From positions 111,144 through 175,143 of the forward strand of contig JALONQ010000004.1 in the NCBI GenBank assembly GCA_025454835.1: 64,000 nucleotides of DNA, written 5' to 3'. The notes beneath the pieces are model-generated. The model was not told the origin of the DNA. It worked only from the letters and a program-made list of their open reading frames with translations, and ran no database searches. Shown here one piece after another: positions 1 through 64,000 of the stretch; the stretch's first letter is position 1; each line of letters opens with the position of its first letter. The position numbers and the translations under genes are program-made. The DNA comes from Bacteroidota bacterium (GTDB lineage Bacteria; Bacteroidota; Ignavibacteria; UBA10030).

Positions 1-654
1 GACGATCACCATTCCGCACCCGGCGGCGATGGCCGACATGTAGAAGAAGACGGGCAAGAGCGAAGAGTACCACAGCCCATGCAGCTTGTCAGGAACGATC
101 AGATACAGTGAGCCGAGCGAGGACTGGTGGAGCGTTGAGAGCAAGACCCCGAGAATGATGAGCGGGATGCTGATCTTCTTGAGCAACGCGATCGTGCGCG
201 TCAGCTTGAACTTTTCCAACACGACCGGGGCGAACTCGAGCGCCAGCACCGTCGTGTAGAGCATGACGCACCACGCGACCTCGAACATGACCGACCGCGG
301 GTTCCACATGATGATGGCGTGCCAGATCTGGAGCGGCCGGCCCAGGTCGAACATGAGCCCCATGATGACGAGCACGTAGCCGAGGAACGCCGTAAGGATG
401 GTCGGCCGGATGATCGGCTCGAAGCGCTTCAGGTTGAAGATGTAGACGATGGCGGCCAGCGTAAAGCCGCCGGCAGCCAGGCCGACGCCCGTGAGAACGT
501 CGAAGCCGATCCAGAGGCCCCAGGGAAAATCGTCGCTCAGGTTCGTCGAACTGCCGAGGCCCATCGTGAAGCGGATGACGGTCGAGACAAGTCCGGCGGC
601 CAGAATGACCCCGGCCATGATCTTCCAGAATGAGAAGGCGAAGCGGCGTGCCAT
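1..654 (-). CDS. NrfD/PsrC/HybB-like polysulfide-reductase-type integral membrane subunit (C-terminal part beyond window start)
   Basis: I translated the minus strand by hand from 654 downward. It reads MARRFAFSFWKIMAGVILAAGLVSTVIRFTMGLGSSTNLSDDFPWGLWIGFDVLTGVGLAAGGF..., a continuous hydrophobic multi-helix protein typical of the NrfD family. Its ATG at 654 lies 1 codon after the stop of the Fe-S gene (TAA 658-660), suggesting translational coupling. The ORF track misses it because the end is cut by the window edge. Confidence 0.7.
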   Translation of the reverse strand, partial: MARRFAFSFWKIMAGVILAAGLVSTVIRFTMGLGSSTNLSDDFPWGLWIGFDVLTGVGLAAGGFTLAAIVYIFNLKRFEPIIRPTILTAFLGYVLVIMGLMFDLGRPLQIWHAIIMWNPRSVMFEVAWCVMLYTTVLALEFAPVVLEKFKLTRTIALLKKISIPLIILGVLLSTLHQSSLGSLYLIVPDKLHGLWYSSLLPVFFYMSAIAAGCGMVIV

Positions 655-657
655 GGC

Positions 658-1467
658 TTAGATCCTTTCCTCGGCCTGGTGGACAGGTTCAGGTACGTGG
701 TTGCCGCCCTTCGAGGCCGCATGGTTCCCACGCGCTTGTTGCGCCTCGACCTGCTGTACCATGTCGCGGCGGTTGGTGATCCACCAGATGCCGTAGAGCA
801 TGACGCCGCCCACGGCCACCACGGTCGGGATCTTCGACAGCACGTTCCAGGTGAGCTGCGGGAGCGCCGCCTGGGTGAGGTTCGTCTTGAAGCCGAGCTG
901 CTCGAACGGCACGGACGACAGGTACAGCACGGACGTCCCGCCCACTTCCTGCTGGCCGTAGAGCTTCTGTACGTACTTGTCGGGTTCGGCCGCCATACGC
1001 TCGTAGGCGATCCTGATCAGTTCGTCGCGATCGCCGAAGAGCGTGGCGCCGGTCGGGCAGGCCTCGGAACAGGCGGTCGGCAGGCCTTTCGCCAGACGCG
1101 GCGCGCACATGATGCACTTCGAGACCCGGGGGTTGTTGCTCGACCATTCATACCGAGGCACCTGGAACGGGCACGCTTGCATACAGTACCGGCAGCCGAT
1201 GCACTTCGATTCATCGTAGAGCACGGGCCCCTGTTCCGTCTTCGTGAACGCGCCGACCGGGCAGACCGAGACGCACGTCGGGTCCTGGCAGTGCTGGCAC
1301 AGACGCCGCACGAAGGTCCCGTTGTACTCCTCGACCACGGTATACGTCGTGTCGGACAACTTCGGCCCCGGCTCGCCCGGCAGACCATTCTCGGCCTTGC
1401 AGGCTTCCGAGCAGGCGTGGCATCCGATGCACAACGTCATGTCGATCAACATCCCTTTGGATCCCAT
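658..1467 (-). CDS. 4Fe-4S ferredoxin-type iron-sulfur subunit of a membrane oxidoreductase (HybA/NrfC/PsrB/TtrB family) with C-terminal transmembrane helix
   Basis: Four Cys clusters are present (CIGCHACSEAC, CQHCQDPTCVSVCP, CIGCRYCMQACP, CIMC...CSEACP). There is a C-terminal hydrophobic helix (IPTVVAVGGVMLYGIWWI) and no signal peptide. An NrfD-like gene follows directly downstream. Confidence 0.85.
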   Translation of the reverse strand: MGSKGMLIDMTLCIGCHACSEACKAENGLPGEPGPKLSDTTYTVVEEYNGTFVRRLCQHCQDPTCVSVCPVGAFTKTEQGPVLYDESKCIGCRYCMQACPFQVPRYEWSSNNPRVSKCIMCAPRLAKGLPTACSEACPTGATLFGDRDELIRIAYERMAAEPDKYVQKLYGQQEVGGTSVLYLSSVPFEQLGFKTNLTQAALPQLTWNVLSKIPTVVAVGGVMLYGIWWITNRRDMVQQVEAQQARGNHAASKGGNHVPEPVHQAEERI

Positions 1468-1489
1468 ACGACAGCTCCTCTTCGTCAGT

Positions 1490-2164
1490 TCAGGCTTCGG
1501 TCAGGAATTCGGTTTCGAACTTCTTCCACACTTCGGCCGGAGCCGCATCGATCAGGCCCGCGACGGGAACGCCGCCGTCCTGCAGGAGAGCCGGGGAGAG
1601 ACCCTGCGCGCCGTTCACGCCGGCCAGCAGGTCGCGGAGGCGCGCAAATTCGTTGCGCACCCACTGGTGCGTCTCTTCGCCAAGCAACAGCCCACGGATC
1701 TGCGAAGTTTTGTCGGGTTGGATCGTGTAGGCCCAGCCTTCGCTGAACAACAGGTCCTTCATCTTCTCCGGATGCTCGGTCAGCGACTGATTAGCGGACA
1801 GCACAATGCCGCTCAGCGGCGCACGCACGGTCAGCGTGCGATCCCCTTCTTGCAGGCGCAAAATGGGCTCGCCCCGCTGCACATGGTCGCCCTGCTTCTT
1901 GAGATAGAGAACGGAGGGCGTGGCGAGGAGGCGCGTCACAAAATCATCGACCCCCAGGCGAACCTTGCCCGACGGGAAGAGGTTGACCCACGTATGCGTC
2001 TTGGCGAAGAAGATCCCATCGGGGATGCGGACCGGCAGAGCCGGAACCGCCGCGGGTGACGAGGGAACCGCTGCGGGCGAGGTGCTGCGAGCGCGAACCC
2101 GACGAACCACATAGTCCATTCCGATAAAGAAGAGGATGGTGGCAACAACGAGTAGAACAGTCAT
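1490..2164 (-). CDS. membrane-anchored glycine-cleavage-H (GcvH)-like domain protein lacking the lipoyl-lysine
   Basis: It has an N-terminal TM helix (MTVLLVVATILFFIGM). Residues 50-150 align with the GcvH fold (FAKTHTWV..GKVRLGVDDFVTRLL...ILRLQEGDRTLTVRAPLSGIVLSAN vs E. coli HEWLR..[40 protein letters not shown]). The lipoyl-Lys position is replaced (QEGDRT). It is the first gene of the Fe-S/NrfD operon. Confidence 0.55.
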   Translation of the reverse strand: MTVLLVVATILFFIGMDYVVRRVRARSTSPAAVPSSPAAVPALPVRIPDGIFFAKTHTWVNLFPSGKVRLGVDDFVTRLLATPSVLYLKKQGDHVQRGEPILRLQEGDRTLTVRAPLSGIVLSANQSLTEHPEKMKDLLFSEGWAYTIQPDKTSQIRGLLLGEETHQWVRNEFARLRDLLAGVNGAQGLSPALLQDGGVPVAGLIDAAPAEVWKKFETEFLTEA

Positions 2165-2392
2165 GGCAATCTCCTTTGAGCTATGATGTCAAGCCTCTAA
2201 GCAGAGGCTACCCGCCATTTGGCCACGTCCGCATACTGTGCTAGCACGTGGCAAGCAGGCGGTTCATACTATTGGAAGAATTGTGCCAGACCGTGTTCGC
2301 GCTTCAGGCATAAACGCGCCCATAACCTATTCATTAAATTGAAGTTGCGACTCTCGAATTTGGGTCGTCGGAAGTCGCAACAGGCAACTGTT

Positions 2393-2428
2393 GAAAAAAA
2401 CAACACCGCCCCGAGAGGCGGTGTTGGA
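2393..2428 (-). terminator. rho-independent terminator downstream of maeB (minus strand)
   Basis: On the plus strand there is an A7 run followed by the perfect hairpin caacaccgcc-ccgagag-ggcggtgttg. On the minus strand this reads as a GC-rich stem-loop followed by a U-tract, about 80 nt past the maeB stop. Confidence 0.55.
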
Positions 2429-2508
2429 TAATTGTACAATGCGTTGTGTAGCAGTCGGTTACTGATGTGTAAGGAATCTTCACACCAACCGTTGAATTCT
2501 TCAACGCT

Positions 2509-4815
2509 TCAGACTGACGCGGTTGCCTTCTTCGACCCGGTGAAACGTCGAGCAGCACCATTTCCACCTTCAGCCTGGGCTCCGAAGACCGCCATCGCAG
2601 CCATGTTGACGATGTCATTCACTTCGATGCCCGGGGCCATCAGATAGACCGGCTTGCGGATACCCATGAGAATCGGTCCGATGGCCGTCGCACCACCCGC
2701 CTTGCTCAGCAGCTTGTAGGCGATGTTCGCCGACGTCAGATCGGGGCAGATGAGCACGTTGGCGGGCTCGCTGAGCTTCGAGAACGGATAGTGTTCCGAC
2801 ATGATCTCGCGGCTCATGGCCGTATCGGCCATCATCTCGCCATCGACGATGAGCTTCGGGTCGCGCTGATGCACGATCTCGGTCGCCTTGCGCACCTTTT
2901 CGGTGAGCGGATGCGGCGTGCTGCCGAAATTGCTGAACGAGAGCATGGCGATCCGCGGTTCGATATCGAGCTTTCGCACCGCGCGCGCCGACAGCACAGC
3001 GATCTCAGCCAGCGTCTCGGCATCGGGCTCGATATTCACCGTCGCGTCGGCGATGAACAGCGTCTGATCGCGGAACACCAGCATATACAGGCCCGCAACG
3101 CGACGCACGCCGGGCTCCGTGCCGATGATCTGCAGCGCCGGCTTGACGGTGGCCGGATAGTGCTGCGTCAGGCCGGAGATAAGCCCGTCCGCATCCTCCA
3201 TGTCCACCATCATCATGCCGAAGATGTTGTGCGTCTTCACCTGCCGCTCGGCGTCGACACGGGTCATGCCCTTGCGCTGCCGCTTGGCATAGTACGCCGT
3301 CACGTATTCATCGAATCGGGGTGACTTGCCGGGGTTGATGATCTGCGTATCGCCCAAGTCGAGTCCCAGATCGCTGATCCGCTGCCGGATGAATGTGCGG
3401 CTGCCAAGAAGGATCGGATGGGCGATCTTCTCGTCCACCAGCATCTGCGCCGCGCGAAGGATACGGTCCTCTTCGCCCTCCGGGAAGACGATCCGCTTCG
3501 GGTCCGATTGCGCCTTGTGAATGAAGAAGCGCATGACCTCGCGCGAACGACCAAGACGAGCCTCGAGGGAGTCACGATAGGCCTCGAAATCCTTGATCGG
3601 CTGCTTCGCGACGCCCGTTTCCATGGCCGCTTTGGCCACGGCCGGGGCGACCCACAGCAGCACGCGAGGGTCGAACGGCTTCGGAATGATGTATTCGCGT
3701 CCGAATTCGATGTGCTTGCCGCCGTAGGCGCGCACGACCGAATCGGGCACGTCTTCCTTCGCCAGCTTCGACAGGGCCATCGTAGCGGCGATCTTCATCT
3801 CGTCGTTGATCGCGGTCGCGCGGCAGTCGAGCGCACCGCGGAAAATGAACGGGAAACCGAGAACGTTGTTCACCTGGTTCGGAAAATCAGACCGCCCCGT
3901 TGCCATGATGATGTCACTGCGCGCTGCCAACGCATCGTCGTACGTGATCTCGGGGTCCGGGTTGGCCATGGCAAACACGATCGGCTTGTCGGCCATCGAG
4001 CGCACCATGTCTTGCGACAGAATGTCCTTGACGGAGACGCCGCAGAATACGTCGGCACCTTTCATCGCTTCGGCCAACGTACGGGCTTTCGCATCTGTGG
4101 CGAAGTGCTCCTTGTAGGGGTTCATTCCCTCGGTGCGCCCCTTGTACACTACTCCTTTCGTGTCGACCAGAAGCATGTTCTCTCGCTTGACGCCCAGCTT
4201 TTCGTAAAGCTTGGCGCATGCGATGCCGGCCGCCCCGGCACCACTGAAGACCACCTTCACTTCGGCGATCTTCTTGCCGACGACCTCGAGGGCATTGAGA
4301 AGCGCCGCGCCGCTGATAATGGCCGTGCCGTGTTGGTCGTCATGGAAGACGGGGATCTTCATCGTCTTCTTCAAGGTCTCCTCGATGTAGAAACACTCCG
4401 GAGCCTTGATGTCCTCAAGGTTGATGCCGCCGAACGTCGGTTCGAGCAACTGGCAGGCCTTGATCACTTCGTCGGCGTTGTGCGTGTCGAGCTCGATGTC
4501 AAACACATCGACGTCGGCAAATCTCTTGAACAGCACTCCCTTCCCCTCCATGACCGGTTTGCCGGCCAACGCGCCAATGTCGCCCAGCCCGAGCACGGCG
4601 GTCCCGTTGGAGATCACAGCAACCAGATTTCCCTTGGCCGTGTACCGGTAGGCGTCTTCAGGATTCGCCTCGATCTCGCGGCACGGTTCCGCAACCCCCG
4701 GAGTATACGCGAGCGACAGGTCTCTCTGCGTGGCGCAGGGCTTGCTGGGAATGACTTCGATCTTGCCACGCCGTCCCTGGGAGTGGTAGTCGAGGGCTTC
4801 TTGTTTGCGGATCAT
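2509..4815 (-). CDS. maeB: NADP-dependent malic enzyme with C-terminal phosphate-acetyltransferase-like domain
   Basis: The malic-enzyme N-terminal half is collinear with E. coli MaeB ([29 protein letters not shown]...[28 protein letters not shown]...[33 protein letters not shown]) and a PTA-like C-terminal half follows. The start is taken at the internal Met ([11 protein letters not shown]) at 4815. The longer 4866 start overlaps a repeat element. Confidence 0.9.
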
Positions 4816-4837
4816 GGGAGTAACCTTCTTGTTGGAG

Positions 4838-4950
4838 AAGATGGCACGCAGAGTCGCAGAGACCACAAAGGTTGCAGAGAAGAGAGAGTGCCAACCCTTC
4901 CATCTCCGCTAGCTTCGCGGCCTCTGCGTTTCTGCGTGAGACGCGTCTAT
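4838..4950. repeat. palindromic intergenic repeat element, CGCAGAG subfamily, in the maeB 5' leader
   Basis: The sequence is ggcacgcagagtcgcagagaccacaaaggttgcagagaagagagag...ccatctccgc...cctctgcgtttctgcgtgagacgcg. It has the same architecture as the copy at 19378-19492 (cacgcagcgacgcagagaccgcagcgatcgcagagaagagata...ccatctttcctctgcgtccactgcgtctctgcgag). Confidence 0.55.
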
Positions 4951-5188
4951 CTGGGCGACTATGGAACGTGCAATGTCCATGCCATTTTGACCCGCCGAAT
5001 CCTCTGGAATTCGACAGAATTGATGCCTGCGAACATGCACTTTCCGATAATCGCGAGTGCAGTTATGGGAGAGGAGAAAGGAGACTGAAGAAAGGTGAGA
5101 GGTGAAAGGCAATAGAACGAGGGAGATCGATTCCCAAGAATGATGCTCCTTCGCCGAGGGCGGGGGCAATGTGAGACTGAGCCTTGGA

Positions 5189-5713
5189 TCAGGCCGAGGT
5201 TGTCGCTTCAGGCTCGGCCTTCAACTTCCCGCCGCGCACGGTGGCTCCAACGACCAGACCGGCGCTGATGAGGACCAAGTTCTTGATGATATACTGCCCC
5301 TCCAGCGTCGGAGCATACGGGAGGCGCGTGAAAGCATCAGCCGGGAACAGGACGAGCGGGGTCAGCGTGCCCAGCATCTGCAGGAAGAGAAGGAACAGAA
5401 TAGCGCGTAGGTAGACGCCGAAGATCAATCCGATGCCGATGACCGTCTCCCACGTCGCCAGCAGGTAGATCGAGACGCCGGGTGTGACGATGTCGAACGT
5501 CAGGAGCCTGATCGTCTCCGTCGCCAGTCCTTGGGCAGGACTGAGTCCCGGAAAGAACTTCAGAAAGCCGAACCAGAAGAACGTGATGCCCAGGCTGATG
5601 CGGAGAAGCACGATGCCGTAGCGGGCCATCCATTCTGTAATGGCGCGGTCGAGGCGGTCGAAGGATCGGTGGTGGCTTGACATGGGCCCGATGGTCGTTT
5701 GGTGGGTTCTCAC
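5189..5713 (-). CDS. small integral membrane protein (DoxX/DUF417-like)
   Basis: Three to four hydrophobic helices are visible (GIVLLRISLGITFFWFGFLKFF; IYLLATWETVIGIGLIFG; LFLLFLQMLGTLTPLVLF; LVLISAGLVVGA). It sits directly downstream of the homocysteine methyltransferase gene with a 5-nt gap. Family assignment is tentative. Confidence 0.45.
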   Translation of the reverse strand: MRTHQTTIGPMSSHHRSFDRLDRAITEWMARYGIVLLRISLGITFFWFGFLKFFPGLSPAQGLATETIRLLTFDIVTPGVSIYLLATWETVIGIGLIFGVYLRAILFLLFLQMLGTLTPLVLFPADAFTRLPYAPTLEGQYIIKNLVLISAGLVVGATVRGGKLKAEPEATTSA

Positions 5714-5717
5714 ATCA

Positions 5718-6653
5718 TCATGGCTGCAACCGTGCTGCGGCCGCCGCGATATGCTCCGGTTCCGCCCCGCAACAGCCTCCCAGCAACTTCACCCCCATCC
5801 CATGCAACTCCGCCAGGAACGCCCCGAAGCTCTCGGGCGATTCCGGATACACGGGACCGTTCGCTCCACCTCGCGGAATGCCAGCGTTTGGCTGGATCAG
5901 GACAGGGACCGATGAAGCGGCCACGAATTCTTTCGCCACCTGCCGCATCGTATCGAACCCCGACCCGCAGTTCGACCCGACGATCTGTGCCCCGGCGGCG
6001 ACCAACTCTCTGGCCGCTTTGGTTGGCGAGACGCCGAACGCCGTGCGCGGACCGTGGGGGGTCGGTTCAAAGGTCATCGTCGCCCCGACGATGTCGAATC
6101 CGATCGCGTGCGCGCATTCGAGGGCCAGCTGAGCTTCTTCGAGCGACATCATCGTTTCGATGAGCAGCACGCGCACTCCGGCTTCGCGCATCGTGCGATA
6201 CGGCTCGGTGAATGCCGCACGCGCGTCTTCCGCAGAAAGCTCGCCGTACGGCTCGATGAGCTCGCCCAACGGTCCGGCGGAGCCGGCAATGATCGCACGG
6301 TGCCCCGCCGCTTCCGTCGCCAACCGGACCGCCGCTCGGATGTTGTCCGATATCTTCCCTTTCACCTCCGCCGACTGGAACCTGCGCACATTCGCGCCAA
6401 ACGTGTTGGTCTCGATCACCAAGGAGCCGGCGGCCACGAACTCACTGTGGAGGGTCCGCACGTCGTCCGGTCGGCTCACGTTCCACCCCTCGGGCGCCGA
6501 ACCTGGTTCGAGGCCCCGATGTTGCAGGCACGCACCGAAGCCGCCGTCGAACAGGACGGGGCGGGTGGGGGCGAGAAGTGACGCGGGGGAGAGCATCAGG
6601 GAGATTCGATTGTCGTTCGTGGAATGTGGGTTTTCGATTGCCGAAGAGATCAA
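5718..6653 (-). CDS. homocysteine S-methyltransferase (Hcy-binding) domain protein (MetH N-terminal module / BHMT / MmuM family)
   Basis: It contains the S-methyl_trans domain motifs (PVLFDGGFGACL...LVIETNTFGAN, GSNCGSG, LLGGCCGAEPEHIAAAA), with the Zn-binding Cys in GCCG. The ATG at 6653 overlaps the corrinoid-gene stop as ATGA. An alternative start at 6596 (MLSPASL) is possible. Confidence 0.8.
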   Translation of the reverse strand: MISSAIENPHSTNDNRISLMLSPASLLAPTRPVLFDGGFGACLQHRGLEPGSAPEGWNVSRPDDVRTLHSEFVAAGSLVIETNTFGANVRRFQSAEVKGKISDNIRAAVRLATEAAGHRAIIAGSAGPLGELIEPYGELSAEDARAAFTEPYRTMREAGVRVLLIETMMSLEEAQLALECAHAIGFDIVGATMTFEPTPHGPRTAFGVSPTKAARELVAAGAQIVGSNCGSGFDTMRQVAKEFVAASSVPVLIQPNAGIPRGGANGPVYPESPESFGAFLAELHGMGVKLLGGCCGAEPEHIAAAAARLQP

Positions 6654-7285
6654 GATGAGCGGCCGGCGAGGAGTCGTTCCACCAGTTCCACCGCTTCCGC
6701 TGCGGTTCGAGCGCTCCCGGCGGCGCCGATCTCGGAGGCGAATGACGCGCTGACGGGGGCGCCTCCGACGATGACCGGCACCCGTTCTTCGGCCGTTCTC
6801 AGCGCGTCGATGACCGTCTTCATGTAGGTCATCGTCGTCGTCAGCAGGGCCGACAGGCCCACGACATCCGGCCGATGCTCTCGCACCGCCTGAAGAAACC
6901 TCTCGGCGTTGCAGCCTGTGCCGATGTCGATGACCTTGAATCCCGCCCCTCGGAGCATCACGCCGACCAGGTTCTTGCCGATGTCATGGACGTCTCCTTT
7001 CACCGTCCCCAGGAGAACGCTCCCTTTGGGTACGTATGAGGTGGCGGCCAGCAGGGGATCGAGGACCGCCATGGCGGATTTCATGGCGCGCGCCGCTACG
7101 AGCACTTCGGGCAGATAGATCTCCCCCTCGCGAAACCGCTTGCCGACAGCCTGCATGGCAGGGAGCAACCCGAGGTCGAGGACCTGCGTCGGCTTGGCGC
7201 CCGCCTGGACGGCCTTCCCGGTCAGCTCGGCGGTCGCAACATGGTCGCCCCGGATGAGGGCTTGCTGAAGGTCAGTGAAGTCCAT
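6650..7285 (-). CDS. corrinoid (cobalamin)-binding protein, MtaC/MetH B12-binding module type
   Basis: A B12-binding_2 cap (MDFTDLQQALIRGDHVATAELTGKAV) is followed by a Rossmann-like domain with the D-x-H-x-x-G motif (GDVHDIGKN) and GGAPVS. The start is set at the internal ATG (7285). The upstream ORF extension is Arg/Pro-rich. Confidence 0.8.
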   Translation of the reverse strand: MDFTDLQQALIRGDHVATAELTGKAVQAGAKPTQVLDLGLLPAMQAVGKRFREGEIYLPEVLVAARAMKSAMAVLDPLLAATSYVPKGSVLLGTVKGDVHDIGKNLVGVMLRGAGFKVIDIGTGCNAERFLQAVREHRPDVVGLSALLTTTMTYMKTVIDALRTAEERVPVIVGGAPVSASFASEIGAAGSARTAAEAVELVERLLAGRSS

Positions 7286-7487
7286 TGACTCTCTTGAGAA
7301 AAGCGGTGCACGAACCTGCCCGCCCCCGAGATCTCCATGAGGCAGGCGGGGTTCCACAAAGGGACGACGAAGTTGCACGAAGGAGTTGAATGAGGGTCAC
7401 GACCATTCTCTTCGTGGACAAGATCCTCATCAGGATTTGATCGTCGCTTTGCGCCGTTGTGGAGGGGCCTCCGGCTGTGTTCCGCTT

Positions 7488-8600
7488 TCAGCCCTGTTCT
7501 TCAACGATCTGACGGAGCATCATGATCCTCTCCGGCCTCACCGCCGGGGCGATCGAGCAGGCGGTTGACAAAATGAACCGTCCGTAGGCCTTGCCCAGCC
7601 GCAGCCGAGCCGCCGCGTCCTGCGCCACCAGATCATCGGTCCCTAGCAACAACGCATGCACCGAATCTACGTTCCCTTTGACGAACATCCGGCCTCCCAG
7701 AACTTCGAACGCTTCGGGCAGCTCAGCGGTCCCCAGCGGCGGCGGGTCGAGGCATTCCAGTCCGCGAGCACCCGAGCGCGCCATCAGGTCCAGCCGGTCG
7801 CTGATCGCCCCGCACGTGTGCAGATACGCCGGCTTCCCGCTCTGCTGGATCGCCTCGACCACCAGCCGCTCGTAGGGCAGAACGAACCGTTCGTAATGGC
7901 CGCGCGACAGGAATCCCGCGCCGGCGAAGGGCGACGAGACCTTGATGGCGTCGATGTCCTCGCACACCATTGCGGAGGCGATCTCGGCCACGCCGTCGGC
8001 GAAATTAGAGAGCCACGCTTCAGCGCGCTCCGGATCATCGATGAGGAGCATCAATGCGGCTTCGTGGCCGAGCGCATCCAGCAGATAGTCGAACGGAGAG
8101 GTCACCTCACCATGCACTGAGACGTCCGGACCTGCAAGCGAGCGGACTTGCCGAAATACATCGAACCGATGCGACGGATGGATATCGAAATGGAGGCCTT
8201 GGCTTACAGGAATATACGACAACGGCCGCGGGACCTGCTCGGGATCGCTTGAAGGGGGCGGCAGATCGGACAAGAGCTCCGGCAAGTCGTCAGGACGATA
8301 GAGCAGACGTCGACCGTCCTTCCATGTCGCCACCTCCCCTTCCGGGCTTTGCTCACGACGAACGAGAGCGTCCATCCAACGGGGCTCATGGCCATGCAGA
8401 CTGACGAGGATCCCGTCGAATCCGTAGCGGGCCCGAAGATCGACGAGACCGCGGGCGTAGACATCGACATCATGCCAGAAGTCGACAGGTGCCACAGGCA
8501 ACTGCCGAAGCATGTGCCCGATGCTCATCTGGCACATGAACGGAACGCGGTCATGATGCAAGCCATGCATCGCGGCGTGCAGGCGTTGGCGTGGAGTCAT
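7488..8600 (-). CDS. URO-D/MtaA-family methylcobamide methyltransferase
   Basis: It has uroporphyrinogen-decarboxylase-like TIM barrel features (MTPRQRLHAAMHGLHHDRVPFMCQMS...YLHTCGAIS...LECLDPPPLG). The start is taken at the internal Met at 8600. The upstream extension is a Cys/Leu low-complexity artefact. Confidence 0.7.
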   Translation of the reverse strand: MTPRQRLHAAMHGLHHDRVPFMCQMSIGHMLRQLPVAPVDFWHDVDVYARGLVDLRARYGFDGILVSLHGHEPRWMDALVRREQSPEGEVATWKDGRRLLYRPDDLPELLSDLPPPSSDPEQVPRPLSYIPVSQGLHFDIHPSHRFDVFRQVRSLAGPDVSVHGEVTSPFDYLLDALGHEAALMLLIDDPERAEAWLSNFADGVAEIASAMVCEDIDAIKVSSPFAGAGFLSRGHYERFVLPYERLVVEAIQQSGKPAYLHTCGAISDRLDLMARSGARGLECLDPPPLGTAELPEAFEVLGGRMFVKGNVDSVHALLLGTDDLVAQDAAARLRLGKAYGRFILSTACSIAPAVRPERIMMLRQIVEEQG

Positions 8601-8644
8601 GGCGCTTCTGGCAAGGAATGGACACAAAAGGCACAAAAAACAGC

Positions 8645-8692
8645 AGAAGCACAAGAGCTTTGTGACCTCTGTGCTTCCTCGTGGCAAGGGTC
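8645..8692 (-). terminator. hairpin plus U-tract between DHOD-like and MtaA-like genes (terminator or attenuator)
   Basis: The minus strand reads gaagcacagaggtcacaaagctcttgtgcttc tgctgttttttgtg, an imperfect 11-bp stem followed by T6. This lies about 45 nt upstream of the MtaA-like start and about 150 nt past the DHOD-like stop. Confidence 0.4.
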
Positions 8693-8835
8693 CATCCGTG
8701 AACCTCGCGTCAGAAAACAACGATCCGGAAGTTCTTCCAGAGCATTCTCTGGAATTCCTTCCGGATCTCTTGCCGAACTCATACGCTCCCTGACCTCGTC
8801 ACTCCCCTTTCTGCTCCATTGACCTTCGCTCGGAA

Positions 8836-9834
8836 CTACATCAGGAGTTTGTACCGATTGAGCGCTTTCATGTAGTTCGCGCGCTCGAACGCCGACGGGT
8901 CGTGGACTGACTTGTGGCTCATGCTTCCCTTCATCTGCTCGACCGACACGTACTCGTGCTCGAACATCCACTTCTCCAATCCCTCCAACACTTCCTTGAG
9001 ATGCTCGGGGCCGCGCTTCAGCAACGCGGAACACATCATGGTGACGTCGGCGCCGGCCATCAGGAGTTTGATCACGTCGTCCGAGGTATGGATGCCGCTC
9101 GTCGCCGCGAGGCTGGCCTTGATGCGGCTGTGAAGGATGGCGACCCAGCGCATCGGCAGCGTACTGGCCGACGAGTCGCTCAGATGGACATGCGGCGTCA
9201 CCTCGAGCTCGTTGATATTGATGTCGGGCTGATAGAACCGGTTGAAGAGAACGAGGCCATCCGCTCCGGCGTTGACGAGCCGCTGGGCCACATTGGCCAG
9301 CGCGGTGAAGTAGGGGCTCAGCTTGACCGCCACGGGGATCGCCACCGTGCTCTTGACCGCGTGAAGGACGTCGAGGTAGCGCGCTTCCACATCGTCGCCG
9401 GCCAGCGCCGGGTCGGTGGGAATGTAGTAGACGTTGAGCTCCAGAGCATCGGCTCCCGCCTCTTCCATGTGCTTCGCATACTTCACCCAGCCGCCGGTCG
9501 ACACGCCGTTCAGGCTCCCGATCACCGGGACCTCCAACGATTCGGAGGCCTTCCTCAGAAGCTCGAGATATTGGTCCGGCTCGAGGTTGTATTCCTTCGC
9601 TTCTGGGAAGTATGTGAGCGCCTCGGCGTAGGACTGCGTACCGTAGGACAGATAGTGGTCGATCTCGAACGATTCGTGTTCGATCTGTTCCTCGAACAAC
9701 GAGTACATGACGATCGCCGCCGCTCCGGCATCCTCCAGCCGTTTCATCGAATCGATGTTGCGTGAGAGAGGGCTGGCCGACGGGACGAGCGGGTTCTTAA
9801 GACGTTTTCCAAGGTAATACGTTGAGAGATCCAT
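8836..9834 (-). CDS. dihydroorotate dehydrogenase-like FMN-binding TIM-barrel flavoprotein
   Basis: It resembles the class-1 DHOD / PyrD-like fold (VIGSLNGVSTGGWVKYAKHMEEAGADALELNV...AIPVAVKLSPYFT...GADGLVLFNRF...LAATSGIHTSDDVIKLLMAGADVTMMCSALL). Confidence 0.7.
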   Translation of the reverse strand: MDLSTYYLGKRLKNPLVPSASPLSRNIDSMKRLEDAGAAAIVMYSLFEEQIEHESFEIDHYLSYGTQSYAEALTYFPEAKEYNLEPDQYLELLRKASESLEVPVIGSLNGVSTGGWVKYAKHMEEAGADALELNVYYIPTDPALAGDDVEARYLDVLHAVKSTVAIPVAVKLSPYFTALANVAQRLVNAGADGLVLFNRFYQPDININELEVTPHVHLSDSSASTLPMRWVAILHSRIKASLAATSGIHTSDDVIKLLMAGADVTMMCSALLKRGPEHLKEVLEGLEKWMFEHEYVSVEQMKGSMSHKSVHDPSAFERANYMKALNRYKLLM

Positions 9835-9954
9835 GGTATTCCTGTGTGGTCCTTGGTGCGTACTCTGTGGAGAGTATGCAGTAAGCAGGTACTCTCAGGC
9901 CTGTGCCATGTGGAAATCAGTGTTAACAGATCAGAGATCTTTGACACATGGTTT

Positions 9955-9999
9955 CAACCTGCCTATACCCTGCCCGAACCTGCCTACTGCCTACTTCTC
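9955..9999. repeat. short GTAGGCAG-type motif immediately 3' of the nifJ stop, shared with 57934-57980
   Basis: cctgcctataccctgcccgaacctgcctactgcctactt here matches cctgcccacaacctgatcgtacctgcctactgcctactt at 57.9 kb. The 20-nt core is 19/20 identical. Each copy sits 4-9 nt after the stop of a minus-strand gene. Confidence 0.5.
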
Positions 10000-10007
10000 A
10001 ATGTTAT

Positions 10008-13000
10008 CTACTGCTTCTCCTCGACCTTCTCCGGTGCCGCTGTTCCTCCGTCGTGCGCATACTGCTCGTAGAGCGCCCATCGTTCCTTCACATCGGCCTG
10101 CGCCTGCGCGCCGAGTTCCTTTGCCCTGTCGGGATGGCTCTTCTCGAGCATTCGGAACCGTGTCTCGAGCGAGGTGAACTCCTTGAGTGACTTCGACGGG
10201 GCCTTCGAATCGAGCTTGAAGGGGTTCTTTCCTTCGTGCGCCAGGAGCGGGTTGTACCGGAACAACTGCCAGTAGCCCGTTTCGACAGCCACCTTCTGAT
10301 TGGTCATGCCACGGGCCATGTCGATGCCGTGAGCGATGCAGTGGCTGTACGCGATGATGATCGACGGTCCGTCGTACGCCTCGGCCTCGAGGAAGGCGCG
10401 GATGGTCTGGGCGTCATTCGAGCCCATGGCCACCTTCGCCACGTAGACGTTGCCGTACGACATGGCGATCATGGCCAGGTCCTTCTTGCTCGTCGGCTTG
10501 CCCGACGCGGCGAACTTGGCAACCGCCGACCGCGGCGTGGCCTTTGACATTTGGCCGCCGGTGTTGGAATAGACCTCGGTGTCGAGCACGAGGATATTGA
10601 CGTTGCGGCCAGAGGCAAGGACGTGGTCGAGACCGCCGAAGCCGATATCGTACGCCCATCCGTCGCCGCCCATGATCCAGATGCTCTTCTTGACAAGATA
10701 GTCGGCCAGGCTCAGCAGTCGCTTCGCCTCGGCTTCCTGCATGCCTGCGAGCTTCTTCTTGAGCACGTCGACCCGTTCGCGTTGCTCGTGGATGCCCGCC
10801 TCGTCGCTCTGTTTCGCTCCGAGGATGGCCATCGTCAGATCCTGACCGATGGCACCGGCCAGATGCCGGACGAGCTCCTGCGCCATTTCGAGGTTCTTGT
10901 CGATCGTCAGACGAATGCCCAAGCCGAACTCGGCGTTGTCTTCGAACAGCGAATTGGCCCACGCGGGTCCGCGCCCTTCGTTGTTGGCTGTCCACGGCGT
11001 GGTTGGAAGGTTGCCGCCGTAGATCGACGAACAGCCGGTGGCGTTCGCCACGATCATCCGGTCGCCGAACAACTGCGAGGCGAGCTTGACGTACGGCGTT
11101 TCGCCGCAGCCGGAGCAGGCGCCCGAGTACTCGAACAACGGCTGGAAGAACTGCGTCCCTTTGACCGTGTCGGTGCGAACCGTGCGGCGGTCCACTTCCG
11201 GCAGGTTCAGGAAGAAATCATAGTTGAGCCGCTCGGGCAGGCGCAGGGGTTCCTGCGGCTTCATGTTGATGGCCTTCACCTTCACTTCGCGCTTGCTCTT
11301 GGCCGGGCAGACCTCGACACAGAGGTTACAGCCTGTGCAATCTTCCGGCGCCGTCTGCACGGTGTACTTGAGGCCCTTGTATTCGACCCCTTTGTACTCC
11401 ATCGACTTGAAGGTCTCGGGCGCATTGGCCAAGGCCGCGCCGTCGTACACCTTCACGCGGATGGCGGCATGCGGACACACGAGAGCGCACTTGTTGCACT
11501 GGATGCAGATGTCCGGCTCCCAGACGGGGATCTCGAGGGCGATGTTCCGCTTCTCCCACTGTGTCGTGCCCACGGGATATGTGCCATCCTCGGGCAGCAG
11601 GCTGACGGGCATGGTGTCTCCCTTGCCCGCGATGATGGGGGCCGTCGTCCTCTGGACGAACGCCGGGGCCTGCGGCGACACCACGGGGGGCAGTTCGATC
11701 GTGCTCGAGACCTTGTCGGGCACCTTCACCGCGAACAGATTCGCCAGGGTCTGGTCGACCGCCTCGTAGTTCTTCTGGACGACGTGCTCGCCCTTCTTGC
11801 CGTAGGTCTTCTTGATGGAGTTCTTGATGGCCGCGATCGCCTCGTCCTTCGGCAGGACACCGGAGATGGCGAAGAAGCAGGTTTGCATGATCGTGTTGAT
11901 ACGACCGCCCATTCCGGTGGCTGTCGCGACCTTGTACGCATCGATCACGTAGAGCTGGATCTTCTTTTCGAGGATCGTCTCCTGCGTCACGCGGGGAAGA
12001 TGATTCCACACGACGTCAGGGCCGTACAGGCTGTTCAGGAGGAACACGCTCCCGGGGGCCGCCGCCTCGAGGACGTTGTACTTCTCGAGGAAGAACCACT
12101 GGTGACACGCGATGAAGTTGGCGCGATCGATCAGATAGGGCGTCTTCAGCTGCTTCGGACCGAACCGCAAGTGCGACGTGGTGGTCGAGCCCGATTTCTT
12201 CGAGTCGTAGACAAAATAGCCCTGCGCGTAGAACGGCGTCTCTTCGCCGATGATCTTGATCGAATTCTTGTTCGCCCCGACGGTACCGTCGGCGCCAAGC
12301 CCGAAGAAGAGGGCCCGCTTCACCTCTTCGCCTTCGACCGAGAACGTGGGATCGTAGACGAGCGATGTATGCGTCACGTCGTCGTTGATGCCGACCGTGA
12401 ACCCATTCTTCGGCGAGGGCTTCTTCAACTCATCGAAGACGGCCTTCACCATCGCCGGCGTGAACTCCTTCGATGAAAGGCCATAGCGACCTCCCACCAC
12501 CCTTGGCATCGAGGCAAACGGGAGCGTTCCGTTCTGCTGGGCGGTGCCCAGGGACGTTATGACATCCATATAGAGCGGTTCGCCCGCAGCGCCCGGCTCC
12601 TTGCAGCGGTCGAGAACGCCGATCGTCTTGACCGACTTCGGCAAGGCCGCCAGGAAGTGCTCAAGCGAGAACGGACGATAGAGCCGGACCTTCAGGACGC
12701 CGACCTTCTCCCCCTTGTTGGCAAGATACTCGACGGTGTCATGCACCGTCTCGGCACCGGAACCCATGACGATGACGACCCGCTCTGCGTCGGGGGCGCC
12801 CACATACTCGAAGAGCTCATAGCGACGTCCGGTCACGGTCTCGAACTTTTGCATCGCCTTCTCGACGATGCCGGGGCAGGCCGTGTAGTACGTGTTGCAG
12901 CGTTCACGCGACTGGAAGAAGACGTCGGGATTCTGCGCCGTACCACGGATCACCGGATTGTCGGGCGTCAGGGCGCGCTTGCGATGCGCGAGGATCATGT

Positions 13001-13628
13001 CGTCGTCGACCATCGCCCGGAGCTGCTCGTCGCTCAGCTCTTGGATCTTCATGACTTCGTGCGACGTCCGGAATCCGTCGAAGAAGTGCAGAAAGGGGAG
13101 GCGCGACTCGAGCGTCGCGGCCTGCGCGATGCACGCGAAGTCCATCACTTCCTGAACAGAACAGGACGACAGCATGCCCCAACCGGTCGAGCGGGTCGAC
13201 ATGACGTCGGAATGATCGCCGAAGATCGACAAGGCATGCGTGGCGACGGTGCGGGCCGCGATGTGGAAGACGGTCGGCGTGAGTTCGCCGGCGATCTTGA
13301 ACATGTTCGGGATCATCAGGAGCAGTCCCTGCGATGCCGTGAAGGTGGTGGCCAGCGATCCGGCCTGGAGTGCGCCGTGGATCGCCCCTGCCGCTCCGCC
13401 TTCGCTTTGCATCTCAATAACGAGCGGTACGGTCCCCCAGATGTTCTGCTTTCCGTTCGCCGACCATTCGTCGGCCCATTCACCCATGTTCGAGGAAGGG
13501 GTGATCGGATAGATGGCGATGACTTCGTTCAGTTTGTGGGCGACGTACGCAGCCGCCTCGTTGCCGTCGATCATGACTGGGGTTGCCGCCGACGGACGCG
13601 GACCCTCTTGATTGCTTGACATGGTCAT
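10008..13628 (-). CDS. nifJ: pyruvate:ferredoxin (flavodoxin) oxidoreductase, single-polypeptide type
   Basis: The 1206-aa product has the PFOR domain order I-VI. It carries two ferredoxin-type Cys clusters (CIQCNKCALVCPHAAI; CTGCNLCVEVCP) and the C-terminal TPP-binding domain (GGDGWAYDIGFGGLDHV). Confidence 0.95.
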   Translation of the reverse strand: MTMSSNQEGPRPSAATPVMIDGNEAAAYVAHKLNEVIAIYPITPSSNMGEWADEWSANGKQNIWGTVPLVIEMQSEGGAAGAIHGALQAGSLATTFTASQGLLLMIPNMFKIAGELTPTVFHIAARTVATHALSIFGDHSDVMSTRSTGWGMLSSCSVQEVMDFACIAQAATLESRLPFLHFFDGFRTSHEVMKIQELSDEQLRAMVDDDMILAHRKRALTPDNPVIRGTAQNPDVFFQSRERCNTYYTACPGIVEKAMQKFETVTGRRYELFEYVGAPDAERVVIVMGSGAETVHDTVEYLANKGEKVGVLKVRLYRPFSLEHFLAALPKSVKTIGVLDRCKEPGAAGEPLYMDVITSLGTAQQNGTLPFASMPRVVGGRYGLSSKEFTPAMVKAVFDELKKPSPKNGFTVGINDDVTHTSLVYDPTFSVEGEEVKRALFFGLGADGTVGANKNSIKIIGEETPFYAQGYFVYDSKKSGSTTTSHLRFGPKQLKTPYLIDRANFIACHQWFFLEKYNVLEAAAPGSVFLLNSLYGPDVVWNHLPRVTQETILEKKIQLYVIDAYKVATATGMGGRINTIMQTCFFAISGVLPKDEAIAAIKNSIKKTYGKKGEHVVQKNYEAVDQTLANLFAVKVPDKVSSTIELPPVVSPQAPAFVQRTTAPIIAGKGDTMPVSLLPEDGTYPVGTTQWEKRNIALEIPVWEPDICIQCNKCALVCPHAAIRVKVYDGAALANAPETFKSMEYKGVEYKGLKYTVQTAPEDCTGCNLCVEVCPAKSKREVKVKAINMKPQEPLRLPERLNYDFFLNLPEVDRRTVRTDTVKGTQFFQPLFEYSGACSGCGETPYVKLASQLFGDRMIVANATGCSSIYGGNLPTTPWTANNEGRGPAWANSLFEDNAEFGLGIRLTIDKNLEMAQELVRHLAGAIGQDLTMAILGAKQSDEAGIHEQRERVDVLKKKLAGMQEAEAKRLLSLADYLVKKSIWIMGGDGWAYDIGFGGLDHVLASGRNVNILVLDTEVYSNTGGQMSKATPRSAVAKFAASGKPTSKKDLAMIAMSYGNVYVAKVAMGSNDAQTIRAFLEAEAYDGPSIIIAYSHCIAHGIDMARGMTNQKVAVETGYWQLFRYNPLLAHEGKNPFKLDSKAPSKSLKEFTSLETRFRMLEKSHPDRAKELGAQAQADVKERWALYEQYAHDGGTAAPEKVEEKQ

Positions 13629-13846
13629 TTCTCAGGGTAGAATGATGTTCAAAACCGTTGCATCAAAGGCAAAATGCAGGCCACAAGCGCCTGTGCAAAA
13701 CGGGCAGAATCAGCCCCTTTCGAGCGCTTGAAGAGCCCGCAGACTCGCAAAATTTGGAATCTCAGGCGGTCAATTGTTCAAGGTGAAATCTCGGAGCGGC
13801 ACGGATCAAGCCCGGCGGAGCCGCGACGCGATGTCCCATCCCCAGC

Positions 13847-14794
13847 TCAATTCACCGCAAACCCTGCTTCCGGGAGCGCATAGTAACGGTTCCCCTCGAA
13901 CTCGACGATCCGGAGGCGACCGGAAGCGACAAGAGCATCCAGGGCCGAGGCAACCGTAGCCGAATCAACCCCCAGGCCGGCGGCGACATCGACCGCTGAC
14001 ATCGGTCGACGCGCTACGACGTCAAGCATCTCCTGGTCGCTCGGCAAGTGCGCCGGAGCGCATGAGCGCTCACGGGTCGGGCTGATGATCTCCGCACGAG
14101 GCCCGAGCATCGTCCGGATCTGCTCGAGGCGTTCGTGCGACACAGGGTGTGCCCATGGTTCTGCGGGCGGTCGCACGACCGTGTTGATCTGCACCTTGTC
14201 CGGCGCAATGCGATCGATGGCCTGCCGGAGCAGCCAGACCTCTTCATCGTGGTCGTTCATCCCCAGCACGAACAAGACCTCCAGCCACATCTTGCCTTGG
14301 AATTGCCGTCGGAACTCAACGAGACCTTCGATCACCTGGACAGCCGTCAGACGCGGGTGCGGACGGTCGATCCGGCGGAAGACATCCTCGGAGACCGCGT
14401 CGAGCGACGGACAGACGATATCGGCGGTGGTCAGGTCCTTGCGCACATCCTCTTTCCAGAGCAGCGTGCCATTCGTCAGCACGACGAGCGGCGCCGAGGT
14501 CATCTGGCGCGCGGCGCGCAGCAGGTCGCCAAGTCCGGCGTGCAGCGTCGGCTCGCCGGACCCCGAGAACGTGACACAGTCGACACCCGGATGGGCGGCG
14601 AGGGCGGCGCGCAGCTCCTTCAGAATGATGTCGGTGGGGATGTACTCACGGCGGGCCAATCCGCGCTTGTCGGTGCGGCCCACTTCGCAGTAGACGCAAT
14701 CCAGCGTACACAGCTTGCGGGGGATGACGTCGACGCCGAGCGAACGCCCGAAGCGTCGAGAGGGGACGGGACCAAAGACGGTTCGCACGCTCAC
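13847..14794 (-). CDS. radical SAM enzyme with C-terminal winged-helix/HTH domain
   Basis: It has the CxxxCxxC motif (CTLDCVYCEVG), a glycine-rich SAM motif (TFSGSGEPTL) and a C-terminal helix-turn-helix-like region (MSAVDVAAGLGVDSATVASALDALVASGRLRI). The proposed GTG start at 14794 overlaps the stop of the upstream small ORF (ATGTGA). The longer ORF start at 14851 is Arg/Ala/Pro-rich. Confidence 0.7.
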   Translation of the reverse strand: MSVRTVFGPVPSRRFGRSLGVDVIPRKLCTLDCVYCEVGRTDKRGLARREYIPTDIILKELRAALAAHPGVDCVTFSGSGEPTLHAGLGDLLRAARQMTSAPLVVLTNGTLLWKEDVRKDLTTADIVCPSLDAVSEDVFRRIDRPHPRLTAVQVIEGLVEFRRQFQGKMWLEVLFVLGMNDHDEEVWLLRQAIDRIAPDKVQINTVVRPPAEPWAHPVSHERLEQIRTMLGPRAEIISPTRERSCAPAHLPSDQEMLDVVARRPMSAVDVAAGLGVDSATVASALDALVASGRLRIVEFEGNRYYALPEAGFAVN

Positions 14795-15054
14795 ATCCAG
14801 AACTCGATCTCTGCGGGGGGCTGCTCTTCGCGATGCTCGCGGCGCTGGCACGACTGCACGAACGCTTCGATGCCTTCAACGCGGGCCTGAAGGTCGCCGA
14901 TGAGCTCATTCAACCGCATCACGCGAGCGTCGCCATGACGTCCGGCATCGAGCATGCCGATCTCTTTGCGAAGCTCCGTGACACGGCTCAGCGAGACCTC
15001 GAGGTCATGCACGACGGCCTCGATGCTCCGGTCCACACGGGTCTGTACCACCAT
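14791..15054 (-). CDS. small hypothetical coiled-coil protein (87 aa)
   Basis: The composition is protein-like and not GC-artefact-like (VDRSIEAVVHDLEVSLSRVTELRKEIGMLD...LNELIGDLQARVEGIEAFVQ). Its stop overlaps the radical-SAM GTG start. Confidence 0.35.
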   Translation of the reverse strand: MVVQTRVDRSIEAVVHDLEVSLSRVTELRKEIGMLDAGRHGDARVMRLNELIGDLQARVEGIEAFVQSCQRREHREEQPPAEIEFWM

Positions 15055-15225
15055 GGTGTGTCCTCCGTGAACAGGACGTCAACCATCGTCGGGCGGGCCA
15101 TCAACGCGCCAACCGCCAATGGCACCGCGACGATCGAACAAGGGCGCCTTCGCCGCCAGAGGACGCGCCGTCGCGTTGCGTGCGACAGCCTCAGAGGTCC
15201 TTCTGGCCGGCTTCGGACGACCCTC

Positions 15226-15549
15226 TCAGGCCGGACGGGCCTGAAGGTCCTTCAGATGCTCAACGATGGCGGGCAGCACCCGGTCGAAGGCACATTCGAG
15301 TCGATTCGCCCGCCAGCAGGTACCGTCGGCATCGCGGGTACCGCAGACACGGCACACCTCCTCACGCACATGCTCCCGCTGGTCGGGCAGTCCATCGAAG
15401 GCCACGACCGCATGGTGGGCGACCGCCAGGTGATCGCGCAGAGCGCAGGATTCATCGACCGGCAAATGACACCGGCCATGTGGGTCGCCGTCGATGCAGG
15501 TCGTGCAGACCTGCCGTTGCATCTCGTGCCACAGTTGTTCCATGACCAC
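15226..15549 (-). CDS. small cysteine-rich (probable metal-binding) protein
   Basis: At least nine Cys occur in CxxC/CxC spacings (CTTCIDGDPHGRCH...ESCALRDH...CRVCGTRDADGTCWRANRLEC). It ends 12 nt before the CoA-transferase gene. It resembles YgbA-type Cys-rich proteins, but the family is uncertain. Confidence 0.4.
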   Translation of the reverse strand: MVMEQLWHEMQRQVCTTCIDGDPHGRCHLPVDESCALRDHLAVAHHAVVAFDGLPDQREHVREEVCRVCGTRDADGTCWRANRLECAFDRVLPAIVEHLKDLQARPA

Positions 15550-15561
15550 CTCCGTTGGAGG

Positions 15562-16875
15562 TCAGGCCATCGCCCCTGCCTTCTGGTTGCTTCCCCTTCT
15601 CAACGCTCGTTCCAGCTCGGCCTGATGCGACGGGTGCGCTATTGCCAAGAGAGCGTCGGCGCGCTGGCGAAGATTCCTGCCGTGCAAAGCCGCGATGCCG
15701 AACTCCGTAACGACGTAGTGGACATCCGCTCGGCTTGTGACGACCCCGGCCCCCGGCGCAAGCAGGGCGACGATGCGCGAGATCTTGCCGTCCTTGGTGG
15801 TCGAAGGGAGGGCGATGATCGGCTTCCCTCCTTTCGAATACGACGCACCGCGAATGAAGTCCACCTGACCGCCGAAACCGCTGTAGATCTTCGGGCCGAT
15901 CGAATCGGAGCACACCTGGCCCGTGATATCGACCTCGATGGCCGAATTGATGGCCACCTGGTTATCGTTCTGCGCGATGACGAACGGGTTGTTGGTATAG
16001 TTGCAGGGATGGAGCTCGAACAACGGGTTGTTGTCCACGTAGCCGTACAGCTCGTTCGACCCGAGGATGAAGGTGGCGATCACCTTGCCGCGATGGATCG
16101 ACTTCTTCGCGTTCGTCACGATCCCTTTTTCGATCGCTTCGACGACGCCGTCGGAGACCATTTCGGTATGGATCCCGAGATGCTGACGTCCGTCGAGCAG
16201 TTTGAGCACAGCGTCGGGAATGCCGCCGATGCCGAGCTGCATTGTGGCGCCATCCTCGATGAGCGTGGCGATATGGCCCGCGATGCGCATCTCCAGGTCG
16301 GAGGCCGGCTTCGGCACGAGGGTCATGAGCGGCTCGGAGCACTCCACGATCTTCTGGACGCGGGATACGTGGATGAAATCGTCTCCGAGCGTGCGCGGCA
16401 TGCGCTCGTTGACCTGGGCCACGACGATCCTCGCGCTCTCGGCGGCCGACTTCGTTGCTGCGCACTCCACGCCGTAGCTCATGAACCCATGCTCATCCGG
16501 GGGCGAGACATGAATAAAGGCGACGTCGAGCGGAATGACATGCTCGGTGAAGAGGGCCGGTATGTCGGACAGGTGCACGGGCACGTATTCCGACCGGCCG
16601 TCGGCGATCGCCTCGCGGTCGGCGGGGCCGACAAAGAGCGAGTTATGACGGAAGCTCGCCTCCATGCCCGGCTTGGCCAGCGGATCCTCACCGAGCAGGA
16701 GCACGTGGTTCACTTCGACGCTGCGCAGTTCGGCTGCGCGTCGGGCGAGGGCGTGGGTCAGCAAGAGCGGTGTGGCCGCGTTGCCAGAGATGAAGATGCG
16801 GTCGCCCGATTTGACCGTCGTCACGGCCTCATCGGGTGACACCACCTTGACCATGTAATGGGGAAGCCAGTTCAC
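15562..16875 (-). CDS. acetyl-CoA hydrolase/transferase family protein (4-hydroxybutyrate/succinyl-CoA:acetate CoA-transferase-like)
   Basis: It contains AcetylCoA_hydro N- and C-terminal domains (SGDRIFISGNAATP...VVAQVNERMPRTLGD...ITGQVCSDSIGPKIYSGFGGQVDFIRGA). Confidence 0.85.
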   Translation of the reverse strand: MNWLPHYMVKVVSPDEAVTTVKSGDRIFISGNAATPLLLTHALARRAAELRSVEVNHVLLLGEDPLAKPGMEASFRHNSLFVGPADREAIADGRSEYVPVHLSDIPALFTEHVIPLDVAFIHVSPPDEHGFMSYGVECAATKSAAESARIVVAQVNERMPRTLGDDFIHVSRVQKIVECSEPLMTLVPKPASDLEMRIAGHIATLIEDGATMQLGIGGIPDAVLKLLDGRQHLGIHTEMVSDGVVEAIEKGIVTNAKKSIHRGKVIATFILGSNELYGYVDNNPLFELHPCNYTNNPFVIAQNDNQVAINSAIEVDITGQVCSDSIGPKIYSGFGGQVDFIRGASYSKGGKPIIALPSTTKDGKISRIVALLAPGAGVVTSRADVHYVVTEFGIAALHGRNLRQRADALLAIAHPSHQAELERALRRGSNQKAGAMA

Positions 16876-17003
16876 TCAGGACTCCTTGGGCCGGTCCGCA
16901 TCGCGGAGGACGGCGATTCATGAGAGGTCGGAAGCATGGGATGACGTGGAACCGGGCCGGCATCACCGGAAAGGCGGTCGGAAGGCGGAATGAATGGCGC
17001 GGC

Positions 17004-17504
17004 CTAAGCGGCTTGGCCGCTCTTCAGCAGGTCTTCGATGGCCTGCGAGACCATCTCGACGTCGACGGGCTTGTAGAACACGAGGGCGCCCATCGCTTCG
17101 ATCTCCACCGTCACATCCTGGCGAAGCGGCATGTAGCCGCGCAGAAGGATGAGCGGAACGTTCGACGGCCGGGCGCGCAGCACTTCGAGCACGCGACGGA
17201 CGTCTTCCGAGAACGTGAAGAGATCAACGAGCACGAGGTCCGGATCGGCCAAACGCAGCGACTCCGCCAGGGCGGAGATCGTCGTTTCTCGCGTGATGTG
17301 GTAGCGATCCTCGAGGATCAAGACCAGCGTGCGCGCAAGGTCCGCGTCCGGGCTGAAGATGAGAACGTTCTTCGCCCCCGACCCATCCTTCGGGTCACGA
17401 GCCGACGAAGCCGTCGTATGTGACGCTGTTGCCATTCGTTCATCCTCCGGCGCCGGTACGTACGCCGTCCCGACATCGCCATGGGCGATGCCGGGACCGG
17501 ACAC
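17004..17504 (-). CDS. CheY-like receiver domain protein (standalone)
   Basis: The receiver-like alternating beta/alpha pattern is present (NVLIFSPDADLARTLVLILE...DLVLVDLF...PLILL...LVFYKP). Confidence 0.45.
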   Translation of the reverse strand: MSGPGIAHGDVGTAYVPAPEDERMATASHTTASSARDPKDGSGAKNVLIFSPDADLARTLVLILEDRYHITRETTISALAESLRLADPDLVLVDLFTFSEDVRRVLEVLRARPSNVPLILLRGYMPLRQDVTVEIEAMGALVFYKPVDVEMVSQAIEDLLKSGQAA

Positions 17505-17518
17505 CGGGAACGATTCCC

Positions 17519-17743
17519 CTACGCCCGCTCCTCGACCGCGTGATCTTCGATCGAAAGCTCGGCGAGCTTGCGGTAGAGCGACGAGATGCTGATGCCCAGC
17601 AACTTCGCGACCTTCCGCTTGTCATTGCTGTTGGCGCGGAGCGACTCGAGAATGAGTGCTCGCTCGTACGAACGGACAGCTTCCTTCAATGTACCTGAAC
17701 CCACGAGGTTCGGCATGGCAGTCGTGATATAGTCATCGGACAT
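17519..17743 (-). CDS. small Fis-type helix-turn-helix DNA-binding protein
   Basis: The C-terminus matches the Fis/NtrC HTH (NDKRKVAKLLGISISSLYRKLAEL), which is almost the same as the HTH of the adjacent NtrC-like regulator (NKDETARALGMSLSSLYRKIEEL). Confidence 0.5.
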   Translation of the reverse strand: MSDDYITTAMPNLVGSGTLKEAVRSYERALILESLRANSNDKRKVAKLLGISISSLYRKLAELSIEDHAVEERA

Positions 17744-17977
17744 GTTTGTATCCCTCCGGGAGAACTTGGATCGGACCTGGACAGACGATTCGGCCCGGGC
17801 ATAGGCGGTTTGACAAGGAGCGTGCCACCACCGACGCAGCGGGAGGGCTGTAAATTCGGAATGGAAGAGGAGGACGGAAGGAACGTCGCCGAGAGGGGAT
17901 TCGAATTTCTGAGAAACGCTTTCCGGCGATTCCCACTAGTCGGAACGCCGAGAAACGCCCTGATGACGGCAGCTTTG

Positions 17978-19360
17978 CTACGAGGACGAGGTGATCTGCA
18001 GTTCTTCGATCTTGCGGTAGAGTGAGGACAGACTCATCCCGAGCGCCCGCGCCGTCTCATCTTTGTTCTGATGATGACGGCTCAGTGCCTGCTGGATGAA
18101 CATACGTTCGAAATCCTTGACAGCCTCTTTCAGCGGCTGGTCGCCGTACGCCACCGGGGCTGCCGGCGACGACCCGCTCCCTTCGGTCCACATCGACTCC
18201 GGCAGATGCTCCGGTCCGATGAACTCCGACTCACAGAAAATGGCCGCCCGTTCGACGGCATTCTGAAGCTCGCGCACCTCCCCCTTCCATTGATGACGAA
18301 GCAGCACGCGCATGGCGTCGTTCGTGAAGCCACGGATCGCCTTGCCGGCCTGCTTCGCGTACACCTCGAGAAAGAAGCTGGCCAGCAGCGGAATGTCGTC
18401 GGGCCGCGACGACAGGGGCGGGAGGTTCACTTCGACGACGTTGAGCCGGTAGAACAGGTCCTCGCGGAACTTGCCCGCCTCGACCTCCTTGCGCAGGTCC
18501 CGGTTCGTCGCCGCGATGATCCGCACATCCACTTTGATGAGATCCGTGGTGCCGACGGGCGTGATCTCCTTCTGTTCAAGGGCCCGGAGCAGCTTGACCT
18601 GCAGGTGGAGCGGGATCTCGCTGACCTCGTCGAGAAAGATCGTCCCTTCGTGCGCGACCTTCAGCATTCCTTCTTTGTCCGTCGTCGCGCCGGTGAACGA
18701 TCCTTTCTTGTGTCCGAACAACTCGCTTTCGAACAGCGTATCGACGATCGCGCCGCAATTGACCGGCACGAACCGCTTCGATGCACGGGCGCTGTTGAAA
18801 TGGATCGCCCGCGCGACGAGCTCCTTGCCGGTGCCGCTCTTGCCGGTGATGAGCACCGTGCCCTCGCTGCGCGCCACCTTTTCGATGACGCCGAAGACCT
18901 TCTTCATGGCCGAGCTCTGGCCGATGATCTGGTCGAAGTCGTACGTCCGCTGCAGCTCCTGGCGGAGGATCGCGTTCTCGAGGGCGAGCGCCCGGTAGTC
19001 CAGCAGCTTGCGGATACGGAGCAGCAGGTCGTCGAAGTTGATCGGCTTCAGGACGTAGTCCGACGCTCCCTGGCGCAGTGACGTGATGGCCGTCTCGACC
19101 GACCCGAAGGCCGTGATAATGACGACGAACGTCTCGGGCGATTCCTGGCGGATGGACCGGAGCAACTCCGTCCCCCGCATCTCGGGCATCTCGATGTCGG
19201 TAATGACGATGTCAAACGGTCGATCGCGATGCAGCTCGAGCGCGATGCGGCCGTTCGCCGCTTCGGCAACGACGAACCCTTCTTTCTGCAGGACGAAGGA
19301 CACCGATTCCCGGATGATCTGTTCGTCGTCGACGATGAGGATGCGTTGGGACATGGTCAC
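17978..19360 (-). CDS. sigma-54-dependent Fis-family response regulator (NtrC-like)
   Basis: It has a receiver (ILIVDDEQIIRE...DIVITDIEMPEMRG), a sigma-54 AAA+ domain (VLITGKSGTGKELVARAIH...ESELFGHKKGSFTGA) and a C-terminal Fis HTH. Confidence 0.9.
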   Translation of the reverse strand: MTMSQRILIVDDEQIIRESVSFVLQKEGFVVAEAANGRIALELHRDRPFDIVITDIEMPEMRGTELLRSIRQESPETFVVIITAFGSVETAITSLRQGASDYVLKPINFDDLLLRIRKLLDYRALALENAILRQELQRTYDFDQIIGQSSAMKKVFGVIEKVARSEGTVLITGKSGTGKELVARAIHFNSARASKRFVPVNCGAIVDTLFESELFGHKKGSFTGATTDKEGMLKVAHEGTIFLDEVSEIPLHLQVKLLRALEQKEITPVGTTDLIKVDVRIIAATNRDLRKEVEAGKFREDLFYRLNVVEVNLPPLSSRPDDIPLLASFFLEVYAKQAGKAIRGFTNDAMRVLLRHQWKGEVRELQNAVERAAIFCESEFIGPEHLPESMWTEGSGSSPAAPVAYGDQPLKEAVKDFERMFIQQALSRHHQNKDETARALGMSLSSLYRKIEELQITSSS

Positions 19361-19377
19361 ATTCGATAAAGGAGATC

Positions 19378-19492
19378 CGAGAAAGAAGCGTTACACGCAG
19401 CGACGCAGAGACCGCAGCGATCGCAGAGAAGAGATATGGGGGAGACCGTCCTTTCCATCTTTCCTCTGCGTCCACTGCGTCTCTGCGAGATT
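19378..19492. repeat. palindromic intergenic repeat element, CGCAGAG subfamily, in the NtrC-regulator 5' leader
   Basis: It is gaagcgttacacgcagcgacgcagagaccgcagcgatcgcagag ... ctctgcgtccactgcgtctctgcgag. The left arm is the reverse complement of the right arm. It shares the GAAGCGTTACAC head with the CACAGAG-subfamily copies at 25783 and 28527. Confidence 0.6.
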
Positions 19493-19508
19493 GCTTCTGG
19501 CATCATCG

Positions 19509-20948
19509 TCAGGTGTTTCGCGGGAGGCGGATGGTGAACAGGCTCCCCTCGCCGGGAATGCTTTCGACGAGAATGTCGCCGTTGAACGACTTCACGATGC
19601 CGTAACTGACCCACAAGCCGAGTCCGGTACCGCGACCCACTCCCTTGGTCGTGTAGAAAGGCTCGAAGATCTTGTCGACCTCGCCGGACGGAATGCCCTT
19701 GCCCGTGTCGCTGACGGCGATGTCGATGACGCTCTCGGCGCTCCGGCTCGACACGGTGATCGTGCCCGGCCTCCCCTCGAGCGCATCGACGGCGTTCATC
19801 AGGACGTTGATGAAGACCTGGACGATCTGGTCGGGGACGATACGGATGGCCGGCAGCTGGCCGTCGAGGTCGAGCGAAAAGGTGACGTCCTTCACCTTCT
19901 TCCCGTACTTGACGATGTTGAGCGCGTCGTTGAGGATCTGGTTGAGGTCCGTCGGCTTTGAGACGTGCGTGCTCGGACGCGAGAAGTCGACCAGATCCCG
20001 GATGATCTTGGCGATCCGATTGATCTGGCTGTTGATCAGCCCGAGCTTCTCGGTCGCGAACGGGTCCTGCACCGTGCGTTGGAGGACCTGCACAAGGGAC
20101 GAAATGGCCGTCAAGGGATTGCCCACTTCGTGCGCGATGCCGGCAGCGAGCGTACCGATGCTTTCCATCCGTTGCGACCGTACGAGCTGCTGCTCGAGGA
20201 TGATCTGCTCGGTGATGTCGCGGTGCGCGCCGAGGAAACCGACGACCTTGCCCCCCGCATCCATGATCGGCGAGATCACCAACTCGGTGTGGAACGGGGC
20301 TCCATCTTTCCGCCGATTCTCAACCCGGCCGGTCCAGAGCTTGCCACTGTTGATGTGCTTCCATACGCCTCCCCAGAATTCACGGGCGTGCTTGCCGCTC
20401 GAGAGCATTCGGGGGTTCTGTCCGAGAAGCTCCTCGCGCGTGTAGCCGCTGGCACGTTCGAACGCCGGGTTCACATACACCATCCGACCTGACGCGTCGG
20501 TGATCTGGATGGGGTTGATCGTGTGCTGGATGACGTTCGAGAACCGGAGCAGGTCCAGTTCCTTCTGCTTGTCGAGCGTGATGTCACGCCCGATGAGGAC
20601 CCGCACCTCACCCTTCGGTCCATGAAGCGGCTTGATCTCATACCGCATGTCGAGCACACCGCCATCGCTTCGGACGACCCTGACCTCCTCCGACGGTACG
20701 ACCTGCGCCATCGAGAGGGACCGAAGAACCTCGTCCGGCTGGCCCGGTGCTACCAACCGGTCGATCGTCGCGAGTTTGTCGCCGCGCCGGAGACCGAACA
20801 TTTCCCCGGCCTGGCGATTCCAGTCGATGATACGCCCGTTCTTCTCAAGGATGAGAATGATCTCGGGCATCAGGTCCATTACACGACCGTATGTGCTCAG
20901 ATATGCCGGCATCGTTATCAAGATACCGAAACATCGTCGCACGGGCAA
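19509..20948 (-). CDS. PAS-domain sensor histidine kinase
   Basis: Two PAS/PAC segments are followed by the H-box (AAGIAHEVGNPLTAISS) and a HATPase_c domain (N, G1, G2 motifs: NVLMNAVDA...DTGKGIP...GTGLGL). Confidence 0.85.
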   Translation of the reverse strand: MPVRRCFGILITMPAYLSTYGRVMDLMPEIILILEKNGRIIDWNRQAGEMFGLRRGDKLATIDRLVAPGQPDEVLRSLSMAQVVPSEEVRVVRSDGGVLDMRYEIKPLHGPKGEVRVLIGRDITLDKQKELDLLRFSNVIQHTINPIQITDASGRMVYVNPAFERASGYTREELLGQNPRMLSSGKHAREFWGGVWKHINSGKLWTGRVENRRKDGAPFHTELVISPIMDAGGKVVGFLGAHRDITEQIILEQQLVRSQRMESIGTLAAGIAHEVGNPLTAISSLVQVLQRTVQDPFATEKLGLINSQINRIAKIIRDLVDFSRPSTHVSKPTDLNQILNDALNIVKYGKKVKDVTFSLDLDGQLPAIRIVPDQIVQVFINVLMNAVDALEGRPGTITVSSRSAESVIDIAVSDTGKGIPSGEVDKIFEPFYTTKGVGRGTGLGLWVSYGIVKSFNGDILVESIPGEGSLFTIRLPRNT

Positions 20949-21119
20949 GAAACAGGAACGCCAGCCCGAGGCTCAAGAAGAGCTGGGACCGGCGTTCGGA
21001 GGCTGGCCAACGGGGAGGGAAAGGCCTGCCTGAGGATTGACGCCCCTCGACGAGGCTCGGGGCAAGAGTGTCGAAGGACGATTAACGAACAACCACACCC
21101 GCAGACCCTCGGGGGGCCC

Positions 21120-22055
21120 TTAGATGGTCACAGAACCTGAGATGCGCGGCATCGGCACTGGGGCGACCCTCGGGGCCAGTTCGCGCACGCGGTCAAGCTC
21201 CCGACGGAACTTGATGACCGCTTCGCCCTCTTCATCTCCATCCCACTCCATCGCGGCGCCGCCGGGATGCATGCGGAAGTACTGCCGCTCGAGACGGCCG
21301 TGCGGGAATTCATCGCTCTCCGTCACTTCGACGGTCAGAGTCTTCTTGACTCCCTTGCGTAGTACCTCCACCTCCATCTTGTCTCCTGCCTCCGCCTTTC
21401 TCAGCTCTTTGCTGATATCATCCACCTCCGAGACCGTCCGCTTGCCGATGCGAATGATCACGTCTCCGGCCTTGATCCCGGCCTTGTCGCCCGCCTTGTC
21501 CTTCTCCACTTCCTCGACCAATACGCCTTCATTGTTGGGCGCGCCAAAATACTCCCCGAGCTGTTTGTTCAGCGACTTGGCCGTCACGCCGAGGGTCGCG
21601 CCGTCGATGAAGACGTGGAACCCCGGAAAGGACGGGATCGCGATCGCATGCCCGAGCGACAGGGAGCTTTTTTCTGAACCGATGACGACTGTCAGGGTCT
21701 TGCGTGCACCGTCGCGATACAACACTATCTCGGACCTCGTTCCGGGAGCCGTGCGTGACACGAAACGTGACAGATCGTCCGGTTCGTAGATCGCCTTGCC
21801 CCCGAACGAGACAATGACATCGCCGCGCTTCAACCCGGCGGAATCGGCGGGGCTGTCGTCCACGACGTCGCCGATGTACGCCCCTTCGTCGTTGGGCAGC
21901 TTTTCGCGTTTCTGAATGCGTTCGGTGACGGTCTGAATCGAGACCCCCAGCCAGCCCTTCTTCTGCTTCGGCTTCTGATCCTCGCCCGATTGCGCGAGTC
22001 CGGCCGGGACCAGGATCAACGCCGCCAGCAGCAACAATGCGTAACGGTGTGACAT
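21120..22055 (-). CDS. secreted tandem-PDZ domain protein
   Basis: It has a signal peptide (MSHRYALLLLAALILVPAGLAQ) and two PDZ-like segments (GAYIGDVVDDSPADSAGLKRGDVIVSFGG; GVLVEEVEKDKAGDKAGIKAGDVIIRIG). The start is taken at the internal Met because the 466-aa ORF extension places the signal peptide internally. Confidence 0.7.
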   Translation of the reverse strand: MSHRYALLLLAALILVPAGLAQSGEDQKPKQKKGWLGVSIQTVTERIQKREKLPNDEGAYIGDVVDDSPADSAGLKRGDVIVSFGGKAIYEPDDLSRFVSRTAPGTRSEIVLYRDGARKTLTVVIGSEKSSLSLGHAIAIPSFPGFHVFIDGATLGVTAKSLNKQLGEYFGAPNNEGVLVEEVEKDKAGDKAGIKAGDVIIRIGKRTVSEVDDISKELRKAEAGDKMEVEVLRKGVKKTLTVEVTESDEFPHGRLERQYFRMHPGGAAMEWDGDEEGEAVIKFRRELDRVRELAPRVAPVPMPRISGSVTI

Positions 22056-22310
22056 GCGGACCTCCTGATGATGGGAATTGGATGACGGCGCGGTGGGGGA
22101 ACGCCATGGTCGCTTCGGCTGACTTCGGCGGACCGGCCATGGGGGCAGCTGATCGAACGTTCCTCGACGGCACAGGATGGTAGACGAAGGCGCTGGGCCG
22201 GGGGTTCCACGCCGCCGGATGCCTTGAGTCTTCCTCGATTTTTGACGTAGTTTCAGCGGGGTTCCGGGCGAGCCCCGATTCGTTCGCTTCATCGATCGAC
22301 CCCCGTCCCC

Positions 22311-23489
22311 ATGGACGACTCCTCCTCCCTCTTCCCTCACGACCTGCCGGACCAGTTCGGCGCGCGCTTCGGACGTCCGCCCGAAGTGATCGCATCGGCC
22401 CCGGGACGCGTGAACCTCATCGGCGAGCACACCGACTACAATGAGGGTTTCGTGTTGCCCGTTGCCATCGACCGCCGCACCTGGGTGGCCATGGCCGCTC
22501 GGGAGGACGGCCGTCTCCATTTTCGATCAGAGACGACGAACGAGGATGTCGAGATCGGGCTCCAGGATGCTGACCATCATCGCCGCAAAGGGTGGTCGTC
22601 TTATCCTGCCGGGATCGTCGCGCTCCTTCGCCAGCAGGGCGTGCCGGTCGGAGGCATGGACGTGCTCATCTCGAGCACCGTCCCGCTCGGCACCGGGCTC
22701 AGTTCGTCGGCGGCCTTGGAGGTCTCGATGGCAACTGGGACGCTTGCGCTCGCCGGGAGTTCCCTGCCGTCGCAGGAACTCGTCCGCCTCTGCCAGCGGG
22801 CAGAGTGGGACTGGGCCGGCGTGCAGTGCGGCATCATGGACCAAACGATCGCCGTCTCGGGAAAATCGCGCGCGGCGCTCTTGATCGATTGCCGCACACT
22901 CGACACCGAGACCGTGCCGCTCGATCCAAGCCTTCAGCTTGTCGTCTGCGACACGGGCATGCCCCGGACGCTGGCGACGTCCGAGTACAACAAACGCCGG
23001 GGTGAATGCGACCAAGCCGTGCGCGAGCTCGGGCGCCATGCAGCCGGGCTGACGTCGCTCCGGGACGTGACGCAGGAGCAGCTCTCGTTATTCGGCCGTC
23101 ACCTCTCCGAGACCCCCCTTCGCCGCGCACGACACGTGGTCACGGAGAACGAGCGTGTCCTGCAAGCCGTCGACGCGCTCTGGCTGCGTGATCACCGTTC
23201 GCTCGGAAAGCTGCTGGGGGCTTCGCATGCCAGTCTGAGAGATGACTACCAGGTGAGCTGCGCTGAACTCGACGTCATGGTCGCCATCTGCCAATCGGTG
23301 CCGGGCGTGTGTGGCGCCCGCATGACCGGAGCCGGGTTCGGCGGTTGCGCGTTGGCTCTCGCCACGCCCGGTGCGGTCGGCGCATTGACAGAGGCCGTCA
23401 TGAGCCGGTATCCGCAACACACCGGCCGCACACCGTCGGTCGTCACCTGCACGGTGGGCGACGGGACCCGTGCGGTACGCGTCGGATGA
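22311..23489 (+). CDS. galK: galactokinase
   Basis: The galactokinase signature GRVNLIGEHTDYNEG and the GHMP kinase ATP motif (PLGTGLSSSAALEV) are present. Confidence 0.9.
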   Translation: MDDSSSLFPHDLPDQFGARFGRPPEVIASAPGRVNLIGEHTDYNEGFVLPVAIDRRTWVAMAAREDGRLHFRSETTNEDVEIGLQDADHHRRKGWSSYPAGIVALLRQQGVPVGGMDVLISSTVPLGTGLSSSAALEVSMATGTLALAGSSLPSQELVRLCQRAEWDWAGVQCGIMDQTIAVSGKSRAALLIDCRTLDTETVPLDPSLQLVVCDTGMPRTLATSEYNKRRGECDQAVRELGRHAAGLTSLRDVTQEQLSLFGRHLSETPLRRARHVVTENERVLQAVDALWLRDHRSLGKLLGASHASLRDDYQVSCAELDVMVAICQSVPGVCGARMTGAGFGGCALALATPGAVGALTEAVMSRYPQHTGRTPSVVTCTVGDGTRAVRVG

Positions 23490-23514
23490 CGGCCCCGAAC
23501 TTACTTTTCTCGCA

Positions 23515-25779
23515 ATGAAGTTCCTCGCCCATCTCATCATCGGCACGCTTGCCGCCGCTGCTGCCGCGGCTCAGCCCGTGACGCTCCGGCTGGTGAACTG
23601 GGCCACGCCGGAGGAGATGGATCTGGACCGGAAGGCCATTGTGCTTTTCGAGGAACGCCATTCTGGCATTCGGGTCCTTTACGAACCGAACCCCGGACGG
23701 CAATACGAAGAGAAGATCCTCACCGCGCTGGCCGCCGGAGCGCCTCCCGACGTCTTTCTGCTCGATTCGAAGCTCATCCCAACCTTCACGAACAAAAGGG
23801 TCCTGCTCGACCTGACGCCGTACATCGGTCCACTCGGCATCGACACGACGCAGTGGTTTCCGAATGTCCTCGCGATCGGCCGACGCAACGGCGGGCTCTA
23901 CGCGTTTCCGAAGGGTTTCACGCCGCTCATGATGTTCTACAACCGCGCGCTCTTCCGGGAAGCGGGGATCGCGGAGCCGACACCATCGTGGACATGGGGA
24001 GATCATCGCCGGATCGCCGCGTCGCTCACCCGTGATCGCGACGGCGACGGAACGCCCGACCAATACGGCACGTCGTTCACGAACTACTACTACTTCTGGA
24101 TCGTCTGGGTCTGGAGCGCGGGGGGCGATGTTGTGACCGAGGACGGACTGCGTGCGACCGGTGCGCTGACGTCGGCGGCGACGGAGGAGGCGATCACATT
24201 CCTTACGGACCAGCGGACGCGCGACCGGGTGGCGCCCGACGTCGGCAGTTGGGTGCAGTCGGAGCGGACCGGCACGAATGCACAGCTCTTCGCCAACGGC
24301 CGTGTGGCGATGAGTCTGGATGGTCATTGGCGGTTGCCGACCTACGCGCGATATGTGCGCGAGGGGAAGCTCGACCTGGGCGTTGCACCGTTGCCGCTGC
24401 ATCCGAGCGGCCGGAAGGTGAACGTCATGTACCAGAGCGGATGGTGCGTACCTGTCGGCGCGTCGCATCCGCGTGAGGCGGCGATGCTTGCGGCGTTCAT
24501 GGCCGGGCCGGAGGCGGCGCGGATCCGCTCGTCACAGCATCTGGAGATCCCGGCCGTGCGGTCCGTTGCGGAGGAGATCGTCGCAATCGACCCATACGGC
24601 TGGGAGCGCCCGTTCGTGGAGGAAGTGCCGTTCTGCCGTCAGCCATGGGGTTCGGTCATCGAGCGGTTCAGCGAGATCGAGTGGACGCTGCAGGACGCGG
24701 TCGACGACGTCGTCTTGAACGGCGTGCCGGTCAACCAAGCGCTCGCGAAGGCGGCGCTCAAAGTGGACCGGCAGTTGGAGGAGATCAGGTCGCACGCGGC
24801 GTTCACGTTTGCGCCCATCGAAGAGCATTCGGAGATCTTACAGACGCTGGCGGCCGTGGCGGCGGCGGTGGCGGGGGCAATGTTCCTTCTCTATAGAAGA
24901 GCGCGGCGCAGGGACCGGCCGGCGGCCTTGCGGTCCATCGGATTTCTGGCGCCTTCGCTCATTCATCTGACCGTCTTCCTCGCCACGCCGATGGTCTTCT
25001 CGGCGTATCTCAGCCTCCACCGCTGGGACCTCGTCGTACCCGACACGCCGTTCGTCGGGCTCGAGAACTTCGTCGTGATGTTCGGCGACGAGAGCTTCTG
25101 GAATGCTCTGCGGAACACGCTTCTGTTCTCTCTGAACGTTCCATTCGGTCTGGCGTTGGCCCTGGGCGTCGCTTTGTTGTTGCATCGGCGCTTCACCGGC
25201 GTGGCGGTCCTCCGGACCATCTACTTCCTTCCGAGCGTCACGTCGTTCGTGGCCATTGCCCTCGTGTGGATGTGGATCTACCATCCGACCTTTGGCGCGG
25301 CCAACTATCTCCTGTCGCTCCTCGGCCTGCCGCCGATTCCCTGGCTCAACTCCACGCAGACGGCGATGCTGAGCGTCGTCATCTTTACGATCTGGCTGGG
25401 GATGGGCTACCAGATGGTGGTCTTCCTGGCGGGACTGCAGGGCATTCCCGAGGAGTACTACGAAGCGGCCCGCATGGACGGAGCCACGGCGTGGCAGCGG
25501 TTCCGGCGCGTGACGTTTCCGTTGCTGATGCCGACGACGTTCTTCCTGCTCATCACCTCGCTCATCTCGTCGTTCCAGGCCTTCACGTCGATCTACGTCA
25601 TGACGGCCGGCGGGCCCGTGGGAAGCACCGACGTGATCGTCTACCATATCTACCAAGCGGCGTGGGAGCAACTGCGGATGGGGTACGCGTCGGCGATGGC
25701 GTGGGTGTTGTTCGTGCTGATCCTGGCGGCGACCTGGGTGCAGTTCCGGTTGGTGGGGAGGGGTGTGGAGTACTCTTAG
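23515..25779 (+). CDS. carbohydrate ABC transporter substrate-binding protein fused to permease (MalE/UgpB-like + MalF/UgpA-like)
   Basis: The N-terminal ~430 aa is a periplasmic sugar-binding domain with a signal peptide (MKFLAHLIIGTLAAAAAAAQ). The C-terminal ~300 aa is a six-TM permease with the EAA loop (EAARMDGATAWQRFRRVTFPLL). The whole is one continuous frame. The ORF-track start at 23470 uses GTG; 23515 is the ATG. Confidence 0.8.
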   Translation: MKFLAHLIIGTLAAAAAAAQPVTLRLVNWATPEEMDLDRKAIVLFEERHSGIRVLYEPNPGRQYEEKILTALAAGAPPDVFLLDSKLIPTFTNKRVLLDLTPYIGPLGIDTTQWFPNVLAIGRRNGGLYAFPKGFTPLMMFYNRALFREAGIAEPTPSWTWGDHRRIAASLTRDRDGDGTPDQYGTSFTNYYYFWIVWVWSAGGDVVTEDGLRATGALTSAATEEAITFLTDQRTRDRVAPDVGSWVQSERTGTNAQLFANGRVAMSLDGHWRLPTYARYVREGKLDLGVAPLPLHPSGRKVNVMYQSGWCVPVGASHPREAAMLAAFMAGPEAARIRSSQHLEIPAVRSVAEEIVAIDPYGWERPFVEEVPFCRQPWGSVIERFSEIEWTLQDAVDDVVLNGVPVNQALAKAALKVDRQLEEIRSHAAFTFAPIEEHSEILQTLAAVAAAVAGAMFLLYRRARRRDRPAALRSIGFLAPSLIHLTVFLATPMVFSAYLSLHRWDLVVPDTPFVGLENFVVMFGDESFWNALRNTLLFSLNVPFGLALALGVALLLHRRFTGVAVLRTIYFLPSVTSFVAIALVWMWIYHPTFGAANYLLSLLGLPPIPWLNSTQTAMLSVVIFTIWLGMGYQMVVFLAGLQGIPEEYYEAARMDGATAWQRFRRVTFPLLMPTTFFLLITSLISSFQAFTSIYVMTAGGPVGSTDVIVYHIYQAAWEQLRMGYASAMAWVLFVLILAATWVQFRLVGRGVEYS

Positions 25780-25782
25780 CGG

Positions 25783-25850
25783 GAGAAGCGTTACACAGAG
25801 ATCCACCGAGCTTTCACAGAGGTCTACAGAGCGCGTGACGATGTGAAGTG
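25783..25850. repeat. palindromic repeat element, CACAGAG subfamily (partial copy)
   Basis: gaagcgttacacagagatccaccgagctttcacagaggtctacagagcgcgtgacg. Confidence 0.5.
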
Positions 25851-25907
25851 GGACTTTGTCTGAACTTTGGTACTTTGTAAGCAGTCACTTTTTCAAGTAG
25901 GGGGGAT

Positions 25908-26288
25908 ATGACAACGCAACGAGATCCGCTGACCCATTCGATTATTGGTTGCGCAATCGAGGTGCATCGCGTGCTCGGACCTGGCCTGTTGGAATCGGCA
26001 TACGAAGCGTGCCTGATTCATGAGCTCACTCGGCAAGGCCTACCAGTTGACCGTCAGGTATCGGTGCCAGTTGAATTCAAGGGCATGGTGCTCGACTGCG
26101 GCTAGCGCTTGGACGTGCTTGTGGATGACTCCGTCATCATCGAGATCAAAGCGATCGATTTACTGCTTCCAGTGCACACGGCCCAACTGCTCACATATAT
26201 GCGCTTCGCCAAAAAGCGCGTCGGACTCCTGCTCAATTTCAACGCACCGTCCCTCCGCCAAGGGCTCAAAAGGTTCGTCATGTAACTC
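25908..26288 (+). pseudogene. GxxExxY-family (PD-(D/E)xK-like) gene interrupted by an in-frame TAG at 26103-26105
   Basis: The ORF reads MTTQRDPLTHSIIGCAIEVHRVLGPGLLESAYEACLIHELTRQGLPVDRQVSVPVEFKGMVLDCG*. The same frame then continues as [46 protein letters not shown].... The TAG sits where the family has a conserved Tyr (..DCGYRLDLLV..), consistent with TAY to TAG. TAG is used as a real stop elsewhere, for example at the end of the SBP-permease gene. Confidence 0.6.
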
Positions 26289-26335
26289 TGTGGGTCTCTG
26301 TGCCCGCTCTGTGGAACTCTGTGCCACGCTTCTCA
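26283..26335. repeat. palindromic repeat element, CACAGAG subfamily (right-arm copy) in the pfk leader
   Basis: ctctgtgggtctctgtgcccgctctgtggaactctgtgccacgcttctc, ending in the CGCTTC terminal inverted-repeat half. Confidence 0.55.
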
Positions 26336-26357
26336 TTCGTCGACCTGGAGAACCTAC

Positions 26358-27461
26358 GTGTCCACCATCAAGAAGATCGCCATCAGTACCGGTGGCGGTG
26401 ATGCACCGGGCTTGAACGCTGTCATCCGTGCGGCCGTTATTGCCGCCATCAATCGGGGATGGGAGGTCGTCGGGATCCGCGACGGTTACAACGGCATCCT
26501 TTTGCCCAAGCAGTATCCGCAGGGCGGGGTCTTTGCGCTCACGCGACGCGAGGTCAGGGGTATCACGCATCTGGGCGGCACCATCCTCGGCACGACAAAC
26601 AAGGGCAATCCGATGAACTATCCCGTCCAGCAGCCGGACGGGACCTTCAAAGAGACGGACCGGACCGGCGAGTTGGTCGACGGCATGAGAAAGCAGGGCA
26701 TCGACGCGCTCATCAGCATCGGCGGCGACGGCTCGCTGACGATCGCGAACGCCATCGCCCAGAAGGGCATGAAGGTCGTCGGGGTCCCCAAAACGATCGA
26801 CAACGATCTGGACCGTACCGTCATGACCTTCGGCTTCGACACAGCCGTGTCGTTCGCCACGGAATGCATCGACCGGCTGCACTCGACGGCCGAATCGCAT
26901 CGGCGCGTCATGGTGGTGGAAGTGATGGGACGGTATGCCGGGTGGATCGCCCTGAACTCCGGCATCTCGGGAACGGCCGACGCCATTCTGATCCCGGAGA
27001 TCCCGTATGACATCGAAAAGGTGGCCGACAAGATCCGGGCGCGGGAAAAGGGGGGATCTCACTTCTCCATTGTCGTTGTGGCCGAGGGGGCCATGGCCAA
27101 AGGTGGTTCTCGGGCGGTCATCGGCAACGAGGTCGGCCGTCTGGAACGCCTCGGCGGGGCCGGTGAACGGGTGGCCAAAGAACTGCAGGCGGCCACCGGC
27201 AAGGAGAGTCGGTGCGTCGTGCTGGGCCATCTCCTCCGCGGCGGGTCGCCGACGACCTTCGACCGGCTGATCTCGCTCCGGTTCGGCGCGGCCGCCGTGC
27301 GAGCGCTGGATGAAGGCCAGTCGGGCGTGATGGTGGCACTCGACCCTCCGGCCGTTCGGTATGTGCCGTTGTCCGAGGCCACGCATCGCATGAAAGTGGT
27401 CCCGCTGGATTGCGATACCATCTTGACCGGGAGAGATCTCGGGGTGTGCTTCGGGGATTGA
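26358..27461 (+). CDS. pfkA: 6-phosphofructokinase
   Basis: PFK family motifs are present (GGDAPGLNAVIRA; ISIGGDGSL; PKTIDNDL; MGRYAGWIAL). Confidence 0.9.
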   Translation: MSTIKKIAISTGGGDAPGLNAVIRAAVIAAINRGWEVVGIRDGYNGILLPKQYPQGGVFALTRREVRGITHLGGTILGTTNKGNPMNYPVQQPDGTFKETDRTGELVDGMRKQGIDALISIGGDGSLTIANAIAQKGMKVVGVPKTIDNDLDRTVMTFGFDTAVSFATECIDRLHSTAESHRRVMVVEVMGRYAGWIALNSGISGTADAILIPEIPYDIEKVADKIRAREKGGSHFSIVVVAEGAMAKGGSRAVIGNEVGRLERLGGAGERVAKELQAATGKESRCVVLGHLLRGGSPTTFDRLISLRFGAAAVRALDEGQSGVMVALDPPAVRYVPLSEATHRMKVVPLDCDTILTGRDLGVCFGD

Positions 27462-27700
27462 AAGAAGCGGGACACAGAGATCCACAGAGGAAAAGAGGAG
27501 TTCCGCCGAGAACATGTACCGTTTTTCTCTGTGGGTCTCTGTGCTACTCTGTGTAGCTCTGTGACATGTTTCTCTTCGCTGTGATCAGACGAAGCGGGAC
27601 ACAGAGTTCCACAGAGGAAAAGAGAAGTTCCACGAAGGAAGATATGAATCGCTCTGTGGATCTCTGTGCGGTCTCTGTGGGTCTCTGTGTCATGTTCCTA
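27461..27700. repeat. two tandem full-length palindromic repeat elements, CACAGAG subfamily
   Basis: Copy 1 is gaagcgggacacagagatccacagaggaaaagaggagttccgccgagaac...ctctgtgggtctctgtgctactctgtgtagctctgtgacatgtttctcttcgc. Copy 2 is gaagcgggacacagagttccacagaggaaaagagaagttccacgaaggaag...ctctgtggatctctgtgcggtctctgtgggtctctgtgtcatg. CACAGAGTTCCACAGAG is the reverse complement of CTCTGTGGAACTCTGTG. Confidence 0.7.
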
Positions 27701-27708
27701 ACTGGGGC

Positions 27709-28524
27709 TTGATCTTGCTGCTCCGCACTTCCAAATTCCTCCTCCTCACCGGCCTCGGCCTGACCATGCTCCTTCCGTTTGTCTGGATGCTCAGCACGGC
27801 GCTGATGACCGATGCGGAGGTGTACCAGTTCCCGCCGCGGTTTCTGCCGGCCGAATGGCGCTGGTCCAACTTCGCCGAAGCGCTGACGATGCAGCCGTTC
27901 GGCCGGTTCTTCCTGAACTCTCTCGTTGTTTCGTTGGCCGCCACGGCAGGCCAGGTGCTCTTTTGTTCGATGGCGGCCTACGCGTTCGGTCGTCTGCGCT
28001 TTCCGTGGCGCGACCGGGTCTTTGCAATCTACCTGTCGACCATGATGGTCCCGGCGATCGTAACGATCATTCCGGCCTTCCTGATCATCAGTTCCTTCGG
28101 CTGGATGAACAGCTACCAGGCCCTCTTCAGCCCTTTGCTCTCATCGGTCTGGGGGATCTTCTTGCTCCGGCAGTTCTTCCTGACGATCCCGCGAGACCTC
28201 GAAGATGCGGCGCGCATGGATGGGGCCGGAGATCTGGCGGTGTTTTTCCGCGTGATCGTGCCCCTTTCCAGGCCGGCGCTGGCGACGCTGGCGATCTTTG
28301 CCTTCATGGGGTCGTGGAAGGACTTCCTCTGGCCGCTGCTTGTGACGAATCGGATCGACATGCGCACGGTGGAGGTCGGGATCGCCGGGTTCAACTCGAT
28401 GTACGCCACCGATTGGCCGCACCAGATGGCGGCAGCCGTCGTGGTGCTGATCCCCGTGGTGACCGTATTCTTGCTCGCGCAGAAGCATTTCGTGCGGGGG
28501 ATCACGATGACGGGACTCAAATAG
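27709..28524 (+). CDS. carbohydrate ABC transporter permease (MalG/UgpE-like)
   Basis: It has six TM helices and the EAA motif (DLEDAARMDGAGDLAVFFRVIVPL). Confidence 0.85.
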   Translation: MILLLRTSKFLLLTGLGLTMLLPFVWMLSTALMTDAEVYQFPPRFLPAEWRWSNFAEALTMQPFGRFFLNSLVVSLAATAGQVLFCSMAAYAFGRLRFPWRDRVFAIYLSTMMVPAIVTIIPAFLIISSFGWMNSYQALFSPLLSSVWGIFLLRQFFLTIPRDLEDAARMDGAGDLAVFFRVIVPLSRPALATLAIFAFMGSWKDFLWPLLVTNRIDMRTVEVGIAGFNSMYATDWPHQMAAAVVVLIPVVTVFLLAQKHFVRGITMTGLK

Positions 28525-28526
28525 TG

Positions 28527-28625
28527 AAGCGTTACACAGAGGAAAAGAGAAGTTCCACGAAGGAATATGTCTATTCCACTCTGTGGGTCTCTGTGACATC
28601 TCTGTGGAACTCTGTGTCACGTTTT
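28527..28625. repeat. palindromic repeat element, CACAGAG subfamily
   Basis: gaagcgttacacagaggaaaagagaagttccacgaaggaatatg...ctctgtgggtctctgtgacatctctgtggaactctgtgtcacg. Confidence 0.65.
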
Positions 28626-28652
28626 TCCCTTAGACCTCACGCCTGACTGAAT

Positions 28653-31205
28653 ATGACCTTGCGAACTCTTCTCCTGTCAGCAATTACCGCATCGCTGGCA
28701 ACCGCCCAGCCAAACCTTCCCTCTTTCAGGATCGAGCCGAACGATCTGCTCCTCTCGCGACCGGCGCAGGCGGGGACCTACTTCGACAAGGTCGGCCGGA
28801 AGTTCGCGGTCCTCGGCACCGAAAGCGGTACGTTCGAGGCATGGGCGTATCCGCTCAAGCTCGTCCGCAATGCCGAACTCAGCTTCTTTCTCGGCAGTTC
28901 CACCGAGCCGGTGCTGGCCAAGGACATTGTGCGGACGGTCGAAGTAACGCCCGAAGTGACGACGCTGACCTACACGTATCAGTCGTTCACGCTCCGCGTC
29001 CACTATCTGACGCCCATCGAGCAGCCGGGCGCGTATCTGCTGCTGGACCTCCGCTCGACCGAACCGCTGACGATCGTCTGCTCGTTCATTCCTGTGCTGC
29101 AGCCGATGTGGCCCGCCGGGCTCGGCGGTCAGTCGGCCAGATGGTTGGACGACCTGAAGGCCTACCAGATCAGCGAACCCACGAGGAAGAACACGGCTTA
29201 CATCGGGTCGCCGATGGGAAGCGGCATGTCGTATACGCCAGCCCACATGCTCTCCGACCGTCCGAGCCAGTTCAAGATCGTCATCGACAAGCCCGAGACC
29301 GTGCGCGGCAAGCTCATCCCGATCGTCGTCGCCGGCGGGCGCGGACCGCGAGATTCCATCCGGGCGACCTATCAGCGGCTGGTCTCGGAGCCCGAGCTTC
29401 ACTACCGCAACGCCGTGCAGCATTACCGGAACCTGCGAGCGTCCACGGTACGCATCGCCACGCCGAACCCGGAGATCAATCTGGCCTTCGAATGGGCGAA
29501 GGTCGCGTACGACAATCTGTTCGTCCGGAATCCTGACGTGGGGCTGGGCATGGTTGCCGGCCTCGGTCTGTCGGGCACGAGCGGACGGCCGGGCTTTGGT
29601 TGGTTCTTTGGCGGGGATGCGTACATCAACTCCTTCTCGCTCAACTCGTACGGCGCTTCGAACGCAGCCCGCGATGCGCTCCTGTTCACCCACCAATGGC
29701 AGCGCGAGGACGGTAAGATGGCGCACGAGCTGACGCAGGCCGCCGCCTACGTCGACTGGTGGAAGGACTATCCGTACGGCTACATCCACGGCGATACGTC
29801 CCCCTTCTATGTATGCGCGGTGTGGGACAACTTCCGACACACCGCCGACTCGGCGTTCGTTCGCGAACACTGGTCGGTCGTGCGGAAGGCCTATGATTGG
29901 TCGCTGGCCACGGACGAGGACGGCGACGGATTGATGGATAACAAGAAGGCGGGGCTGGGCGCCCTGGAGTACGGACCGCTCACCGAGATCCAATCGGACA
30001 TCTATACGGGCGCCGTGTGGGTTCGCGCGGCGGCCGTGATGCCGTCGCTGGCCCGCATCGTCGGCGACACGCTCTTCGCGCAATCGGCTGAGACGTACAG
30101 CGTCAAGGCTGCCAAAGCGTTCGACCGGAGGTTCTGGGACGAGCGGAATCAACAGTATGCCTACGCCTTCACGTCGCGCGGACAGCAGGTGGACATCGTA
30201 TCACCCTGGAATTCTGTCGGGCTGATGTGGGAACTCGGCGACCCGGCCCGCAGCGTCAAGTCGCTGTTGAAGCTCAATTCCGCGGAACTCTCGACCGACT
30301 GGGGGATCCGCAGCCTCTCGAACAAGAGCAAGTACTACGAGCCGCTCAACTACAACTACGGAGCGGTGTGGCCGTTCCTCTCGTCATGGGTGGCGACGGC
30401 ACAGTTCAAGCACCATCTGCTCCTGCAGGGGTACGCCACGCTCATGGCATCGGTGCGCCACACCTTCGACCACGGACTCGGCGTGATCACAGAGGTCTTC
30501 TCGGGCTCGCAGAACATCTGGCCGCAGGAGGCGGTGGCCCACCAGGGCTTCAGCTCGGCCAGCGTGGTGCTGCCGCTCATGCGGGGACTCGCTGGGCTCG
30601 AGGTCGACGCGCCGCGGCGGACCGTCCACTTCTCACCGCATCTCCCCGCCGACTGGGACCGGCTGACGCTGCAGAACATCAGCGTGGCGGGCAACACCGT
30701 CGCGCTGGAGTATTCACGGACACGGACAAAAGCGACGGTCAAGGTCCGGTCGATCGGCGCTCAGCCGGTGCAGGTGGTCTTCGCGCCGGCATTGGGCATC
30801 GGCACGGGCGTGGGCAAGGCGCGGGTCGACGGACGCGAGATCGCCTACCGGCTCATCGTGTCGTCGCAGACGGTCCAGCCGCTGATCGAGGTTCCCGCCG
30901 GAGCGGAAACGACCGTCGAAGTGGAACTCCTGCCGACGGTGGAGCTGCTGCCTCCGCCCGTCACTACCACGACGGGAGCGCCGAACCGCTCGCTCAAGAT
31001 CCTCGCGATCAACTTCAAGGACAAGCAGTTGAAGGTGAGCGTGGAAGGGCTTGCTCGGGAGACCTACGAGTTGACGATCACGAACGACGACCTGCTCCAA
31101 TCCGTGAGCGGCTGTAGGCGAGAGGGACGTAAGCTGTTCCTGATGATGCCCGAAGGACCGGCGGAGGAGTTCGTGCGGTCGGAGTTCATGTTGACAGTCC
31201 GGTGA
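28653..31205 (+). CDS. secreted six-hairpin glycosidase, amylo-alpha-1,6-glucosidase (GDE_C)-like
   Basis: It has a signal peptide (MTLRTLLLSAITASLATAQ). The catalytic core is (alpha/alpha)6-type (GFGWFFGGDAYINSF...LFTHQWQREDGKMAHE...DGDGLMDN...NYGAVWPFLSSW). The family was assigned by eye. Confidence 0.6.
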   Translation: MTLRTLLLSAITASLATAQPNLPSFRIEPNDLLLSRPAQAGTYFDKVGRKFAVLGTESGTFEAWAYPLKLVRNAELSFFLGSSTEPVLAKDIVRTVEVTPEVTTLTYTYQSFTLRVHYLTPIEQPGAYLLLDLRSTEPLTIVCSFIPVLQPMWPAGLGGQSARWLDDLKAYQISEPTRKNTAYIGSPMGSGMSYTPAHMLSDRPSQFKIVIDKPETVRGKLIPIVVAGGRGPRDSIRATYQRLVSEPELHYRNAVQHYRNLRASTVRIATPNPEINLAFEWAKVAYDNLFVRNPDVGLGMVAGLGLSGTSGRPGFGWFFGGDAYINSFSLNSYGASNAARDALLFTHQWQREDGKMAHELTQAAAYVDWWKDYPYGYIHGDTSPFYVCAVWDNFRHTADSAFVREHWSVVRKAYDWSLATDEDGDGLMDNKKAGLGALEYGPLTEIQSDIYTGAVWVRAAAVMPSLARIVGDTLFAQSAETYSVKAAKAFDRRFWDERNQQYAYAFTSRGQQVDIVSPWNSVGLMWELGDPARSVKSLLKLNSAELSTDWGIRSLSNKSKYYEPLNYNYGAVWPFLSSWVATAQFKHHLLLQGYATLMASVRHTFDHGLGVITEVFSGSQNIWPQEAVAHQGFSSASVVLPLMRGLAGLEVDAPRRTVHFSPHLPADWDRLTLQNISVAGNTVALEYSRTRTKATVKVRSIGAQPVQVVFAPALGIGTGVGKARVDGREIAYRLIVSSQTVQPLIEVPAGAETTVEVELLPTVELLPPPVTTTTGAPNRSLKILAINFKDKQLKVSVEGLARETYELTITNDDLLQSVSGCRREGRKLFLMMPEGPAEEFVRSEFMLTVR

Positions 31206-31286
31206 AAGCTGATGAGGTGAAGACGGGAGTGGTAAGAAATAGATTCTGAGTCAGAAGTAGTAGATACAGATCAAGTAAGGGGGGGT
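31206..31286 (+). promoter_or_regulatory. AT-rich leader carrying the conserved TCAAGTA-G6 motif upstream of four-helix-bundle gene 1
   Basis: ...gtcagaagtagtagatacagatcaagtaagggggggtATG. Paralogous leaders lie at 33972-34060 and 25850-25907. Confidence 0.4.
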
Positions 31287-31661
31287 ATGGACAAAGTATT
31301 CAAGGCGCGTTTGTATGCGTTCACGCTTCGGTTGATCTCGTACGTCCGATCGTTGCCTTCGGACTTCGTCAACCGCAGGATGGGAGATCAACTAATCAGG
31401 AGCGGCACGAGTATCATCGCCAACATGACAGAAGGCGGATCGGCCGCAAGCCGACGAGACTATGCCAACTATACCAATCACGCGCTCAAATCGGCCAACG
31501 AGACCCATCTCTGGCTGTCGCTCCTTCAAGATTCCGGGTTGAGAACAGCAGAGTCAGAGTGGTTGATGCGTGAAGTCACGGAGATCGCCCGCATCCTGGC
31601 GGCAACGCTGATCACACTTCGACGCTCCTTACGAAATCAGTCAACGAGGCCGCAACCCTGA
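31287..31661 (+). CDS. four-helix-bundle protein (TIGR02436 / '23S rRNA intervening-sequence protein' / Avd-like family), copy 1
   Basis: MDKVFKARLYAFTLRLISYVRSLPSDFVNRRMGDQLIRSGTSIIANMTEGGSAASRRDYANYTNHALKSANE. It is about 80% identical to the copy at 34061. Confidence 0.75.
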   Translation: MDKVFKARLYAFTLRLISYVRSLPSDFVNRRMGDQLIRSGTSIIANMTEGGSAASRRDYANYTNHALKSANETHLWLSLLQDSGLRTAESEWLMREVTEIARILAATLITLRRSLRNQSTRPQP

Positions 31662-31688
31662 AGCCGCTTTCTTTTTCACTTCAACTTC

Positions 31689-33971
31689 ATGCCTTCTAAC
31701 TTTTCTCCTCTCTCCCTCCTCACTCGTCCCGACAAGTGGTATCTCGGGGGCGGCAACCGCCTGCTCTACGCTCCCGCCTTCCCGCTCCACCGCTCCACGC
31801 CGGGATTGTGGGACACGGCTCACTATTACAACTATCCACTCCAACCGCTCTTCTCGTACGCCATTCTCGCCGATGACGGGCACGAGATCCCGCTTACGCA
31901 CGCTTCGTCTTCATGGCGGCCGGACGGCTGGACGCGCCGCTTTGTGGCCGCCGACAAGACGATCGAACTATCCGAGGTCAGTGTACTCCTGCCGCTCGAT
32001 GTCGTCGTCTCCCGACTCACGATCCGCAATCGCACGTCGCGAGGGCTTCGTCTGCGCGTGGTCGGCTTCACCGCCCGGGAGCATCGCCCCGGCGGGACGA
32101 CGTGGGTCACCGATGCGACAATGGACCGCGCGGCCGCGATCTGGATGCAACACGTGCACCCGGAGAAGCGCCCGGCGCTCGCGATCGGGTGCGCCTTCGG
32201 CTGCGACGGAAGCGGAGTCCGGATCGAAGGCGGGCTCAGCGAGGGGGTCGCGACCCTGCCGTTATGGAGCCACACGCCGTTCTCCGAATCCGTCCGGTCC
32301 CGACGGAAGCCCAGAGGCATTTCAATGGAAGGCGTCACGGCCGAGGGTCATCTCTGGATCTCTGCCGAGCGATCGATCACGCTGCGACCGAAGACCCGGG
32401 CTGTTGTCCACTTCGGCTTTGCCGCATCGTCGAGCGCTGATGAAGCGCGTCAGGCCCTACAGACGGCCATGAGCCGCAAAGATCCCATCGGGCTTTCGAC
32501 GGCGGCGTGGAAGGACCATTTCGCCTCGGTCCCGCAATTCCGGAGTTCCGACCCCTTCCTGACGGCGGCGTATTGGTACCGGTGGTACGGCCTCCGTCTC
32601 AACACCATCTACGGCGGCGAGGGGAACTACGAACATCCCGCGGTGTGCGAGGGGATCGGGTACTTCCGCGCCCCAATTTCCTACAGCGCGCCGTGTCACA
32701 TGCTCGAGAACCGGTGGATGCACGACCCGGACCTCGCTCGCGGCAGCCTGCGGACCTTCATCGCCAACCAGCGCGACGACGGCGGATTCCGCGGCTATAT
32801 CGATGTGAACCATTATCGGCAAGAGATGCATGGGGCGAGCGTGGTCGAGCCCTTCTATCATGCTGACTGGGGCAGAGCGGTGCTGGCACTCGATGCCGTA
32901 CATCCGTCGGACGAATTCCTGACCGAAGCGTATGACGGATTGAAGAAGTACGCGTCGTACTTCGACAAGGAACGGGACGAAGAGGTCAGCGGTCTCTACG
33001 ACATCGACAATCACTACGAGACCGGCCAGGAGTACATGCACCGTTACACAGCGGTGGACCCGAACGCCGACCGGGACAACTGGGGCGAGGTCTTTCGCCT
33101 CAAGGGCGTCGATGTGACAGTGTATCTCTACGAACTGAAGCGCGCCCTTGCGGCGATGGCGCGCCGGCTCGGGAAGGACGATGAGGCGGGGCTTTGGGAC
33201 ATGGAGTCGGACCGGACCCGCGAGGCGGTGCGCACGATCATGTGGGACCCGGTGCAAGAGATGTTCTTCGACGTCGACCCGAAGACCGGACGAAGGACCG
33301 GCGTGAAAGCCGCCACGTGCTTCTATCCGTACCTCACCGATATCGTCACCAGGGGACATCTCACCGGACTCAAGCGGCACCTGCTGTCGCCGAAGGAATT
33401 CTGGACCCCGTGGCCTGTTCCGTCCACGAGCGTCGACGACCCCACCTTCTCGGCCGAGCCGGTCTGGAAGGGAAAGCGGATGAACTGTCCGTGGAACGGG
33501 CGTGTGTGGCCGATGACGAACAGCCACATCATGGAAGCCCTCGCGGCTTCGGCCGGGCGTTTCAACGACCGGCGGCTCGAAAAGGCGGCCTCCGAATTCC
33601 TGTCGAAGTTCATCCGAATGCTCTTTTTCGACCAGGATCCAACGCGTCCGAACTGCTTCGAGCACTACCATCCGTTCACGGGTCAACCGAGCGCCTATCG
33701 CGGTGTGGACGACTACATGCACTCGTGGGTGAATGATCTGATCATTCATCACGTGATGGGCATCCGGGCCGAGCCGGGAGTGGTTCGCGTACGCCCTTTG
33801 TCGATGGGTCTCGCAGAGGCGCGGATCAGCGGGGTCATCATCCAAGGAAGTTCATTCGATGTGTCACTGCGAGACCGGCAGTTCACCGTGTGGCAGGACC
33901 GTCAGATCGTGGGCACGCAGCGGCTCGGGAAGACGATCGAGATACAACTCGAAAGGAGTCAAATATTCTAA
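31689..33971 (+). CDS. cytoplasmic six-hairpin glycosidase (GH63/GH37 'MGH1/trehalase-like' type)
   Basis: A large (alpha/alpha)6 catalytic region is present (YWYRWYGLRLNTIYGG...CEGIGYFRAPISYSAPCH...DDGGFRGYID...NCPWNGRVWPMTNSHIMEAL). There is no signal peptide. The GH family was assigned by eye. Confidence 0.6.
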   Translation: MPSNFSPLSLLTRPDKWYLGGGNRLLYAPAFPLHRSTPGLWDTAHYYNYPLQPLFSYAILADDGHEIPLTHASSSWRPDGWTRRFVAADKTIELSEVSVLLPLDVVVSRLTIRNRTSRGLRLRVVGFTAREHRPGGTTWVTDATMDRAAAIWMQHVHPEKRPALAIGCAFGCDGSGVRIEGGLSEGVATLPLWSHTPFSESVRSRRKPRGISMEGVTAEGHLWISAERSITLRPKTRAVVHFGFAASSSADEARQALQTAMSRKDPIGLSTAAWKDHFASVPQFRSSDPFLTAAYWYRWYGLRLNTIYGGEGNYEHPAVCEGIGYFRAPISYSAPCHMLENRWMHDPDLARGSLRTFIANQRDDGGFRGYIDVNHYRQEMHGASVVEPFYHADWGRAVLALDAVHPSDEFLTEAYDGLKKYASYFDKERDEEVSGLYDIDNHYETGQEYMHRYTAVDPNADRDNWGEVFRLKGVDVTVYLYELKRALAAMARRLGKDDEAGLWDMESDRTREAVRTIMWDPVQEMFFDVDPKTGRRTGVKAATCFYPYLTDIVTRGHLTGLKRHLLSPKEFWTPWPVPSTSVDDPTFSAEPVWKGKRMNCPWNGRVWPMTNSHIMEALAASAGRFNDRRLEKAASEFLSKFIRMLFFDQDPTRPNCFEHYHPFTGQPSAYRGVDDYMHSWVNDLIIHHVMGIRAEPGVVRVRPLSMGLAEARISGVIIQGSSFDVSLRDRQFTVWQDRQIVGTQRLGKTIEIQLERSQIF

Positions 33972-34060
33972 GTAAGAAGTGATAGATACAAATCATGTGG
34001 TGCAAGTAAGACATTCTAAGCAGGAAGTGGTAGATACAGAACATTTGAGGGGGGAACACC

Positions 34061-34438
34061 GTGGATAGGGTCTTTAGGGATCGCCTGTACAAATTCACGC
34101 TTCGTCTGATCGCATACATCGAACCTTTGCCGTCGGATGTCGTCAGCCGTCGAGTCGGAGATCAACTCATTCGCAGCGGAACGAGCGTCATCGCCAACAT
34201 GACCGAAGGCGGTTCGGCGGCAAGCCGACGAGACTACGCCAACTATACCAATCACGCGCTCAAGTCTGCCAACGAGAGCATCTTGTGGCTCTCGCTTCTA
34301 CGCGACTCCGGCCGAGGTGGTCCAGAGTCGGAGTGGTTGATGCAGGAAGCCACGGAGATCGGACGCATTCTCGCCGCCACGTTGATCACACTGCGCAAGA
34401 GCCCAAGAAGGCCGCCTCGGGAATCAGTCAACCCCTGA
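34061..34438 (+). CDS. four-helix-bundle protein (TIGR02436-like), copy 2
   Basis: MDRVFRDRLYKFTLRLIAYIEPLPSDVVSRRVGDQLIRSGTSVIANMTEGGSAASRRDYANYTNHALKSANE. The ORF track gives M, but the genomic codon is GTG. It is preceded by a duplicated leader (agaagtgRtagatacaRa x2, then G6). Confidence 0.75.
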   Translation: MDRVFRDRLYKFTLRLIAYIEPLPSDVVSRRVGDQLIRSGTSVIANMTEGGSAASRRDYANYTNHALKSANESILWLSLLRDSGRGGPESEWLMQEATEIGRILAATLITLRKSPRRPPRESVNP

Positions 34439-34477
34439 GCTTTATCTATGACTTTTTCTCTTTCACCTATCACTTAG

Positions 34478-35788
34478 ATGTCCTCTCCCGATCTCCGTCG
34501 CTCCCTCTCGCTCTTTGACCTTTCGCTCATTGCGATCGGCTCCTCGATCGGTTCAGGCATTTTTCTGACACCCGCGCTCATCGCGCAGTCGTTGGATGCG
34601 CCGATGTGGATCCTTGGAGTCTGGCTGCTGGGCGGCGTGATGGCGCTGTGCGGGGCGTTGACGTTCGCCGAACTCGGTGCGATGCTCCCGCGGGCCGGAG
34701 GGGTGTACGCGTTTCTGACGGAAGCGTACGGCGGCACGGTGGGATTCCTGTATGGCTGGGCGTACTTTCTCGTCGCCAACACCGGAGCGCTCGGTGCGCT
34801 GGCCATCGCCTTCTCAACCTACTTCGGCTACTTCGTCCCGCTCAGTGAGACTGGAACGCTGGCTGTGGCGATCGGCGGGATCATTCTCGTGACGATCATC
34901 AACGTCCTGGGGGTGAAGGCTGGGGGCATCTTCTCCGACGTCTTTACCCTGCTCAAGCTGGCGGGCATCGGCGTGTTGGTCGTGGCAGGGTTCGGCTGGG
35001 GCTCGGCGGCGACGACCGATCTCTTCACTTCGCTTTCCGTCGGCGAAGGGGGGCTGGCGTCTGCCATCACGCTGGCCGCCGTCAGTGTCCTCTGGTCGTA
35101 CGGAGGATGGCAACATGCCACGTTCACGGCCGCGGAGGCCAAGGACCCGCAGCGAACGGTGCCACGCGCTTTGATCATCGGCGCCTCTGTCGTGACGGCG
35201 GTGTATCTCATCACGAACCTCGCCTACCTCTTTCTCCTGACGCCCCAGCAGATGGCCGCATCGCCCCGCGTGGCTGCCGATGCTCTCGCTTCGGTCATGG
35301 GGCCGGTGGGCGGGTCGATCATCGCGCTCACCATCTTCATCTCCACGTTCGGCACGACGGGCATCTACACGCTGACGGCGCCGCGTATCTACTACGCCAT
35401 GGCAGCCGACGGCGTCTTCTTTCGCAAAGTGGCCGAGGTCCATCCCCGATTCCATACGCCGATCTATGCCATTCTCCTCCAGTCGGTCTGGGCGATCATC
35501 CTGCTCCTGTTCTGGGGAACGTACGAGAAGCTCATCTCGTACGTCGTATTCACCGACTGGATCTTCTTTGCGCTGGCCGCCGCGGCGGTCTTTGTCCTTC
35601 GGCGCACGCGTCCGACGGCAGACCGTCCGTACCGAACATTCGGTTATCCGTTCACGCCGGCCCTGTTCGTCCTGCTCGCGTCGCTGTTCGTTCTCTACAC
35701 GCTCGTCGAGAAGCCGCTCGAATCGGGCGTCGGGCTCGCTTTTCTGGCGCTCGGCATTCCCGTGTACCGGATGTGGAGGCGCGCCTGA
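34478..35788 (+). CDS. APC-family amino acid/polyamine permease
   Basis: It has twelve predicted TM helices and the AA_permease N-terminal signature (LSLFDLSLIAIGSSIGSGIFLTPALIA). Confidence 0.85.
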   Translation: MSSPDLRRSLSLFDLSLIAIGSSIGSGIFLTPALIAQSLDAPMWILGVWLLGGVMALCGALTFAELGAMLPRAGGVYAFLTEAYGGTVGFLYGWAYFLVANTGALGALAIAFSTYFGYFVPLSETGTLAVAIGGIILVTIINVLGVKAGGIFSDVFTLLKLAGIGVLVVAGFGWGSAATTDLFTSLSVGEGGLASAITLAAVSVLWSYGGWQHATFTAAEAKDPQRTVPRALIIGASVVTAVYLITNLAYLFLLTPQQMAASPRVAADALASVMGPVGGSIIALTIFISTFGTTGIYTLTAPRIYYAMAADGVFFRKVAEVHPRFHTPIYAILLQSVWAIILLLFWGTYEKLISYVVFTDWIFFALAAAAVFVLRRTRPTADRPYRTFGYPFTPALFVLLASLFVLYTLVEKPLESGVGLAFLALGIPVYRMWRRA

Positions 35789-35955
35789 ACAAAGCAAGAA
35801 CAGTGATCGACACAGAAGAAGGGATGATCAAGGATACAGACATGATGCTTCAATCTGTGACAATCCCATTGTTCGGTGCTATCAGTGTTCCCGCTTCTAG
35901 AAACTCAAGGAGATAGCAGTACATTGACTTTCGACAGGGACGACCTCTTTCATCC

Positions 35956-38900
35956 ATGCTCCGCATCGCTTACCTCATCGACCCCGACCGCCCGCTGACG
36001 GACGAAGAAGCCGCCGCTTGGCGGTTCATTGCGCTGGCCAAAGACCTCAGGGCCAAGCGCATCCGCTTCGACCGGTTGCCCGGCGTCGAGGAGTTGCGGC
36101 GGTCGTACGACATCGTGTGGTGGCATTCCGACCACGCGCGTGAGCTTCCCCCGGTCGCGCTGGCGGTACGGACAACTTCAGTCCTGCGCTCCTTCGTCGA
36201 GCGCGGCGGGTCGATGTTGCTGTCGCTTCTTCCGACCTTGTACGCCGTGCAACTCGGGTTCGAATCATCGCCTCCCGACCGACGTTCCGCGGAACCGTGG
36301 TCGGAGGAAAGCTGGGCCGGCGGGTATCCCGACATTCGAGGCTTCGCCCCGTTTCTGCAGCACCCGCTCTTCGATGACATGACCGGCGGTGCATACACGT
36401 GGATGCCGCAGAAGGGGACTCCGGCTTCATTCTCGTACTACCAGGACCGCCTCCCTGCAAAGGCAAAGGTCTTGGCCGTGGAGCGGCTCTACATCAAGGT
36501 CATCCCTGAACGGCGGCTCATCTGGGAGCACACGCCCGGCCGTGGACGGGTCCTCTCGATCGGCGCATATCTCCAGTTCACGGAGCAACAACCCCGCGTT
36601 CGCCGTCCGCTCGAGCTCCTCGTCCGCAACGCGTTCTCGTATTTGACCGCCGCCCGTCGCAGAACGGGACGTGCCGGGGTCTGGCATTTCGACGCGCAGC
36701 CCCCTTCCATCACAGAACGAACGTCCCGGCCGGTCAGCGCGGCGGGTCGCACAACGTGGCCGACGATCGATCCAGGCCCCTCCCAGCGCCGGCAACCCGA
36801 AGAGGTCGGTTCGGGTCATGCCTTCGACCTGGCCGGCGAACGGTGTGTGGCCCTCGGACACGAACGGACCGGGCTTCGGGAGGTCTGGTGCCATCCAGTC
36901 CGCATCTTTCGGGACCTCAAGACCGCGGTGATCGTGAATGGCGGCTCCCCGGTCTCGCTGGCAGACCTGCCGGTCTCCGTCGTGGTCTCAGCATCAGGGG
37001 CTACGCGCACATTCCATGTGGGCGAGGCTGTCATCGAAGAAACGACCTTCGTCCATCCGTACGTGCCCGGCGGGGCGATCAGGTACCGCATCGGGGCTGC
37101 TTCCGAGGTCCGCATCGTTCTCGACGCCGAGATCGACCTCCGTTTGATGTGGCCGTTGAACGAGCAGGCGACGGGATCCATCCAGGCCGCCTGGGACAAA
37201 GGACTTCACGCGGCTGTCGTCTCAACTTTGTCGGGAGAATTCTCGTCCTTCGTTGGCTCCAATGTTCGTCCGGAGTCTACGTTGCTCGCTGCGAGCAGAT
37301 CGCTCGAGTACCGCGACGGACGCTGGATCGCCGGAGAACCGTCGCTGCGCTCCGTGCGAGTTGGCTCGACGTTGCTGTGGAAGCCCGGCGATGCGGACCT
37401 GGTGCTGGCCTTCGCCGGCTCGGGGACGCGGGAGCGTGAGGCGGAGCTGACCTACCGTGAGATTCTGAAGCATCCGGGGGCGGCTTTGAAGCGGCAGCTC
37501 GATCGGACCAGCGCGCTGTTTCAGCGCCACGTCGACATCGAATCGCCCGACCCTCGCTTCAACGAATGGTACCGGTGGGCGGTGCACGGCACCGACCGCT
37601 TCTTCATCGATACGCCGGGGCTCGGCGGCTCGTATGTCGCGGGCTACGGAACGGTCGACAAGGGCTGGGACGGTGGACACTCTGTCAGCGGACGTCCGGG
37701 GTATGCCTGGTACTTCGGGCGCGACGCAGTGTGGACGGCTTTTGCCTCCCTCGCGGGGGGGCTGCACGATCGGGCCAAAGCCGTGTTGGAGTTCCTCGGC
37801 CGGCATCAGGACCTGAGCGGCAAGATCCTGCACGAACTGACGACCAGCGGCTACGCGCACTATGACGCAGCGGACGCGACCCCGCTCTACGTGGTGCTCT
37901 TCGGCCGCTATGTCCGCGCGTCAGGGCACATATCGTTTGCCCGCCGGGAATTCGCACAGCTGGAAAAGGCCATGGCCTTTCTCTTCAGCACGGACACGGA
38001 CGGCGACGGCTTGATCGAGAACACGAACGTCGGTCACGGCTGGGTAGAGGGCGGCGCGCTCTTTCCCGTCCATACGGAACACTACTTGGCGTGCTGTTGG
38101 GCGGAGGCGTTGCGCGAAGCGGCCTTCGTGGCTGAGACCGTCGGACGTCTGTCGCTCGCTCGCACGTGGTCAAAAGCCGCCGCTTCGGTCCGCGCCGTCA
38201 TCGAGAAGGACTTCTGGAACGCCGACGACGGCTCGATCCGATTCGCCAAGTTGGCCGACGGTTCGTGGCGTAACGAGAGGACCGTTCTGCCCGCGGTCGG
38301 CTTGGGATTCGGGATCGGAACAGGCGAACAAGCGTCGGCACATCTCCGGTTGTTGGCAACACCCGAGTTCACGGCCGACTGGGGTGTGCGCATACAGGAG
38401 CGTTCGAGCAGGACATTCAATCCCGTCGGCTATCATACCGGAAGCGTTTGGCCGCTGTTCACCGGATGGTCCGCCCTGGCAGAGTTCCGGCATGACCGGC
38501 CCCAGCAAGGATTTCAGCACACGCTTTCGACGATGCTCACCTCTACGCTGTTTTCCGCCGGCGCGGTTGAAGAGGTCTTTCATGGAGAAGAACTGAAGCC
38601 GTCGGGCGTGTGTCCTCGGCAGGCGTGGTCGGAATCGATGATCTTGCAGCCGTTGCTGGAGGGAATGCTCGGGATCGAAGTCGACGGCGGCCGGCACCGA
38701 TTGTCGCTTCGTCCGTGGTTCCCGGCCGATTGGACGGGCACCACCGTGAGGAACATCCGAGTCGGATCGAGCTCCGTGTCGTTCACCGTGGAGCGATCGG
38801 CGTCGCAAACGGTGCTGGAGTTCTCGCTCGAGGGGCGATCGACGGTCGATGTGCGGCTGGCCTTGCGGTTTCCGCTCGGAACGTACGTCGATCACGTCGT

Positions 38901-39294
38901 GGTCGGACGCAAACGGGTAGCGGTGGAATCGTCGATGCGTTCATATGGCAGCGCACCGACGGTGGGATTTCGGCTTGCGTCGACGATGCGCCTGGTCTAC
39001 CATCATCGCGGCGGCATCGGACTTGTGCCGGACCTGTCGCCGCTGCAGGCCGGCTCGGTCTCCCGTCGGCCTGTGATCGTTGATGAGATGTATGTGGACG
39101 GAGCATACTCGTTAGAACTGGGACTCCCTTCGGGCATCTCATCCGACTCTCCGGCGACGATCACCTGTTGGCATGCAGAACGGCCTCAGTCGTTCGATGG
39201 TGCCGACGTCATCGAGACGGGCACTCATCATACCAAACTGGTCTTGCGCCCGCCTCCCGGCGCGGCGACGATGCGGGTCAGGGCGTCGATTTGA
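35956..39294 (+). CDS. large multidomain glycosidase: N-terminal ~300-aa domain (possibly GATase1/ThuA-like) fused to a GDE_C-type six-hairpin glycosidase and C-terminal beta-sandwich domains
   Basis: The central region matches amylo-alpha-1,6-glucosidase-like cores (GYAWYFGRDAVWTAFA...ILHELTTSGYAHYDAADATPLYV...DGDGLIENTNVGHGW...GYHTGSVWPLFTGW). The N-terminal domain (DIVWWHSDHAREL...SFVERGGSMLLSL) is weakly GATase1-like. There is no signal peptide. Confidence 0.6.
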   Translation: MLRIAYLIDPDRPLTDEEAAAWRFIALAKDLRAKRIRFDRLPGVEELRRSYDIVWWHSDHARELPPVALAVRTTSVLRSFVERGGSMLLSLLPTLYAVQLGFESSPPDRRSAEPWSEESWAGGYPDIRGFAPFLQHPLFDDMTGGAYTWMPQKGTPASFSYYQDRLPAKAKVLAVERLYIKVIPERRLIWEHTPGRGRVLSIGAYLQFTEQQPRVRRPLELLVRNAFSYLTAARRRTGRAGVWHFDAQPPSITERTSRPVSAAGRTTWPTIDPGPSQRRQPEEVGSGHAFDLAGERCVALGHERTGLREVWCHPVRIFRDLKTAVIVNGGSPVSLADLPVSVVVSASGATRTFHVGEAVIEETTFVHPYVPGGAIRYRIGAASEVRIVLDAEIDLRLMWPLNEQATGSIQAAWDKGLHAAVVSTLSGEFSSFVGSNVRPESTLLAASRSLEYRDGRWIAGEPSLRSVRVGSTLLWKPGDADLVLAFAGSGTREREAELTYREILKHPGAALKRQLDRTSALFQRHVDIESPDPRFNEWYRWAVHGTDRFFIDTPGLGGSYVAGYGTVDKGWDGGHSVSGRPGYAWYFGRDAVWTAFASLAGGLHDRAKAVLEFLGRHQDLSGKILHELTTSGYAHYDAADATPLYVVLFGRYVRASGHISFARREFAQLEKAMAFLFSTDTDGDGLIENTNVGHGWVEGGALFPVHTEHYLACCWAEALREAAFVAETVGRLSLARTWSKAAASVRAVIEKDFWNADDGSIRFAKLADGSWRNERTVLPAVGLGFGIGTGEQASAHLRLLATPEFTADWGVRIQERSSRTFNPVGYHTGSVWPLFTGWSALAEFRHDRPQQGFQHTLSTMLTSTLFSAGAVEEVFHGEELKPSGVCPRQAWSESMILQPLLEGMLGIEVDGGRHRLSLRPWFPADWTGTTVRNIRVGSSSVSFTVERSASQTVLEFSLEGRSTVDVRLALRFPLGTYVDHVVVGRKRVAVESSMRSYGSAPTVGFRLASTMRLVYHHRGGIGLVPDLSPLQAGSVSRRPVIVDEMYVDGAYSLELGLPSGISSDSPATITCWHAERPQSFDGADVIETGTHHTKLVLRPPPGAATMRVRASI

Positions 39295-39299
39295 CAGCG

Positions 39300-39335
39300 A
39301 AGCCCCTCGGAGGTGACCGAGGGGCTTCGTGCTTT
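39300..39335. terminator. bidirectional terminator hairpin between convergent genes
   Basis: gaagcccctcgg-aggtga-ccgaggggcttc is a perfect 12-bp GC-rich stem. It lies in the 69-bp gap between the plus-strand glycosidase and the minus-strand metalloprotease. Confidence 0.55.
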
Positions 39336-39363
39336 GCATCTGGACCAGATCGACCGGCAGACG

Positions 39364-41817
39364 CTACGGCTCGGGATCCAGGATCTCCTTGATCTGCAGG
39401 CGGACGTCCTCGAGGTGCGCGCGTGTCTCGCGGTCGGCGGCCTTGGGGATCGCGCGGGCGATGGCGGCGTCGAGGTCCTTCAGTTCGAGCCGCAGGAGCG
39501 CCCGTGCTTCGCCCGGCAGGGGCGTCGGCGGCGGGAACAAGAATCCCGCCGGGAGGTTGGCAGGAGGCGTGAACGGAGGCGGGTTCAGCTTCGCACCGAT
39601 CATGTCGATGTGCATCCGTTGAAGGTTGCGGCGGAAGGCATCGGGCGCGACGCGGGGCGCGCTGAGTTCCGTCCAGACGGCATCGCGCAGGTCGAGCAGC
39701 ATCTCGCTCAGCTGGTACGGCTTCGACTTCGGGGCGACGGCCGAGATGTTCACGAGCCGGGAAAGCCGGTCGTTGTTGAGCAAGATATTCAGCAGACTGC
39801 GATGCGCCGAGGCCACGCGATCCGTCGATCCGTTCGGCTCGATGAGCACCAGGACTTCCGGCGCAAGGAAGTCCGTTGGCGTCGAGAATCCCTCCTTCTT
39901 CAGGAAAGCCATCGCTTCCTTTTGCTTCGCACGAGCGAAGGGCGTGTGAACCTGTCCCGATTGACCCGCCACCTTGGCCGTCCTCACGACGCCGCCGACG
40001 TAGTTGGCAACATGTCCGAGTTCGCGGTTGCGCTGCGCCCACACTTCGCCGTAGATCTCCCGCAGGGTGCTGTAGTCCTCTCCGTCTTCCGTCGTCGCGG
40101 GGATCAGCTTCTTGATGATGGCCCGCAGGTTCTTGAGGCCGTAGGTCGTGGCCTTCACGGCGTCGTCGCCCAGATCCTCGGTCTGCACCGTCGGATCATT
40201 CGGGTCTGACACGCCGAACCGGAGGTACGGTTCGGTCTCCTGCCGCGCGGCGATGCGGTTCAACGCCGGACGTTCTTCGTCGGGCGTCGACGCTTCGAAG
40301 ATGGGACGATAGCCCCACTCGACGGCGAACAGGTCGTACGGCCCGATCTTGGGGATGAGGTGAGCGTTGTCGCCGGGCTGCGCGACGTAGTTGAACCGGC
40401 CGTAATCCATGATCGACGCTTCGTCGCCGTACTGCTCGGTGAACGTCCGACTGCGCAGGCTGTCGACCGGGTAGAACGACGAGGACTTCCAGTTGTGAGG
40501 GAAGCCGAGCGAGTGCCCCACTTCATGGGCGGCGATGTAACGCAGGAGCTCGCCCATCAGCGTGTCGGGGAGCGGAAGCCGCGCAGTTCGCGGGTCCACA
40601 TTGCCCGCTTGGACGAAGTACCAATTGCGGGCAAGGTTCATGACGTTGTGGAAGAACCCAATGTCGGCGTCGAGGATCTCGCCGCTCCGCGGGTCGGGGA
40701 TGTGCGGACCGTAGGCGTTCTCGATCTCGGACGGGAGCCACCGGATCGTGGAATACCGCGCGTCCTCCGACGACCATTCCGGGTCCTGTTCCATCGTGGG
40801 TGCGAGAACGCCGACGATGGCGTTCTTGAACCCGGCCTTCTCGAAGGCCACCTGCCAGTCATCGACGCCTTGCTTGAGATACGGCCGCCATTTCTCGGGC
40901 ACGCCACGGTCGATGTAGAATGTGATCGGCTTCACGGGCTCGCTCAGGCCTCCGCGTTTGATGGCCTCCGGGTCCTTGGGTTCCAGCCGCCAACGGGAAA
41001 TGAAGCGCCGTGCCTCCGCTCGTTGGGCGTCGAACCCGTAGTCGTACTGTTGCACACCGAAGAACCCGATACGCTCATCCGAGAGGCGCGGCATCATCGG
41101 CTTCTCGGGCAACAGAACCATGGAATGGTGGAACGTCATCGTCAGCGTCTGCAATGACGCGTCCTGCGGTACCTGGCCCGCTTCGTAGGTCAGCGTCGCT
41201 TCGGTCTCGATGTTGGTCGGATACGATCGGGAGAACTCGACGAACGAACGCTTGGTGTCAAGACGCCTGATACGAAGATTGTCCCTCTGGAAGCGGCCGA
41301 AGCCGAGTTCCGCGACATCGGTCGTGAACAGGTCCGTCACTTCGATGACGACCGCCGTCGAGTCTTTGTTGTAGGCTTGCGGGTCGAACGCCATCAGGAT
41401 CGGCTGGTTGTTGGCCTTCTCGACGGCGTACGCCACCGGCAGCGAATCGGCCGCCACGGCCACGAACGATTTCGCCCGCAGCATGATGCGCTCGTCGAGG
41501 CGGTCCCAGGTCACGATGCGACGGGCGATCGCATCGCCCCCGTATCCCAGGCCGCCCTGCGTCCGGGCTTGCGTCGAGACAAGGATCATCTGCGCGCCAA
41601 GACGCGTGAAGGGGATCTCGAAGTAGAGCTTGCTCTTGATGCGGTGGACGACGAACAGACCTGAGTCGGACCTGGCCTCTTTCGTGATCACTTCGTCGTA
41701 TTTCTTGGGCCCGGTCTTGGTGGGGGTCGAAGGGGGACTTGCGGACGGCGGGGTCTGCGAGTTGAGGTTCGACGCAACCGTGAGGATCGAGAGCACAACG
41801 GTCAGCAGGCGCGACAT
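39364..41817 (-). CDS. secreted zinc-dependent metalloprotease (zincin HEXXH; Bacteroidota DUF4953/DUF5117-type)
   Basis: It has a signal peptide (MSRLLTVVLSILTVASNLNSQ) and the HEXXH site (IAAHEVGHSLGFPHN) with downstream SIMDY. Confidence 0.7.
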   Translation of the reverse strand: MSRLLTVVLSILTVASNLNSQTPPSASPPSTPTKTGPKKYDEVITKEARSDSGLFVVHRIKSKLYFEIPFTRLGAQMILVSTQARTQGGLGYGGDAIARRIVTWDRLDERIMLRAKSFVAVAADSLPVAYAVEKANNQPILMAFDPQAYNKDSTAVVIEVTDLFTTDVAELGFGRFQRDNLRIRRLDTKRSFVEFSRSYPTNIETEATLTYEAGQVPQDASLQTLTMTFHHSMVLLPEKPMMPRLSDERIGFFGVQQYDYGFDAQRAEARRFISRWRLEPKDPEAIKRGGLSEPVKPITFYIDRGVPEKWRPYLKQGVDDWQVAFEKAGFKNAIVGVLAPTMEQDPEWSSEDARYSTIRWLPSEIENAYGPHIPDPRSGEILDADIGFFHNVMNLARNWYFVQAGNVDPRTARLPLPDTLMGELLRYIAAHEVGHSLGFPHNWKSSSFYPVDSLRSRTFTEQYGDEASIMDYGRFNYVAQPGDNAHLIPKIGPYDLFAVEWGYRPIFEASTPDEERPALNRIAARQETEPYLRFGVSDPNDPTVQTEDLGDDAVKATTYGLKNLRAIIKKLIPATTEDGEDYSTLREIYGEVWAQRNRELGHVANYVGGVVRTAKVAGQSGQVHTPFARAKQKEAMAFLKKEGFSTPTDFLAPEVLVLIEPNGSTDRVASAHRSLLNILLNNDRLSRLVNISAVAPKSKPYQLSEMLLDLRDAVWTELSAPRVAPDAFRRNLQRMHIDMIGAKLNPPPFTPPANLPAGFLFPPPTPLPGEARALLRLELKDLDAAIARAIPKAADRETRAHLEDVRLQIKEILDPEP

Positions 41818-41926
41818 GGATGGCCTCCGAGAGGGTCAAGGGTCAGGCAGGATACTGGAAAAGCGGGGGAAAGGCAACGGACTTGATTTTCGATTGACGA
41901 TTGACGATTTACTCTTGTCGTCTTCC

Positions 41927-43063
41927 ATGGACCTCTCCTCCTACCGCCCCCTCTTCCCGTATCTCGAGAACGGGATGATCTATTTCAACCACGCTGCCAC
42001 GAGCCCGCTGTCGACGCGGGTGGTCGAGGCGATGCAGCGTCACCTCAACGAGCGGAGTTCCGGACCCGTCGACACATATTTCCAGGACCTGAAGGCCGTC
42101 GACGGACTTCGATCATCGGTGGCGCGGCTCATTCACGCGCCGTCCCCCGACCGGATCGCGTTCGTCGTCAACACATCCGACGCGATCAACATGATCGCCG
42201 CCGCCTTTCCTTGGCGTTCAGGGGATCGCATTCTGCTGAACAGTCTGGAGTTCCCCGCCAACGTCTACCCATACATCAACCTGCGCTCGAAAGGGGTGCA
42301 CGTCGACATTCTGTCGTGCCCCGACGGTCGGGTGACCGCCGGATCGGTGGAGCGAGCGCTGACACCGTCGACGCGCCTCGTCGCCGTCAGCGCGGTGCAG
42401 TTTCTCACCGGATATCGAGCGGACCTATCCGCTCTCGGCGCGCTGTGTCGTTCGAGGAACGTTCGGCTGGTGGTTGACGGGATCCAAGCGGTTGGAGCCG
42501 TTCCGATCGACGTACAGGCCGCAGGGATCGACGCACTCGCCTGTGGCGCGCAGAAATGGATGATGTCGCCGCACGGTACGGGGTTCGCGTATCTCTCGGA
42601 AGAGCTGCAGGGAATGTTGCAGCAGCAGTATCTCGGCTGGCTGTCGGTGGCCGATCCGTGGAATTTTCGCGACCATGATCAGCCGCTGGCCGCCAGCGCG
42701 CGCCGATATGAAGGGGGAACGCTGAACTATCCGGGGTTGATGGGGATGCGCGCCGCGGTCGAGATGTTGCTCGAGGTCGGTACCGACGCCATCGAACGGC
42801 AGATCCGCCTCCTCACCGATCGAATCGTCGAACACCTTTCGCGCCTCGACGGCTGGACGATCGTCACCCCTCTTGAACCGAAGGCGCGGTCTGGGATCAT
42901 CACCGCGCGTCGGAATTCCGCCGACGAGGCACGACAGTGGTTCGATCGGCTGCTGAGCCGGCGCGTGACGATCTCACTTCGCGAAGGTCAGCTGAGGTTC
43001 TCTCCCCACTTCTACAACACGACGACAGAAGTGGATGAGCTCTTCCTGCGTCTGCGGTCGTAG
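41927..43063 (+). CDS. class V aminotransferase (cysteine desulfurase/selenocysteine lyase-like)
   Basis: MDLSSYRPLFPYLENGMIYFNHAATSPLS... shows the Aminotran_5 fold, with a probable PLP-Lys in GAQKWMMSPHGTGFAY. The upstream 100 codons of the ORF track are non-coding-like. Confidence 0.75.
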   Translation: MDLSSYRPLFPYLENGMIYFNHAATSPLSTRVVEAMQRHLNERSSGPVDTYFQDLKAVDGLRSSVARLIHAPSPDRIAFVVNTSDAINMIAAAFPWRSGDRILLNSLEFPANVYPYINLRSKGVHVDILSCPDGRVTAGSVERALTPSTRLVAVSAVQFLTGYRADLSALGALCRSRNVRLVVDGIQAVGAVPIDVQAAGIDALACGAQKWMMSPHGTGFAYLSEELQGMLQQQYLGWLSVADPWNFRDHDQPLAASARRYEGGTLNYPGLMGMRAAVEMLLEVGTDAIERQIRLLTDRIVEHLSRLDGWTIVTPLEPKARSGIITARRNSADEARQWFDRLLSRRVTISLREGQLRFSPHFYNTTTEVDELFLRLRS

Positions 43064-43079
43064 AGCAACGCGGACCGGT

Positions 43080-43865
43080 TCATTCCGGTCCCTGTCGTCC
43101 GTCGGCTTCGCGCGTTTTCAGACGTTGTTCATCGAGCTGTCGGACGACGCGGTCGAGTTCAGCCGCGAGGTCGACTGAGCGCTTCTCGACGTCGTGCAGT
43201 TTCGTCACCGTCTGATTCAACTGCACGAGGGCGCCAACCGCCGCTTCCATTGACCTTCCGCTGTATTCGATCTCGTCCAGCAGTTGCTTCAGGTCCGGGT
43301 CCTGTGCCAGCTTTGTGCGTGTTGAGCCCTTCCGGAACATCCCCAACCGCAGAAGAATATGCGCCAGATCGTCGTTGATCCTCTGAACGAACGCCCGCAC
43401 GGTGTCCTGGAAGACCTTGACCGCCAATTCTTCACGATCGCGGGCCAGTTTGTCGCGCTCCATTTCTCCGTTCGCGCGACGCAGGACGAACCGCTCATAT
43501 GCATTGTTGATGACGATGGGAAGATAGTCCAGGTCGACATGGGTCTTGTTGATGTAATCGAAAGCCCCCAGCTTCATGGCCTCGACGGCGACATCCTCCG
43601 TTCCCTTGCCGGACATGACGATGATCGGCGTCTCGAGAGCCCGATCGGCCGCCCATCGCAGGAACTCGATCCCCGAAGAGCCGGGCAGGATATAGTCCAA
43701 AAAGATGATGTCTGCCGGTTCGCGGGCGACCTCGCGTTGTGCCGCCTCCATCGACGGAACGACGCGCGTCGTGTGCTGATATCTTTGGGCCAGGTACGCC
43801 GCCAGGGGCTCGACGAAATCAGGCTCGTCGTCGATGAACAGTAACCGAAGATTACGCAGAAACAT
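43080..43865 (-). CDS. response-regulator receiver protein with C-terminal coiled-coil output
   Basis: LRLLFIDDEPDF...DIIFLDYILPGSSGIEFL...PIIVMSGKG...KLGAFDYINKT is canonical CheY-like. The C-terminal ~120 aa is helical. Confidence 0.7.
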   Translation of the reverse strand: MFLRNLRLLFIDDEPDFVEPLAAYLAQRYQHTTRVVPSMEAAQREVAREPADIIFLDYILPGSSGIEFLRWAADRALETPIIVMSGKGTEDVAVEAMKLGAFDYINKTHVDLDYLPIVINNAYERFVLRRANGEMERDKLARDREELAVKVFQDTVRAFVQRINDDLAHILLRLGMFRKGSTRTKLAQDPDLKQLLDEIEYSGRSMEAAVGALVQLNQTVTKLHDVEKRSVDLAAELDRVVRQLDEQRLKTREADGRQGPE

Positions 43866-43966
43866 GACCGACCTCAGAAATGGGAAGAAGGCGGATCGCC
43901 GCCGGGCGGCACAATTGCAGCAGACGCGAGCATCGGCTAGATTACAGGGACGATAGGAGTTAACAC

Positions 43967-44452
43967 ATGGCGATCATGATCTTTGTGACAGGCGGCACCT
44001 TCGACAAGGAGTACAATGAGCTCAACGGGAAGCTCTTTTTCAAGGATACGCACGTCCATGAGATGCTGACGCTCGGGCGTTGTCATGTGGACACCGAAGT
44101 GCGGACCCTCATGCTTGTCGACAGCCTCGAGATGACCGACGACGACCGCCAGATTGTGCTGGAACACTGCCAAAAGGCGAAAGAAGACCGGATCATCGTC
44201 ACGCACGGGACCGACACCATGGAAGTGACCGCACGTGCGCTGGGGGCGGCGGGGATCCCAAAGACGATCGTGATCACCGGCGCGATGGTCCCGTACAAGT
44301 TCGGCTCGTCGGACGGACTCTTCAACCTCGGTAGTGCGATGGCGTTCGTCCAATCCCTTCCCCACGGCGTCTACGTTGCCATGAACGGTCGATGCTTCCG
44401 ATGGGACCGCTGCACGAAGAATCGGCAGACAGGGGTGTTTGAGGAGGGGTAA
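43967..44452 (+). CDS. asparaginase-like domain protein (161 aa)
   Basis: IFVTGGTFDKEY...RIIVTHGTDTMEVTARAL resembles the asparaginase N-terminal domain (TGGTIAG / HGTDT motifs). Confidence 0.5.
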   Translation: MAIMIFVTGGTFDKEYNELNGKLFFKDTHVHEMLTLGRCHVDTEVRTLMLVDSLEMTDDDRQIVLEHCQKAKEDRIIVTHGTDTMEVTARALGAAGIPKTIVITGAMVPYKFGSSDGLFNLGSAMAFVQSLPHGVYVAMNGRCFRWDRCTKNRQTGVFEEG

Positions 44453-44621
44453 GGAGAAGACAGGACATTGTCGGTTTTCGATCGACGATTGCAGATTGAG
44501 GATCGAGAAGAACGCCCCGGACCGTATCGAAACGGACGGGGCGTCAGCGTGTACCGCCCAACGGATCTTCCAGGCACTCTACCCGGCCTCCGCGACGATC
44601 GCGGCACCGCCAGAACACCAT

Positions 44622-45512
44622 CTACATTCCGCTCCAGATGTCCACAAGCAGGTTGACTCCACCCTCCCGTCGGGGTTCGACGGTGATGGGGGATCCTGCG
44701 GGACCGGACATGCGGACCGAGGTCAGCAAGGCAGCCGTCGATGCGCTGCACATGAAGCTGACGCGCACGGTGATGCCGCCGGGTGCACTGGAGAGAGAGA
44801 GGTTCACAGCACTTCCCGGTTCCGCATGGATGATCGCCGCGCGAAGCACCTGACCCCAAGCGATCGACGCCAGCTCACGATCTCCCCGGATCGGTACGGT
44901 GGGACAGGGCTCAACATGGATGTCGATCCCACGATCCCGGGCCAACCCTGCGACCTGTGCGGTCGCGACCTGGATGATCTGGTCGGCCGTGAAGGAGGAC
45001 ACTCGGTGCCCCGACAGGATGTCTTCGGGGAGCGACAGCCGCCAAGCTGACTCGAGAACGGAGAGCAGTTGCTGGTGCATCGGGGTCACGACGCTGTCCG
45101 TCTTCGTGGTCTCTGCGGGCGCGCCGATGAGCCGCTCGACCGAACGGATCGTCTCTTCAGCGTCGAACGGCTTTCGGATCAAGCCGGCCGATCCCAGGTC
45201 GGTCGCTCGCTGCACATCGACGTCCCGGCTGTGGCTCGTCATGAAGACAATGCGCGTCTCCGCCTTGAGGCCTCGCGAGCGCACCTCTTCGACGAGTGTG
45301 AAGCCGTCCATCCCGGGCATGTTGATATCGACGATCAGGACGTCGGGAGGGCGCAGCAGGACCTCATCGATCGCCTCTTCCGGCGACGTCATCGGAATGA
45401 TCGTATGCCCCCGCGGTTCCAGGATGGCGCGCAGCAGCGCGACATGGATCGCGGTGTCATCAACGATGCAGATCCGTCCAATTTTGTTGGCGCGAGTCGT
45501 CGAGGTCGCCAT
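44622..45512 (-). CDS. response-regulator receiver fused to a histidine-kinase-like ATPase-type C-terminal domain
   Basis: The receiver is IGRICIVDDTAIHVALLRAIL...DVLIVDINMPGMDGFTLV...RIVFMTSH. The start is taken at the Met at 45512 (MATSTTRANK). Confidence 0.55.
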   Translation of the reverse strand: MATSTTRANKIGRICIVDDTAIHVALLRAILEPRGHTIIPMTSPEEAIDEVLLRPPDVLIVDINMPGMDGFTLVEEVRSRGLKAETRIVFMTSHSRDVDVQRATDLGSAGLIRKPFDAEETIRSVERLIGAPAETTKTDSVVTPMHQQLLSVLESAWRLSLPEDILSGHRVSSFTADQIIQVATAQVAGLARDRGIDIHVEPCPTVPIRGDRELASIAWGQVLRAAIIHAEPGSAVNLSLSSAPGGITVRVSFMCSASTAALLTSVRMSGPAGSPITVEPRREGGVNLLVDIWSGM

Positions 45513-45523
45513 GGCTCCAAGTA

Positions 45524-45552
45524 ACAAAAAACCTCCTTCGGATGGAAGGAGG
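45524..45552 (-). terminator. rho-independent terminator downstream of the repeat-protein gene
   Basis: The plus strand reads aaaaaacctccttcggatggaaggaggtt. On the minus strand this is a hairpin (cctccttc/gaaggagg) followed by T6, about 36 nt past the 45588 stop. Confidence 0.5.
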
Positions 45553-45587
45553 TTCTTCGTCATCATGTTCGGAGATGCCAACGATTC

Positions 45588-46760
45588 CTAGAATCGGGCG
45601 TTGATGAGCGGCAGATACCGCGCCCACGACGGGTTCGACTCGACGATGTTCAGCACCCCGAGTTGAACTCCGAAGAGGTCTTCGGCGTGGTTCAACACAC
45701 CGATTGTGATACCGCTTTGTCTTCCATAGGTGCGGTTGTACGCCGCCATCGTCAGGCCCTTGAGGGCGGAACTTTCCGTCCAGATGAGTCCCAAATTGAT
45801 CCCCGTGATCGAGCGGCTTTCGTTCTTGTAGAGGGCGATGTTGAATCCCGTGACGCCGCCGTCGGCCCTGATCTGCCCCAACGTGACGTTGATACCGACC
45901 GCTTCGCGCTCGGTGAAAACGGCCGCTCCGCCGAACGAGATGCCGGTGATGCACCTCTGCGCCACGAGTCCCAGACCGCTGAGGTTGATGCCGGTCATAC
46001 ACCCTTGCGCCACGAGTCCCAAACCTGCCACACTGAACCCGGTCATGTCTCCCTGGGCGACGGTCCCAAGTCCCGCGAAGTTGATCCCGGTCATGTCACC
46101 TTGCGCAACCGTCCCCAGCCCGGAGAAGTTCAAGCCAAGCATGTTGCCCTGCGAGACCGCCCCGAGACCGGCGATGTTGACGCCGCTCATGTCCCCTTGC
46201 GCGACCGTGCCAAGGCCCGCAACGTTGATGCCTGTCATACTCCCTTGCGCGACCGTGCCGAAACCGGCAAGGTTGATCCCGAGGAGATCCCGCTGGGCGA
46301 CGATACCGAAGAGCGCCGCCGTGGCGCCCGTGATGGACCCTTGCGCGACGACGGCCAAGCCGCCGAAGGCAATGCCGTTGACGTCGCCTTTTGATACGAT
46401 ACCGAGGCCGCCGAGAAAGATGCCGTTCATTTCGCGCTCGGCCAAGATCGCCCCCAAAGTCACGCCGGCACCGTTGATCACTTCACCCGAGGGAGCGACC
46501 AGTCCCAGGGCCAGCCCATTGATCCTTCCCTGCCACGGACCCGGGGCTGGCTTCCATAGAGTGACATTCGCGCCATTGACGTATTCCAGCTCGTCGTCGG
46601 ACCAGTTGAAACGGATGCCTGTGATGCGCTGAACGTGGCCGAACCCGATGCCGACGTCGCTTGTGCCCACGAGAAAACCTTCGGATGGGCGTCGGTCGTC
46701 TTGGGCGTTAGCGATCGAGAATGACAGGAAGAGAAGTAGCGCTGTGGCGGTCGTTTTCAT
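45588..46760 (-). CDS. secreted protein composed of ~18 tandem 16-residue Gly-rich repeats (predicted beta-solenoid)
   Basis: A signal peptide (MKTTATALLLFLSFSIANAQ) is followed by the repeat G(I/V)N(x)AGLGTVAQGDMT, for example GINVAGLGTVAQGDMSGVNIAGLGAVSQGNMLGLNFSGLGTVAQGDMTGINFAGLGTVAQGDMT. I did not recognise a named family. Confidence 0.6.
   Translation of the reverse strand: MKTTATALLLFLSFSIANAQDDRRPSEGFLVGTSDVGIGFGHVQRITGIRFNWSDDELEYVNGANVTLWKPAPGPWQGRINGLALGLVAPSGEVINGAGVTLGAILAEREMNGIFLGGLGIVSKGDVNGIAFGGLAVVAQGSITGATAALFGIVAQRDLLGINLAGFGTVAQGSMTGINVAGLGTVAQGDMSGVNIAGLGAVSQGNMLGLNFSGLGTVAQGDMTGINFAGLGTVAQGDMTGFSVAGLGLVAQGCMTGINLSGLGLVAQRCITGISFGGAAVFTEREAVGINVTLGQIRADGGVTGFNIALYKNESRSITGINLGLIWTESSALKGLTMAAYNRTYGRQSGITIGVLNHAEDLFGVQLGVLNIVESNPSWARYLPLINARF
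45666..46526. repeat. 48-bp tandem coding repeats (about 18 units; most regular at 45945-46280)
   Basis: The DNA shows reiterated ...gaccgtgccaag/gccgg/aa.ccggc.a(g/c)gttgat(g/c)cc.gtcat... units that match the 16-aa protein repeats. Confidence 0.6.
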
Positions 46761-46969
46761 GATGCGGGTCGTCGGTGTGCATGGGATGTGCAACGACAGA
46801 GTATACTCCTTGAACCGCCCCTTTGTTACAAGGGTTGCCGCCAGTGCGCCAGCACGATGGAATTGCCCCTTCTTCCGGAATGGTCCGGACGGCGTTCGGC
46901 CCGGATGCACAGGTGCGGTGACGTTTCGCCGGAGCCCGCCGATCCGGGGGGCTGGCGATGATGCGCCGA

Positions 46970-47248
46970 CTATCTCGTAAGCAATATCCGGTGCATGACG
47001 TGACGACCTTGGTGGTCGAGGCGGGCCAGGTAGAATCCTGCAGGGAGGTCGTCGGCCGAGAACTCTACGGAGTAGTTGCGTCCCGGCTCGACGGTGCCGT
47101 TGAAGAGGGTCTTGATCTGCTGGCCCAGTGTCGTGAAGACACGCAGAGTAGCGATGCCTTCAGAAGGAACGCTGAATCGCACCTGCGTGCTTGGCCGATC
47201 CGGGAGCCGGGCACTTTCGATCGACCAGCGGGTCTGCAATGGGTCCAT
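46970..47248 (-). pseudogene. orphan T9SS C-terminal sorting domain (Por_Secre_tail) fragment, 92 aa
   Basis: The ORF reads VRFSVPSEGIATLRVFTTLGQQIKTLFNGTVEPGRNYSVEFSADDLPAGFYLARLDHQGRHVMHRILL. This is a complete CTD with only about 20 aa preceding it. There is no cargo domain, and the upstream DNA is the tRNA/hairpin region. Confidence 0.45.
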
Positions 47249-47392
47249 AGAAGGTCAACCCTGGCTTTGTATCGGCCTTGTGTTGAAACACGACGATGGA
47301 GTACACACCAAAGACGCGACGCGGGATCCAACACGTCCCGCCAGAACGGGCCATTGGTAACCACGGCGATGCCCAGCGAGAGGCATCATGCG

Positions 47393-47804
47393 CGGACGCT
47401 GTAGGGATCGGATCCCTCGATATCCTCGGGACTTCGGGCCGCTTTGGTAACTTGCGGCCCTCAGCCTACGACCTCTGCCTTCGCTTGCGCTTCGGCGGAC
47501 AGGCCCGCCTTGTCCCAATTCGGCCCGCGAACGATTCTTGTGAGCGGATGCCGAATTGAGGACCCCGCCGATGTTGGGCGGGGTAAGGGCAGCGCTCTGA
47601 ACCAGCCCGTCACCCGCAGTGCGGGTGACGAGGCCTCGTCCCACCTTCGGTGGGACGGGCTGAGCCCCGTCACGCCCGAAGTTGCCACGCAACTTCGTTG
47701 GCGTGACGCGGGTCCCTGCCTGCCGGAGTGAACTCCGTCACGCAGGCAGGCTCGTTCCGCCTACGAGCTTGCTGCGCAAGCTCGGGCGGAACGGGACTAA
47801 GCGT
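47393..47804 (-). other. second tRNA-Val copy interrupted by three hairpin-rich insertions (pseudo-tRNA or unconventional intron-containing tRNA)
   Basis: All four segments of the intact tRNA recur in order on the same strand: cggacgctgtagggatcg (47393-47410), cctacgacctctgcctt (47465-47481), gtaagggcagcgctctgaaccagc (47583-47606), ctaagcgtcc (47795-47804). They are separated by inserts of 54, 101 and ~188 nt in the T-loop, the 3' side of the anticodon loop, and the D-loop. Two nt (aa) and four nt (tgag) are missing at two junctions. Confidence 0.5.
47607..47794. repeat. array of five consecutive bipartite GC-rich stem-loops (CGTCAC...GTGACG-type)
   Basis: The hairpins are: gtcacccgc-agt-gcgggtgac; cgtcccacc-ttcg-gtgggacg; ccgtcacgcc[cgaagttg-ccacg-caacttcg]ttggcgtgacg; cctgcctg[ccggagt-gaa-ctccg]tcacgcaggcagg; gttccgcc[tacgagcttg-ctgcg-caagctcg]ggcggaac. 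Confidence 0.6.
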
Positions 47805-47833
47805 CCACATCTTCCCAGCAGCGCGAATGACCG

Positions 47834-47908
47834 TGGACGCTGTAGGGATCGAACCTACGACCTCTGCCTTGTAAGGGCAGCGCTCTGAACCAGCTGAGCT
47901 AAGCGTCC
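47834..47908 (-). tRNA. tRNA-Val (anticodon TAC)
   Basis: The reverse complement is GGACGCTTAGCTCAGCTGGTTCAGAGCGCTGCCCTTACAAGGCAGAGGTCGTAGGTTCGATCCCTACAGCGTCCA. It folds as a cloverleaf: acceptor GGACGCT/AGCGTCC, D-stem GCTC/GAGC, anticodon stem CTGCC/GGCAG with loop CTTACAA, T-stem GTAGG/CCTAC with loop TTCGATC. CCA is not encoded. Confidence 0.9.
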
Positions 47909-47988
47909 TTTCATTAATGTACTCAAATTGGATTAATCCCACCCGATTGCGTATTGTTGATATCGTGAAAGCCACCACACAAAGCAGA

Positions 47989-50745
47989 ATGAAGAACAGC
48001 GGTCACCGGGGCCTGCGAGGGCTGTGTGCGTTGCTGACCTGCCTCACACTTTTCGAACCGGCCGTCGCCCAGTTACGCCCCGGGAACCTCACGAGCTGGA
48101 CCATCCAAGAGAATGTCGTCACGCTCGGAGCGACCGACTTTCGCTACCGCATCCGGTTTGTCAACGATCGCACGGCACGCGTGGACGTCCTCCCGTTCGC
48201 CCTCTCGGCGCCCGAGTCGTCACTCGTAGTGGACCCTCTCCCCGCCGCTTCGGTCACGACGATGGAGACCGATTCTTCGGTCGTCGTGACCACAGGCTCG
48301 CTGACCGTACGCGTGCACAAGCATCCGATGCGGCTCGCGTTCGAAGGACCGATGCTCGGTTCGGTCATGCGCGAGACGCAGGAGATCAGCGCGTCGGTGC
48401 TCGGCAACCTGCGCGCGATCTCCTTCGCACTGGAGCCGGGCGCTCGCATCTACGGCTCGGGTCCGCGCAGCACGCAACTCGATCTTCGGGGGGCGGCGTT
48501 CGACCTGTGGAACTCGCAGGTCTTCGGCTATTCCACGCCCGTCGCGACGATGAACGCGAATGTCCCGGTCTTTCTGTTCTCCACCAACCTTGCGGTCTTC
48601 GTCGACCATTGGCACCGCGGTCGCGCCGACTTCGGCGTCGGACGTCCAGACGCATGGGGCTATGAGATCGACGGCGGAGAGCTCTCTTACTATGTCATGG
48701 CGGGAACGTCATACCAGGATCTGATCGATCTGTATACCCAGCTGACGGGCCGGCCCTCCCTCCCTCCCCGCTGGACGCTCGGATATCTCCAATCGAAGTT
48801 CGGCTATCAGAACGCGACAGAAGCGCTGACGATGGCGTCGACGCTGCGTGCGCTCGGCATTCCCGCCGACGGACTCATCCTCGATCTCTACTGGTTCGAC
48901 CGGATGGGCGATCTGGCCTGGAAGGCCTCCGCGTGGCCCGATCCGGCCGGCATGATCGCCCAACTGCGAACACTTGGCCTGAAGACGATCGTGATCACGG
49001 AGCCGTACGTCACGGCGTTCTCGGGCCTGTATGCCGAAGGCCAATCGCTCGGTCACTTCGCCAAGAATGCGGCCGGGTCGTCGCGGTTGATCCCCAACTG
49101 GTGGTCGTGCAACTGCAATGCGGCGTTGGTCGACCTCACCTCTCCGGCGGCGCGCGCCTGGTGGTGGAGCAAGCATCCGTCCTTCCTGGACGCCGGCGTG
49201 GCAGCGCTCTGGACCGACCTTGGCGAGCCCGAGTCGCATCCTTCCGACATGGTGCATCATTTGGGCGATGCGTCCCGCGTCCACAATCTCTACAACCTGC
49301 TCTGGTCGCGGACCATCGCCGAGGGGTGGGCTGCGTACCGGCCGGACGAGCGCCTGTTCAATCTCACGCGGTCGGGCTGGGCAGGCAGTCAGCGGTACGG
49401 CACGGCCCTCTGGTCGGGGGACGTCAGCAAGACCTTTGGCGGACTCGCCGCCCAGCGGGCGATGATGCTCAATGCGGGATTGTCGGGACTCGGATGGTTC
49501 CACAGTGACATCGGAGGGTTCTGCTGCGGCACGTCGCCGACGGAGCTCTACATCCGCTGGATGCAGTTTGGCGCATTCGCTCCCATTATGCGGGCCCATG
49601 GGACCGGAGGACCGACGGAACCGTGGGGATTCGGCGATCAGGCGCTCCTCATCGCCCGCGACCTCATCCGGCTGCGCTATCGACTCATCCCGTATTGGTA
49701 TACGCTGGCGCACGAGCAGTCCGTCACGGGCATGCCGCCGGTACGACCGCTCTTCATGCTCGATCCTGACGATCCGGCGCTGGCCAACGAATCGCGCGCC
49801 TGGATGGTGGGACACGACCTGCTCGTGGCGCCGGTGACGCAGGACGGCGCCCGGTCGGTCACATTTCGCCTTCCGATCGGCACGTGGGTCGACTGGTGGT
49901 CCGGCGAACGCATGCTGGGAGCACGCGACGTGACCGTCAGCGCGCCGCTCGATCGCGTTCCGCTCTTCGTCCGCTCCGGAAGCATCGTGCCGCTGGGGCC
50001 GGTAATGCAGTGGTCCGACGCACGACCTCTCGACACGCTCACCTTCGTCGTCCATCCAGAGCCATCCCGCTCGCCATCCGCGACCATCTACGAAGACGAC
50101 GGCGTCAGTCACCAGTATCTGTCGGGAGCGTTCAACCACACGTCGATCGAACAGACGTGGACCTCCTTCAACGCCCAGCCGTCGATGGTTTTTCAGTTGA
50201 CTTCCGGGGACGGCACTTACGCCGGCAAGCCGTCAACGCGGGCGGTCGTCCTCGACATCCGGCATCTCGAAGAGGCGCCGCTCAGCATCAATGTGAACGG
50301 GAGGATCGTGGCCCCCTACGCTTCCTGGGATGATGTCCTGCAGGCCGGGGAAGGCGGGATCTATGACGCCTCCATGCATCGGCTCCAGGTTCTCTTCCGC
50401 GCGTCGGGCGACAGCGCGTATCAGGTCATCATGACCGACACGCGCGTGACCGCGGTCGCCGACCGACAGGAGATACCCGTGGGGATCGGACTGGAACAGA
50501 ATTTCCCGAATCCGTTCAACGGGGAAACGGTGATCGGGTATCGGGTAGCGGGATCCAGGCAGTGGGTCGAGGTTTCAGTCGCGGACGTCCTGGGAAGGAC
50601 CGTCGCAACCCTCGTCGACGAATGGAAGGAACCGGGAGCGTTTCAGGTGAGGTGGCATGTGGGCCCCCTGCCGTCGGGTATCTATTTCTGCAGGTTACGG
50701 GCGGGAGGAACAACTCTGACAACAAGGATGGCGCTGATCAAATGA
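47989..50745 (+). CDS. secreted GH31 alpha-glucosidase with T9SS C-terminal sorting domain
   Basis: The GH31 catalytic region is present (WTLGYLQSKFGYQNATE...GLILDLYWFD...LWTDLGEPES...GWFHSDIGGFCCG). It has a signal peptide (MKNSGHRGLRGLCALLTCLTLFEPAVAQ) and a C-terminal Por_Secre_tail (LEQNFPNPFNGETVIGYRVA...SGIYFCRLRAGG). Confidence 0.85.
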   Translation: MKNSGHRGLRGLCALLTCLTLFEPAVAQLRPGNLTSWTIQENVVTLGATDFRYRIRFVNDRTARVDVLPFALSAPESSLVVDPLPAASVTTMETDSSVVVTTGSLTVRVHKHPMRLAFEGPMLGSVMRETQEISASVLGNLRAISFALEPGARIYGSGPRSTQLDLRGAAFDLWNSQVFGYSTPVATMNANVPVFLFSTNLAVFVDHWHRGRADFGVGRPDAWGYEIDGGELSYYVMAGTSYQDLIDLYTQLTGRPSLPPRWTLGYLQSKFGYQNATEALTMASTLRALGIPADGLILDLYWFDRMGDLAWKASAWPDPAGMIAQLRTLGLKTIVITEPYVTAFSGLYAEGQSLGHFAKNAAGSSRLIPNWWSCNCNAALVDLTSPAARAWWWSKHPSFLDAGVAALWTDLGEPESHPSDMVHHLGDASRVHNLYNLLWSRTIAEGWAAYRPDERLFNLTRSGWAGSQRYGTALWSGDVSKTFGGLAAQRAMMLNAGLSGLGWFHSDIGGFCCGTSPTELYIRWMQFGAFAPIMRAHGTGGPTEPWGFGDQALLIARDLIRLRYRLIPYWYTLAHEQSVTGMPPVRPLFMLDPDDPALANESRAWMVGHDLLVAPVTQDGARSVTFRLPIGTWVDWWSGERMLGARDVTVSAPLDRVPLFVRSGSIVPLGPVMQWSDARPLDTLTFVVHPEPSRSPSATIYEDDGVSHQYLSGAFNHTSIEQTWTSFNAQPSMVFQLTSGDGTYAGKPSTRAVVLDIRHLEEAPLSINVNGRIVAPYASWDDVLQAGEGGIYDASMHRLQVLFRASGDSAYQVIMTDTRVTAVADRQEIPVGIGLEQNFPNPFNGETVIGYRVAGSRQWVEVSVADVLGRTVATLVDEWKEPGAFQVRWHVGPLPSGIYFCRLRAGGTTLTTRMALIK

Positions 50746-51318
50746 GATCATACCTGTTGTCTGCGAAATGCGAATTGTCACGCTCGTACTAGAAGGGAGA
50801 GCTTCCCTCCTCTTCAATTCGCAATTGACAATCCGCCGCACCGCGGCCTGCCAGCGACGTGCATGGTCTATTCCTTGAACGTGGCAAGCGGCAGGCAGGC
50901 GCTTCGCGGCAATTCGAAATCTCCACTAGCAGGGTGCTGAAAAACTCCCATTGAAAGAGTTTCACGCAAGGACGCAAAGACAGCAATGTGCGCAAAGGGT
51001 CGATTCTGATTCGTTTTGCGCCGCGGCCTTTGCGTACGCGATATCCAAAGCACGCGGCGGTCGCCGCCTGCCTGCCGAGAATGGAGCTGTTTGTAGAAGC
51101 GGTCTCAGAAACCCAGAATTCACAAAAACAAGCGTTTCACCCAGCGACCGCAGCGGAAGCAACGATCGCAGCGGTAAGAAACGAGCACCTTTGGAAAGCG
51201 TTGCGGCCGCTGCCAACGTCGCGAACCTGCCTGCGTGTCGCAGTCAGGCAGACGCCGCGCAAAACATTTTTGAGACTGCTTCTAGTCAGGCAGGCGCGAA
51301 ACCTTCTTCAGCATCCTG
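50746..51318. other. 573-bp GC-rich non-coding interval between convergent genes with multiple palindromes
   Basis: There is no protein-like ORF. The interval contains gcgaattg...caattcgc, repeated cctgcc/ggcagg inverted motifs, and gcgcaaa...tttgcgc. Confidence 0.35.
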
Positions 51319-52104
51319 CTAGATCTTCTCCACATCCCCCTCTCTCACCCATCCTACCTTGCCGTCGGCCAGCAAGATGCGAGTCCAGCCGTCGACTGTC
51401 AGGCCGACCTCCACCTTGAGCCCTTCGTGGATGACGAACGCGTCCACGGCATTCGCATCAGGTGATGAGCGGACCGTCACGGTCGGCGTGAGAACGATGC
51501 CTGAATGGTCCTCGCTCAACGCTGTCATCTGAGCAAGCCACAGCGCGCCGAACAGCACCGCCAGCGGTACCGCGGCGAAGAACGTGATCCGCGACCACTG
51601 CACCACAGCCGCCGTCCGGGCAAGATAGAGGGCGACCAACGACGCGAACACGATCGTCCAAAAGGCCAGGAAGAGCATTCTCGAGACCGCCGGCGACAGC
51701 ACCTCGCTCACGGAGCGCAGCCACGCCACGAGAAAGAACTCGGGGACCGGATCGATGCGATCGACGGCTCTGAGCCGGGCCAGCCGCAAATTGTGCGCGA
51801 CGTCGTCGTCCGTCGGCAGAAGGCGGGCGGCCCGTTCAAACGCGAGGATCGCCCTTCCAACATTGCCGTCCCGGTAGTACGCGTTGCCGAGGTTGAAGTA
51901 CACTTCCCCGCTGACCAGCTCCCGCTGGACGATCGACTCATACATCCGGGCCGATTCGGCGAACGCGCCGGCCCGATAGAGGTCGGAGGCGCGTACGAAG
52001 GCCGAATCCGGAAGCTCCGCCATCGCGACCATTGACCAGCAGGTCAGAGCGGCCATGAGGGCGATCCGCCGTGCTCCGATCCAATGCATGAGTTCTGACC
52101 TCAT
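51319..52104 (-). CDS. batE: BatE-like protein (TPR repeats + C-terminal SH3b domain)
   Basis: TPR motifs (AESARMYESIVQ...YFNLGNAYYRDGNVGRAILAFERAARLLP), a membrane segment and C-terminal SH3-like GWTRILLADGKVGWVREGDVEKI are present. The start is at the Met (MRSELMHW) overlapping the batD stop (ATGA). Confidence 0.6.
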   Translation of the reverse strand: MRSELMHWIGARRIALMAALTCWSMVAMAELPDSAFVRASDLYRAGAFAESARMYESIVQRELVSGEVYFNLGNAYYRDGNVGRAILAFERAARLLPTDDDVAHNLRLARLRAVDRIDPVPEFFLVAWLRSVSEVLSPAVSRMLFLAFWTIVFASLVALYLARTAAVVQWSRITFFAAVPLAVLFGALWLAQMTALSEDHSGIVLTPTVTVRSSPDANAVDAFVIHEGLKVEVGLTVDGWTRILLADGKVGWVREGDVEKI

Positions 52105-53978
52105 GATCGTTTGAACGATTGTTCGATGGCTTCGATCGCACGAGAAGCCGCGCCGAGAAGGTCTTGCCGGGCCTCGCGCGTGTCGGCACCGGGCGCATAG
52201 CGGGCATACTCTGCTCGTTCCATGCATTGTCGGACCCCCGCGAGGATCTCTTCTTGTACGCCTTTCGTCGCGAGCCGAGCAAGGATCTCCTCGGAACTCA
52301 TCGATGCTTTCGGCATCCGGAGCTTATGCTCGAAGTAGCTCATCAACGCTCGTAACAGCTCGGCATGGTACTGTTCACCATTGCCCTGCGCGAGCAGCTT
52401 CTTTGCCTGTTGCAGCCGCTTCGAAACTTCCCGGCCGGCGCGCTCGAATCGGAGGGTAGGCAGGTCACCGTAGATCCGTTCCATGCGACGCCGCGCCACG
52501 TACGCTCCGACGAAGGCCAGGGGCGGCAGCAGCAAGAGCGCCCATGATGCCATGCCAAAGCGGCCCGCACCTTCGGCCGGTTCCAGGTCCCCGGCGTCGA
52601 GCTTCAGGAACCGGATATCCTGGCCGAGCAACCGGACATCCTCTTTGCTGAACCCTTCTGCCGACATTGCGAGTTCTCGGCCGGGGAGGACCTTCAACTC
52701 GAATCGGGGCGACGACAAAGTGACGTACGATCCCTTGGACGGGTCGAAGTAGCTGAACCGCATCGGCTCGATGACGCGGCGCCCCTCGTTGCGCGGGACG
52801 AGGACGATCTCGGCCGACTTCGTACCGCTCACCGCGCCGCCTTCGCGCGAGATCTCCTCGGTGACCTTCGGCTCGAACATCTCAAGATCGCCCGGCACGA
52901 CCGGCTTCGGCAATGTAAGCAGTTTCAGATTGCCCGTCCCCTTGACGGCCATACGAAGGGTCACGGCATCGCCCGCCTTGACCTCCTGCTTGTCCACGGA
53001 GGCGGTGAAAGCATAGCGGCCGACGGCGTTGCCGAACCCTTCCGGCGCGCCGGGCGGCAGCGGATCGACGGTGATCGTCAGCGGCTCCGAGGCGAACGAC
53101 AACTCGACGGTCTGGACATTCTGGAAGAACGGGTCGTTGAAGAACTGATCGAACGGGTCGCGACTGCGATTGTGTGTGCGGAGCTGGACGGCGGCGACGA
53201 GTTCCATGGGACCGACCTGGAGGCGGCCGACCTGCGACGGAAAGAGGGCTGTGCGCTTCAGGACGGCAGCGCGGTACTGTTTCCCGTTCAGGGTCTCCGT
53301 CGGCGGCTCAGCCTGCTTCGGCAACTCAAAATCCTCCCCCCAGAAGCCCTCGAACGTCGGGATCTTGGAGATGCGCGAAAGCGACGTGGCGACGCGGTAG
53401 TAGATCTTCCAGGTGACGGTCACTTGTTCGCCCAAGCGGACGCGCTTGCGGTCGGCTGTGGCGACGAGGACGATGTTGTCGCCCACTGCTTGCGCCGCGC
53501 CGGCATCCTGCTCGCCCGCTTTCGGGGCTGGCTTCCCCTTCTCCACGACGACCTTCACTGGCTCAGTTCTGACCGTCGAACCCTTGTACTCGACGCTGGC
53601 AGGTCCGAGCGTGTACGTCCCCGGTTCGCGCGCGTAGAGGACGTACGAATAGACGAGCTGGACCGAGGCCCGCATGTTGATGAACTGGATGGACTGCGAC
53701 GTATTCGGTCCGCTGATCACGACGAACTTGCCGAAGTCGGGGGGCTTCAGGCCGCTCGGCAGGGTCGTGCTATTCCCGCTGAAGGTCAGATGCAGCTGGA
53801 ACTGCTCGCCCGCGCCCACCCGATCGGGATCGACGGAGGCGATGAACGTGGCGTCTTGGGCGAGCAACGTTCTCGATACCAGGAGGGTCAGGCAAAGGAC
53901 CCAGGATGCTATGGAGTAGCGAAGAAACACGAGGTGGATTGTCGATGTTCGAATTCCGATTTTCGATCTACGGCGCAC
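52101..53978 (-). CDS. batD: BatD-like oxygen-tolerance protein
   Basis: It has a signal peptide, a large beta-rich extracytoplasmic region, one TM (ASWALLLLPPLAFVGAYVA) and a cytoplasmic helical tail. It sits in the moxR/bat operon. Confidence 0.65.
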   Translation of the reverse strand: MRRRSKIGIRTSTIHLVFLRYSIASWVLCLTLLVSRTLLAQDATFIASVDPDRVGAGEQFQLHLTFSGNSTTLPSGLKPPDFGKFVVISGPNTSQSIQFINMRASVQLVYSYVLYAREPGTYTLGPASVEYKGSTVRTEPVKVVVEKGKPAPKAGEQDAGAAQAVGDNIVLVATADRKRVRLGEQVTVTWKIYYRVATSLSRISKIPTFEGFWGEDFELPKQAEPPTETLNGKQYRAAVLKRTALFPSQVGRLQVGPMELVAAVQLRTHNRSRDPFDQFFNDPFFQNVQTVELSFASEPLTITVDPLPPGAPEGFGNAVGRYAFTASVDKQEVKAGDAVTLRMAVKGTGNLKLLTLPKPVVPGDLEMFEPKVTEEISREGGAVSGTKSAEIVLVPRNEGRRVIEPMRFSYFDPSKGSYVTLSSPRFELKVLPGRELAMSAEGFSKEDVRLLGQDIRFLKLDAGDLEPAEGAGRFGMASWALLLLPPLAFVGAYVARRRMERIYGDLPTLRFERAGREVSKRLQQAKKLLAQGNGEQYHAELLRALMSYFEHKLRMPKASMSSEEILARLATKGVQEEILAGVRQCMERAEYARYAPGADTREARQDLLGAASRAIEAIEQSFKRS

Positions 53979-53990
53979 GAAAGACGCCGC

Positions 53991-55736
53991 TCACCAGTCC
54001 TTCTCCACCCGCACTCGGGCGGCTGGGCGCTTCTGCAATTTCTTCTGAATGTCTTTCTCATTGTTCCGTAGCGCCTCGAGCATACGCTCAGCTTCTTCTT
54101 TGTTCATCTGATGTTTCTGTTGTTGCTGACGCGTTCGATCTTGCTGGCTTTGCTGTTGCTGGTTCTGTTGCTGGTCTTGTTTCTGCTGATCCTGCTGCTG
54201 GTCCTGCGGCTGTTGCTGCTGTTGTTGTTGCTGCTGGTCCTGCTTCTGATCCTGCTTCTGATCTTTTTGCCGCTTCTGTTGCTGCTGCTCCTGACGCTTT
54301 CGGCGGGCCACTTCAAGGTTATGGCGAGCGTCTTCATTGTCGGGGTCGTTCCGGAGCGCACGCTTGTACGCCTCGATGGACTCGTCGAGCTTGCTGGCCT
54401 TGAAGAGCGCGTTCCCCATGTTGTAGTAGCCCGCGGAACGCTCCGGTCCGGCGTCGAGGTTCATTGCCGAGTTGCCAAACGCGCGTGCGGCCTCTTCGTG
54501 TCGATCCTGGCGGAAATGGGAGTCGCCGAGGTTGAAGTGCGACACACCCGAGGTCGGGTCTTTGCCCAGCGCCTGCCGATACGCCGCCTCCGCATCGGAG
54601 AACTTTCCCTTCTGATAGAGTTTATTCCCCTCCTGCACATGGTCCCGGACGGTCTGCGATGACGCCGAAGCGGCGAAGGCCAGCAACGCCATCAGCGTCG
54701 CGGTCGGCACGGGGCCGCCACGCAGCGAGCGACGCATGACCCTCAAGATCGCGCCACGGCGTTCGGAGAGCAGGAGCTCGATGAACAGGAAGAGAATGGC
54801 GAATGCCAGCGGTACTTGGTAGCGCGATTCGTAGCCGGTCACCTGCTTCGCCCCGAATTCCGTCTTCTCGAGAGACGAAAGCTCTTTGAACACGTCGTCA
54901 ATCGCATTGCCACCGCTCGTCTCACGCAGATACCGGCCGGCCGTCGCCGAAGCGACCTGCCGGAGCATCGATTCATCCAGCTTGGAGACCACCACGTTCC
55001 CGTCCATGTCGCGCTTGTAGTCGGAGGCACCGACCGGAATCGGTCCCCCTTCGAGCGTTCCCATGCCGATCGTGTACACCTTTACGCCAGCCGCAGACGC
55101 CTTTTCGACGGCTCCGAGCACATCTCCTTCGGTATTCTCTCCATCGCTCACGATCACGATGGCCTTCTGCGTCGGCTGGTCCTTCGTGAACGAATCCAGC
55201 GCCTTCTCAATGGCGCTTCCGATCATCGTTCCGGGGGTCGGTACCGATTCCACATCGACGGTCGAGATGAAGAGGTCCGCGGCGGCATAGTCGGCGGTCA
55301 ACGGGAACTGCACGAAAGCATCGCCCGCGAACACGATCAGCCCCACTCGGTCGCCCGCCAGCTTGCGAAGGAGTTGCGAGACGTCACGCTTCGCCTTCTC
55401 GAGCCGGCTCGGACGCACGTCCTCGGCCTTCATGCTAAGGGAAACGTCGAGCGCGACGAACAGGTCGATCCCTTCGCGCTTCACTTCTTCAAGTCGCGTG
55501 CCGATCTGGGGATTCGCCAGCGCCAGGACCAGGCAGGCAATGGCCAGCAACAGCAGTCCCTGCTTGACGCCACGCTTGACAGCACTCGCGTCCGCCAGAA
55601 GCGCTGGCCAGAGCACCGGCGTCACGAAGAGACGCAGAAGCCGGCGGTTCCACAGATGCAGGGCAACGAAGCCCGCAGCCAGGACCGGGACGGCCAGCAG
55701 CAGCCAGAGGAGTTCGGGATGTTGGAAACGGAGCAT
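53991..55736 (-). CDS. batB: BatB/BatC-like fusion: TM + von Willebrand factor A domain + TPR repeats + Gln/Lys/Asp-rich tail
   Basis: VWA motifs (DLFVALDVSLSMKAED...VIVSDGENTEG) are followed by a TPR segment (YQKGKFSDAEAAYRQALGKDP...YNMGNALFKAS...AYKRALRNDPDNEDARHNLEVA) and a Q-rich tail (QQQQKRQKDQKQDQKQDQQQQQQQQQ). Confidence 0.75.
   Translation of the reverse strand: MLRFQHPELLWLLLAVPVLAAGFVALHLWNRRLLRLFVTPVLWPALLADASAVKRGVKQGLLLLAIACLVLALANPQIGTRLEEVKREGIDLFVALDVSLSMKAEDVRPSRLEKAKRDVSQLLRKLAGDRVGLIVFAGDAFVQFPLTADYAAADLFISTVDVESVPTPGTMIGSAIEKALDSFTKDQPTQKAIVIVSDGENTEGDVLGAVEKASAAGVKVYTIGMGTLEGGPIPVGASDYKRDMDGNVVVSKLDESMLRQVASATAGRYLRETSGGNAIDDVFKELSSLEKTEFGAKQVTGYESRYQVPLAFAILFLFIELLLSERRGAILRVMRRSLRGGPVPTATLMALLAFAASASSQTVRDHVQEGNKLYQKGKFSDAEAAYRQALGKDPTSGVSHFNLGDSHFRQDRHEEAARAFGNSAMNLDAGPERSAGYYNMGNALFKASKLDESIEAYKRALRNDPDNEDARHNLEVARRKRQEQQQQKRQKDQKQDQKQDQQQQQQQQQPQDQQQDQQKQDQQQNQQQQSQQDRTRQQQQKHQMNKEEAERMLEALRNNEKDIQKKLQKRPAARVRVEKDW
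54056..54270. repeat. CTG/CAG-rich low-complexity DNA encoding the poly-Gln tail of BatB/C
   Basis: The plus strand reads ctgttgctg...ctgctgctggtcctgcggctgttgctgctgttgttgttgctgctggtcctgcttctgatcctg. Confidence 0.7.
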
Positions 55737-55775
55737 GCGTGTGGAAATCTATGGCAGAAGTCAGAGACCAGCCAT

Positions 55776-55838
55776 CAGTGAACAGTGAACAGTGAACAGT
55801 GAACAGTGAACAGTAAACAGTGAACAGTGGTCAGTTGA
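55776..55838. repeat. heptanucleotide tandem repeat (CAGTGAA) x9 between batA and batB/C
   Basis: cagtgaa x5 perfect, then cagtaaa, cagtgaa, cagtggt, cagttga. It lies in the batB/C 5' leader about 40 nt upstream of its start. Confidence 0.85.
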
Positions 55839-55961
55839 CTGTCGACGGAAGCACTTCGCCGTCGTACGGCATCCAGAGTCCCAAGATCATACCCTATGGA
55901 ATGCTTCCTCCATCTTTCATCTTTCATCTTACATCTCACATCTTGCCTCTCGCTTCTTCAC

Positions 55962-56954
55962 TCACGGGATCTTCCTCAACACCGTACTGCTCAGGATCAT
56001 CTCAAGCAGCAACAGCGCGGCACCGAGCCACAGCCAATCGCCGAATAATTCGCTCACTCTCTTATAGGCCGTCACTTCGATCTTGGTCCGCTCGAGCAGG
56101 TCGATCTCGCGATAGATCGCCCGCAACGCGCGGTTGTCGGTCGCACGGTAGTACGCGCCTCCGGTCATCTCGGAGATCGCCTTGAGCGTCTTCTCGTCCA
56201 GGTCGACCGGCTGGAGGATGCGCCGGATGCCGAATGGCGTCTGCTGCGGGAAGGGGGCCATCCCTTGCGCCCCGACGCCGACGGTATAGACCTTGACCCC
56301 GTACGTCGCCGCCAGCCGTGCCGCCGTGATCGGGTCGATCTCCCCCCGATTGTTCACGCCGTCGGTCAGCAACACCATGACCTTGCTCTTCGCCTGGCTA
56401 TCCTTCAACCGCCCGACACCGTTGGCGAGGGCGAGGCCGATCGCCGTACCGTCTTCGATCATGCCGTTCTTGATCTCCGCCAACAGGCCTAGCAGGACGC
56501 CATAATCTGTCGTGAGCGGACACTGGGTGAAACTTTGGCCGGAGAAGACGACGAGCCCGATGCGGTCGTTCTCGCGGCCGCGAATGAACTCCGCCGCGAC
56601 GTCCTTCGCCGCCACGAGACGGTTCGGGCTGAAGTCCTCGGCCAGCATGCTGCCGCTGATGTCGAGGACGAGGACGATGTCGATCCCCTCGGTGTTGACG
56701 CTCTCGCGCGTCGAGACCGACTGCGGCCGGGCCAACGCGATGATGAGAACGGCCACGGCGAGCAGCCGCAGGACCGCGGGCAACCGGACGAATCGCTCGC
56801 GCCATCCGCGCGGTCCGGCAAGGAACGACCGGAGCGACGAGAAGCGCAGGTCCGTCACGAGGCGGTGACGGCGCCACCACACGTACGCGGCGGCCAGCGG
56901 CACCAGCAGGAGGAGCCACAGATACAGGCCATCGGCAAACTGATCACCGAACAT
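55962..56954 (-). CDS. batA: BatA-like membrane von Willebrand factor A protein
   Basis: N-terminal TMs are followed by a VWA domain (DIVLVLDISGSMLAEDF...VMVLLTDGVNNRGE) and a C-terminal TM. Confidence 0.8.
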   Translation of the reverse strand: MFGDQFADGLYLWLLLLVPLAAAYVWWRRHRLVTDLRFSSLRSFLAGPRGWRERFVRLPAVLRLLAVAVLIIALARPQSVSTRESVNTEGIDIVLVLDISGSMLAEDFSPNRLVAAKDVAAEFIRGRENDRIGLVVFSGQSFTQCPLTTDYGVLLGLLAEIKNGMIEDGTAIGLALANGVGRLKDSQAKSKVMVLLTDGVNNRGEIDPITAARLAATYGVKVYTVGVGAQGMAPFPQQTPFGIRRILQPVDLDEKTLKAISEMTGGAYYRATDNRALRAIYREIDLLERTKIEVTAYKRVSELFGDWLWLGAALLLLEMILSSTVLRKIP

Positions 56955-57984
56955 CGGCGGTCTCCTCGCGACGAAGCGGCGCCTTTGGAGCTTCCGGTGT
57001 TTCGACCGGCGTCATCGTGCGGACGATCATGTAGGCGGCCTTGAGCTCGTCCTGATGGTCTTCGGGGGTCGGCTGCGCCTTGGCGAACTTCACCAGGTCG
57101 GCCCGGACGAAGAAGGATCCGAGCGTCTCCCGAAGCTGTTCGGCCTCCGGCCTTCCGCGCAGGGCGATCAGGATCTCGTCGGTCGTCATCTCCAGCGCGG
57201 GGATGTTCCAGCGTCCTTCGAAGAAGCGTCGGACGATCTCGGTCGCCTCCGAATAGTATTCCTTCACCTTCCCTTGTTGCCACAGCTGTCGCTCTTCGAG
57301 CGCCTGGAGCTCACTCAGGGCTCTCACATGCGGCGCGATCGACGGCGCTTCCGGTTCCACCGGCAGTTCCAGACCCTTCTTCTTGCGGTACCTCTGGTAC
57401 CAGTAGAGTCCGGCGCCGGCGAGAACGCCGACGAGCAGGAACGGCCAGAGGTCCTCCCATTTCCACGGAGCGGACATCGGGGGTTTGATATCGCGGATGT
57501 CCGCACCCTCCACCAGCGACACCCCGGACACGTTGAACGACAGCGAGTTTGCGTATGCCGTCTTGCCGACGGTATCGTTCTGCAGCGTATATCCGAAGGC
57601 CAGCGGGGGCAGGAAGACAGTGCCCGTGTCGATCGTCATGAGCTCATAGGCCCATTCACGATCGTCCGTCTTCGTGATCGACAGTACCTGGAAGAGGCCG
57701 GCGCTGTCGGTGACGGCCGGACCGATAGAGTCGATCGCCGCCGGGACGCGGGCCGTCACCGTGACGACCACCGGCTCTCCGAGGCGGAGGTTCTTGCGCT
57801 CGGAGGAGGCGGTGAGACCGACTTCCTGGGCCAAGAGAGATGAGGCCAAGAGGAAGTAAGCCGTAAGCAAGTACAGGCAGGTGATGGACAGGCGGATGTC
57901 ACGAGTCCACGATCTTGGTTTGTGAATCGTGATCTCAGCCTGCCCACAACCTGATCGTACCTGCCTACTGCCTACTTGCTCCAT
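56944..57984 (-). CDS. membrane protein of the Bat operon (DUF4381-like)
   Basis: It has the operon position and topology of DUF4381 (N-terminal hydrophobic segment, central TM VGVLAGAGLYWYQRY, cytoplasmic C-terminal domain). The ATG at 57984 overlaps the DUF58 stop. The true start is uncertain because the first 40 codons overlap the GTAGGCAG motif. Confidence 0.5.
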   Translation of the reverse strand: MEQVGSRQVRSGCGQAEITIHKPRSWTRDIRLSITCLYLLTAYFLLASSLLAQEVGLTASSERKNLRLGEPVVVTVTARVPAAIDSIGPAVTDSAGLFQVLSITKTDDREWAYELMTIDTGTVFLPPLAFGYTLQNDTVGKTAYANSLSFNVSGVSLVEGADIRDIKPPMSAPWKWEDLWPFLLVGVLAGAGLYWYQRYRKKKGLELPVEPEAPSIAPHVRALSELQALEERQLWQQGKVKEYYSEATEIVRRFFEGRWNIPALEMTTDEILIALRGRPEAEQLRETLGSFFVRADLVKFAKAQPTPEDHQDELKAAYMIVRTMTPVETPEAPKAPLRREETADVR

Positions 57985-58859
57985 TACCACCTTCTCTCCC
58001 GCATGCGGAAGAAGTCCGCCAATGGTTTCATCGTCGGTCGGTCGAGGCGGAGTTCCACGGCGTCGAGCCGCGACTTCAGAAAAAGCGACCGGCGCGCCTG
58101 CTGAACGGCCAACCGGTCCGCCTTGAAGGCAGTCCGCAAGCGGCGGTCCGATGTATCGACCCACCGCACCTCCCCCGATTCGGCGTCGCGCAAAGGGATC
58201 AGCCCTACGGGCGGCAGATCCAGCTCTCGGGGGTCCTGCAGGACAAGGCCGATGAGGTCGTGGCGCTTGCCGGCGATGCGCAGGGCCGCCTCATAGCCCT
58301 CATCCATGAAGTCGGAGATGAGGAAGACGATGCTGCGCTTCTTCTGGATATGGTTGAGATACTCGAGCGCGCCGCGAATGTTCGTCGACGTCGAGGTCGG
58401 CTCGAACGAGAGCAGTTCGCGTACGATCCGGAGCGCGTGCGACCGCCCTTTTCGGGGCGGGATGAACCGCTCGACCTCTCCCGTGAACAGAATGGCGCCG
58501 ACCTTATCGTTGTTCTTCATGGCCGAGAAGGCCAGGATGGCGCTCAACTCGGCCGCCACGTCGCGCTTCAACGACTGCTGCGAACCGAAGTACTGCGAGC
58601 CGCTCATGTCGACCAGCAGCATCACGGTCAGTTCGCGCTCTTCTTCGAACACCTTGACGAACGGATGGTTCAGCCGGGCGGTGACGTTCCAGTCGATCGT
58701 CCGGATCTCGTCGCCGATCTGGTATTCGCGCACCTCGGAGAACGCCATGCCCCGGCCTTTGAAGACGGAGTGGTACTCCCCCGAGAACACCTGGTTCACC
58801 AGGCCGCGGGTGCGGATCTCGAGATGACGGACCTTTTTGAGAAGCTCTTTAGTATCCAA
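57984..58859 (-). CDS. DUF58 domain protein (MoxR-associated VWA-like)
   Basis: FKGRGMAFSEVREYQIGDEIRTIDWNVTAR...LLVDMSGSQYFG is the DUF58 signature. It lies downstream of moxR. Confidence 0.8.
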   Translation of the reverse strand: MDTKELLKKVRHLEIRTRGLVNQVFSGEYHSVFKGRGMAFSEVREYQIGDEIRTIDWNVTARLNHPFVKVFEEERELTVMLLVDMSGSQYFGSQQSLKRDVAAELSAILAFSAMKNNDKVGAILFTGEVERFIPPRKGRSHALRIVRELLSFEPTSTSTNIRGALEYLNHIQKKRSIVFLISDFMDEGYEAALRIAGKRHDLIGLVLQDPRELDLPPVGLIPLRDAESGEVRWVDTSDRRLRTAFKADRLAVQQARRSLFLKSRLDAVELRLDRPTMKPLADFFRMRERRW

Positions 58860-58992
58860 CTGAGGTCACATGACGACTCTGTTTTCAAGGAAATTGTCGA
58901 GTGTCGATTGGAGAGTGTCGATCATCGCCGGTCGTCCTCCAAAGTTGACTACCTCAGATATTCGTCAATCGACAATCGTAAATCGACAATTC

Positions 58993-59952
58993 CTAAGGGA
59001 CTTCTACTTGGTTCAAGATCTCCGTGACCACGTTCTCGCTCGTGATCTCCTCGGCCTCGGCCTCGTAGGTCACGGCCACGCGATGGCGCAGAACATCGGG
59101 GCAGATGGCGCGGACGTCCTCGGGGATCACGTAGCCGCGGCGCTTGATAAACGCATGAGCGCGGGAGGCCATGGCGAGCGCGATCGAGGCGCGAGGCGAA
59201 GCTCCATAACTGATGAGCGGCGCCAGCTTGTCGAGCTTGAACTGCTTCGGGTCTCGCGTGGCGAAGACGATGTCGAGGATGTAGCGCTCGATCTTTTCGT
59301 CCATGTAGACCTGCTTCACGACATCGCGCGCGGCCAGGATCTCCTTGGGGCTGACAACGTGCTTGACCTTCACCTCCGTCATCGAAACATTCTGGCGCAT
59401 GATCTTGAGTTCTTCCTCGCGCGTCGGGTAGCCGATCTTCACCTTGAGCATGAACCGGTCCACCTGCGCTTCGGGCAGCGGGTAGGTCCCCTCCTGCTCG
59501 ATCGGGTTCTGCGTTGCCAGCACGAGGAATGGCTCTTCAAGTCCGAACGTCTCTTCGCCGATCGTCACCTGACGTTCCTGCATCGCTTCGAGAAGAGCGC
59601 TCTGGACCTTCGCCGGGGCGCGATTGATCTCGTCGGCCAGGATGAAGTTGGCGAAGATGGGCCCCCGCCGCGTGATGAACTTACCGTCCTTCTGGTTGTA
59701 GATCATCGTGCCGATGAGGTCGGCCGGCAGGAGGTCGGGCGTGAACTGGATGCGTTGGAACTTGGCGCTGATGGCCGTGGCCAGGGTCTTGATCGTGAGG
59801 GTTTTCGCCAGACCCGGCACCCCCTCCAGCAGAATGTGCCCCTGACAGAGCAATCCGATGAGGAGTCGGTCGACCATCGGCTTCTGGCCGATGATGACCT
59901 TGCCGACCTCGGCTGAGAGGGTGTCGACGAAGGCGCTTTCGCGCTCGATCAT
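58993..59952 (-). CDS. moxR: MoxR-family AAA+ ATPase
   Basis: Walker A (EGVPGLAKT) and Walker B (ILADEINRAP), the AAA_3 domain, and C-terminal conservation (ASPRASIAL) are present. The start is taken at the Met at 59952 (MIERESAF). The ORF track extends to 60036. Confidence 0.9.
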   Translation of the reverse strand: MIERESAFVDTLSAEVGKVIIGQKPMVDRLLIGLLCQGHILLEGVPGLAKTLTIKTLATAISAKFQRIQFTPDLLPADLIGTMIYNQKDGKFITRRGPIFANFILADEINRAPAKVQSALLEAMQERQVTIGEETFGLEEPFLVLATQNPIEQEGTYPLPEAQVDRFMLKVKIGYPTREEELKIMRQNVSMTEVKVKHVVSPKEILAARDVVKQVYMDEKIERYILDIVFATRDPKQFKLDKLAPLISYGASPRASIALAMASRAHAFIKRRGYVIPEDVRAICPDVLRHRVAVTYEAEAEEITSENVVTEILNQVEVP

Positions 59953-60384
59953 TTGGTTCAGGGTCTTGATGTCCACGCTACGGGCTCCGATGTTAGTTCC
60001 TGAGGCTCGATGGGGGTGCGAGAACCGCGAATGCACGCCAATGTAGGTGAATGCATGTTTTCGATGCTGTGCGACTTCGCGTCAATTCGCGTCCGTTAGC
60101 GGTAGAACGGCCACGACTCCAGAGTTCATTTTGACGACCGCCGGCGAAAACTTGTTCCGGCTGAACAACGCAACGAGCCGCAACAAGGGCGGCTCGGGAA
60201 CGGCAACACGTTGAATTTGCGAAAAACTGGGGGAATTTCAAAGGGCGGAAGAGAATAAGTAAAGAGGAAGAGAAACCACGAAGAACACGAAGAGAATGAT
60301 GGTTGAAGCGGTATCACATTCACACCTCTTCCATTCGTGTCCAGGGTCTCCAATGCGATTCGTGAACTTCGTGGATGTCTTTTC

Positions 60385-61611
60385 TTATTGGCTCGTCAAA
60401 TGCCCTGCCACGATCTCGATGAACCGCTCGAACCCGGCGCCGTATCGGGATTCGTCAAGCACGTCGAGGACGAGCCGCCGCTCCGGTTGGTGCAGGTCGG
60501 CACAGGCGAACGGGTTCTCGTGAATACCGAGGTGCAACTCCTCGACCTTGACGCCGGTGTCACGCCGGACGCCCTGTAGCGCGTTGCACATCGCCCCCGT
60601 CGGAAAGACCTCGTCGCTGGCGTTGGCGATGCCGGCAATGCGCGGAGCGATCTCGCGCATCCGCGTTTCGAGCGTCACCCGATCGGGACGCAGGCCGCAG
60701 AATGTACGCAGCCACCGCGCTTCCGAGTGATGCTCGATCCAATGATGCATGCGTGGCGTGAACCGTTGCTCCAGCTGGCGAACGTACATCTTCATCATCG
60801 CCGTCTCGGCGGCCGTATCGACGATGAGTGGCGAAGCAAGGTTCAGGTCTCGCACTGCTCCGGCCGTCGCAAAGAGGGCGGTTCGGCTGTTCGAGAAAAG
60901 CCGTTCCGGATCGTCCAGCATGAGCGCCAGCGCCACGAATCCACCCGCGGAGTACCCGAGAAAATCGATCCGCGCATCCTTCGTAAAATGCGGGTGCGCG
61001 CCGGAGCGGATCTGTCGTGCGAGGTCGACGACGTCCCAAAAGGTCTGCAGGGCACCCCAGAAGAACCGTTCGGGCCGCGCATCCAGACGCTCACTCATGA
61101 TGGCGTTGAAGCGGTGAACGAGGTCGTTCCCTTCGACCTCCTTGCGTTGCGCCAGGCTTTCGGGAACCAGGCGGAACCAGTCGGTCGGAACGCGGTTGAT
61201 ATGGAACGCCATCGGGAAGAGGATGACCGGCGCGCCCGTCTTCTTCCAAAGATGGTACGCCCACGGCACGTACTTGCCGTAGCTGCGTTCGTTCAATCCG
61301 TGGAGCAGGATCGTGACGCGCTCGCGACGTTCGACGGCGCCCGATGCACGCAGCAACGGATACCGGAAGAGCAAGTTCTCCTGGATCTCGGCATCGACCG
61401 GCAGCGGCTCCGCCGGTTCCGCCGGGAAGTGCGCATCGTGCTCGCGGCAATGGTAGCCCTCGCATCCCAGCAGGTATCCTGCGTTGCGGGACCGGAACTC
61501 GATGTTGTAAAGGTCCGCTCCATGCTCCGGAAAACGCACCGGCTCGTCGTCGGTCCATGATTCACGCTGTCGAAAGCGCTTGCCGATGTCGGCGTAGTTG
61601 GGATGGGTCAT
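60385..61611 (-). CDS. alpha/beta-hydrolase fold protein
   Basis: It has the nucleophile elbow GYSAGG (GxSxG) and HGLNERS... preceding it. The family is not recognised beyond the fold. Confidence 0.55.
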   Translation of the reverse strand: MTHPNYADIGKRFRQRESWTDDEPVRFPEHGADLYNIEFRSRNAGYLLGCEGYHCREHDAHFPAEPAEPLPVDAEIQENLLFRYPLLRASGAVERRERVTILLHGLNERSYGKYVPWAYHLWKKTGAPVILFPMAFHINRVPTDWFRLVPESLAQRKEVEGNDLVHRFNAIMSERLDARPERFFWGALQTFWDVVDLARQIRSGAHPHFTKDARIDFLGYSAGGFVALALMLDDPERLFSNSRTALFATAGAVRDLNLASPLIVDTAAETAMMKMYVRQLEQRFTPRMHHWIEHHSEARWLRTFCGLRPDRVTLETRMREIAPRIAGIANASDEVFPTGAMCNALQGVRRDTGVKVEELHLGIHENPFACADLHQPERRLVLDVLDESRYGAGFERFIEIVAGHLTSQ

Positions 61612-61636
61612 GGGAGAACAGAGGTCAGAAGTCAGA

Positions 61637-61737
61637 GGTCAGTGGCTTGCCCTCAGTTTGGCACGTTGCGAGACATCGACCATGCACGTGCCGAGCGAAG
61701 GGTCAGTGATCAGTGGCTTGCCCCGAGTTTGGCGCGT
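61637..61737. repeat. ~30-bp direct repeat pair (GTCAGTGGCTTGCCCnnAGTTTGGCnCGTT) in the hydrolase upstream region
   Basis: The copies are 61637-61666 (gtcagtggcttgccctcagtttggcacgtt) and 61709-61737 (tcagtggcttgccccgagtttggcgcgtt). Additional GTCAGAG/GTCAGTG half-units lie nearby. Confidence 0.6.
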
Positions 61738-61928
61738 TCAGGGAACGATCTTTAGACGTGCCAGGTCCAGGGATCAGCGTCAGAGCACTGCACCAATGGA
61801 TCGTGGCGCGGCGAAACGCGAGCGCAGGATGCCAACTTAGCCAAGATTCGGAGGGGAAACAACGGATCAGCGAACAGCGAGGGAGTGGAACGGATCCACG
61901 TTATCCCGAATGGAAGATCGACTTGAAA

Positions 61929-63500
61929 TCACTTGATGAGCAGCATCTTTCTCAAGGCGACAAACTCGTTCACAGAGAGTCGGTAGAAGTAGAGACCGGA
62001 GGCGAGACTGGATGCGTCGTATGATACGAAGTGCCTGCCTTCCTTCATTTCTTCATTCGCCAGCGTAACGACGCGCTGACCCAACATATTAAAGAGTTCC
62101 ATGCGGACACGCCCCGGTGCCTTCAGTGAGAAGTTGATCCGGGTCGAGGCATTGAAGGGATTGGGGTAGTTCTGCTCGAGGGCATACTCAAGGGGAACGG
62201 AGGACTCCTCAATCCCAAGGACCCCGGCGGCCGGGAAGAAGCGGGCCATCCCCGCGTCGAGGACCCCATCGACATCGCTGAACGGGGACGATGCGAGAAC
62301 GATGCTGTCGGTTGCGCTCACCTGCGGACAGGCGTGCGGCAAGTCCTGCCGATCATCGAGCACGAACCAGTGCGCCGGCCCCGAATCAAGGGCCTGGAGG
62401 TCGTATCCGGCGATCTTGCCCGATGGCTCTCGCGTCTTCCCCCCTGTCTGAACACATCCGACGAACAGCCTGTCACGCGTCATGGAGACCGATCCACCAA
62501 AATAGATGACCTGCGACCCATCCGGATTTTCGATGGTCTTGGAGAGAAGGCCTGTCGTCCGATCATAGAGCATCACACCGCCCGACCGGACGCCGCCTCT
62601 CGTCCTGCCGGGGACTCCCACGGCGATGTATCGGTCGTTCGCCGCGATCGCCGAGCCGAAGAGATCCGCCCCGCCCTCGGGAGGAAGCCTCAGGTCTGTC
62701 TGCGACCATGCACCGCTGCTGCGGGAAAAGAGGGCGACGGCCTCCTTCCTTCCTTCGATCGCACTGTACATCGACCAACCGACAACGATCGTGCTGTCAT
62801 CCAGGATCAGGAGCGATGTACCGAAGGCCTCGTCAGGCATCGCGGTACTCAGGAAGAGCTTTGACTCGAGCCGCCATGAAGTGGTGTCTCTCCTGAAGAC
62901 GAAGACGGAGCCGGACCTCTCCGCGGATCCGAAGGACCGATGCGCGCCGACGATGAGCAGGTCGGAAGCAATGTCCACCGCACCGCCGAAGCGGGCGCCA
63001 AACGTGTGCTCCGGAGACTCGACCTTTGCCGCCAGCGCCCACGCGCCTCCACTCCGCGAGTAGACGTAGACGGCCCCCGCCATGATCCCAGCGCCATGGT
63101 CGCCCGGGGCACCGACAGCCAACTGATCGTCCGAAAGGCCCACGGCCATGCCGAAGGTGTGGACGGCCTGCGGATCGGGCGACTCGACGACCTGCACTTG
63201 CTGCCAGGCCTGCTGGGCTGAATGGAGATAGACGCGCCCTGCTGCAACATGTCCACCGACCTCCTCGAAGGGACTGGCGATGACGGCCCAGTCGCGATGA
63301 GCATCGACGCGCCAGCCAAAGAGGGCGTGTGCCGCTGAACGCGCTGCGCGGACACTCCTGACCTTATTCAGCGACTGGCCTGCCGCTTCGGGGAGCATTC
63401 CCGCGGTCATCAGGAGGATGGCGGCCACAGACCTTGCGGCTGTCGCAACCGTCGTCCTTCCCCGATGCGCGCGTGGGGCTCCAGACGTCGAAGGGCTCAT
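61929..63500 (-). CDS. secreted FG-GAP/integrin-alpha-like beta-propeller protein with T9SS C-terminal sorting domain
   Basis: Repeated FG...GD-like blades are present (FGMAVGLSDDQLAVGAPGDHGAG; FGARFGGAVDIASDLLIVGA; FGTSLLILDDSTIVVG; FGSAIAANDRYIAVGVPG). The C-terminal Por_Secre_tail is LEQNYPNPFNASTRINFSL...SGLYFYRL. The start is taken at the Met at 63500. Confidence 0.6.
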   Translation of the reverse strand: MSPSTSGAPRAHRGRTTVATAARSVAAILLMTAGMLPEAAGQSLNKVRSVRAARSAAHALFGWRVDAHRDWAVIASPFEEVGGHVAAGRVYLHSAQQAWQQVQVVESPDPQAVHTFGMAVGLSDDQLAVGAPGDHGAGIMAGAVYVYSRSGGAWALAAKVESPEHTFGARFGGAVDIASDLLIVGAHRSFGSAERSGSVFVFRRDTTSWRLESKLFLSTAMPDEAFGTSLLILDDSTIVVGWSMYSAIEGRKEAVALFSRSSGAWSQTDLRLPPEGGADLFGSAIAANDRYIAVGVPGRTRGGVRSGGVMLYDRTTGLLSKTIENPDGSQVIYFGGSVSMTRDRLFVGCVQTGGKTREPSGKIAGYDLQALDSGPAHWFVLDDRQDLPHACPQVSATDSIVLASSPFSDVDGVLDAGMARFFPAAGVLGIEESSVPLEYALEQNYPNPFNASTRINFSLKAPGRVRMELFNMLGQRVVTLANEEMKEGRHFVSYDASSLASGLYFYRLSVNEFVALRKMLLIK

Positions 63501-63526
63501 GCCAACAGCCTGTCCGTCGGCTGGTT

Positions 63527-64000
63527 TCATTCTGTCGTGCCTTCCGCCGGACGAAGTTGAAGGTTCAATTCCATCGGCATGCCCCGGTAGTCGATCGGAA
63601 CATTGTTCACCGGCACATTGCCAGCGAGCAACGTGAAGCCCGGCGGGATGAGGACCCTCAACGAGTGGACCCCCTCCGGGACCGCGGGGAGGCGGAAGGT
63701 CCCGCCCTCGACCGTCACGCAGTGGATCTCCGGCTCCCCGGTGGAGGGTGTATCCCAGTTGCCGTCGCCATTGTCATCGAGGAACACCAGCAGGCCGGCC
63801 GTCACCGTATCGATCCCTTCGCTGAAGGAGATGTGTCCCCGAATCGCTGGAGGCATATGATAGGGTCCGACGATCGGTGTCAGGTGCGGAGGATTCAGTC
63901 CGTCTTCGATCACGGCGTAGAACCACAGGCTATCGCCCTGTCCGACCCATGAATCGCCGATGGCATATTTGAACAGCGTGTCGACGTGAGCCCTGCCGTC
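63527..64000 (-). CDS. partial CDS (C-terminal part; N-terminus beyond window end), carboxypeptidase-regulatory-like beta-sandwich segment
   Basis: The open frame runs to the window edge. The C-terminal region (GEPEIHCVTVEGGTFRLPAVPEGVHSLRVLIPPGFTL) resembles CarboxypepD_reg. Its stop overlaps the next gene's ATG (ATGA). Confidence 0.35.
   Translation of the reverse strand, partial: DGRAHVDTLFKYAIGDSWVGQGDSLWFYAVIEDGLNPPHLTPIVGPYHMPPAIRGHISFSEGIDTVTAGLLVFLDDNGDGNWDTPSTGEPEIHCVTVEGGTFRLPAVPEGVHSLRVLIPPGFTLLAGNVPVNNVPIDYRGMPMELNLQLRPAEGTTE

Follow-up and report, generated by a model that had tools for sequence, protein, structure and literature searches.

A predicted CUT1-class importer with a binding domain tethered to its first permease, and an old phosphofructokinase gene between its permease genes, in an Ignavibacteria-like bacterium

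The locus described here encodes a substrate-binding domain and a permease of a predicted sugar ABC importer as one polypeptide, and a 6-phosphofructokinase gene (pfk) lies, together with palindromic repeats, between this gene and that of the partner permease. Is the fusion an established design with a workable topology, and was pfk brought in recently along with the repeats? Positions are those of the window, the whole 64 kb stretch of DNA that was analyzed, and all features lie on the + strand. The reading that we consider highly probable as a whole is a tethered CUT1 importer resulting from an ancient fusion, with an old, inherited pfk and repeats and a GxxExxY gene that came later.

We read the locus as a cluster of carbohydrate-utilization genes from an Ignavibacteria-like (FCB-group) bacterium. 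The first gene is galK (galactokinase, 22311..23489; GalKase_gal_bdg, GHMP_kinases_N, and GHMP_kinases_C domains), which precedes the fused gene in many relatives as well. It is followed by the fused gene, the GxxExxY gene, pfk, the second permease gene, and a gene for an 850-residue GH116/GDE-like (alpha/alpha)6 glycoside hydrolase (28653..31205; PF22422, PF04685, and PF06202), which is syntenic in relatives. Beyond it lie IVP1 (31287..31661), a member of the 23S-rRNA-IVS-protein family occupying an operon spacer (PF05635, E=1.7e-17), a gene for a 760-residue MGH1-like/GH63-like hydrolase with a distant match to YgjK (31689..33971; PF22422, E=6.5e-48), a second IVP gene in the next spacer (IVP2, 34061..34438; tblastn and a gene call with PF05635) whose product is 78% identical to that of IVP1, and an amino acid permease gene. 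The solved relatives of both hydrolases are remote. The context of galK, pfk, and two glycoside hydrolase-like genes suggests a carbohydrate as the substrate of the importer, and the genes of the cluster are likely to be co-transcribed.

The fused gene (23515..25779) encodes 754 residues in a single ORF that runs uninterrupted over 23470/23515-25779, so the continuous fusion claimed in the preliminary description was borne out, as was its composition of a MalE/UgpB-type domain with a signal peptide and a MalF/UgpA-type permease. A Pfam profile search assigned residues 42-353 to SBP_bac_1/SBP_bac_8 and residues 545-746 to BPD_transp_1. The hydrophobic N terminus (residues 1-19, 23515..23571), which ends in Ala and is followed by Gln, has the character of a signal peptide. 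Each of the 23 complete sequences in alignment A1 has an [A/G/S]-Q pair after the hydrophobic stretch, located 3-4 residues ahead of [VI]TLRL, and cleavage before Gln20 is thus probable from sequence. The periplasmic MalE/UgpB-type binding domain occupies about residues 20-430 (23572..24804; PF01547, E=4.5e-36; PF13416, E=3.3e-31) and was modeled by AF2 with a pLDDT mostly of 85-95. Its top Foldseek matches were oligosaccharide-binding proteins, with target-normalized TM-scores of 0.8-0.89; identity to the solved binding proteins is only about 20%, and many specificities are found among them.

The C-terminal part of the protein is a UgpA/MalF-type permease core (residues 477-753, 24943..25773) with the EAA loop EAARMDGA. 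It matched positions 17-294 of the UgpA profile (E=2.8e-40), as well as the GlcT and MalF models and the SugA, AlgM1, and MalF chains; AF2 modeled the permease half poorly, with a pLDDT of 30-60. Between the two domains lies an extra helix, TM0 (residues 440-460), followed by the basic loop RRARRRDR (residues 461-468; helix and loop together 24832..24918). TM0 has a Kyte-Doolittle peak of 2.15 in a 19-residue window and appears as a helix at residues 439-462 of the AF2 model. It is N-terminal to, and outside, the region that aligns with the stand-alone UgpA and SugA proteins, and it would appear to be an addition to a UgpA-type core. Across alignment A1 its hydrophobicity is kept while its sequence varies between conserved flanks. 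How a binding domain with a signal peptide could be attached to the permease, a point raised in the preliminary description, is thereby given a predicted answer: the helix and basic loop that precede the core.

The transporter has the make-up of the CUT1 class, namely a MalE/UgpB-class periplasmic binding domain of the SBP_bac_1/8 fold and two different BPD_transp_1 permeases, one MalF/UgpA-like and one MalG/UgpE-like, with an EAA loop in each. The second permease, of 271 residues, is encoded at 27709..28524 from a TTG start (UgpE model, E=6.7e-51), and its EAA loop is EDAARMDGAG. The claim that no ATPase is encoded locally stood: no Walker-A/LSGGQ motif was present in any frame of the window, and a tblastn search of all 64 kb for MalK yielded nothing below E=1. 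At 20 related loci (L001-L020) no MalK homolog was found within ±10 kb, and one adjoins the distant fused genes L023 and L037. Shared orphan ATPases, with none encoded locally, are common among CUT1-class importers.

We propose that the protein belongs to an ABC importer of type I and the CUT1 class in which a covalent tether joins the binding protein to the first permease. The Sec signal peptide would export the precursor, probably with a cut before Gln20, and the binding domain would fold in the periplasm. TM0 would cross the membrane from outside to inside, and the RRARRRDR loop would hold the chain at the cytoplasmic side, so that the N-in, six-helix UgpA-type core could insert normally. 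Because of the covalent tether to permease 1, there would be one binding domain per translocator, held at the entrance formed by permeases 1 and 2. That the binding domain lies outside the membrane and acts in cis is suggested by TM0 and the positive-inside loop together with the signal peptide. Power would come from a MalK/MsiK-type ATPase encoded elsewhere.

The spacer after the fused gene contains a GxxExxY (PD-(D/E)XK_3) gene (25908..26285) that was described as a pseudogene and is indeed disrupted, by a single in-frame TAG at 26103-26105 (codon 66) which is the same in four assemblies. Its two halves match PF13366 (PDDEXK_3)/TIGR04256 collinearly and in register, the first with 68.3 bits against a cutoff of 35; despite this clear homology, the window contains no intact GxxExxY ORF of about 120 residues. 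The TAG stands in place of the Tyr of a G-Y-R motif found in orthologs. This gene, interrupted here, intact in the matching slot of relatives, and set between inverted heptamer arms, is the most interesting by-product of the analysis. The copy in this slot has been inherited vertically with a dN/dS of 0.04-0.15, and in relatives the gene is under purifying selection. The arms that bracket it are each about 50 nt long. The left arm (25783..25833) is made of CACAGAG-type units (inverted repeats I1/I2) and the right arm (26286..26334) of four CTCTGTG units; they pair in both MFE and centroid folds, with a duplex energy of -69.6 kcal/mol versus -26.6 ± 4.3 for shuffles. Arms of this kind are arrays of 2-9 heptamers with a 10-11 nt period, and from phylum to phylum a change in one arm goes with a change in the other. 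The leader TCAAGTA(A)GGGGGG is common to the GxxExxY gene and IVP1, and IVP2 shares its G6 run; the IVP genes of the window are without strong inverted arms.

Three further palindromic elements lack an ORF. Two of about 110 nt, E2 (27463..27573; -47.6 kcal/mol, z=-3.7) and E3 (27590..27699; -47.6 kcal/mol, z=-4.35), lie between pfk and the second permease gene, and E4 (28526..28625; -36.8 kcal/mol, z=-3.1) follows the latter. The inventory of pfk, GxxExxY gene, and repeats between the permease genes given earlier was therefore accurate, the repeats being the arm pair, E2, and E3, with the fourth element just beyond the second permease gene. The pattern CTCTGTGN3CTCTGTG (at most one mismatch) occurs 13 times in the 64 kb, and all 13 matches fall within 25794-28616, against an expectation of 0.05. 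E2, E3, and E4 align with each other and with an element of the related locus L002 (alignment A3). At L002 each spacer has one element and the GxxExxY ORF is absent, and at L210 the spacers after pfk and after permease 2 are of 37 and 54 nt. The ORF-less repeats are versions of the GxxExxY cassette without the gene.

Palindromes in such positions might instead serve as RNA hairpins between cistrons that adjust the relative expression of the operon genes, by marking sites of processing or stability or by occluding the ribosome-binding site of permease 2. REP hairpins between malE and malF of Escherichia coli do tune the relative expression of operon genes. The sequences here fold strongly, with energies of -37 to -48 kcal/mol (z -3.1 to -4.4) that are somewhat more favorable for the mRNA strand, the stem of E3 ends about 13 nt upstream of the permease 2 TTG, and the elements in the matching spacers of L002 are ∼77% identical, next to proteins whose identity is only about 80-87%. 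However, L004 and L210 are without elements in the corresponding spacers, copy number varies (two in the pfk-permease 2 spacer here, one in that of L002), the motif is scattered over at least 120 unrelated metagenome contigs, and Rfam has no family for the elements, with no match of any kind, rRNA included, in 25700-28700. We regard a regulatory role as possible but rather unlikely.

The gene in the middle of the cluster, pfk (26358..27461), encodes a PfkA-family 6-phosphofructokinase (PF00365, E=2.6e-100, 335.8 bits; NF002872, 362.8 bits with the cutoff at 253; TIGR02483, 416.9, which narrowly misses the cutoff of 430.55). The translation contains both IGGDGS and PKTIDND, and the GGDG motif, of the ATP type, suggests the phosphoryl donor. 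The gene at this position in L002 is 84% identical over the BLASTP alignment, and pfk occupies the matching slot in L001, L002, L209, L210/211, L004/5, L009, L011, and the P0010 contig. In those relatives that are 62-67% identical (L004, L005, L009, L011, and the P0010 contig) pfk directly follows the fused gene, with spacers of 22-35 nt in L004, L005, and the P0010 contig, the loci for which gene calls were seen. L004, L005, L009, and L011 contain no CACAGAG/CTCTGTG clusters; fused gene and pfk position are thus shared without the repeats, a finding that the preliminary description had itself named as arguing for an ancestral arrangement. The permease genes are adjacent in distant fused relatives from Melioribacter, Fidelibacterota, Rhodothermales, Planctomycetota, Phycisphaerales, and Hinthialibacteria. 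Because relatives carry pfk without repeats and deeper fused relatives have adjacent permease genes, pfk appears, from comparative gene order, to be a derived but old insertion that was inherited and not caused by the repeats. Its arrival predates the split from the 80%-identity relatives and possibly that from the 62%-identity ones, and it would now be inherited as part of a catabolic operon.

Whether pfk entered once or twice is less clear-cut. On a neighbor-joining tree of the transporter, built without support values, L007, which is sister to the window clade, lacks pfk, as does the whole clade of L003, L006, L008, L010, and L014, so that one ancient gain would require no fewer than two losses. 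This patchy occurrence (L007 and clade B lack the gene) would fit two independent entries, one into the clade of the window, L001, L002, L209, and L210, and the other into that of L004, L009, and L011 together with a GH18 gene; the companion genes do differ, being GH18 in one clade and GxxExxY in the other. Against this, the slot, the orientation, and the position right after the fused gene are equal in both clades, losses of single genes are easy, and the between-clade PFK identity of 75-79% is proportionate to that of the neighboring genes. Two entries are conceivable, and we give them clearly less weight than one.

A recent joint insertion of pfk, GxxExxY gene, and repeats into a contiguous permease pair, perhaps mediated by the repeats, is by comparison very improbable. 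The repeats do lie on both sides of pfk and nowhere else in the 64 kb, GC content falls at the spacers, and the permease genes are adjacent in deep outgroups. However, at 62-67% identity pfk already sits in the matching slot with tight spacers and, in L004, L005, L009, and L011, without CACAGAG clusters, repeat content varies among close relatives (L002 and L210), and PFK has diverged in proportion to the flanking transporter genes (about 85% identity within and 75-79% between clades, compared with 87% and about 76% for permease 2). The idea of a secondary insertion thus holds in a deep sense, as the adjacent permease genes of deeper fused relatives indicate, but not as a recent, repeat-associated event. 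The repeats and the GxxExxY cassette came to occupy the spacers later and in particular lineages, and are unrelated to the arrival of pfk.

The age of the fusion itself was judged from its homologs. Three other public assemblies contain the same DNA (100%, 99.98%, and 100%), including the fused ORF and the GxxExxY TAG. Homologs of the fused protein number 214 at E<=1e-10, more than 200 of them full-length, with 62-87% identity; among the 120 of these 214 that were listed, lengths are 728-832 residues and PF13416 and PF00528 are both present. Both domains lie in a single ORF at 24 fetched loci, which come from Ignavibacteria, Melioribacter, Fidelibacterota, Rhodothermales, Chitinophagales, Planctomycetota, Armatimonadota, Phycisphaerales, and Hinthialibacteria. 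Representatives of at least 56 deeper clusters at 50% identity align over both halves; 53 of 56 such distant representatives have the hydrophobic linker helix, typically with 3-6 Lys/Arg in the next 14 residues. The protein belongs with the TMD-fused importers, as its binding domain and TMD form one polypeptide and homologs conserve this. These comparisons indicate that the fusion is ancient and under selection, and that the fused design is old and widespread in Ignavibacteria-like bacteria, where it forms a large family. That a sequencing or assembly error deleted the stop between separate malE-like and malF-like genes, which most of the CUT1 operons fetched (about 50 loci) do have side by side, has a negligible probability and is ruled out by the identical ORF in the other assemblies, by the common length and domain pair of >200 homologs from independent samples, and by the linker, which is not a read-through spacer because it encodes a transmembrane helix, conserved in kind, and a basic loop that the predicted topology needs. 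The architecture had been called uncommon; among carbohydrate importers overall it is, but it is neither rare nor new, given this large family and the Bdellovibrio precedent discussed below.

The spacer elements resemble several known systems in part. Like the REP sequences of the malE-malF spacer, they are intergenic palindromes within a sugar-ABC operon. The cassette shares with the REPtron (a RAYT gene with inverted REPs) a small nuclease-family gene bracketed by an inverted repeat that also exists without an ORF. The similarity is one of geometry alone; the enclosed gene is of the PD-(D/E)XK (GxxExxY) type, and no Y1 (HUH) tyrosine transposase lies between the inverted repeats, so the cassette is not a REPtron. 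ORF-carrying 23S rRNA intervening sequences, with genes of the IVP or "S23p" four-helix-bundle family, were reportedly described by Ralph and McClelland in 1993. As in these, a small ORF lies in the loop of a long inverted-repeat stem, and two IVP-family genes are present in neighboring spacers of the operon. However, the cassette is found in mRNA spacers between protein-coding genes and not in rRNA helices, and we reject its identity with such a sequence.

The closest homologs of the permeases are in UgpAE, LpqY-SugABC, and AlgM1M2SS, CUT1-like importers that are either solved or serve as models and have EAA loops as here. Unlike the present system, they have a separate binding protein, free or lipid-anchored, and no TM0. 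Covalent tethering of the binding domain to the translocator is shared with the type I importers GlnPQ and OpuA, and in GlnP the signal sequence is N-terminal, with the binding domain(s) next and the TMD last (PMC8025302; PMC3971661). GlnPQ and OpuA belong to amino acid and osmoprotectant families, are found mostly in Gram-positives, and have small cluster-F binding domains, two or four to a pair of homodimeric TMDs. Here, in contrast, a large MalE-type domain is attached to one of the two unlike subunits of a heterodimeric TMD, and there would therefore be one binding domain per complex.

The fused binding domain/permease has a characterized precedent in the MalE-MalF protein of Bdellovibrio, whose maltose/maltodextrin transporter is said to have been described by Licht et al. 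in 2019 (Res Microbiol 170:1). Through the fusion of MalE to MalF, Bdellovibrio bacteriovorus has binding domain and translocator at a fixed 1:1 ratio (PMC6906923). The system described here differs in belonging to another phylum, in a binding domain that is only about 18% identical, in having pfk embedded in the operon, and in a permease of the short six-helix UgpA type and not a long MalF. The MalE domain of Bdellovibrio (PDB 6ffl) is nevertheless a structural match to the binding domain (Foldseek rank 7), and the two systems are alike in being CUT1-type sugar importers of diderm bacteria with one MalE-type domain in the polypeptide of a MalF-type permease.

The binding-protein and permease domains lie in one uninterrupted open reading frame on the plus strand, running from a GTG at 23470 or an ATG at 23515 to 25779 in the six-frame ORF list, which upholds the fusion proposed in the preliminary description. 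The product, 754 residues counted from the ATG, contains matches to Pfam SBP_bac_1/SBP_bac_8 (residues 42–353) and BPD_transp_1 (residues 545–746), and residues 477–753 align to positions 17–294 of the NCBIfam UgpA profile. A sequencing error, named beforehand as a possible source of the fusion, is contradicted by the homologs described below and by three further public assemblies (a JGI metagenome, an NCBI assembly, and a Logan assembly of an SRA run), which match the window DNA at 100%, 99.98%, and 100% identity across 4.4–6.4 kb and all contain both the fused ORF and the in-frame TAG of the GxxExxY gene that follows it.

A homology search with the fused protein returned 214 proteins at E ≤ 1e-10. 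Among the 120 of these matches listed, identities are 62–87%, lengths are 728–832 residues, both Pfam domains are present, and the named sources are Ignavibacteriae, Ignavibacteriales, or Bacteroidota MAGs. When loci were scanned with one genome per species, a single ORF covered both domains in every Ignavibacteria-type locus (L001–L020, which take in Melioribacter, Fidelibacterota, Rhodothermales, and Chitinophagales MAGs) and in four far more distant loci, from Planctomycetota, Armatimonadota, Phycisphaerales, and Hinthialibacteria; the usual separate binding-protein and permease genes were found in about 50 other loci. When all 1.84 billion cluster representatives were scanned with HMMER, the best 150 included 56 of at least 700 residues with both halves aligned at roughly 30–55% identity. 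As a variant of an already known kind, the fused transporter is real, old, and widely distributed. Unfused Gemmatimonadota relatives are closer to the window protein (binding protein 39–43%, permease 55–57% identical) than are the distant fused relatives (binding part 23–30%, permease part 41–43%), suggesting that fusion or fission occurred more than once. Literature searches for fused sugar binding protein-permeases in Ignavibacteria or CUT1 found nothing specific. Genes for 750-residue fused proteins of this type should not be "corrected" into two genes during annotation.

Another kind of N-terminal extension, 300–580 residues long, is found on the closest permease homologs (50–57% identity), which occur in Gemmatimonadota and other relatives (L027 11212–13113, L028, L036, and L041; proteins P0128, P0134, P0136, and P0146); malK and a gene for a separate binding protein lie upstream of these permease genes. 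The extension had no match in Pfam. For the Gemmatimonadota homologs, its identification as a degenerate binding domain was rejected, as hhalign against the fused family alignment matched the permease half only and showed no similarity of the extension to the binding domain.

Residues 440–460 of the fused protein (EILQTLAAVAAAVAGAMFLLY) are hydrophobic, with a 19-residue Kyte-Doolittle mean of 2.15. This segment precedes RRARRRDR, beyond which the first core helix of the permease begins, and it is located on the N-terminal side of the entire stretch alignable to stand-alone UgpA or to the solved chains of SugA, AlgM1, and MalF. In an alignment of 24 family sequences its flanks (F432-x-P434 and F477 onward) are invariant and the basic cluster is kept, the helix itself being conserved in hydrophobic character only. 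Such a helix is present within a linker of 36–108 residues in 53 of the 56 distant fused representatives, and 3–8 Lys or Arg residues occur in the 14 residues after it in a different subset of 53. An AlphaFold2 model of the fused protein (mean pLDDT 72) folded the binding domain (residues 20–430) confidently and placed helices at 439–462 and 465–501; the permease half was modeled poorly.

In all 23 complete sequences the hydrophobic N terminus ends in [A/G/S]-Q, 3–4 residues ahead of a conserved [VI]TLRL strand, a pattern that fits signal peptidase I cleavage before Gln. The pattern is described as the "Q-rule" of Bacteroidetes (PMC5837995), a rule that, according to the same source, does not extend to the entire FCB group; cleavage of the signal peptide here is therefore only inferred. 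In the predicted topology, removal of the signal peptide would leave the binding domain in the periplasm, the 440–460 helix (TM0) would cross the membrane from outside to inside, the basic loop would be cytoplasmic, and the six-helix permease core would then keep its normal orientation. A single further helix would thus connect the secreted binding domain to a permease of N-in type, with one tethered binding domain per permease heterodimer. One added helix and a basic loop would be a simple solution to the topology problem of tethering.

Besides the GxxExxY gene, a PfkA-family phosphofructokinase gene (pfk; 26358–27461, plus strand) separates the fused gene from that for its partner, a UgpE/MalG-type permease with a TTG start (permease 2; 27709–28524, plus strand); PFK and permease 2 were both assigned by Pfam and NCBIfam. 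The preliminary description took pfk and the surrounding repeats for a secondary insertion. Among close relatives, pfk directly follows the fused gene in L001 (fused protein 87% identical), L002 (80%; PFK 84% identical over the BLASTP alignment), L209, and L210/L211. It is also found in a separate clade at 62–67% identity (L004, L005, L009, L011, and the P0010 contig), where pfk, after the fused gene, is followed by GH18 and then permease 2; L004, L005, and the P0010 contig have spacers of 22–35 nt, and no CACAGAG/CTCTGTG clusters were found in L004, L005, L009, or L011. This outcome of the synteny comparison is the one that the preliminary description had given as refuting its reading, and it tells against a recent, repeat-linked insertion. 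In interpretation the preliminary description is upheld in part. The insertion is secondary only in a deep sense, in that outgroups are without pfk. Its position is inherited, and the repeats are later occupants of the spacers.

Without pfk, the permease genes are adjacent or otherwise separated in L003, L006, L008, L010, and L014; L007, an Ignavibacteria MAG locus, has the order fused gene, GxxExxY, permease 2; and no pfk intervenes in any of the deeper fused relatives (L012, L013, L018, L019, L023, L037, and L050). In a neighbor-joining tree of the fused protein, pfk-less lineages separate the two pfk-bearing clades, so that pfk was either gained twice or gained once long ago and lost at least twice. 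The divergence of PFK between the two clades is proportionate to that of the neighboring permease, which weakly favors a single gain. In this setting, with upstream galK and two downstream genes resembling those of glycoside hydrolases, the most fitting interpretation of pfk is a catabolic gene taken up into a putative sugar-utilization operon. A glycolytic gene between two permease genes should not be annotated as a recent disruption.

All 13 window matches to CTCTGTGN3CTCTGTG (≤1 mismatch) fall within 25794–28616, against 0.05 expected in 64 kb. They belong to four units: an arm pair around the GxxExxY gene, two palindromes between pfk and permease 2, and one just after permease 2. An inverted-repeat search located plus-strand left and right arms, each of about 50 nt, at 25783–25833 and 26286–26334; because the arms are imperfect, they were missed by a whole-window scan with 10-nt seeds, and 6–8-nt seeds were required. 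The arms pair over about 50 bp in both the minimum free energy and centroid folds of a 571-nt region, with a duplex energy of −69.6 kcal/mol compared with −26.6 ± 4.3 for shuffled arms. The three ORF-less palindromes of about 110 nt (E2, 27463–27573; E3, 27590–27699; E4, 28526–28625) are homologous to one another and to an element of the corresponding L002 spacer, with a mean column identity of 77%. The spacer between the fused gene and pfk in L002 contains the same arms and leader without an ORF. An Rfam scan of 25700–28700 at E ≤ 1 gave only two spurious miRNA-model matches, far under gathering scores. Over 22000–34500, a sigma-70 scan found no promoters, Bacteroidota-type promoters being outside the models of the tool, and intrinsic terminator-like sites occurred at background level.

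Permease 2 appears to be translated from a TTG that follows the end of the E3 stem by only about 13 nt (27693–27711), and its N terminus in the window differs from that in L002 (MNQPHNW...). E3 may therefore have remodeled, or may occlude, the translation start of permease 2.

The GxxExxY/PD-(D/E)XK_3 gene (25908–26285, plus strand; ORF list and Pfam) is disrupted, as originally described, by a single in-frame TAG at 26103–26105. Orthologs in the same slot are intact in L001, L209, and L210–L213, the nonsense codon being confined to the window copy. Two comparisons gave dN/dS values of 0.04 and 0.15 (a third was saturated in synonymous distance), and on these sequence grounds the same-slot GxxExxY is a maintained gene. 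In these relatives both arms consist of CACGAAG/CTTCGTG rather than the CACAGAG/CTCTGTG of the window. The bracket, an inverted array of heptamers with a 10–11-nt period, spans 25783–26334 in the window, 2576–3150 in L001, 2874–3456 in L209, and 252–848 in L210. CACAGAG/CTCTGTG arms also flank GxxExxY genes in a Bacteroidales MAG (L214, 2881–3467) and in three metagenome contigs (L133, 4764–5239; L217, 1973–2474; L224, 1828–2437), CGCAGAG/CTCTGCG arms are found in a Dehalococcoidia MAG (L223, 1965–2502), and CACGAAT/ATTCGTG arms flank the second copy in L007; the first L007 copy has a CACAAAG/CTTTGTG hairpin just downstream instead of a bracket. At every bracketed site the two arms co-vary, with the same one of these four unit variants in both. 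Among loci with gene calls, the gene is co-directional and in a spacer between host genes at nine of nine distinct sites.

The GxxExxY family is very large (7998 of 8000 scored candidates at E ≤ 1e-10), with many thousands of members annotated by motif only. Its proteins are unusually conserved across phyla, being 60–70% identical between Ignavibacteria, Bacteroidales, Prevotellaceae, and Dehalococcoidia. Most search matches are on contigs of about 1–2 kb, as expected of multi-copy sequences that break assemblies. Annotated "long" proteins of 137–139 residues (e.g. MKLLTTESQRHRETE... in L217) seem to begin within the left arm.

We consider it possible, while leaning against it, that a single genetic element, not described before, takes two forms, the GxxExxY gene and the palindromic repeats. 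Such a cassette would comprise a small gene of nuclease fold, preceded by a G-rich leader for ribosome binding and flanked on either side by inverted arrays of 2–9 heptamers (consensus CAC[A/G][A/G]A[G/T], 10–11-nt period); it would settle co-directionally in operon spacers in several phyla and would give rise to ORF-less derivatives of about 110 nt resembling MITEs or REPs. E2–E4 look like such derivatives. Two explanations would fit the covariation of the arms: pairing between them, in RNA or single-stranded DNA, into a stem that encloses the ORF, comparable to a 23S rRNA intervening sequence, or recognition of each arm by the product of the enclosed gene, in the manner of a REPtron or transposon inverted repeats. 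At least 120 metagenome stretches contain the repeat pattern. Since most of these are ORF-less stand-alone hairpins, and only one or two adjoin a GxxExxY gene, that scan neither proves nor disproves the proposal. A literature search on GxxExxY/PDDEXK_3 found no account of a heptamer-array cassette or repeat association. If true, the cassette reading would give the family a function and a mobility or processing mechanism. In environmental bacteria, operon spacers commonly hold GxxExxY genes with co-varying arrays, along with their ORF-less palindromes, and this may be of wider interest. The cassette leaves the verdict on the operon unchanged and is the most novel lead in the region.

Three spacers of the window operon contain small passenger genes, one GxxExxY and two of the 23S-rRNA-IVS-protein family (IVP; 31287–31661 and 34061–34438, plus strand, 78% identical to each other). 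A run of at least six G residues shortly precedes the start codon of all three (25890–25910, 31270–31289, and 34045–34063; also L001 2685–2705), and GxxExxY and the first IVP gene have the near-identical leader TCAAGTA(A)GGGGGG. The G-run is a putative, unusual ribosome-binding-like motif common to unrelated small ORFs. The spacer between GH116-like and GH63-like genes holds a GxxExxY gene in L007 (6794–7054) and an IVP gene in the window, so that different families occupy one slot. No convincing inverted arms were found around the IVP genes, which keeps them outside the cassette model. Further downstream, after an amino-acid permease gene, a second GH116/GDE-like paralog of 1112 residues (35956–39294) is larger than, and 25% identical to, the 850-residue one. 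Relatives L004 and L005 have a similar gene for 1125 residues, so the sugar-utilization cluster probably reaches about 39.3 kb.

Neither an ABC ATPase motif nor a MalK homolog was found in the 64-kb window, consistent with the initial reading, and a MalK homolog was likewise absent within ±10 kb of every Ignavibacteria-type locus. A MalK homolog is immediately upstream in the distant fused loci L023 and L037 and in the Gemmatimonadota loci. It is ordinary in this transporter class for the ATPase to be encoded at another site and, often, to serve several systems, as with MsiK or MsmK, and its absence from this locus is equally ordinary.

No solved chain spans both halves of the fused protein. 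The structural matches of the binding domain include the Bdellovibrio MalE domain (PDB 6ffl); all matches from this fold search, and from PDB sequence searches with the two hydrolases, were too remote to assign a substrate. To our knowledge, the Bdellovibrio protein is the only fused sugar system of this kind to have been studied, and the present family, a large natural collection of sugar importers of broad phylogenetic range in which each translocator would carry exactly one tethered binding domain, could therefore be used to test the effect of tethering on affinity, stoichiometry, and coupling. Fusion of binding domains to transmembrane domains is established for GlnPQ and OpuA (PMC8025302, PMC3971661). 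The direct precedent is the sugar importer of Bdellovibrio bacteriovorus, in which, as Licht et al. 2019 is cited in PMC6906923, the MalE-MalF fusion sets a 1:1 ratio. Given these precedents the architecture is of a known kind, of which the fused family described here is a large, uncharacterized member.

Follow-up and report, generated by a model that had tools for sequence, protein, structure and literature searches.

Small IVS-family genes in the gaps of a sugar operon as probable cargo of long-resident palindromic cassettes outside rRNA

In this work, we analyse three small genes, two encoding four-helix-bundle (4HB) proteins and one a GxxExxY protein, each placed between two cistrons of a sugar operon whose genes all run the same way, within a stretch of 64,000 nucleotides, here called the window. 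They are probably best explained as the cargo of long-resident, IVS-type palindromic ORF cassettes outside rRNA, whose mode of action we infer. Membership of IVS-type families, proposed in an earlier note on this DNA, is borne out by matches to TIGR02436/PF05635 and TIGR04256/PF13366, all three genes scoring above the curated cutoffs; the same is true of their placement between sugar genes, all three being intercistronic and oriented as their neighbours. No rRNA is found in the window, and these families of 23S rRNA IVSs lie here outside rRNA, in intergenic gaps of messenger RNA.

The GxxExxY element and its gene-less relatives

The GxxExxY/PDDEXK_3 nuclease gene (25908-26285, plus strand; TIGR04256/PF13366, 147 bits) encodes a protein about 60% identical across phyla, which, judged from its sequence, appears to be a minimal Cas4/RecB-like PD-(D/E)xK nuclease. 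In the window the frame is interrupted by an in-frame TAG (26103-26105), at the near-invariant Tyr66, with the codons of the catalytic D69, E79 and K81 lying 3' of it. The gene is bracketed by two arms of 49 nt. The left one (25783-25831, plus strand; terminus GAGAAGCGTTACAC) contains four CACAGAG-type units, namely CACAGAG, CACCGAG, CACAGAG and TACAGAG, at a spacing of 10-11 nt, and the right one (26286-26334, plus strand; end CCACGCTTCTC) contains four CTCTGTG units. The arms are 80% complementary and make up an inverted repeat of about 50 nt, with CACAGAG/CTCTGTG units at a 10-nt period; their predicted duplex reaches -71.5 kcal/mol, against -44.3 +/- 4.5 for shuffled sequences (z = -6.1). 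Both the stop codon and the arms had escaped the earlier note, which concentrated on the leader (25832-25907, plus strand). The latter features a block, GGGACTTTG-N4-GAACTTTG, shared with the orthologues and followed by TCAAGTA (25893-25899) and a G6 run (25900-25905); L185 and L186 keep the GGGACTTTG block and G6 but have lost or never had TCAAGTA. In GxxExxY elements the principal cis feature is the bracketing pair of inverted short-repeat arrays, not the leader.

Units of the same kind as those of the GxxExxY arms also form five significant gene-less hairpins in the window, likewise unreported before. Four of the five share the termini of the GxxExxY element (D-type), that at 4855-4930 being assigned by units and fold only. 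Hairpins A (27463-27573, plus strand; -47.6 kcal/mol, z = -4.3) and B (27590-27700, plus strand; z = -4.1) lie in tandem in the gap between a phosphofructokinase (PFK) and a permease gene, and hairpin C (28527-28627, plus strand; z = -3.1) follows in the gap between the permease and GH850, an 850-aa glycosidase; all three occupy operon junctions neighbouring the cassettes, and are 100-nt repeat arrays without T-tracts. The remaining two are a CGCAGAG variant (19385-19492, plus strand; terminus AGAAGCGTTACAC; z = -6.0), located between two minus-strand genes, and a CGCAGAG/CTCTGCG hairpin (4855-4930, minus strand; z = -4.7), just upstream of the gene at 2509-4866. These hairpins appear, from units, termini and fold, to be the ORF-free form of the GxxExxY-type element. 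Hairpin C has an orthologue in a sister species (L005:12-104), whose unit count differs, and is missing from L185.

The four-helix-bundle genes and the leaders

The two 4HB genes, copy 1 (31287-31661, plus strand; 124 aa) and copy 2 (34061-34438, plus strand; 125 aa, GTG start), match TIGR02436/PF05635 with 78.8 and 69.2 bits, the curated cutoff being 24 bits. Their products match PDB entries 2RLD (E = 1e-14 for copy 1) and 2GSC, of five chains each as deposited, and the XCC0516 structure has been described as a homopentamer (PMC4990558); the cargo is thus predicted to be an Avd-like, pentamer-forming four-helix bundle. The two proteins, previously estimated as about 80% identical, share 79% of residues over 116 aa. 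Similarity begins about 50 nt 5' of the start codon and stops at the stop codon, so that the duplicated unit is the cassette itself; these limits, and the fact that the glycosidases flanking the two copies are not paralogous at those ends, show that the paralogues do not derive from a segmental duplication, which the earlier note had named as a case against its reading.

The leader of copy 1 (31234-31286, plus strand) consists of one unit of about 48 nt containing AAGTAGTAGATA, with TCAAGTA (31271-31277) and G7 (31279-31285), while that of copy 2 (33956-34060, plus strand) consists of two such units in tandem, each containing AAGTGRTAGATA, and ends with G6 (34049-34054). The reported doubling of the leader unit in copy 2 is therefore correct, the units mapping at 31234-31284, 33956-34006 and 34004-34054. 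On the other side, the pyrimidine-rich trailer of copy 1 (31662-31730, plus strand) extends over the start of the following gene and shows only weak complementarity to the leader, scoring 20 where other loci average 16.8. The trailer of copy 2 (34439-34477, minus strand) contains two inverted copies (34443-34454 and 34464-34475) of a 12-nt core of the leader, a pattern derived post hoc, which has five matches in the window against 0.02 expected; its leader-trailer score is 30, where other loci average 18.3. Leader-trailer duplexes of the window 4HB genes are no better than those of shuffled sequences. An inverted downstream array is weak for copy 2, and near background for copy 1.

Two features of the leaders pointed out before, their low GC content (46-53%, against 62% for the window) and a G6-G7 run just ahead of each start, are confirmed for all three genes, with the run ending 1-6 nt from the start codon. 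All 3 cassette genes have a G6 no more than 20 nt from the start, as do only 2 of the 43 other predicted ORFs of the window. Both of the latter are doubtful ORFs. The TCAAGTA motif, supposed to precede the G-run in all three, is found in two and missing in 4HB copy 2; as a conserved signal it does not hold, being absent from the orthologous GxxExxY and 4HB1 leaders of the sister species. Runs of G6 to G9 are present in every orthologous or replaced cassette of the lineage (L005-L008, L185, L186), whereas among 65 other GxxExxY leaders just 2 have a run of at least five G: the G-run is peculiar to this lineage and does not characterise the families. The notion that the cassettes carry a conserved translation signal of their own stands for the G-run, kept across the orthologues of the lineage, and fails for TCAAGTA and at the level of the families. 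Most host genes in the window have no Shine-Dalgarno sequence, and in such a host the G-run is consistent with a selected translation signal.

Recurrence in unrelated bacteria and persistence in the lineage

The inverted-array architecture recurs around both IVS families in many unrelated bacteria. At 73-74 metagenomic loci, CRCNGAG units occur upstream of GxxExxY genes at 1.89 per 150 nt, compared with 0.13 in control stretches at a distance of 400 nt, and inverse units occur downstream at 1.49 per 150 nt. Most of 73 unrelated metagenomic GxxExxY genes are surrounded by inverted arms of the CRCNGAG type, and the cultured Bacteroides finegoldii and Bernardetia share this layout. The two arms of a GxxExxY element share their unit variant with P = 0.54, compared with 0.14 after permutation of arms between loci, the observed value being reached in none of 2000 permutations; arms of one locus also pair better with each other than across loci (56 of 73, p = 2e-7). 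Similarly, in 13 of 14 cases the flanks of a 4HB gene form a better inverted repeat with each other than with those of other loci (p = 1e-4). Repeat units flanking 4HB genes are element-specific and differ from gene to gene, as in (AAAATAG)n/(CTATTTT)n between pheS and pheT, or (AATTCGT)x4/(ACGAATT)x4 on plasmid pNFSY06 of Nostoc flagelliforme. Host contexts are unrelated, and include pheS-pheT, cysH-cysN, radA, cas genes and sugar genes.

In the sister species (L005-L008, L185, L186) all three genes are found at the same sites, with 75-89% protein identity. Their dN/dS values, 0.06-0.16 (0.12 for 4HB1 against its L005 orthologue), are like those of neighbouring genes. The 10 kb to each side of 4HB1 contain no annotated transposase or integrase, no target-site duplication was found at the cassettes, and the relatives compared gave no clean empty site. 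Most of 4HB2 is replaced in L005 by a divergent 4HB gene that has arrays and a G6 run of its own, and pseudogenisation is seen both there and at the GxxExxY TAG of the window. The cassettes had been described as mobile: the duplicated unit is indeed the cassette, and one replacement is documented, but the copies are syntenic, under purifying selection, and did not insert recently. They have long occupied fixed operon junctions, vertically inherited under purifying selection, with repeat units gained or lost now and then and whole cassettes occasionally replaced.

Proposed mode of action, alternatives and known systems

Each cassette comprises an upstream short tandem array, a purine- or G-rich stretch presumably binding the ribosome and an ORF of about 125 codons; a matching inverted array downstream is clear for GxxExxY. 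No promoter was identified for the cassettes. Their transcription probably comes from the host operon by read-through, and their ORFs would be translated from the Shine-Dalgarno-like G-run. The encoded proteins may act on the repeat arms of their own element, the CRCNGAG core being the likely recognition site of the GxxExxY nuclease and the element-specific arrays the likely binding sites of the 4HB pentamer. Such an action would favour the persistence or spread of the element, with gene conversion of ORF-less hairpins as one possible route, rather than sugar metabolism. By analogy with RNase III and the 23S IVSs, double-stranded RNA formed by the arms may undergo processing as well. The interruption of the window GxxExxY copy by a stop codon was counted against the cassette reading.

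It is possible, though unlikely, that the arms work at the RNA level only, forming double-stranded stems in the polycistronic transcript which RNase III cuts, with the ORFs as passengers that do not act on them. Cutting would uncouple cistrons or make the mRNA upstream more stable, an effect also attributed to REP and STRR hairpins. The predicted stems are indeed strong, and a hairpin or a cassette is found at five consecutive junctions of the operon, the hairpin at the sixth (amino-acid permease/GH1112) being non-significant. At 9 of 10 independent 4HB sites both neighbours lie on the same strand as the gene, with gaps of 5-360 nt, which favours the cassette reading as well as transcript-level action; one 4HB gene is antisense between cas1 and cas2. 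For GxxExxY, co-orientation is 76-80%, which does not clearly exceed the roughly 70% usual in bacteria. In Coxiella and other bacteria, RNase III cleaves IVS stems (PMC4990558), and STRR hairpins between cistrons have been proposed as transcript stabilisers (PMC2670836). However, G.U-compatible mismatches within arms are not in excess over A.C ones (79 vs 93 for GxxExxY, 15 vs 14 for 4HB), so that a sense-strand RNA stem is not specifically supported. Moreover, a stem alone would preserve pairing and not sequence, while the 7-nt CRCNGAG core is conserved across phyla, and strong purifying selection on the ORFs, together with the cross-phylum identity of GxxExxY, argues that the proteins matter.

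That the proteins matter could also mean that they benefit the host, for example in nucleic-acid surveillance, defence or regulation, have become fixed in the operon for this benefit, and merely sit beside ordinary intergenic repeats. Synteny and low dN/dS, the resemblance of GxxExxY to Cas4 and the recurrence of 4HB genes inside cas operons (PMC3936711) speak for this. We consider it improbable that no element is involved, given that repeats are concentrated beside the genes and not 400 nt away, that units match between the arms of one element and, for 4HB, differ from gene to gene, that host contexts are unrelated, that one site has exchanged its cassette for another, that pseudogenisation is seen, and that PADLOC returns no hits for 4HB. 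Long syntenic retention and purifying selection are nonetheless explained by usefulness to the host no less well than by selfishness. Finally, a chance-shared leader and ordinary terminators, compatible with the lack of conservation of TCAAGTA and the non-significant leader-trailer pairing of the window 4HB genes, are a most improbable account of G6 ahead of every cassette start, of an architecture found across phyla with strong statistics and of hairpins without T-tracts.

The cassette reading finds its counterpart in the 23S rRNA IVSs with an S23p ORF of Leptospira and Coxiella burnetii, which share the PF05635 family, an ORF in a loop closed by the pairing of terminal inverted repeats, tandem heptamers in variable number with an AG-rich stretch just before the start codon, and a tendency of the ORF to decay (PMC4990558). 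In Coxiella, AGAAGA and then GACAGAT heptamers precede the S23p start, and a 28-bp terminal stem and RNase III cleavage have been described (PMC4990558). Unlike the window elements, found between protein-coding genes of an operon, these IVSs lie in helix 9, 25 or 45 of the 23S rRNA; excision by RNase III would be putative for our elements, and here a second, unrelated cargo family, GxxExxY, shares the layout.

Avd, the DGR accessory protein, is a positively charged, pentameric four-helix-bundle barrel that binds structured RNA (10.1101/2023.10.23.563531; PMC10053308). The 4HB proteins are homologous to it, although the 4HB family sequence profile fails to reach Avd in PDB. As already stated in the earlier note, the locus is not a DGR, since the annotation shows no reverse transcriptase for 10 kb to either side of 4HB1; a search of 25700-34600 gave no template/variable repeat pair. 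Terminal inverted repeats, several copies and small size recall MITEs, and an ORF with no identified promoter, joined to a hairpin-forming site and oriented with host transcription, recalls integron gene cassettes. In contrast to both, neither target-site duplications at the cassettes nor an annotated transposase or integrase within 10 kb of 4HB1 were seen, and the elements are scattered, one per operon junction, and not arrayed at an attI site.

In REP/REPIN systems, one enzyme gene, the RAYT, is flanked by inverted copies of a repeat also dispersed as gene-less intergenic palindromes. The elements described here likewise place an enzyme gene between inverted repeats that recur as gene-less palindromes, but RAYT is a HUH Y1 transposase, while the cargo here is a PD-(D/E)xK nuclease of about 125 aa or a 4HB protein with no catalytic function; arrays of short units stand in place of single REP hairpins, and mobility is putative. 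STRRs are short tandemly repeated repetitive heptamers forming intercistronic hairpins of unknown function in heterocystous cyanobacteria (PMC2670836). Tandem 7-nt units making hairpins between cistrons are common to both, and arrays of this kind bracket a 4HB gene exactly on the Nostoc plasmid. Yet STRRs have been described as gene-less, the window units are 7-nt cores spaced 10-11 nt, and the window host is Bacteroidota-like, not a cyanobacterium. The shared architecture links both IVS families to gene-less intergenic hairpins.

Small genes and hairpins between the genes of a sugar operon

The 23.4-39.3 kb region of the window is occupied by co-directional sugar-utilisation genes on the + strand, in the order solute-binding-protein/permease fusion, phosphofructokinase (PFK), second ABC permease, GH850 (an 850-aa GH116/MGH1-like glycosidase), GH760 (760 aa, MGH1-like), amino-acid permease and GH1112 (a glycosidase of 1112 aa). 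The first gene (23470-25779) is a single 769-aa ORF, in which an SBP_bac_1 extracellular solute-binding domain is fused to a BPD_transp_1 ABC permease domain, a fusion also kept in the sister-species locus L185 (762 aa). Three small ORFs, 25908-26285, 31287-31661 and 34061-34438, fill intercistronic gaps on the + strand, like the operon. Each of the five consecutive junctions from the fusion gene to the amino-acid permease gene holds either a cassette, made up of leader, small ORF and trailer, or a hairpin; the following junction, that of the amino-acid permease gene with GH1112, has just a non-significant hairpin (35795-35885). The genes flanking the cassettes encode proteins, and Rfam found no rRNA and one tRNA only in the 64-kb window, and no RNA family on arms or leaders, at gathering and at permissive thresholds. 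Scanning the genome collection with the PFK protein gave a nearest match 75% identical, and the same species was not retrieved.

The ORF at 25908-26285 belongs to the GxxExxY/PDDEXK_3 family (TIGR04256, PF13366; 147 bits, above the HMM cutoff) and contains the motif GxxExxY as well as catalytic residues of the D...ExK type (D69, E79 and K81). PADLOC and PHROGs added weak Cas4 similarity only. The gene is enclosed by inverted arms (25783-25831 and 26286-26334), 80% complementary, each with four CACAGAG/CTCTGTG units at 10-11 nt spacing; their duplex is predicted at -71.5 kcal/mol, against -44.3 +/- 4.5 in shuffles (z = -6.1). The earlier note had correctly recognized the gene and its G6 leader, but had overlooked both the arms and the fact that the reading frame is not intact, being interrupted by an in-frame TAG (26103-26105) at Tyr66, a residue near-invariant in the family; the orthologues in the sister-species loci L185 and L186 have uninterrupted frames. 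A Tyr codon is likewise replaced by TAG (FTN*LNHAL) in a four-helix-bundle cassette of the sister-species loci L005-L008, and both look like recent TAY-to-TAG nonsense mutations. Upstream of the GxxExxY gene, a leader block GGGACTTTG-N4-GAACTTTG (window 25852-25873, L185:3937-3958, L186:1479-1500) is kept in three species although the proteins are only about 76% identical, and may represent an internal promoter or binding site.

The other two ORFs, 4HB1 (31287-31661) and 4HB2 (34061-34438), are four-helix-bundle (4HB) genes of TIGR02436 (78.8 and 69.2 bits, cutoff 24) and PF05635 (64.0 and 54.2, cutoff 33.8). Residues R38, S42, N46 and E49, invariant in the 4HB alignment, are present in both copies, and this RxxxSxxxNxxE core is part of the GxxRxxxSxxxNxxE motif of the family (PMC3936711). 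The proteins match PDB 2RLD (E = 1e-14 with a single sequence, 1.6e-25 with a profile) and also XCC0516/2GSC; both PDB entries contain five chains, and XCC0516 is described as a homopentamer (PMC4990558). PADLOC and PHROGs returned nothing for 4HB. The two paralogues, previously estimated as about 80% identical, are 79% identical over 116 aa, and their third-position GC is 0.66-0.67, as compared with 0.79-0.85 in the flanking genes. The leader unit noticed earlier is real: about 48 nt long and containing AAGTRGTAGATA, it is found once before 4HB1 and twice before 4HB2. Leader and trailer of these two elements pair no better than shuffles, by RNAduplex energies and by whole-element folds; two inverted copies of the 12-nt leader core, a pattern chosen post hoc, follow 4HB2 (34443-34454 and 34464-34475). 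Terminal inverted repeats around the ORF are strong for GxxExxY, weak for 4HB2, marginal for 4HB1 and strong in 4HB relatives, and the evidence for an inverted-array architecture around the 4HB genes of the window is weak.

Gene-less hairpins of the same repeats accompany the cassettes. The two junctions following the GxxExxY gene hold hairpins of about 100 nt, with units as in the GxxExxY arms and termini GAAGCGKKACAC ... GYCAYGYTTC: two in tandem between the PFK and permease genes (27463-27573 and 27590-27700), and hairpin C (28527-28627) between the permease and GH850 genes, with fold z-scores from -3.1 to -4.3. Further hairpins are found at 19385-19492 (z = -6.0) and 4855-4930 (z = -4.7). 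At up to 2 mismatches, the window contains 13 copies of the motif CTCTGTGNNNCTCTGTG where 0.5 would be expected, and the repeat family of the GxxExxY arms accounts, in 64 kb, for one ORF-bearing element and five gene-less hairpins, four of which have the termini of the ORF-bearing one. Several of the L005-L008 assemblies end at or near hairpin C or elsewhere in the sugar locus, which is consistent with the hairpin family being a genome-wide multi-copy repeat.

Other repeats of the window lie outside the operon. Eight near-perfect CAGTGAA copies (55776-55829) and about five of CATCTTA (55911-55944) form heptamer arrays between two minus-strand genes, purine-rich and then pyrimidine-rich when read on the minus strand, with no mutual complementarity and no ORF between them. 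A strong hairpin (58885-58995, z = -5.1) is made up of heptamer arrays in inverted orientation (TGTCGAG x4 ... TCGACAA x4). It lies where a predicted ORF of 348 aa begins, which has no family match and a third-position GC of 0.61, and whose start codon is probably miscalled. Repeats with a period of 48 or 96 nt (45943-46281, 6.6 copies) fall inside a minus-strand gene (45588-46910), and probably represent a repeat within a protein. Five ORFs with low third-position GC and three others elsewhere in the window were compared with Pfam: seven of the eight had no match, and 43967-44449 matches Asparaginase.

Inverted arms at other loci of the two families

Inverted arms are a general property of GxxExxY genes. 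Among 80 loci from unrelated metagenomes, reduced to 73 by removal of near-duplicates, CACAGAG is the top 7-mer in the 150 nt upstream of the gene, and again in the 150 nt downstream once these are reverse-complemented. Upstream, CRCNGAG units average 1.89 per 150 nt, compared with 0.13 in control sequence lying 400 nt farther from the gene; downstream, their inverse averages 1.49 per 150 nt. The units fall into discrete types (CACAGAG, CACGAAG, CGCAGAG, CGCCGAG and CACGGAG), and the probability of finding the same type in both arms is 0.54, as compared with 0.14 when arms are permuted between loci, none of 2000 permutations reaching the observed value. Own arms outpair those of different loci at 56 of the 73 loci (p = 2e-7). 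Terminal extensions of database GxxExxY proteins (RGAEAQR... at the N end, ...PRLGVSAVK at the C end) look like translated arms, judging from a few examples back-translated by eye.

The same layout is found in cultured Bacteroides finegoldii (strain TSDC17.2-1.1, NZ_OY725952.1:15222-15596), where the gene lies between radA and the gene of an FAD-dependent protein, and in Bernardetia. About 10 nt upstream of the B. finegoldii start there is ATCAAGTAA (L198:1440-1503), resembling the TCAAGTA of the window. GxxExxY genes are co-oriented with their neighbours in 76-80% of cases by crude ORF calling, a figure not clearly above the 70% baseline, and co-orientation was discarded as a signal for this family. 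A plasmid collection contained only 6 GxxExxY and 5 4HB matches. Genes of the two families lie 0.5-2 kb apart in two unrelated metagenome contigs, L106 (432-1733) and L123, as they do in the window, a sample too small for an association.

For 4HB relatives the evidence for inverted arrays is strong. At 13 of 14 loci their own flanks form a better inverted repeat than the flanks of other loci (p = 1e-4), and near-perfect examples are provided by (AAAATAG)n ... (CTATTTT)n, bracketing a 4HB gene between pheS and pheT (L184 and L194), by the ACATCGA/ACGTCCA arrays of L123 and by plasmid pNFSY06 of Nostoc flagelliforme CCNUN1, where the gene (161812-162168) lies inside (AATTCGT)x4 ... (ACGAATT)x4. 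Unit sequences vary among elements but agree between the left and right flanks of any one of them. Of ten independent 4HB sites, nine have both neighbours on the strand of the 4HB gene, and these sites are tight junctions of unrelated operons: aminotransferase - LptF/G, cysH - cysN, pheS - pheT, MacB - unknown gene, alaS - nucleotidyltransferase, peptidase - pyrF, a Nostoc plasmid operon and the two sites of the window. The cassettes would be expressed by read-through. The exception is Anabaena, where the gene is antisense between cas1 and cas2; 4HB genes within cas operons were recorded in an earlier survey and interpreted there as a functional link (PMC3936711). The viral contigs searched contained no 4HB relatives.

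Age of the cassettes and evolution of their leaders

The cassettes had been taken for mobile insertions, which, if understood as fresh, is contradicted by the sister species. L005-L008 feature the order GH850 - 4HB1 - GH760 at the same site, with 87-89% identity of the 4HB1 protein, and L185 and L186 have GxxExxY (75-78% identity) between the fusion gene and the PFK gene. Values of dN/dS, 0.12-0.16 for 4HB and 0.06-0.09 for GxxExxY, denote purifying selection and fall in the same range as in neighbouring genes, with dS near 1. Being syntenic in sister species and constrained like their neighbours, the cassettes are therefore old, selected residents. No clean empty site was found in related genomes, and no direct repeat, as expected of a target-site duplication, flanks the five elements with inspected ends.

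The 4HB paralogues could have arisen by segmental duplication of the whole region. Their similarity, however, begins some 50 nt ahead of the start codon and ends at the stop codon, and the adjoining glycosidases are dissimilar there, so that the duplicated unit is the cassette. The two copies diverge with a dS of 1.2, which makes their divergence at least as old as the species split.

Replacement and turnover are also evident. In L005-L008, after the first 100 nt or so of 4HB2 comes another 4HB gene (about 55% identical), which has (GTGAGATTCGAT)x2 units and a G6 run of its own upstream, and inverted units downstream. In the more distant L012 the corresponding position ahead of the amino-acid permease gene is occupied by a 4HB gene (53% identical) with different repeats and no G-run. 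Hairpin C consists of 1+4 units in the window as against 2+2 in L005, and is missing in L185, which has a CGAAATN array instead. This array (L185:6490-6548) is one-sided and tandem, AAATTCGAAATGCGAAATCCGAAATGCGAAAC, and resembles the arms of the L106 4HB gene. After the PFK gene two tandem hairpins are found in the window and one in L185. The leaders of 4HB1 orthologues (L005:2700-2765 and window 31230-31286) differ except for the G-run, the L005 one being similar to the GATTCG-type units that the replacement cassette of that genome carries, which suggests exchange or homogenisation of leaders within a genome.

A leader common to the three genes, with TCAAGTA followed by a G-run, had been proposed. 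The G-run does precede all three starts (G7 at 31279-31285, G6 at 34049-34054 and at 25900-25905), and G6 at that position occurs in just 2 of 43 other predicted ORFs of the window, both with no family match. TCAAGTA directly precedes it at 4HB1 and GxxExxY, but not at 4HB2; as a conserved signal it was ruled out, orthologues being devoid of it, and much of the upstream unit is not kept in orthologues either. The G-run is retained in every cassette of the lineage, as G6 in all three GxxExxY orthologues and as G6 to G9 in 4HB cassettes. It was rejected as a family-wide feature, being found in 2 of 65 GxxExxY leaders outside the lineage, where the start codon is directly preceded by the purine-rich repeat units themselves (...GGAGG, ...AGAGGA). 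A Shine-Dalgarno sequence is missing from most host genes of the window, as is usual in Bacteroidota. AAGGGGG can pair with the anti-Shine-Dalgarno sequence via one G.U pair. The G-run may be a cassette-borne ribosome-binding signal adapted to this lineage.

Relation to known elements and possible role

A close parallel is the intervening sequence (IVS) of 23S rRNA genes, which shares terminal inverted repeats around an ORF, most clearly with the GxxExxY element, but lies inside the rRNA gene, while the window elements lie between protein-coding genes. In the Coxiella burnetii IVS an AG-rich AGAAGA precedes GACAGAT heptamers, two or three in number and varying between strains, which lead up to the start codon of S23p, and a 28-bp terminal stem is cut by RNase III (PMC4990558): this is the layout of 4HB loci elsewhere, to be compared with AGAAGTRGTAGATACAGA in the window. 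The cyanobacterial STRR heptamer hairpins, located between cistrons and with no known function (PMC2670836), are matched by the flanks of the Nostoc pNFSY06 4HB gene. STRRs, however, are tandem units of about 7 nt, whereas the window arms have a 7-nt core at 10-11 nt spacing; true heptamer arrays are found elsewhere in the window (55776-55829 and 58895-58990), whose host is not a cyanobacterium. As in REP-RAYT/REPIN systems, a palindrome dispersed in intergenic regions brackets the GxxExxY gene in inverted copies, but the enzyme there is an HUH Y1 (IS200/IS605-like) transposase and here a member of a PD-(D/E)xK nuclease family. MITEs share the terminal inverted repeats; their target-site duplication has no counterpart here.

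The 4HB fold is equated in the literature with that of Avd, the positively charged pentameric barrel of diversity-generating retroelements (DGRs), which binds structured RNA (10.1101/2023.10.23.563531, PMC10053308); the 4HB sequence profile, searched against PDB, does not reach Avd. A DGR had already been discounted in the earlier note, and rightly so, as no RT/RVT domain is annotated within 10 kb either side of 4HB1, and no template/variable repeat pair was found within 25700-34600, whose long repeats are limited to the two paralogues and the arms.

The elements are a real example of IVS-type cassettes located outside rRNA: a small ORF, provided with a ribosome-binding stretch of its own, lies between inverted short-tandem-repeat arrays, and the finding is wider than first described. 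Computation establishes this anatomy, how general it is, the old age of the copies and the purifying selection on them; expression by read-through, action of the proteins on the arms and mobility of any kind are inferred. No description of this architecture for non-rRNA copies was found in the searchable literature. Arms kept mainly as a sense-strand RNA stem would be expected to show an excess of G.U-compatible over A.C mismatches, and they do not (79 and 93 for GxxExxY, 15 and 14 for 4HB). Taken with the conservation of the 7-nt core of GxxExxY arms across phyla and with the variable unit number of the arms, this points no less to recognition of the arm sequence by a protein, or to DNA-level homogenisation, than to an RNA helix. 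The encoded protein may act on the arms. RNase III processing, by analogy with the Coxiella stem, may be an additional step.

It is possible, though rather unlikely, that GxxExxY and IVS-type 4HB proteins are the trans-acting partners of dispersed short-unit hairpins, STRRs and rRNA-IVS stems included, which would then form a widespread, undescribed palindromic class across phyla. This would be an analogue of REPIN-RAYT with different enzymes, each protein recognising its own units and maintaining the ORF in, or spreading it into, gene-less hairpins.

The two families are among the commonest "hypothetical" small-protein families in bacterial genomes. To our knowledge, neither has been assigned a function since IVS ORFs were described in 1993, and in the literature searched GxxExxY is mentioned in three papers only. 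For annotators, the neighbours of 4HB and GxxExxY genes need not imply a functional link. The occurrence of both families inside inverted short-repeat arrays, with gene-less hairpins at neighbouring junctions, leads to the testable hypothesis of a protein and its cognate repeat array, which would join rRNA intervening sequences, cyanobacterial STRR repeats and the 4HB genes scattered in cas, pheST and cys operons.

Follow-up and report, generated by a model that had tools for sequence, protein, structure and literature searches.

A split tandem copy of tRNA-Val(TAC) in a Bacteroidota genome: a probable pseudo-tRNA colonised by palindromic DNA

The window (the whole 64-kb stretch of DNA analysed here) contains an intact tRNA-Val(TAC) gene and, on the same strand, a second copy of that gene split by hairpin-forming inserts. 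We consider it likely, with a probability of about 0.7, that the second copy is a non-functional tandem duplicate that was colonised by palindromes resembling REP or MITE elements and homogenised with its live neighbour. The locus presents a redundant tRNA copy dismantled loop by loop, with fragments that still track the sequence of the neighbouring live gene. It is instructive, but it is not a new kind of system.

In the scenario we favour, hairpin-forming DNA modules would have interrupted the D, anticodon and T loops of the duplicate in an ancestor shared with a related lineage, species B. Among these ancestral modules would be a two-hairpin element, here called X, directly after the anticodon. 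In the lineage of the window, the D-loop insert would have expanded from about 52 nt to 190 nt by inverted duplication (hairpins H1 and H3 around H2) and by the appearance of new perfect palindromes inside the loops of hairpins already present. Over a distance of 441 nt, recombination or gene conversion between the copies would have kept the pieces identical to the live gene, possibly by conversion from the pseudo-copy into the live gene. The split copy is probably transcribed as a 3' trailer of the live tRNA, and would not be spliced into a tRNA itself.

Layout of the live gene and its split copy

ARAGORN and Rfam each find a single tRNA in the window. It is a minus-strand tRNA-Val(TAC) at 47833/4-47908 (feature 47833-47908; RF00005, 72.6 bits), with discriminator A and no encoded CCA. 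A 26-nt spacer (47807-47832, minus strand) leads to the split copy, which spans 47393-47806 on the same strand and retains its pieces in collinear order. Repeat comparison with the live gene identifies four such pieces, all on the minus strand. Piece 1 (47797-47806; tRNA positions 1-10, GGACGCTTAG) is identical at 10/10 nucleotides, piece 2 (47583-47606; positions 15-36, ending with the anticodon TAC) at 24/24 and piece 3 (47465-47481; positions 37-53) at 17/17. In piece 4 (47393-47410; positions 56-72), 17/17 nucleotides match exactly (47394-47410) and are followed by a G where the live gene has A. The four pieces together comprise 68 exact nucleotides. The heptamer GCTCAGC (47659-47665, minus strand; positions 10-16) appears to be a displaced part of the D arm, judged by its exact match and collinear order; this assignment is weaker than those of the other pieces because the heptamer is also contained in a local repeat. 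The only tRNA bases absent from the split copy are TT at positions 54-55 (T54/Psi55).

The original prediction of tandem tRNA-Val(TAC) genes, one intact and one interrupted, is borne out by ARAGORN, Rfam and the exact collinear pieces, and the difference in the discriminator (G instead of A) is indeed seen after piece 4. The identities given for the other three pieces hold, while the 18/18 given for piece 4 consists of 17 exact positions and the discriminator mismatch. Inserts of 54 nt in the T loop and 101 nt in the anticodon loop are as predicted; that in the D loop measures 190 nt and not about 188 nt. The three interrupted loops were correctly named, although the displaced GCTCAGC raises the number of interruption points to four. 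That heptamer, lying inside the large insert, also accounts for what had been taken as a 4-nt deletion in the D arm, so that of two proposed junction deletions only the 2-nt one (TT, 54-55) stands. The anticodon-loop insert, which had been placed between positions 37 and 38, actually lies between 36 and 37, directly after the anticodon (TTAC, insert, AAGG).

The region is exceptionally rich in secondary structure: five of the 21 perfect hairpins with a stem of at least 8 bp in the 64-kb window fall within 47562-47784, and the minus strand of 47385-47815 has a predicted RNA fold of -257 kcal/mol (z = -11.2). The same sequence is present in three other assemblies, at 100% identity over 1100 nt in L170 (JGI 3300037408) and over the covered 806 nt in L171 and L172, and the split copy is therefore not an assembly artefact. 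We also considered stops of reverse transcription as the origin of the fragment boundaries and rejected this idea, as the boundaries at 36/37 and 53/56 do not match the stops expected at m1G37 and m1A58.

The inserts and their counterparts in related lineages

Most of the D-loop insert is taken up by a lineage-specific palindrome block (47666-47796, unstranded), which is defined by an inverted repeat, perfect hairpins and the predicted fold and is not found in species B. It consists of three perfect hairpins, H1 (47753-47793), H2 (47715-47750) and H3 (47668-47708), each with a 9-bp outer stem and a second palindrome nested in the loop. H1 and H3 are inverted copies that flank H2 (71-nt arms, 72% complementary), and could act as 41-nt terminal inverted repeats of a 130-nt unit that overlaps by 1 nt (G) at its ends. 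The remaining, older part of the insert (47607-47658, unstranded), recognised by BLAST and its perfect hairpins, contains H4 (47637-47657) and H5 (47608-47630). It is homologous to a 53-nt insert of species B (BLAST HSP of 83 nt, 72% identity, E = 1e-12), in which the counterpart stems are imperfect. The five perfect hairpins of the earlier description are present, but only H1-H3 are bipartite, H4 and H5 being simple.

Within the 190-nt insert as a whole, 77/77 predicted pairs are Watson-Crick with no G.U pair, and the two strands fold alike (-137 versus -142 kcal/mol). The insert is a group of clustered DNA palindromes. An imperfect hairpin of species B, CCCGTTCCGCC TAC GGCAGGACG, corresponds to the outer stem of H1; like H5, this stem is imperfect there, and both are perfect in the window, where they enclose nested 21-nt palindromes. 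Judged from this comparison, the D-loop insert has grown in the window lineage by inverted duplication, by the perfecting of quasi-palindromes and by the nesting of palindromes in older loops. A covariance-model search further recognised in H1, read on the plus strand, the layout of hairpin b of element X, with GGGAC abutting the first tRNA piece.

The two smaller inserts are assigned to the minus strand. The 54-nt T-loop insert (47411-47464), delimited by fold, repeats and alignment to species B, contains hairpin c (47436-47460) followed by AGGGATC, which repeats the first bases of piece 4 in inverted form; over 59 nt the insert shares 86% identity with species B. The 71-nt element X (47512-47582), recognised by conservation, fold and covariation, forms the core of the 101-nt anticodon-loop insert. 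Between X and piece 3 lies a segment (47482-47511) assigned from the species B alignment and the k-mer ACAAGGC, which comprises AAGGCGG, an older-type version of tRNA positions 37-43, and a 23-nt insert, GCCTGTCCGCCGAAGCGCAAGCG. This 23-nt insert is flanked by AAGGCGG and AAGGCAG and is absent from species B.

Orthologous loci were recovered through the neighbouring GH31 gene and a small sorting-domain ORF. They represent species B (L001, L085 and L086), species F (L089) and four lineages with a tRNA only (L084, L087, L088 and L090, referred to as C, D, E and L090); the window lineage is referred to as A. Between the window and species B, GH31 is 80% identical, and 56% identical at four-fold degenerate sites. 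Species B has homologues of the older D-loop insert, of X and of the 54-nt insert (72-86% identical), and the alignable block from X to the 54-nt insert is 81% identical, compared with the 56% at four-fold sites of GH31. The tRNA-derived pieces of species B are decayed (GCTCGGC, at the position homologous to GCTCAGC of the window, and GCACTTCCCCTAC) and piece 4 is absent. This species also has an extra tRNA-Val copy, 5'-truncated and divergent, which ARAGORN calls in L001 and not in L085. In species F, X directly follows the live tRNA, and of the tRNA pieces there are at most possible decayed traces. In the four tRNA-only lineages, 77-131 nt separate a single tRNA from the same downstream ORF.

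The gene order on either side of the locus is kept among the relatives. An orphan T9SS CTD fragment next to the block had been read as a sign of local rearrangement; it is a 92-aa ORF that is conserved directly downstream of tRNA-Val in at least seven lineages, and that reading falls. We considered horizontal transfer of a GH31-tRNA cassette between A and B and set it aside, the flanking genes showing similar A-B and A-C identities. When genome contigs were searched with the GH31 protein, the T9SS sorting-domain motif dominated the matches, and the best GH31 relative was 42% identical.

The comparison also bears on the identity between the pieces and the live gene. The pieces share with the live tRNA several states that are restricted to the window lineage (G26, a CTGCC/GGCAG stem, AGGTC and a GATC T loop), and these states resemble the pseudo-copy of species B, not the live genes of B, C and F. 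Because the split architecture is older than the separation of A and B, and yet its pieces carry lineage-specific states of the live tRNA, we infer recombination or gene conversion between the tandem copies. A point against this part of our reading is the length of the pieces, which at 10-24 nt are short for homologous gene conversion.

The proposal of a pseudo-tRNA with REP- or MITE-like palindromes, given in the original prediction as the alternative to introns, is upheld in outline: modules recur elsewhere, nest in loops and include a symmetric palindrome cluster. The second copy is derived from its neighbour, has lost the canonical fold and is decayed in species B and absent in four lineages. 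The inserts include short palindromes (H1-H5) and inverted doublets (H1/H3, and a pair of X copies described below). These features suggest that the modules are mobile in the manner of REP, REPIN or MITE elements, or were spread by template switching. Several observations weigh on the other side. Copies of the inserts are found in the 64-kb window only within the two blocks flanking GH31, which counts against mobility, and the window thus does not demonstrate dispersal within the genome. The hairpins differ from each other in sequence, as members of a classical high-copy REP family would not, and their CGTC motif is paired and does not form an unpaired tag. No transposase or RAYT gene was recognised.

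Element X and the parallel locus beside tRNA-Pro

Element X is built from two hairpins. Hairpin a has the stem CCCCGCC / GGCGGGG and a 7-nt loop, and hairpin b has the arms CAATTCGGC / GCCGAATTG with a conserved internal loop, CCGCTC...TTCGCGG. The X-type hairpin layout runs from a stem through a 2-nt bulge, an inner hairpin and the returning stem to the tail GGAC, which in the window abuts AAGG of the tRNA. Five copies were found in four species (one each in the window, B and F and two in L070), and all of them adopt the same two-hairpin fold. X has no terminal inverted repeats, and its ends overlap the tRNA sequence ambiguously by 0-4 nt (AC / AAGG). It matches no Rfam family; a weak match of an L070 copy to RT-6 (22.9 bits, compared with a gathering score of 46.7) was dismissed as chance, and the window copy has none. 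An IS608-like TTAC target was likewise rejected, as TTAC is present on the left of the window copy only. X has covarying stems, and the repeated association of X-type hairpins with tRNA-derived sequence is the one thread of this locus that deserves to be followed.

The L070 copies come from a different, unrelated Bacteroidota MAG, and were met by chance in a locus retrieved for another purpose. They are arranged in inverted orientation (nhmmer E = 8e-5 and 7e-4) and adjoin a tRNA-Pro(GGG) gene, to which one of them is antisense. Downstream of this tRNA, three of its segments recur exactly and in collinear order (positions 42-53, 58-67 and 66-76) with hairpins in between; the GGAC tail of X immediately precedes CAAGG of the anticodon stem, and the block is closed by a repeat of the tRNA 3' end. 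The pattern of split tRNA echoes is seen independently beside tRNA-Val in the window and tRNA-Pro in L070, which hints at a mechanism more specific than random decay and to that extent counts against our main reading. A 10-mer "echo" downstream of tRNA-Asn in L057 was rejected as chance; that tRNA is followed by an ordinary-looking terminator (a hairpin and a T-run). Covariance-model matches in L015 and L029 were also discarded, being in coding-like sequence or marginal.

A second type of palindrome links the same loci. H2, CCTGCCTGC...GCAGGCAGG, recurs in L070 (1179-1197), and a palindrome of the CCTGCCTGC type in L063 (3791-3853) shares 16 nt on each side with different loop content. Within the window, the same palindrome family occupies a second non-coding block (50746-51318, unstranded) downstream of GH31, about 3 kb from the split tRNA, which is defined by exact arms, an HSP and its fold (z = -3.6). 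Exact CCTGCCTGC arms lie here at 50891, 51067 and 51226, and 5/5 such arms in the 64-kb window fall within either this block or the split tRNA. The hairpin at 51226-51248 resembles H2, and a 23-nt HSP is 87% identical to the H2 flank. X-like AATTG/CAATT stems in this block were assigned by eye only.

It is conceivable, though we regard it as doubtful, that the X-type and CCTGCC-type palindromes belong to an undescribed family of non-autonomous elements of uncultivated Bacteroidota that insert preferentially into hairpin loops. Such targeting may cover the D, anticodon and T loops of tRNAs as well as the loops of earlier palindromes, leaving split tRNA echoes behind. If true, it would bear on how REP-like DNA chooses its sites. 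More broadly, the locus points to uncharacterised families of palindromic elements in a poorly sampled Bacteroidota lineage. A metagenome scan with the X core gave three matches, all by chance and inside coding sequence, and one with a 21-base pattern of hairpin c gave none. In a viral collection, the X tail pattern had 19 matches of the kind expected by chance, of which nhmmer confirmed 0, and a stricter X pattern had 0; phage and plasmid collections gave no matches. The CCTGCCTGC hairpin had 56 matches in the viral scan, where a GC-rich hairpin of this kind is not specific.

The conservation of X also permits another account, which in our estimation is unlikely, in which the 3' trailer of tRNA-Val gives rise to a functional structured RNA that consists of X, or perhaps of the block as a whole, and the tRNA pieces are incidental. 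Such an RNA may act as a small RNA of the 3'-ETS type, or as an element of processing, termination or stability. The A-B and A-F comparisons each give 79-80% identity for X, compared with 56% at four-fold sites, and in all three lineages X lies on the same strand as the tRNA and directly downstream of it. In the alignment of stem b, four base pairs show compensatory double changes, a number reached by 2/500 shuffles, and 90% of cells are paired; the six G.U cells are all on the tRNA-sense strand. The conservation of X and this one-sided distribution of G.U pairs, which could mean a functional RNA, count against our main reading. However, X is absent from four related lineages that have the same neighbouring genes, just five copies were found and one L070 copy is antisense to its tRNA. 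The fold z-scores of X in B and F are no better than those of shuffled sequences, and a search for promoter or terminator signals returned none.

A further account, which we hold to be quite unlikely, regards the locus as the scar of site-specific integrative elements at a tRNA hotspot, with the tRNA fragments as att-type repeats and X as part of an element arm next to the recombination core (CAAGG, in the anticodon arm). It would explain why the block is bounded by direct repeats of the tRNA 3' end, which measure 17 nt in the window and 10-11 nt (GCCGTCCCGA) in L070, and why the GGAC end of X immediately precedes an (A/G)CAAGG-type sequence in two tRNAs, Val and Pro. The breakpoints in the anticodon and T loops also fit this account, as these are the sublocations that tRNA-targeting integrases reportedly favour. 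Yet 5' pieces of the tRNA are present too (positions 1-10, 10-16 and 15-36), and each tRNA part occurs once and not as nested 3' fragments. The blocks measure merely 270-450 nt and the bracketed DNA has no ORF; the ORF listings of the window and of L070 hold no integrase-like long ORF within a few kb. The conserved gene order on both sides among relatives also speaks against integration. Both the trailer RNA and the integration scar may nevertheless be partly true alongside the colonised pseudo-tRNA that we prefer.

Known palindromic elements and interrupted tRNA genes

REP elements of the GTAG- and CGTC-tagged super-families have an unpaired tag at one end, a 4-5-nt loop and a short tail (PMC3733652). 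REPs of the CGTC/GTAG type have been reported in groups that include Bacteroidetes and Chlorobi, and some REPs are known to sit within "target palindromes" (Di Nocera et al. 2013, PMC3733652). The palindromes at our locus resemble REP, REPIN and BIME sequences in being short (20-45 nt, with 8-11-bp stems), in forming inverted doublets with a larger joint hairpin (H1/H3 and the X pair of L070), in clustering in non-coding DNA downstream of genes and in nesting within palindromes. In contrast to the tagged REPs, H3, H4 and H5 have the CGTC motif in their stems, and loop lengths are 1-3 nt where those REPs have 4-5 nt. The hairpins are also not copies of one consensus and sit inside tRNA-derived sequence. 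They fall outside the definition of the tagged REP families.

Rickettsia palindromic elements (RPE) are reported to be inserted in the genes for tmRNA and RNase P M1 RNA (Ogata et al. 2002, as cited in PMC2229807). Together with the nested REPs, they provide published precedent for the two unusual aspects of this locus. The two cases are alike in that palindromic elements lie inside structured-RNA genes at positions tolerated by the fold. The Rickettsia hosts are functional single-copy genes, whereas the host here is redundant, has ceased to encode a tRNA and has received three to four insertions within 75 nt. Quasipalindrome template-switch mutagenesis in E. coli makes perfect palindromes out of imperfect inverted repeats by coupled changes in the two arms. 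The outer stem of H1 and H5 agree with this process, as they are imperfect in species B and perfect in the window. The E. coli events are single ones in reporter genes, while the window would require repeated action and new nested palindromes.

There is next to no chance that the second copy represents a tRNA-Val gene whose three or four introns are spliced out to give a functional tRNA. In favour of this idea, its collinear pieces tile the tRNA a single time with 100% identity to the live gene and can still pair as acceptor and anticodon stems in the predicted fold, and one insert lies in the anticodon loop. Joined, however, the pieces lack T54/Psi55 and are rejected by ARAGORN (three joined versions, with or without GCTCAGC). 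The inserts of 54-190 nt contain no core of a group I or II intron, the large one is a symmetric palindrome at the DNA level with no G.U pair, and a live copy lies 26 nt upstream. ARAGORN in intron mode, the check proposed along with the idea of multiple introns in a bacterial tRNA, recognised the live gene and no second one. Rfam returned no intron or other family beyond the live tRNA at E <= 10 in 47200-48000, and none at gathering score. Most telling is the comparison of orthologous loci that had also been proposed: the inserts are conserved while the pieces are decayed or absent in B and F, and C, D, E and L090 have no second copy. Conserved "introns" and decaying "exons" are the reverse of what a spliced gene would show, and the intron interpretation, as judged mainly by this comparative evidence, is rejected. 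A tempting false positive, an apparent multi-intron bacterial tRNA, is thereby removed in favour of a pseudo-tRNA filled with palindromic DNA.

Known interrupted tRNA genes differ accordingly. Bacterial group I introns occur in tRNA anticodon loops, for example in tRNA-Leu(UAA) and tRNA-fMet, and have a conserved P3-P9 core and a length usually above 200 nt. The anticodon-loop insert shares their location in a bacterial tRNA gene. Unlike these introns, it has no core, measures 101 nt and is accompanied by others in the D and T loops; joining the pieces yields no tRNA, and the "exons" are not conserved in relatives. Thermoproteales archaea have tRNA genes with multiple introns, including BHB introns at non-canonical positions. 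As in these genes, several interruptions affect one gene and include the D and T arms. The host, however, is bacterial, with Bacteroidota neighbours and T9SS sorting domains; the junctions have lost or duplicated bases, and the inserts are DNA-symmetric palindromes.

The ORF listing contains no long ORF inside or adjacent to the blocks. The split copy does yield spurious ORF calls, such as P0128, and a spurious 87-aa ORF over the block, compared with 5.8 billion proteins, matched only itself. Split-tRNA loci of this type also break short-read assemblies, and L002, L003, L171 and L172 all end in or beside the block.

Genes flanking the tRNA-Val gene

The 92-aa ORF (window 46970-47248, minus strand) encodes little besides a T9SS sorting domain, and its match to TIGR04183, at 20.4 bits, falls slightly below the cut-off of 23. 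It is kept directly 3' of tRNA-Val in at least seven lineages with an amino-acid identity of 71-78%, and between the window's own lineage and its sister species (B) only 36% of its four-fold sites are identical. The ORF looks like a real small gene rather than a rearrangement fragment. The original prediction had treated it as an orphan T9SS CTD fragment and a sign of local rearrangement, a reading that its conserved position contradicts. Further downstream lies a 440-aa repeat protein (45588-46910, minus strand) with a repeat unit of about 20 residues, GINxAGLGTVAQGxMT.... The protein weakly matches both the VC2662 family and surface repeats of the LA_2272 type.

Upstream of tRNA-Val, a GH31 alpha-glucosidase with a T9SS tail (47917/47989-50745) is found in the window's lineage, species B, L002, L003, L089 and L090. 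In three related lineages with a single tRNA-Val (L084, L087 and L088), GH31 is absent at this site and a TPR gene adjoins the tRNA. GH31 shows a presence/absence polymorphism at one and the same tRNA. GH31 and tRNA-Val are separated by a divergent promoter region (window 47909-47988; L085, from species B, 5540-5622; L089 480-551; L090 318-385) whose sequence is strongly conserved, with the pattern CACGATATCAA...TACGCA...GGGATT.GTCCAATTTGAGTACATT, and 64 of 76 positions match between the window's lineage and species B.

Palindromes downstream of GH31

GH31 is separated from the TPR/SH3 gene by a non-coding block of 573 nt (50746-51318); the same spacer measures only ~100 nt in lineages L002 and L003. 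The block contains several palindromes of the CCTGCC type, the second palindrome family, and a 37-nt stretch, GCAATTCGAAATCTCCACTAGCAGGGTGCTGAAAAAC, which matches species B at 92% identity.

tRNA copies and fragments in other genomes

Species B carries an extra, 5'-truncated tRNA-Val copy (L001 9714-9787; L085 5751-5824), whose differences from the live gene are mostly paired changes within stems. The copy varies by assembly, reading GCAGG in L001 and GAAGG in L085; because of this polymorphism, ARAGORN calls it in L001 and not in L085.

In the Bacteroidota MAG SPRUCE 123 (L070, JBEKAY010000010.1), a block of about 270 nt (1106-1384) separates tRNA-Pro(GGG) from a GroES-like gene. The block holds two inverted copies of X, the 71-nt two-hairpin element at the core of the window's anticodon-loop insert, together with one CCTGCCTGC palindrome and several pieces of tRNA-Pro that match it exactly and keep its order. 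Copies of a 10-nt repeat from the 3' end of this tRNA flank the block on both sides.

Annotation and assembly at the hairpin block

The search for homologues of P0128, an 87-aa ORF called across the window's hairpin block, returned none except P0128 itself. Short-read contigs from several samples stop within or beside the tRNA/hairpin block (L002 1-85, L003 1-173, L171 1 and L172 1), probably owing to its repeated pieces and palindromes.
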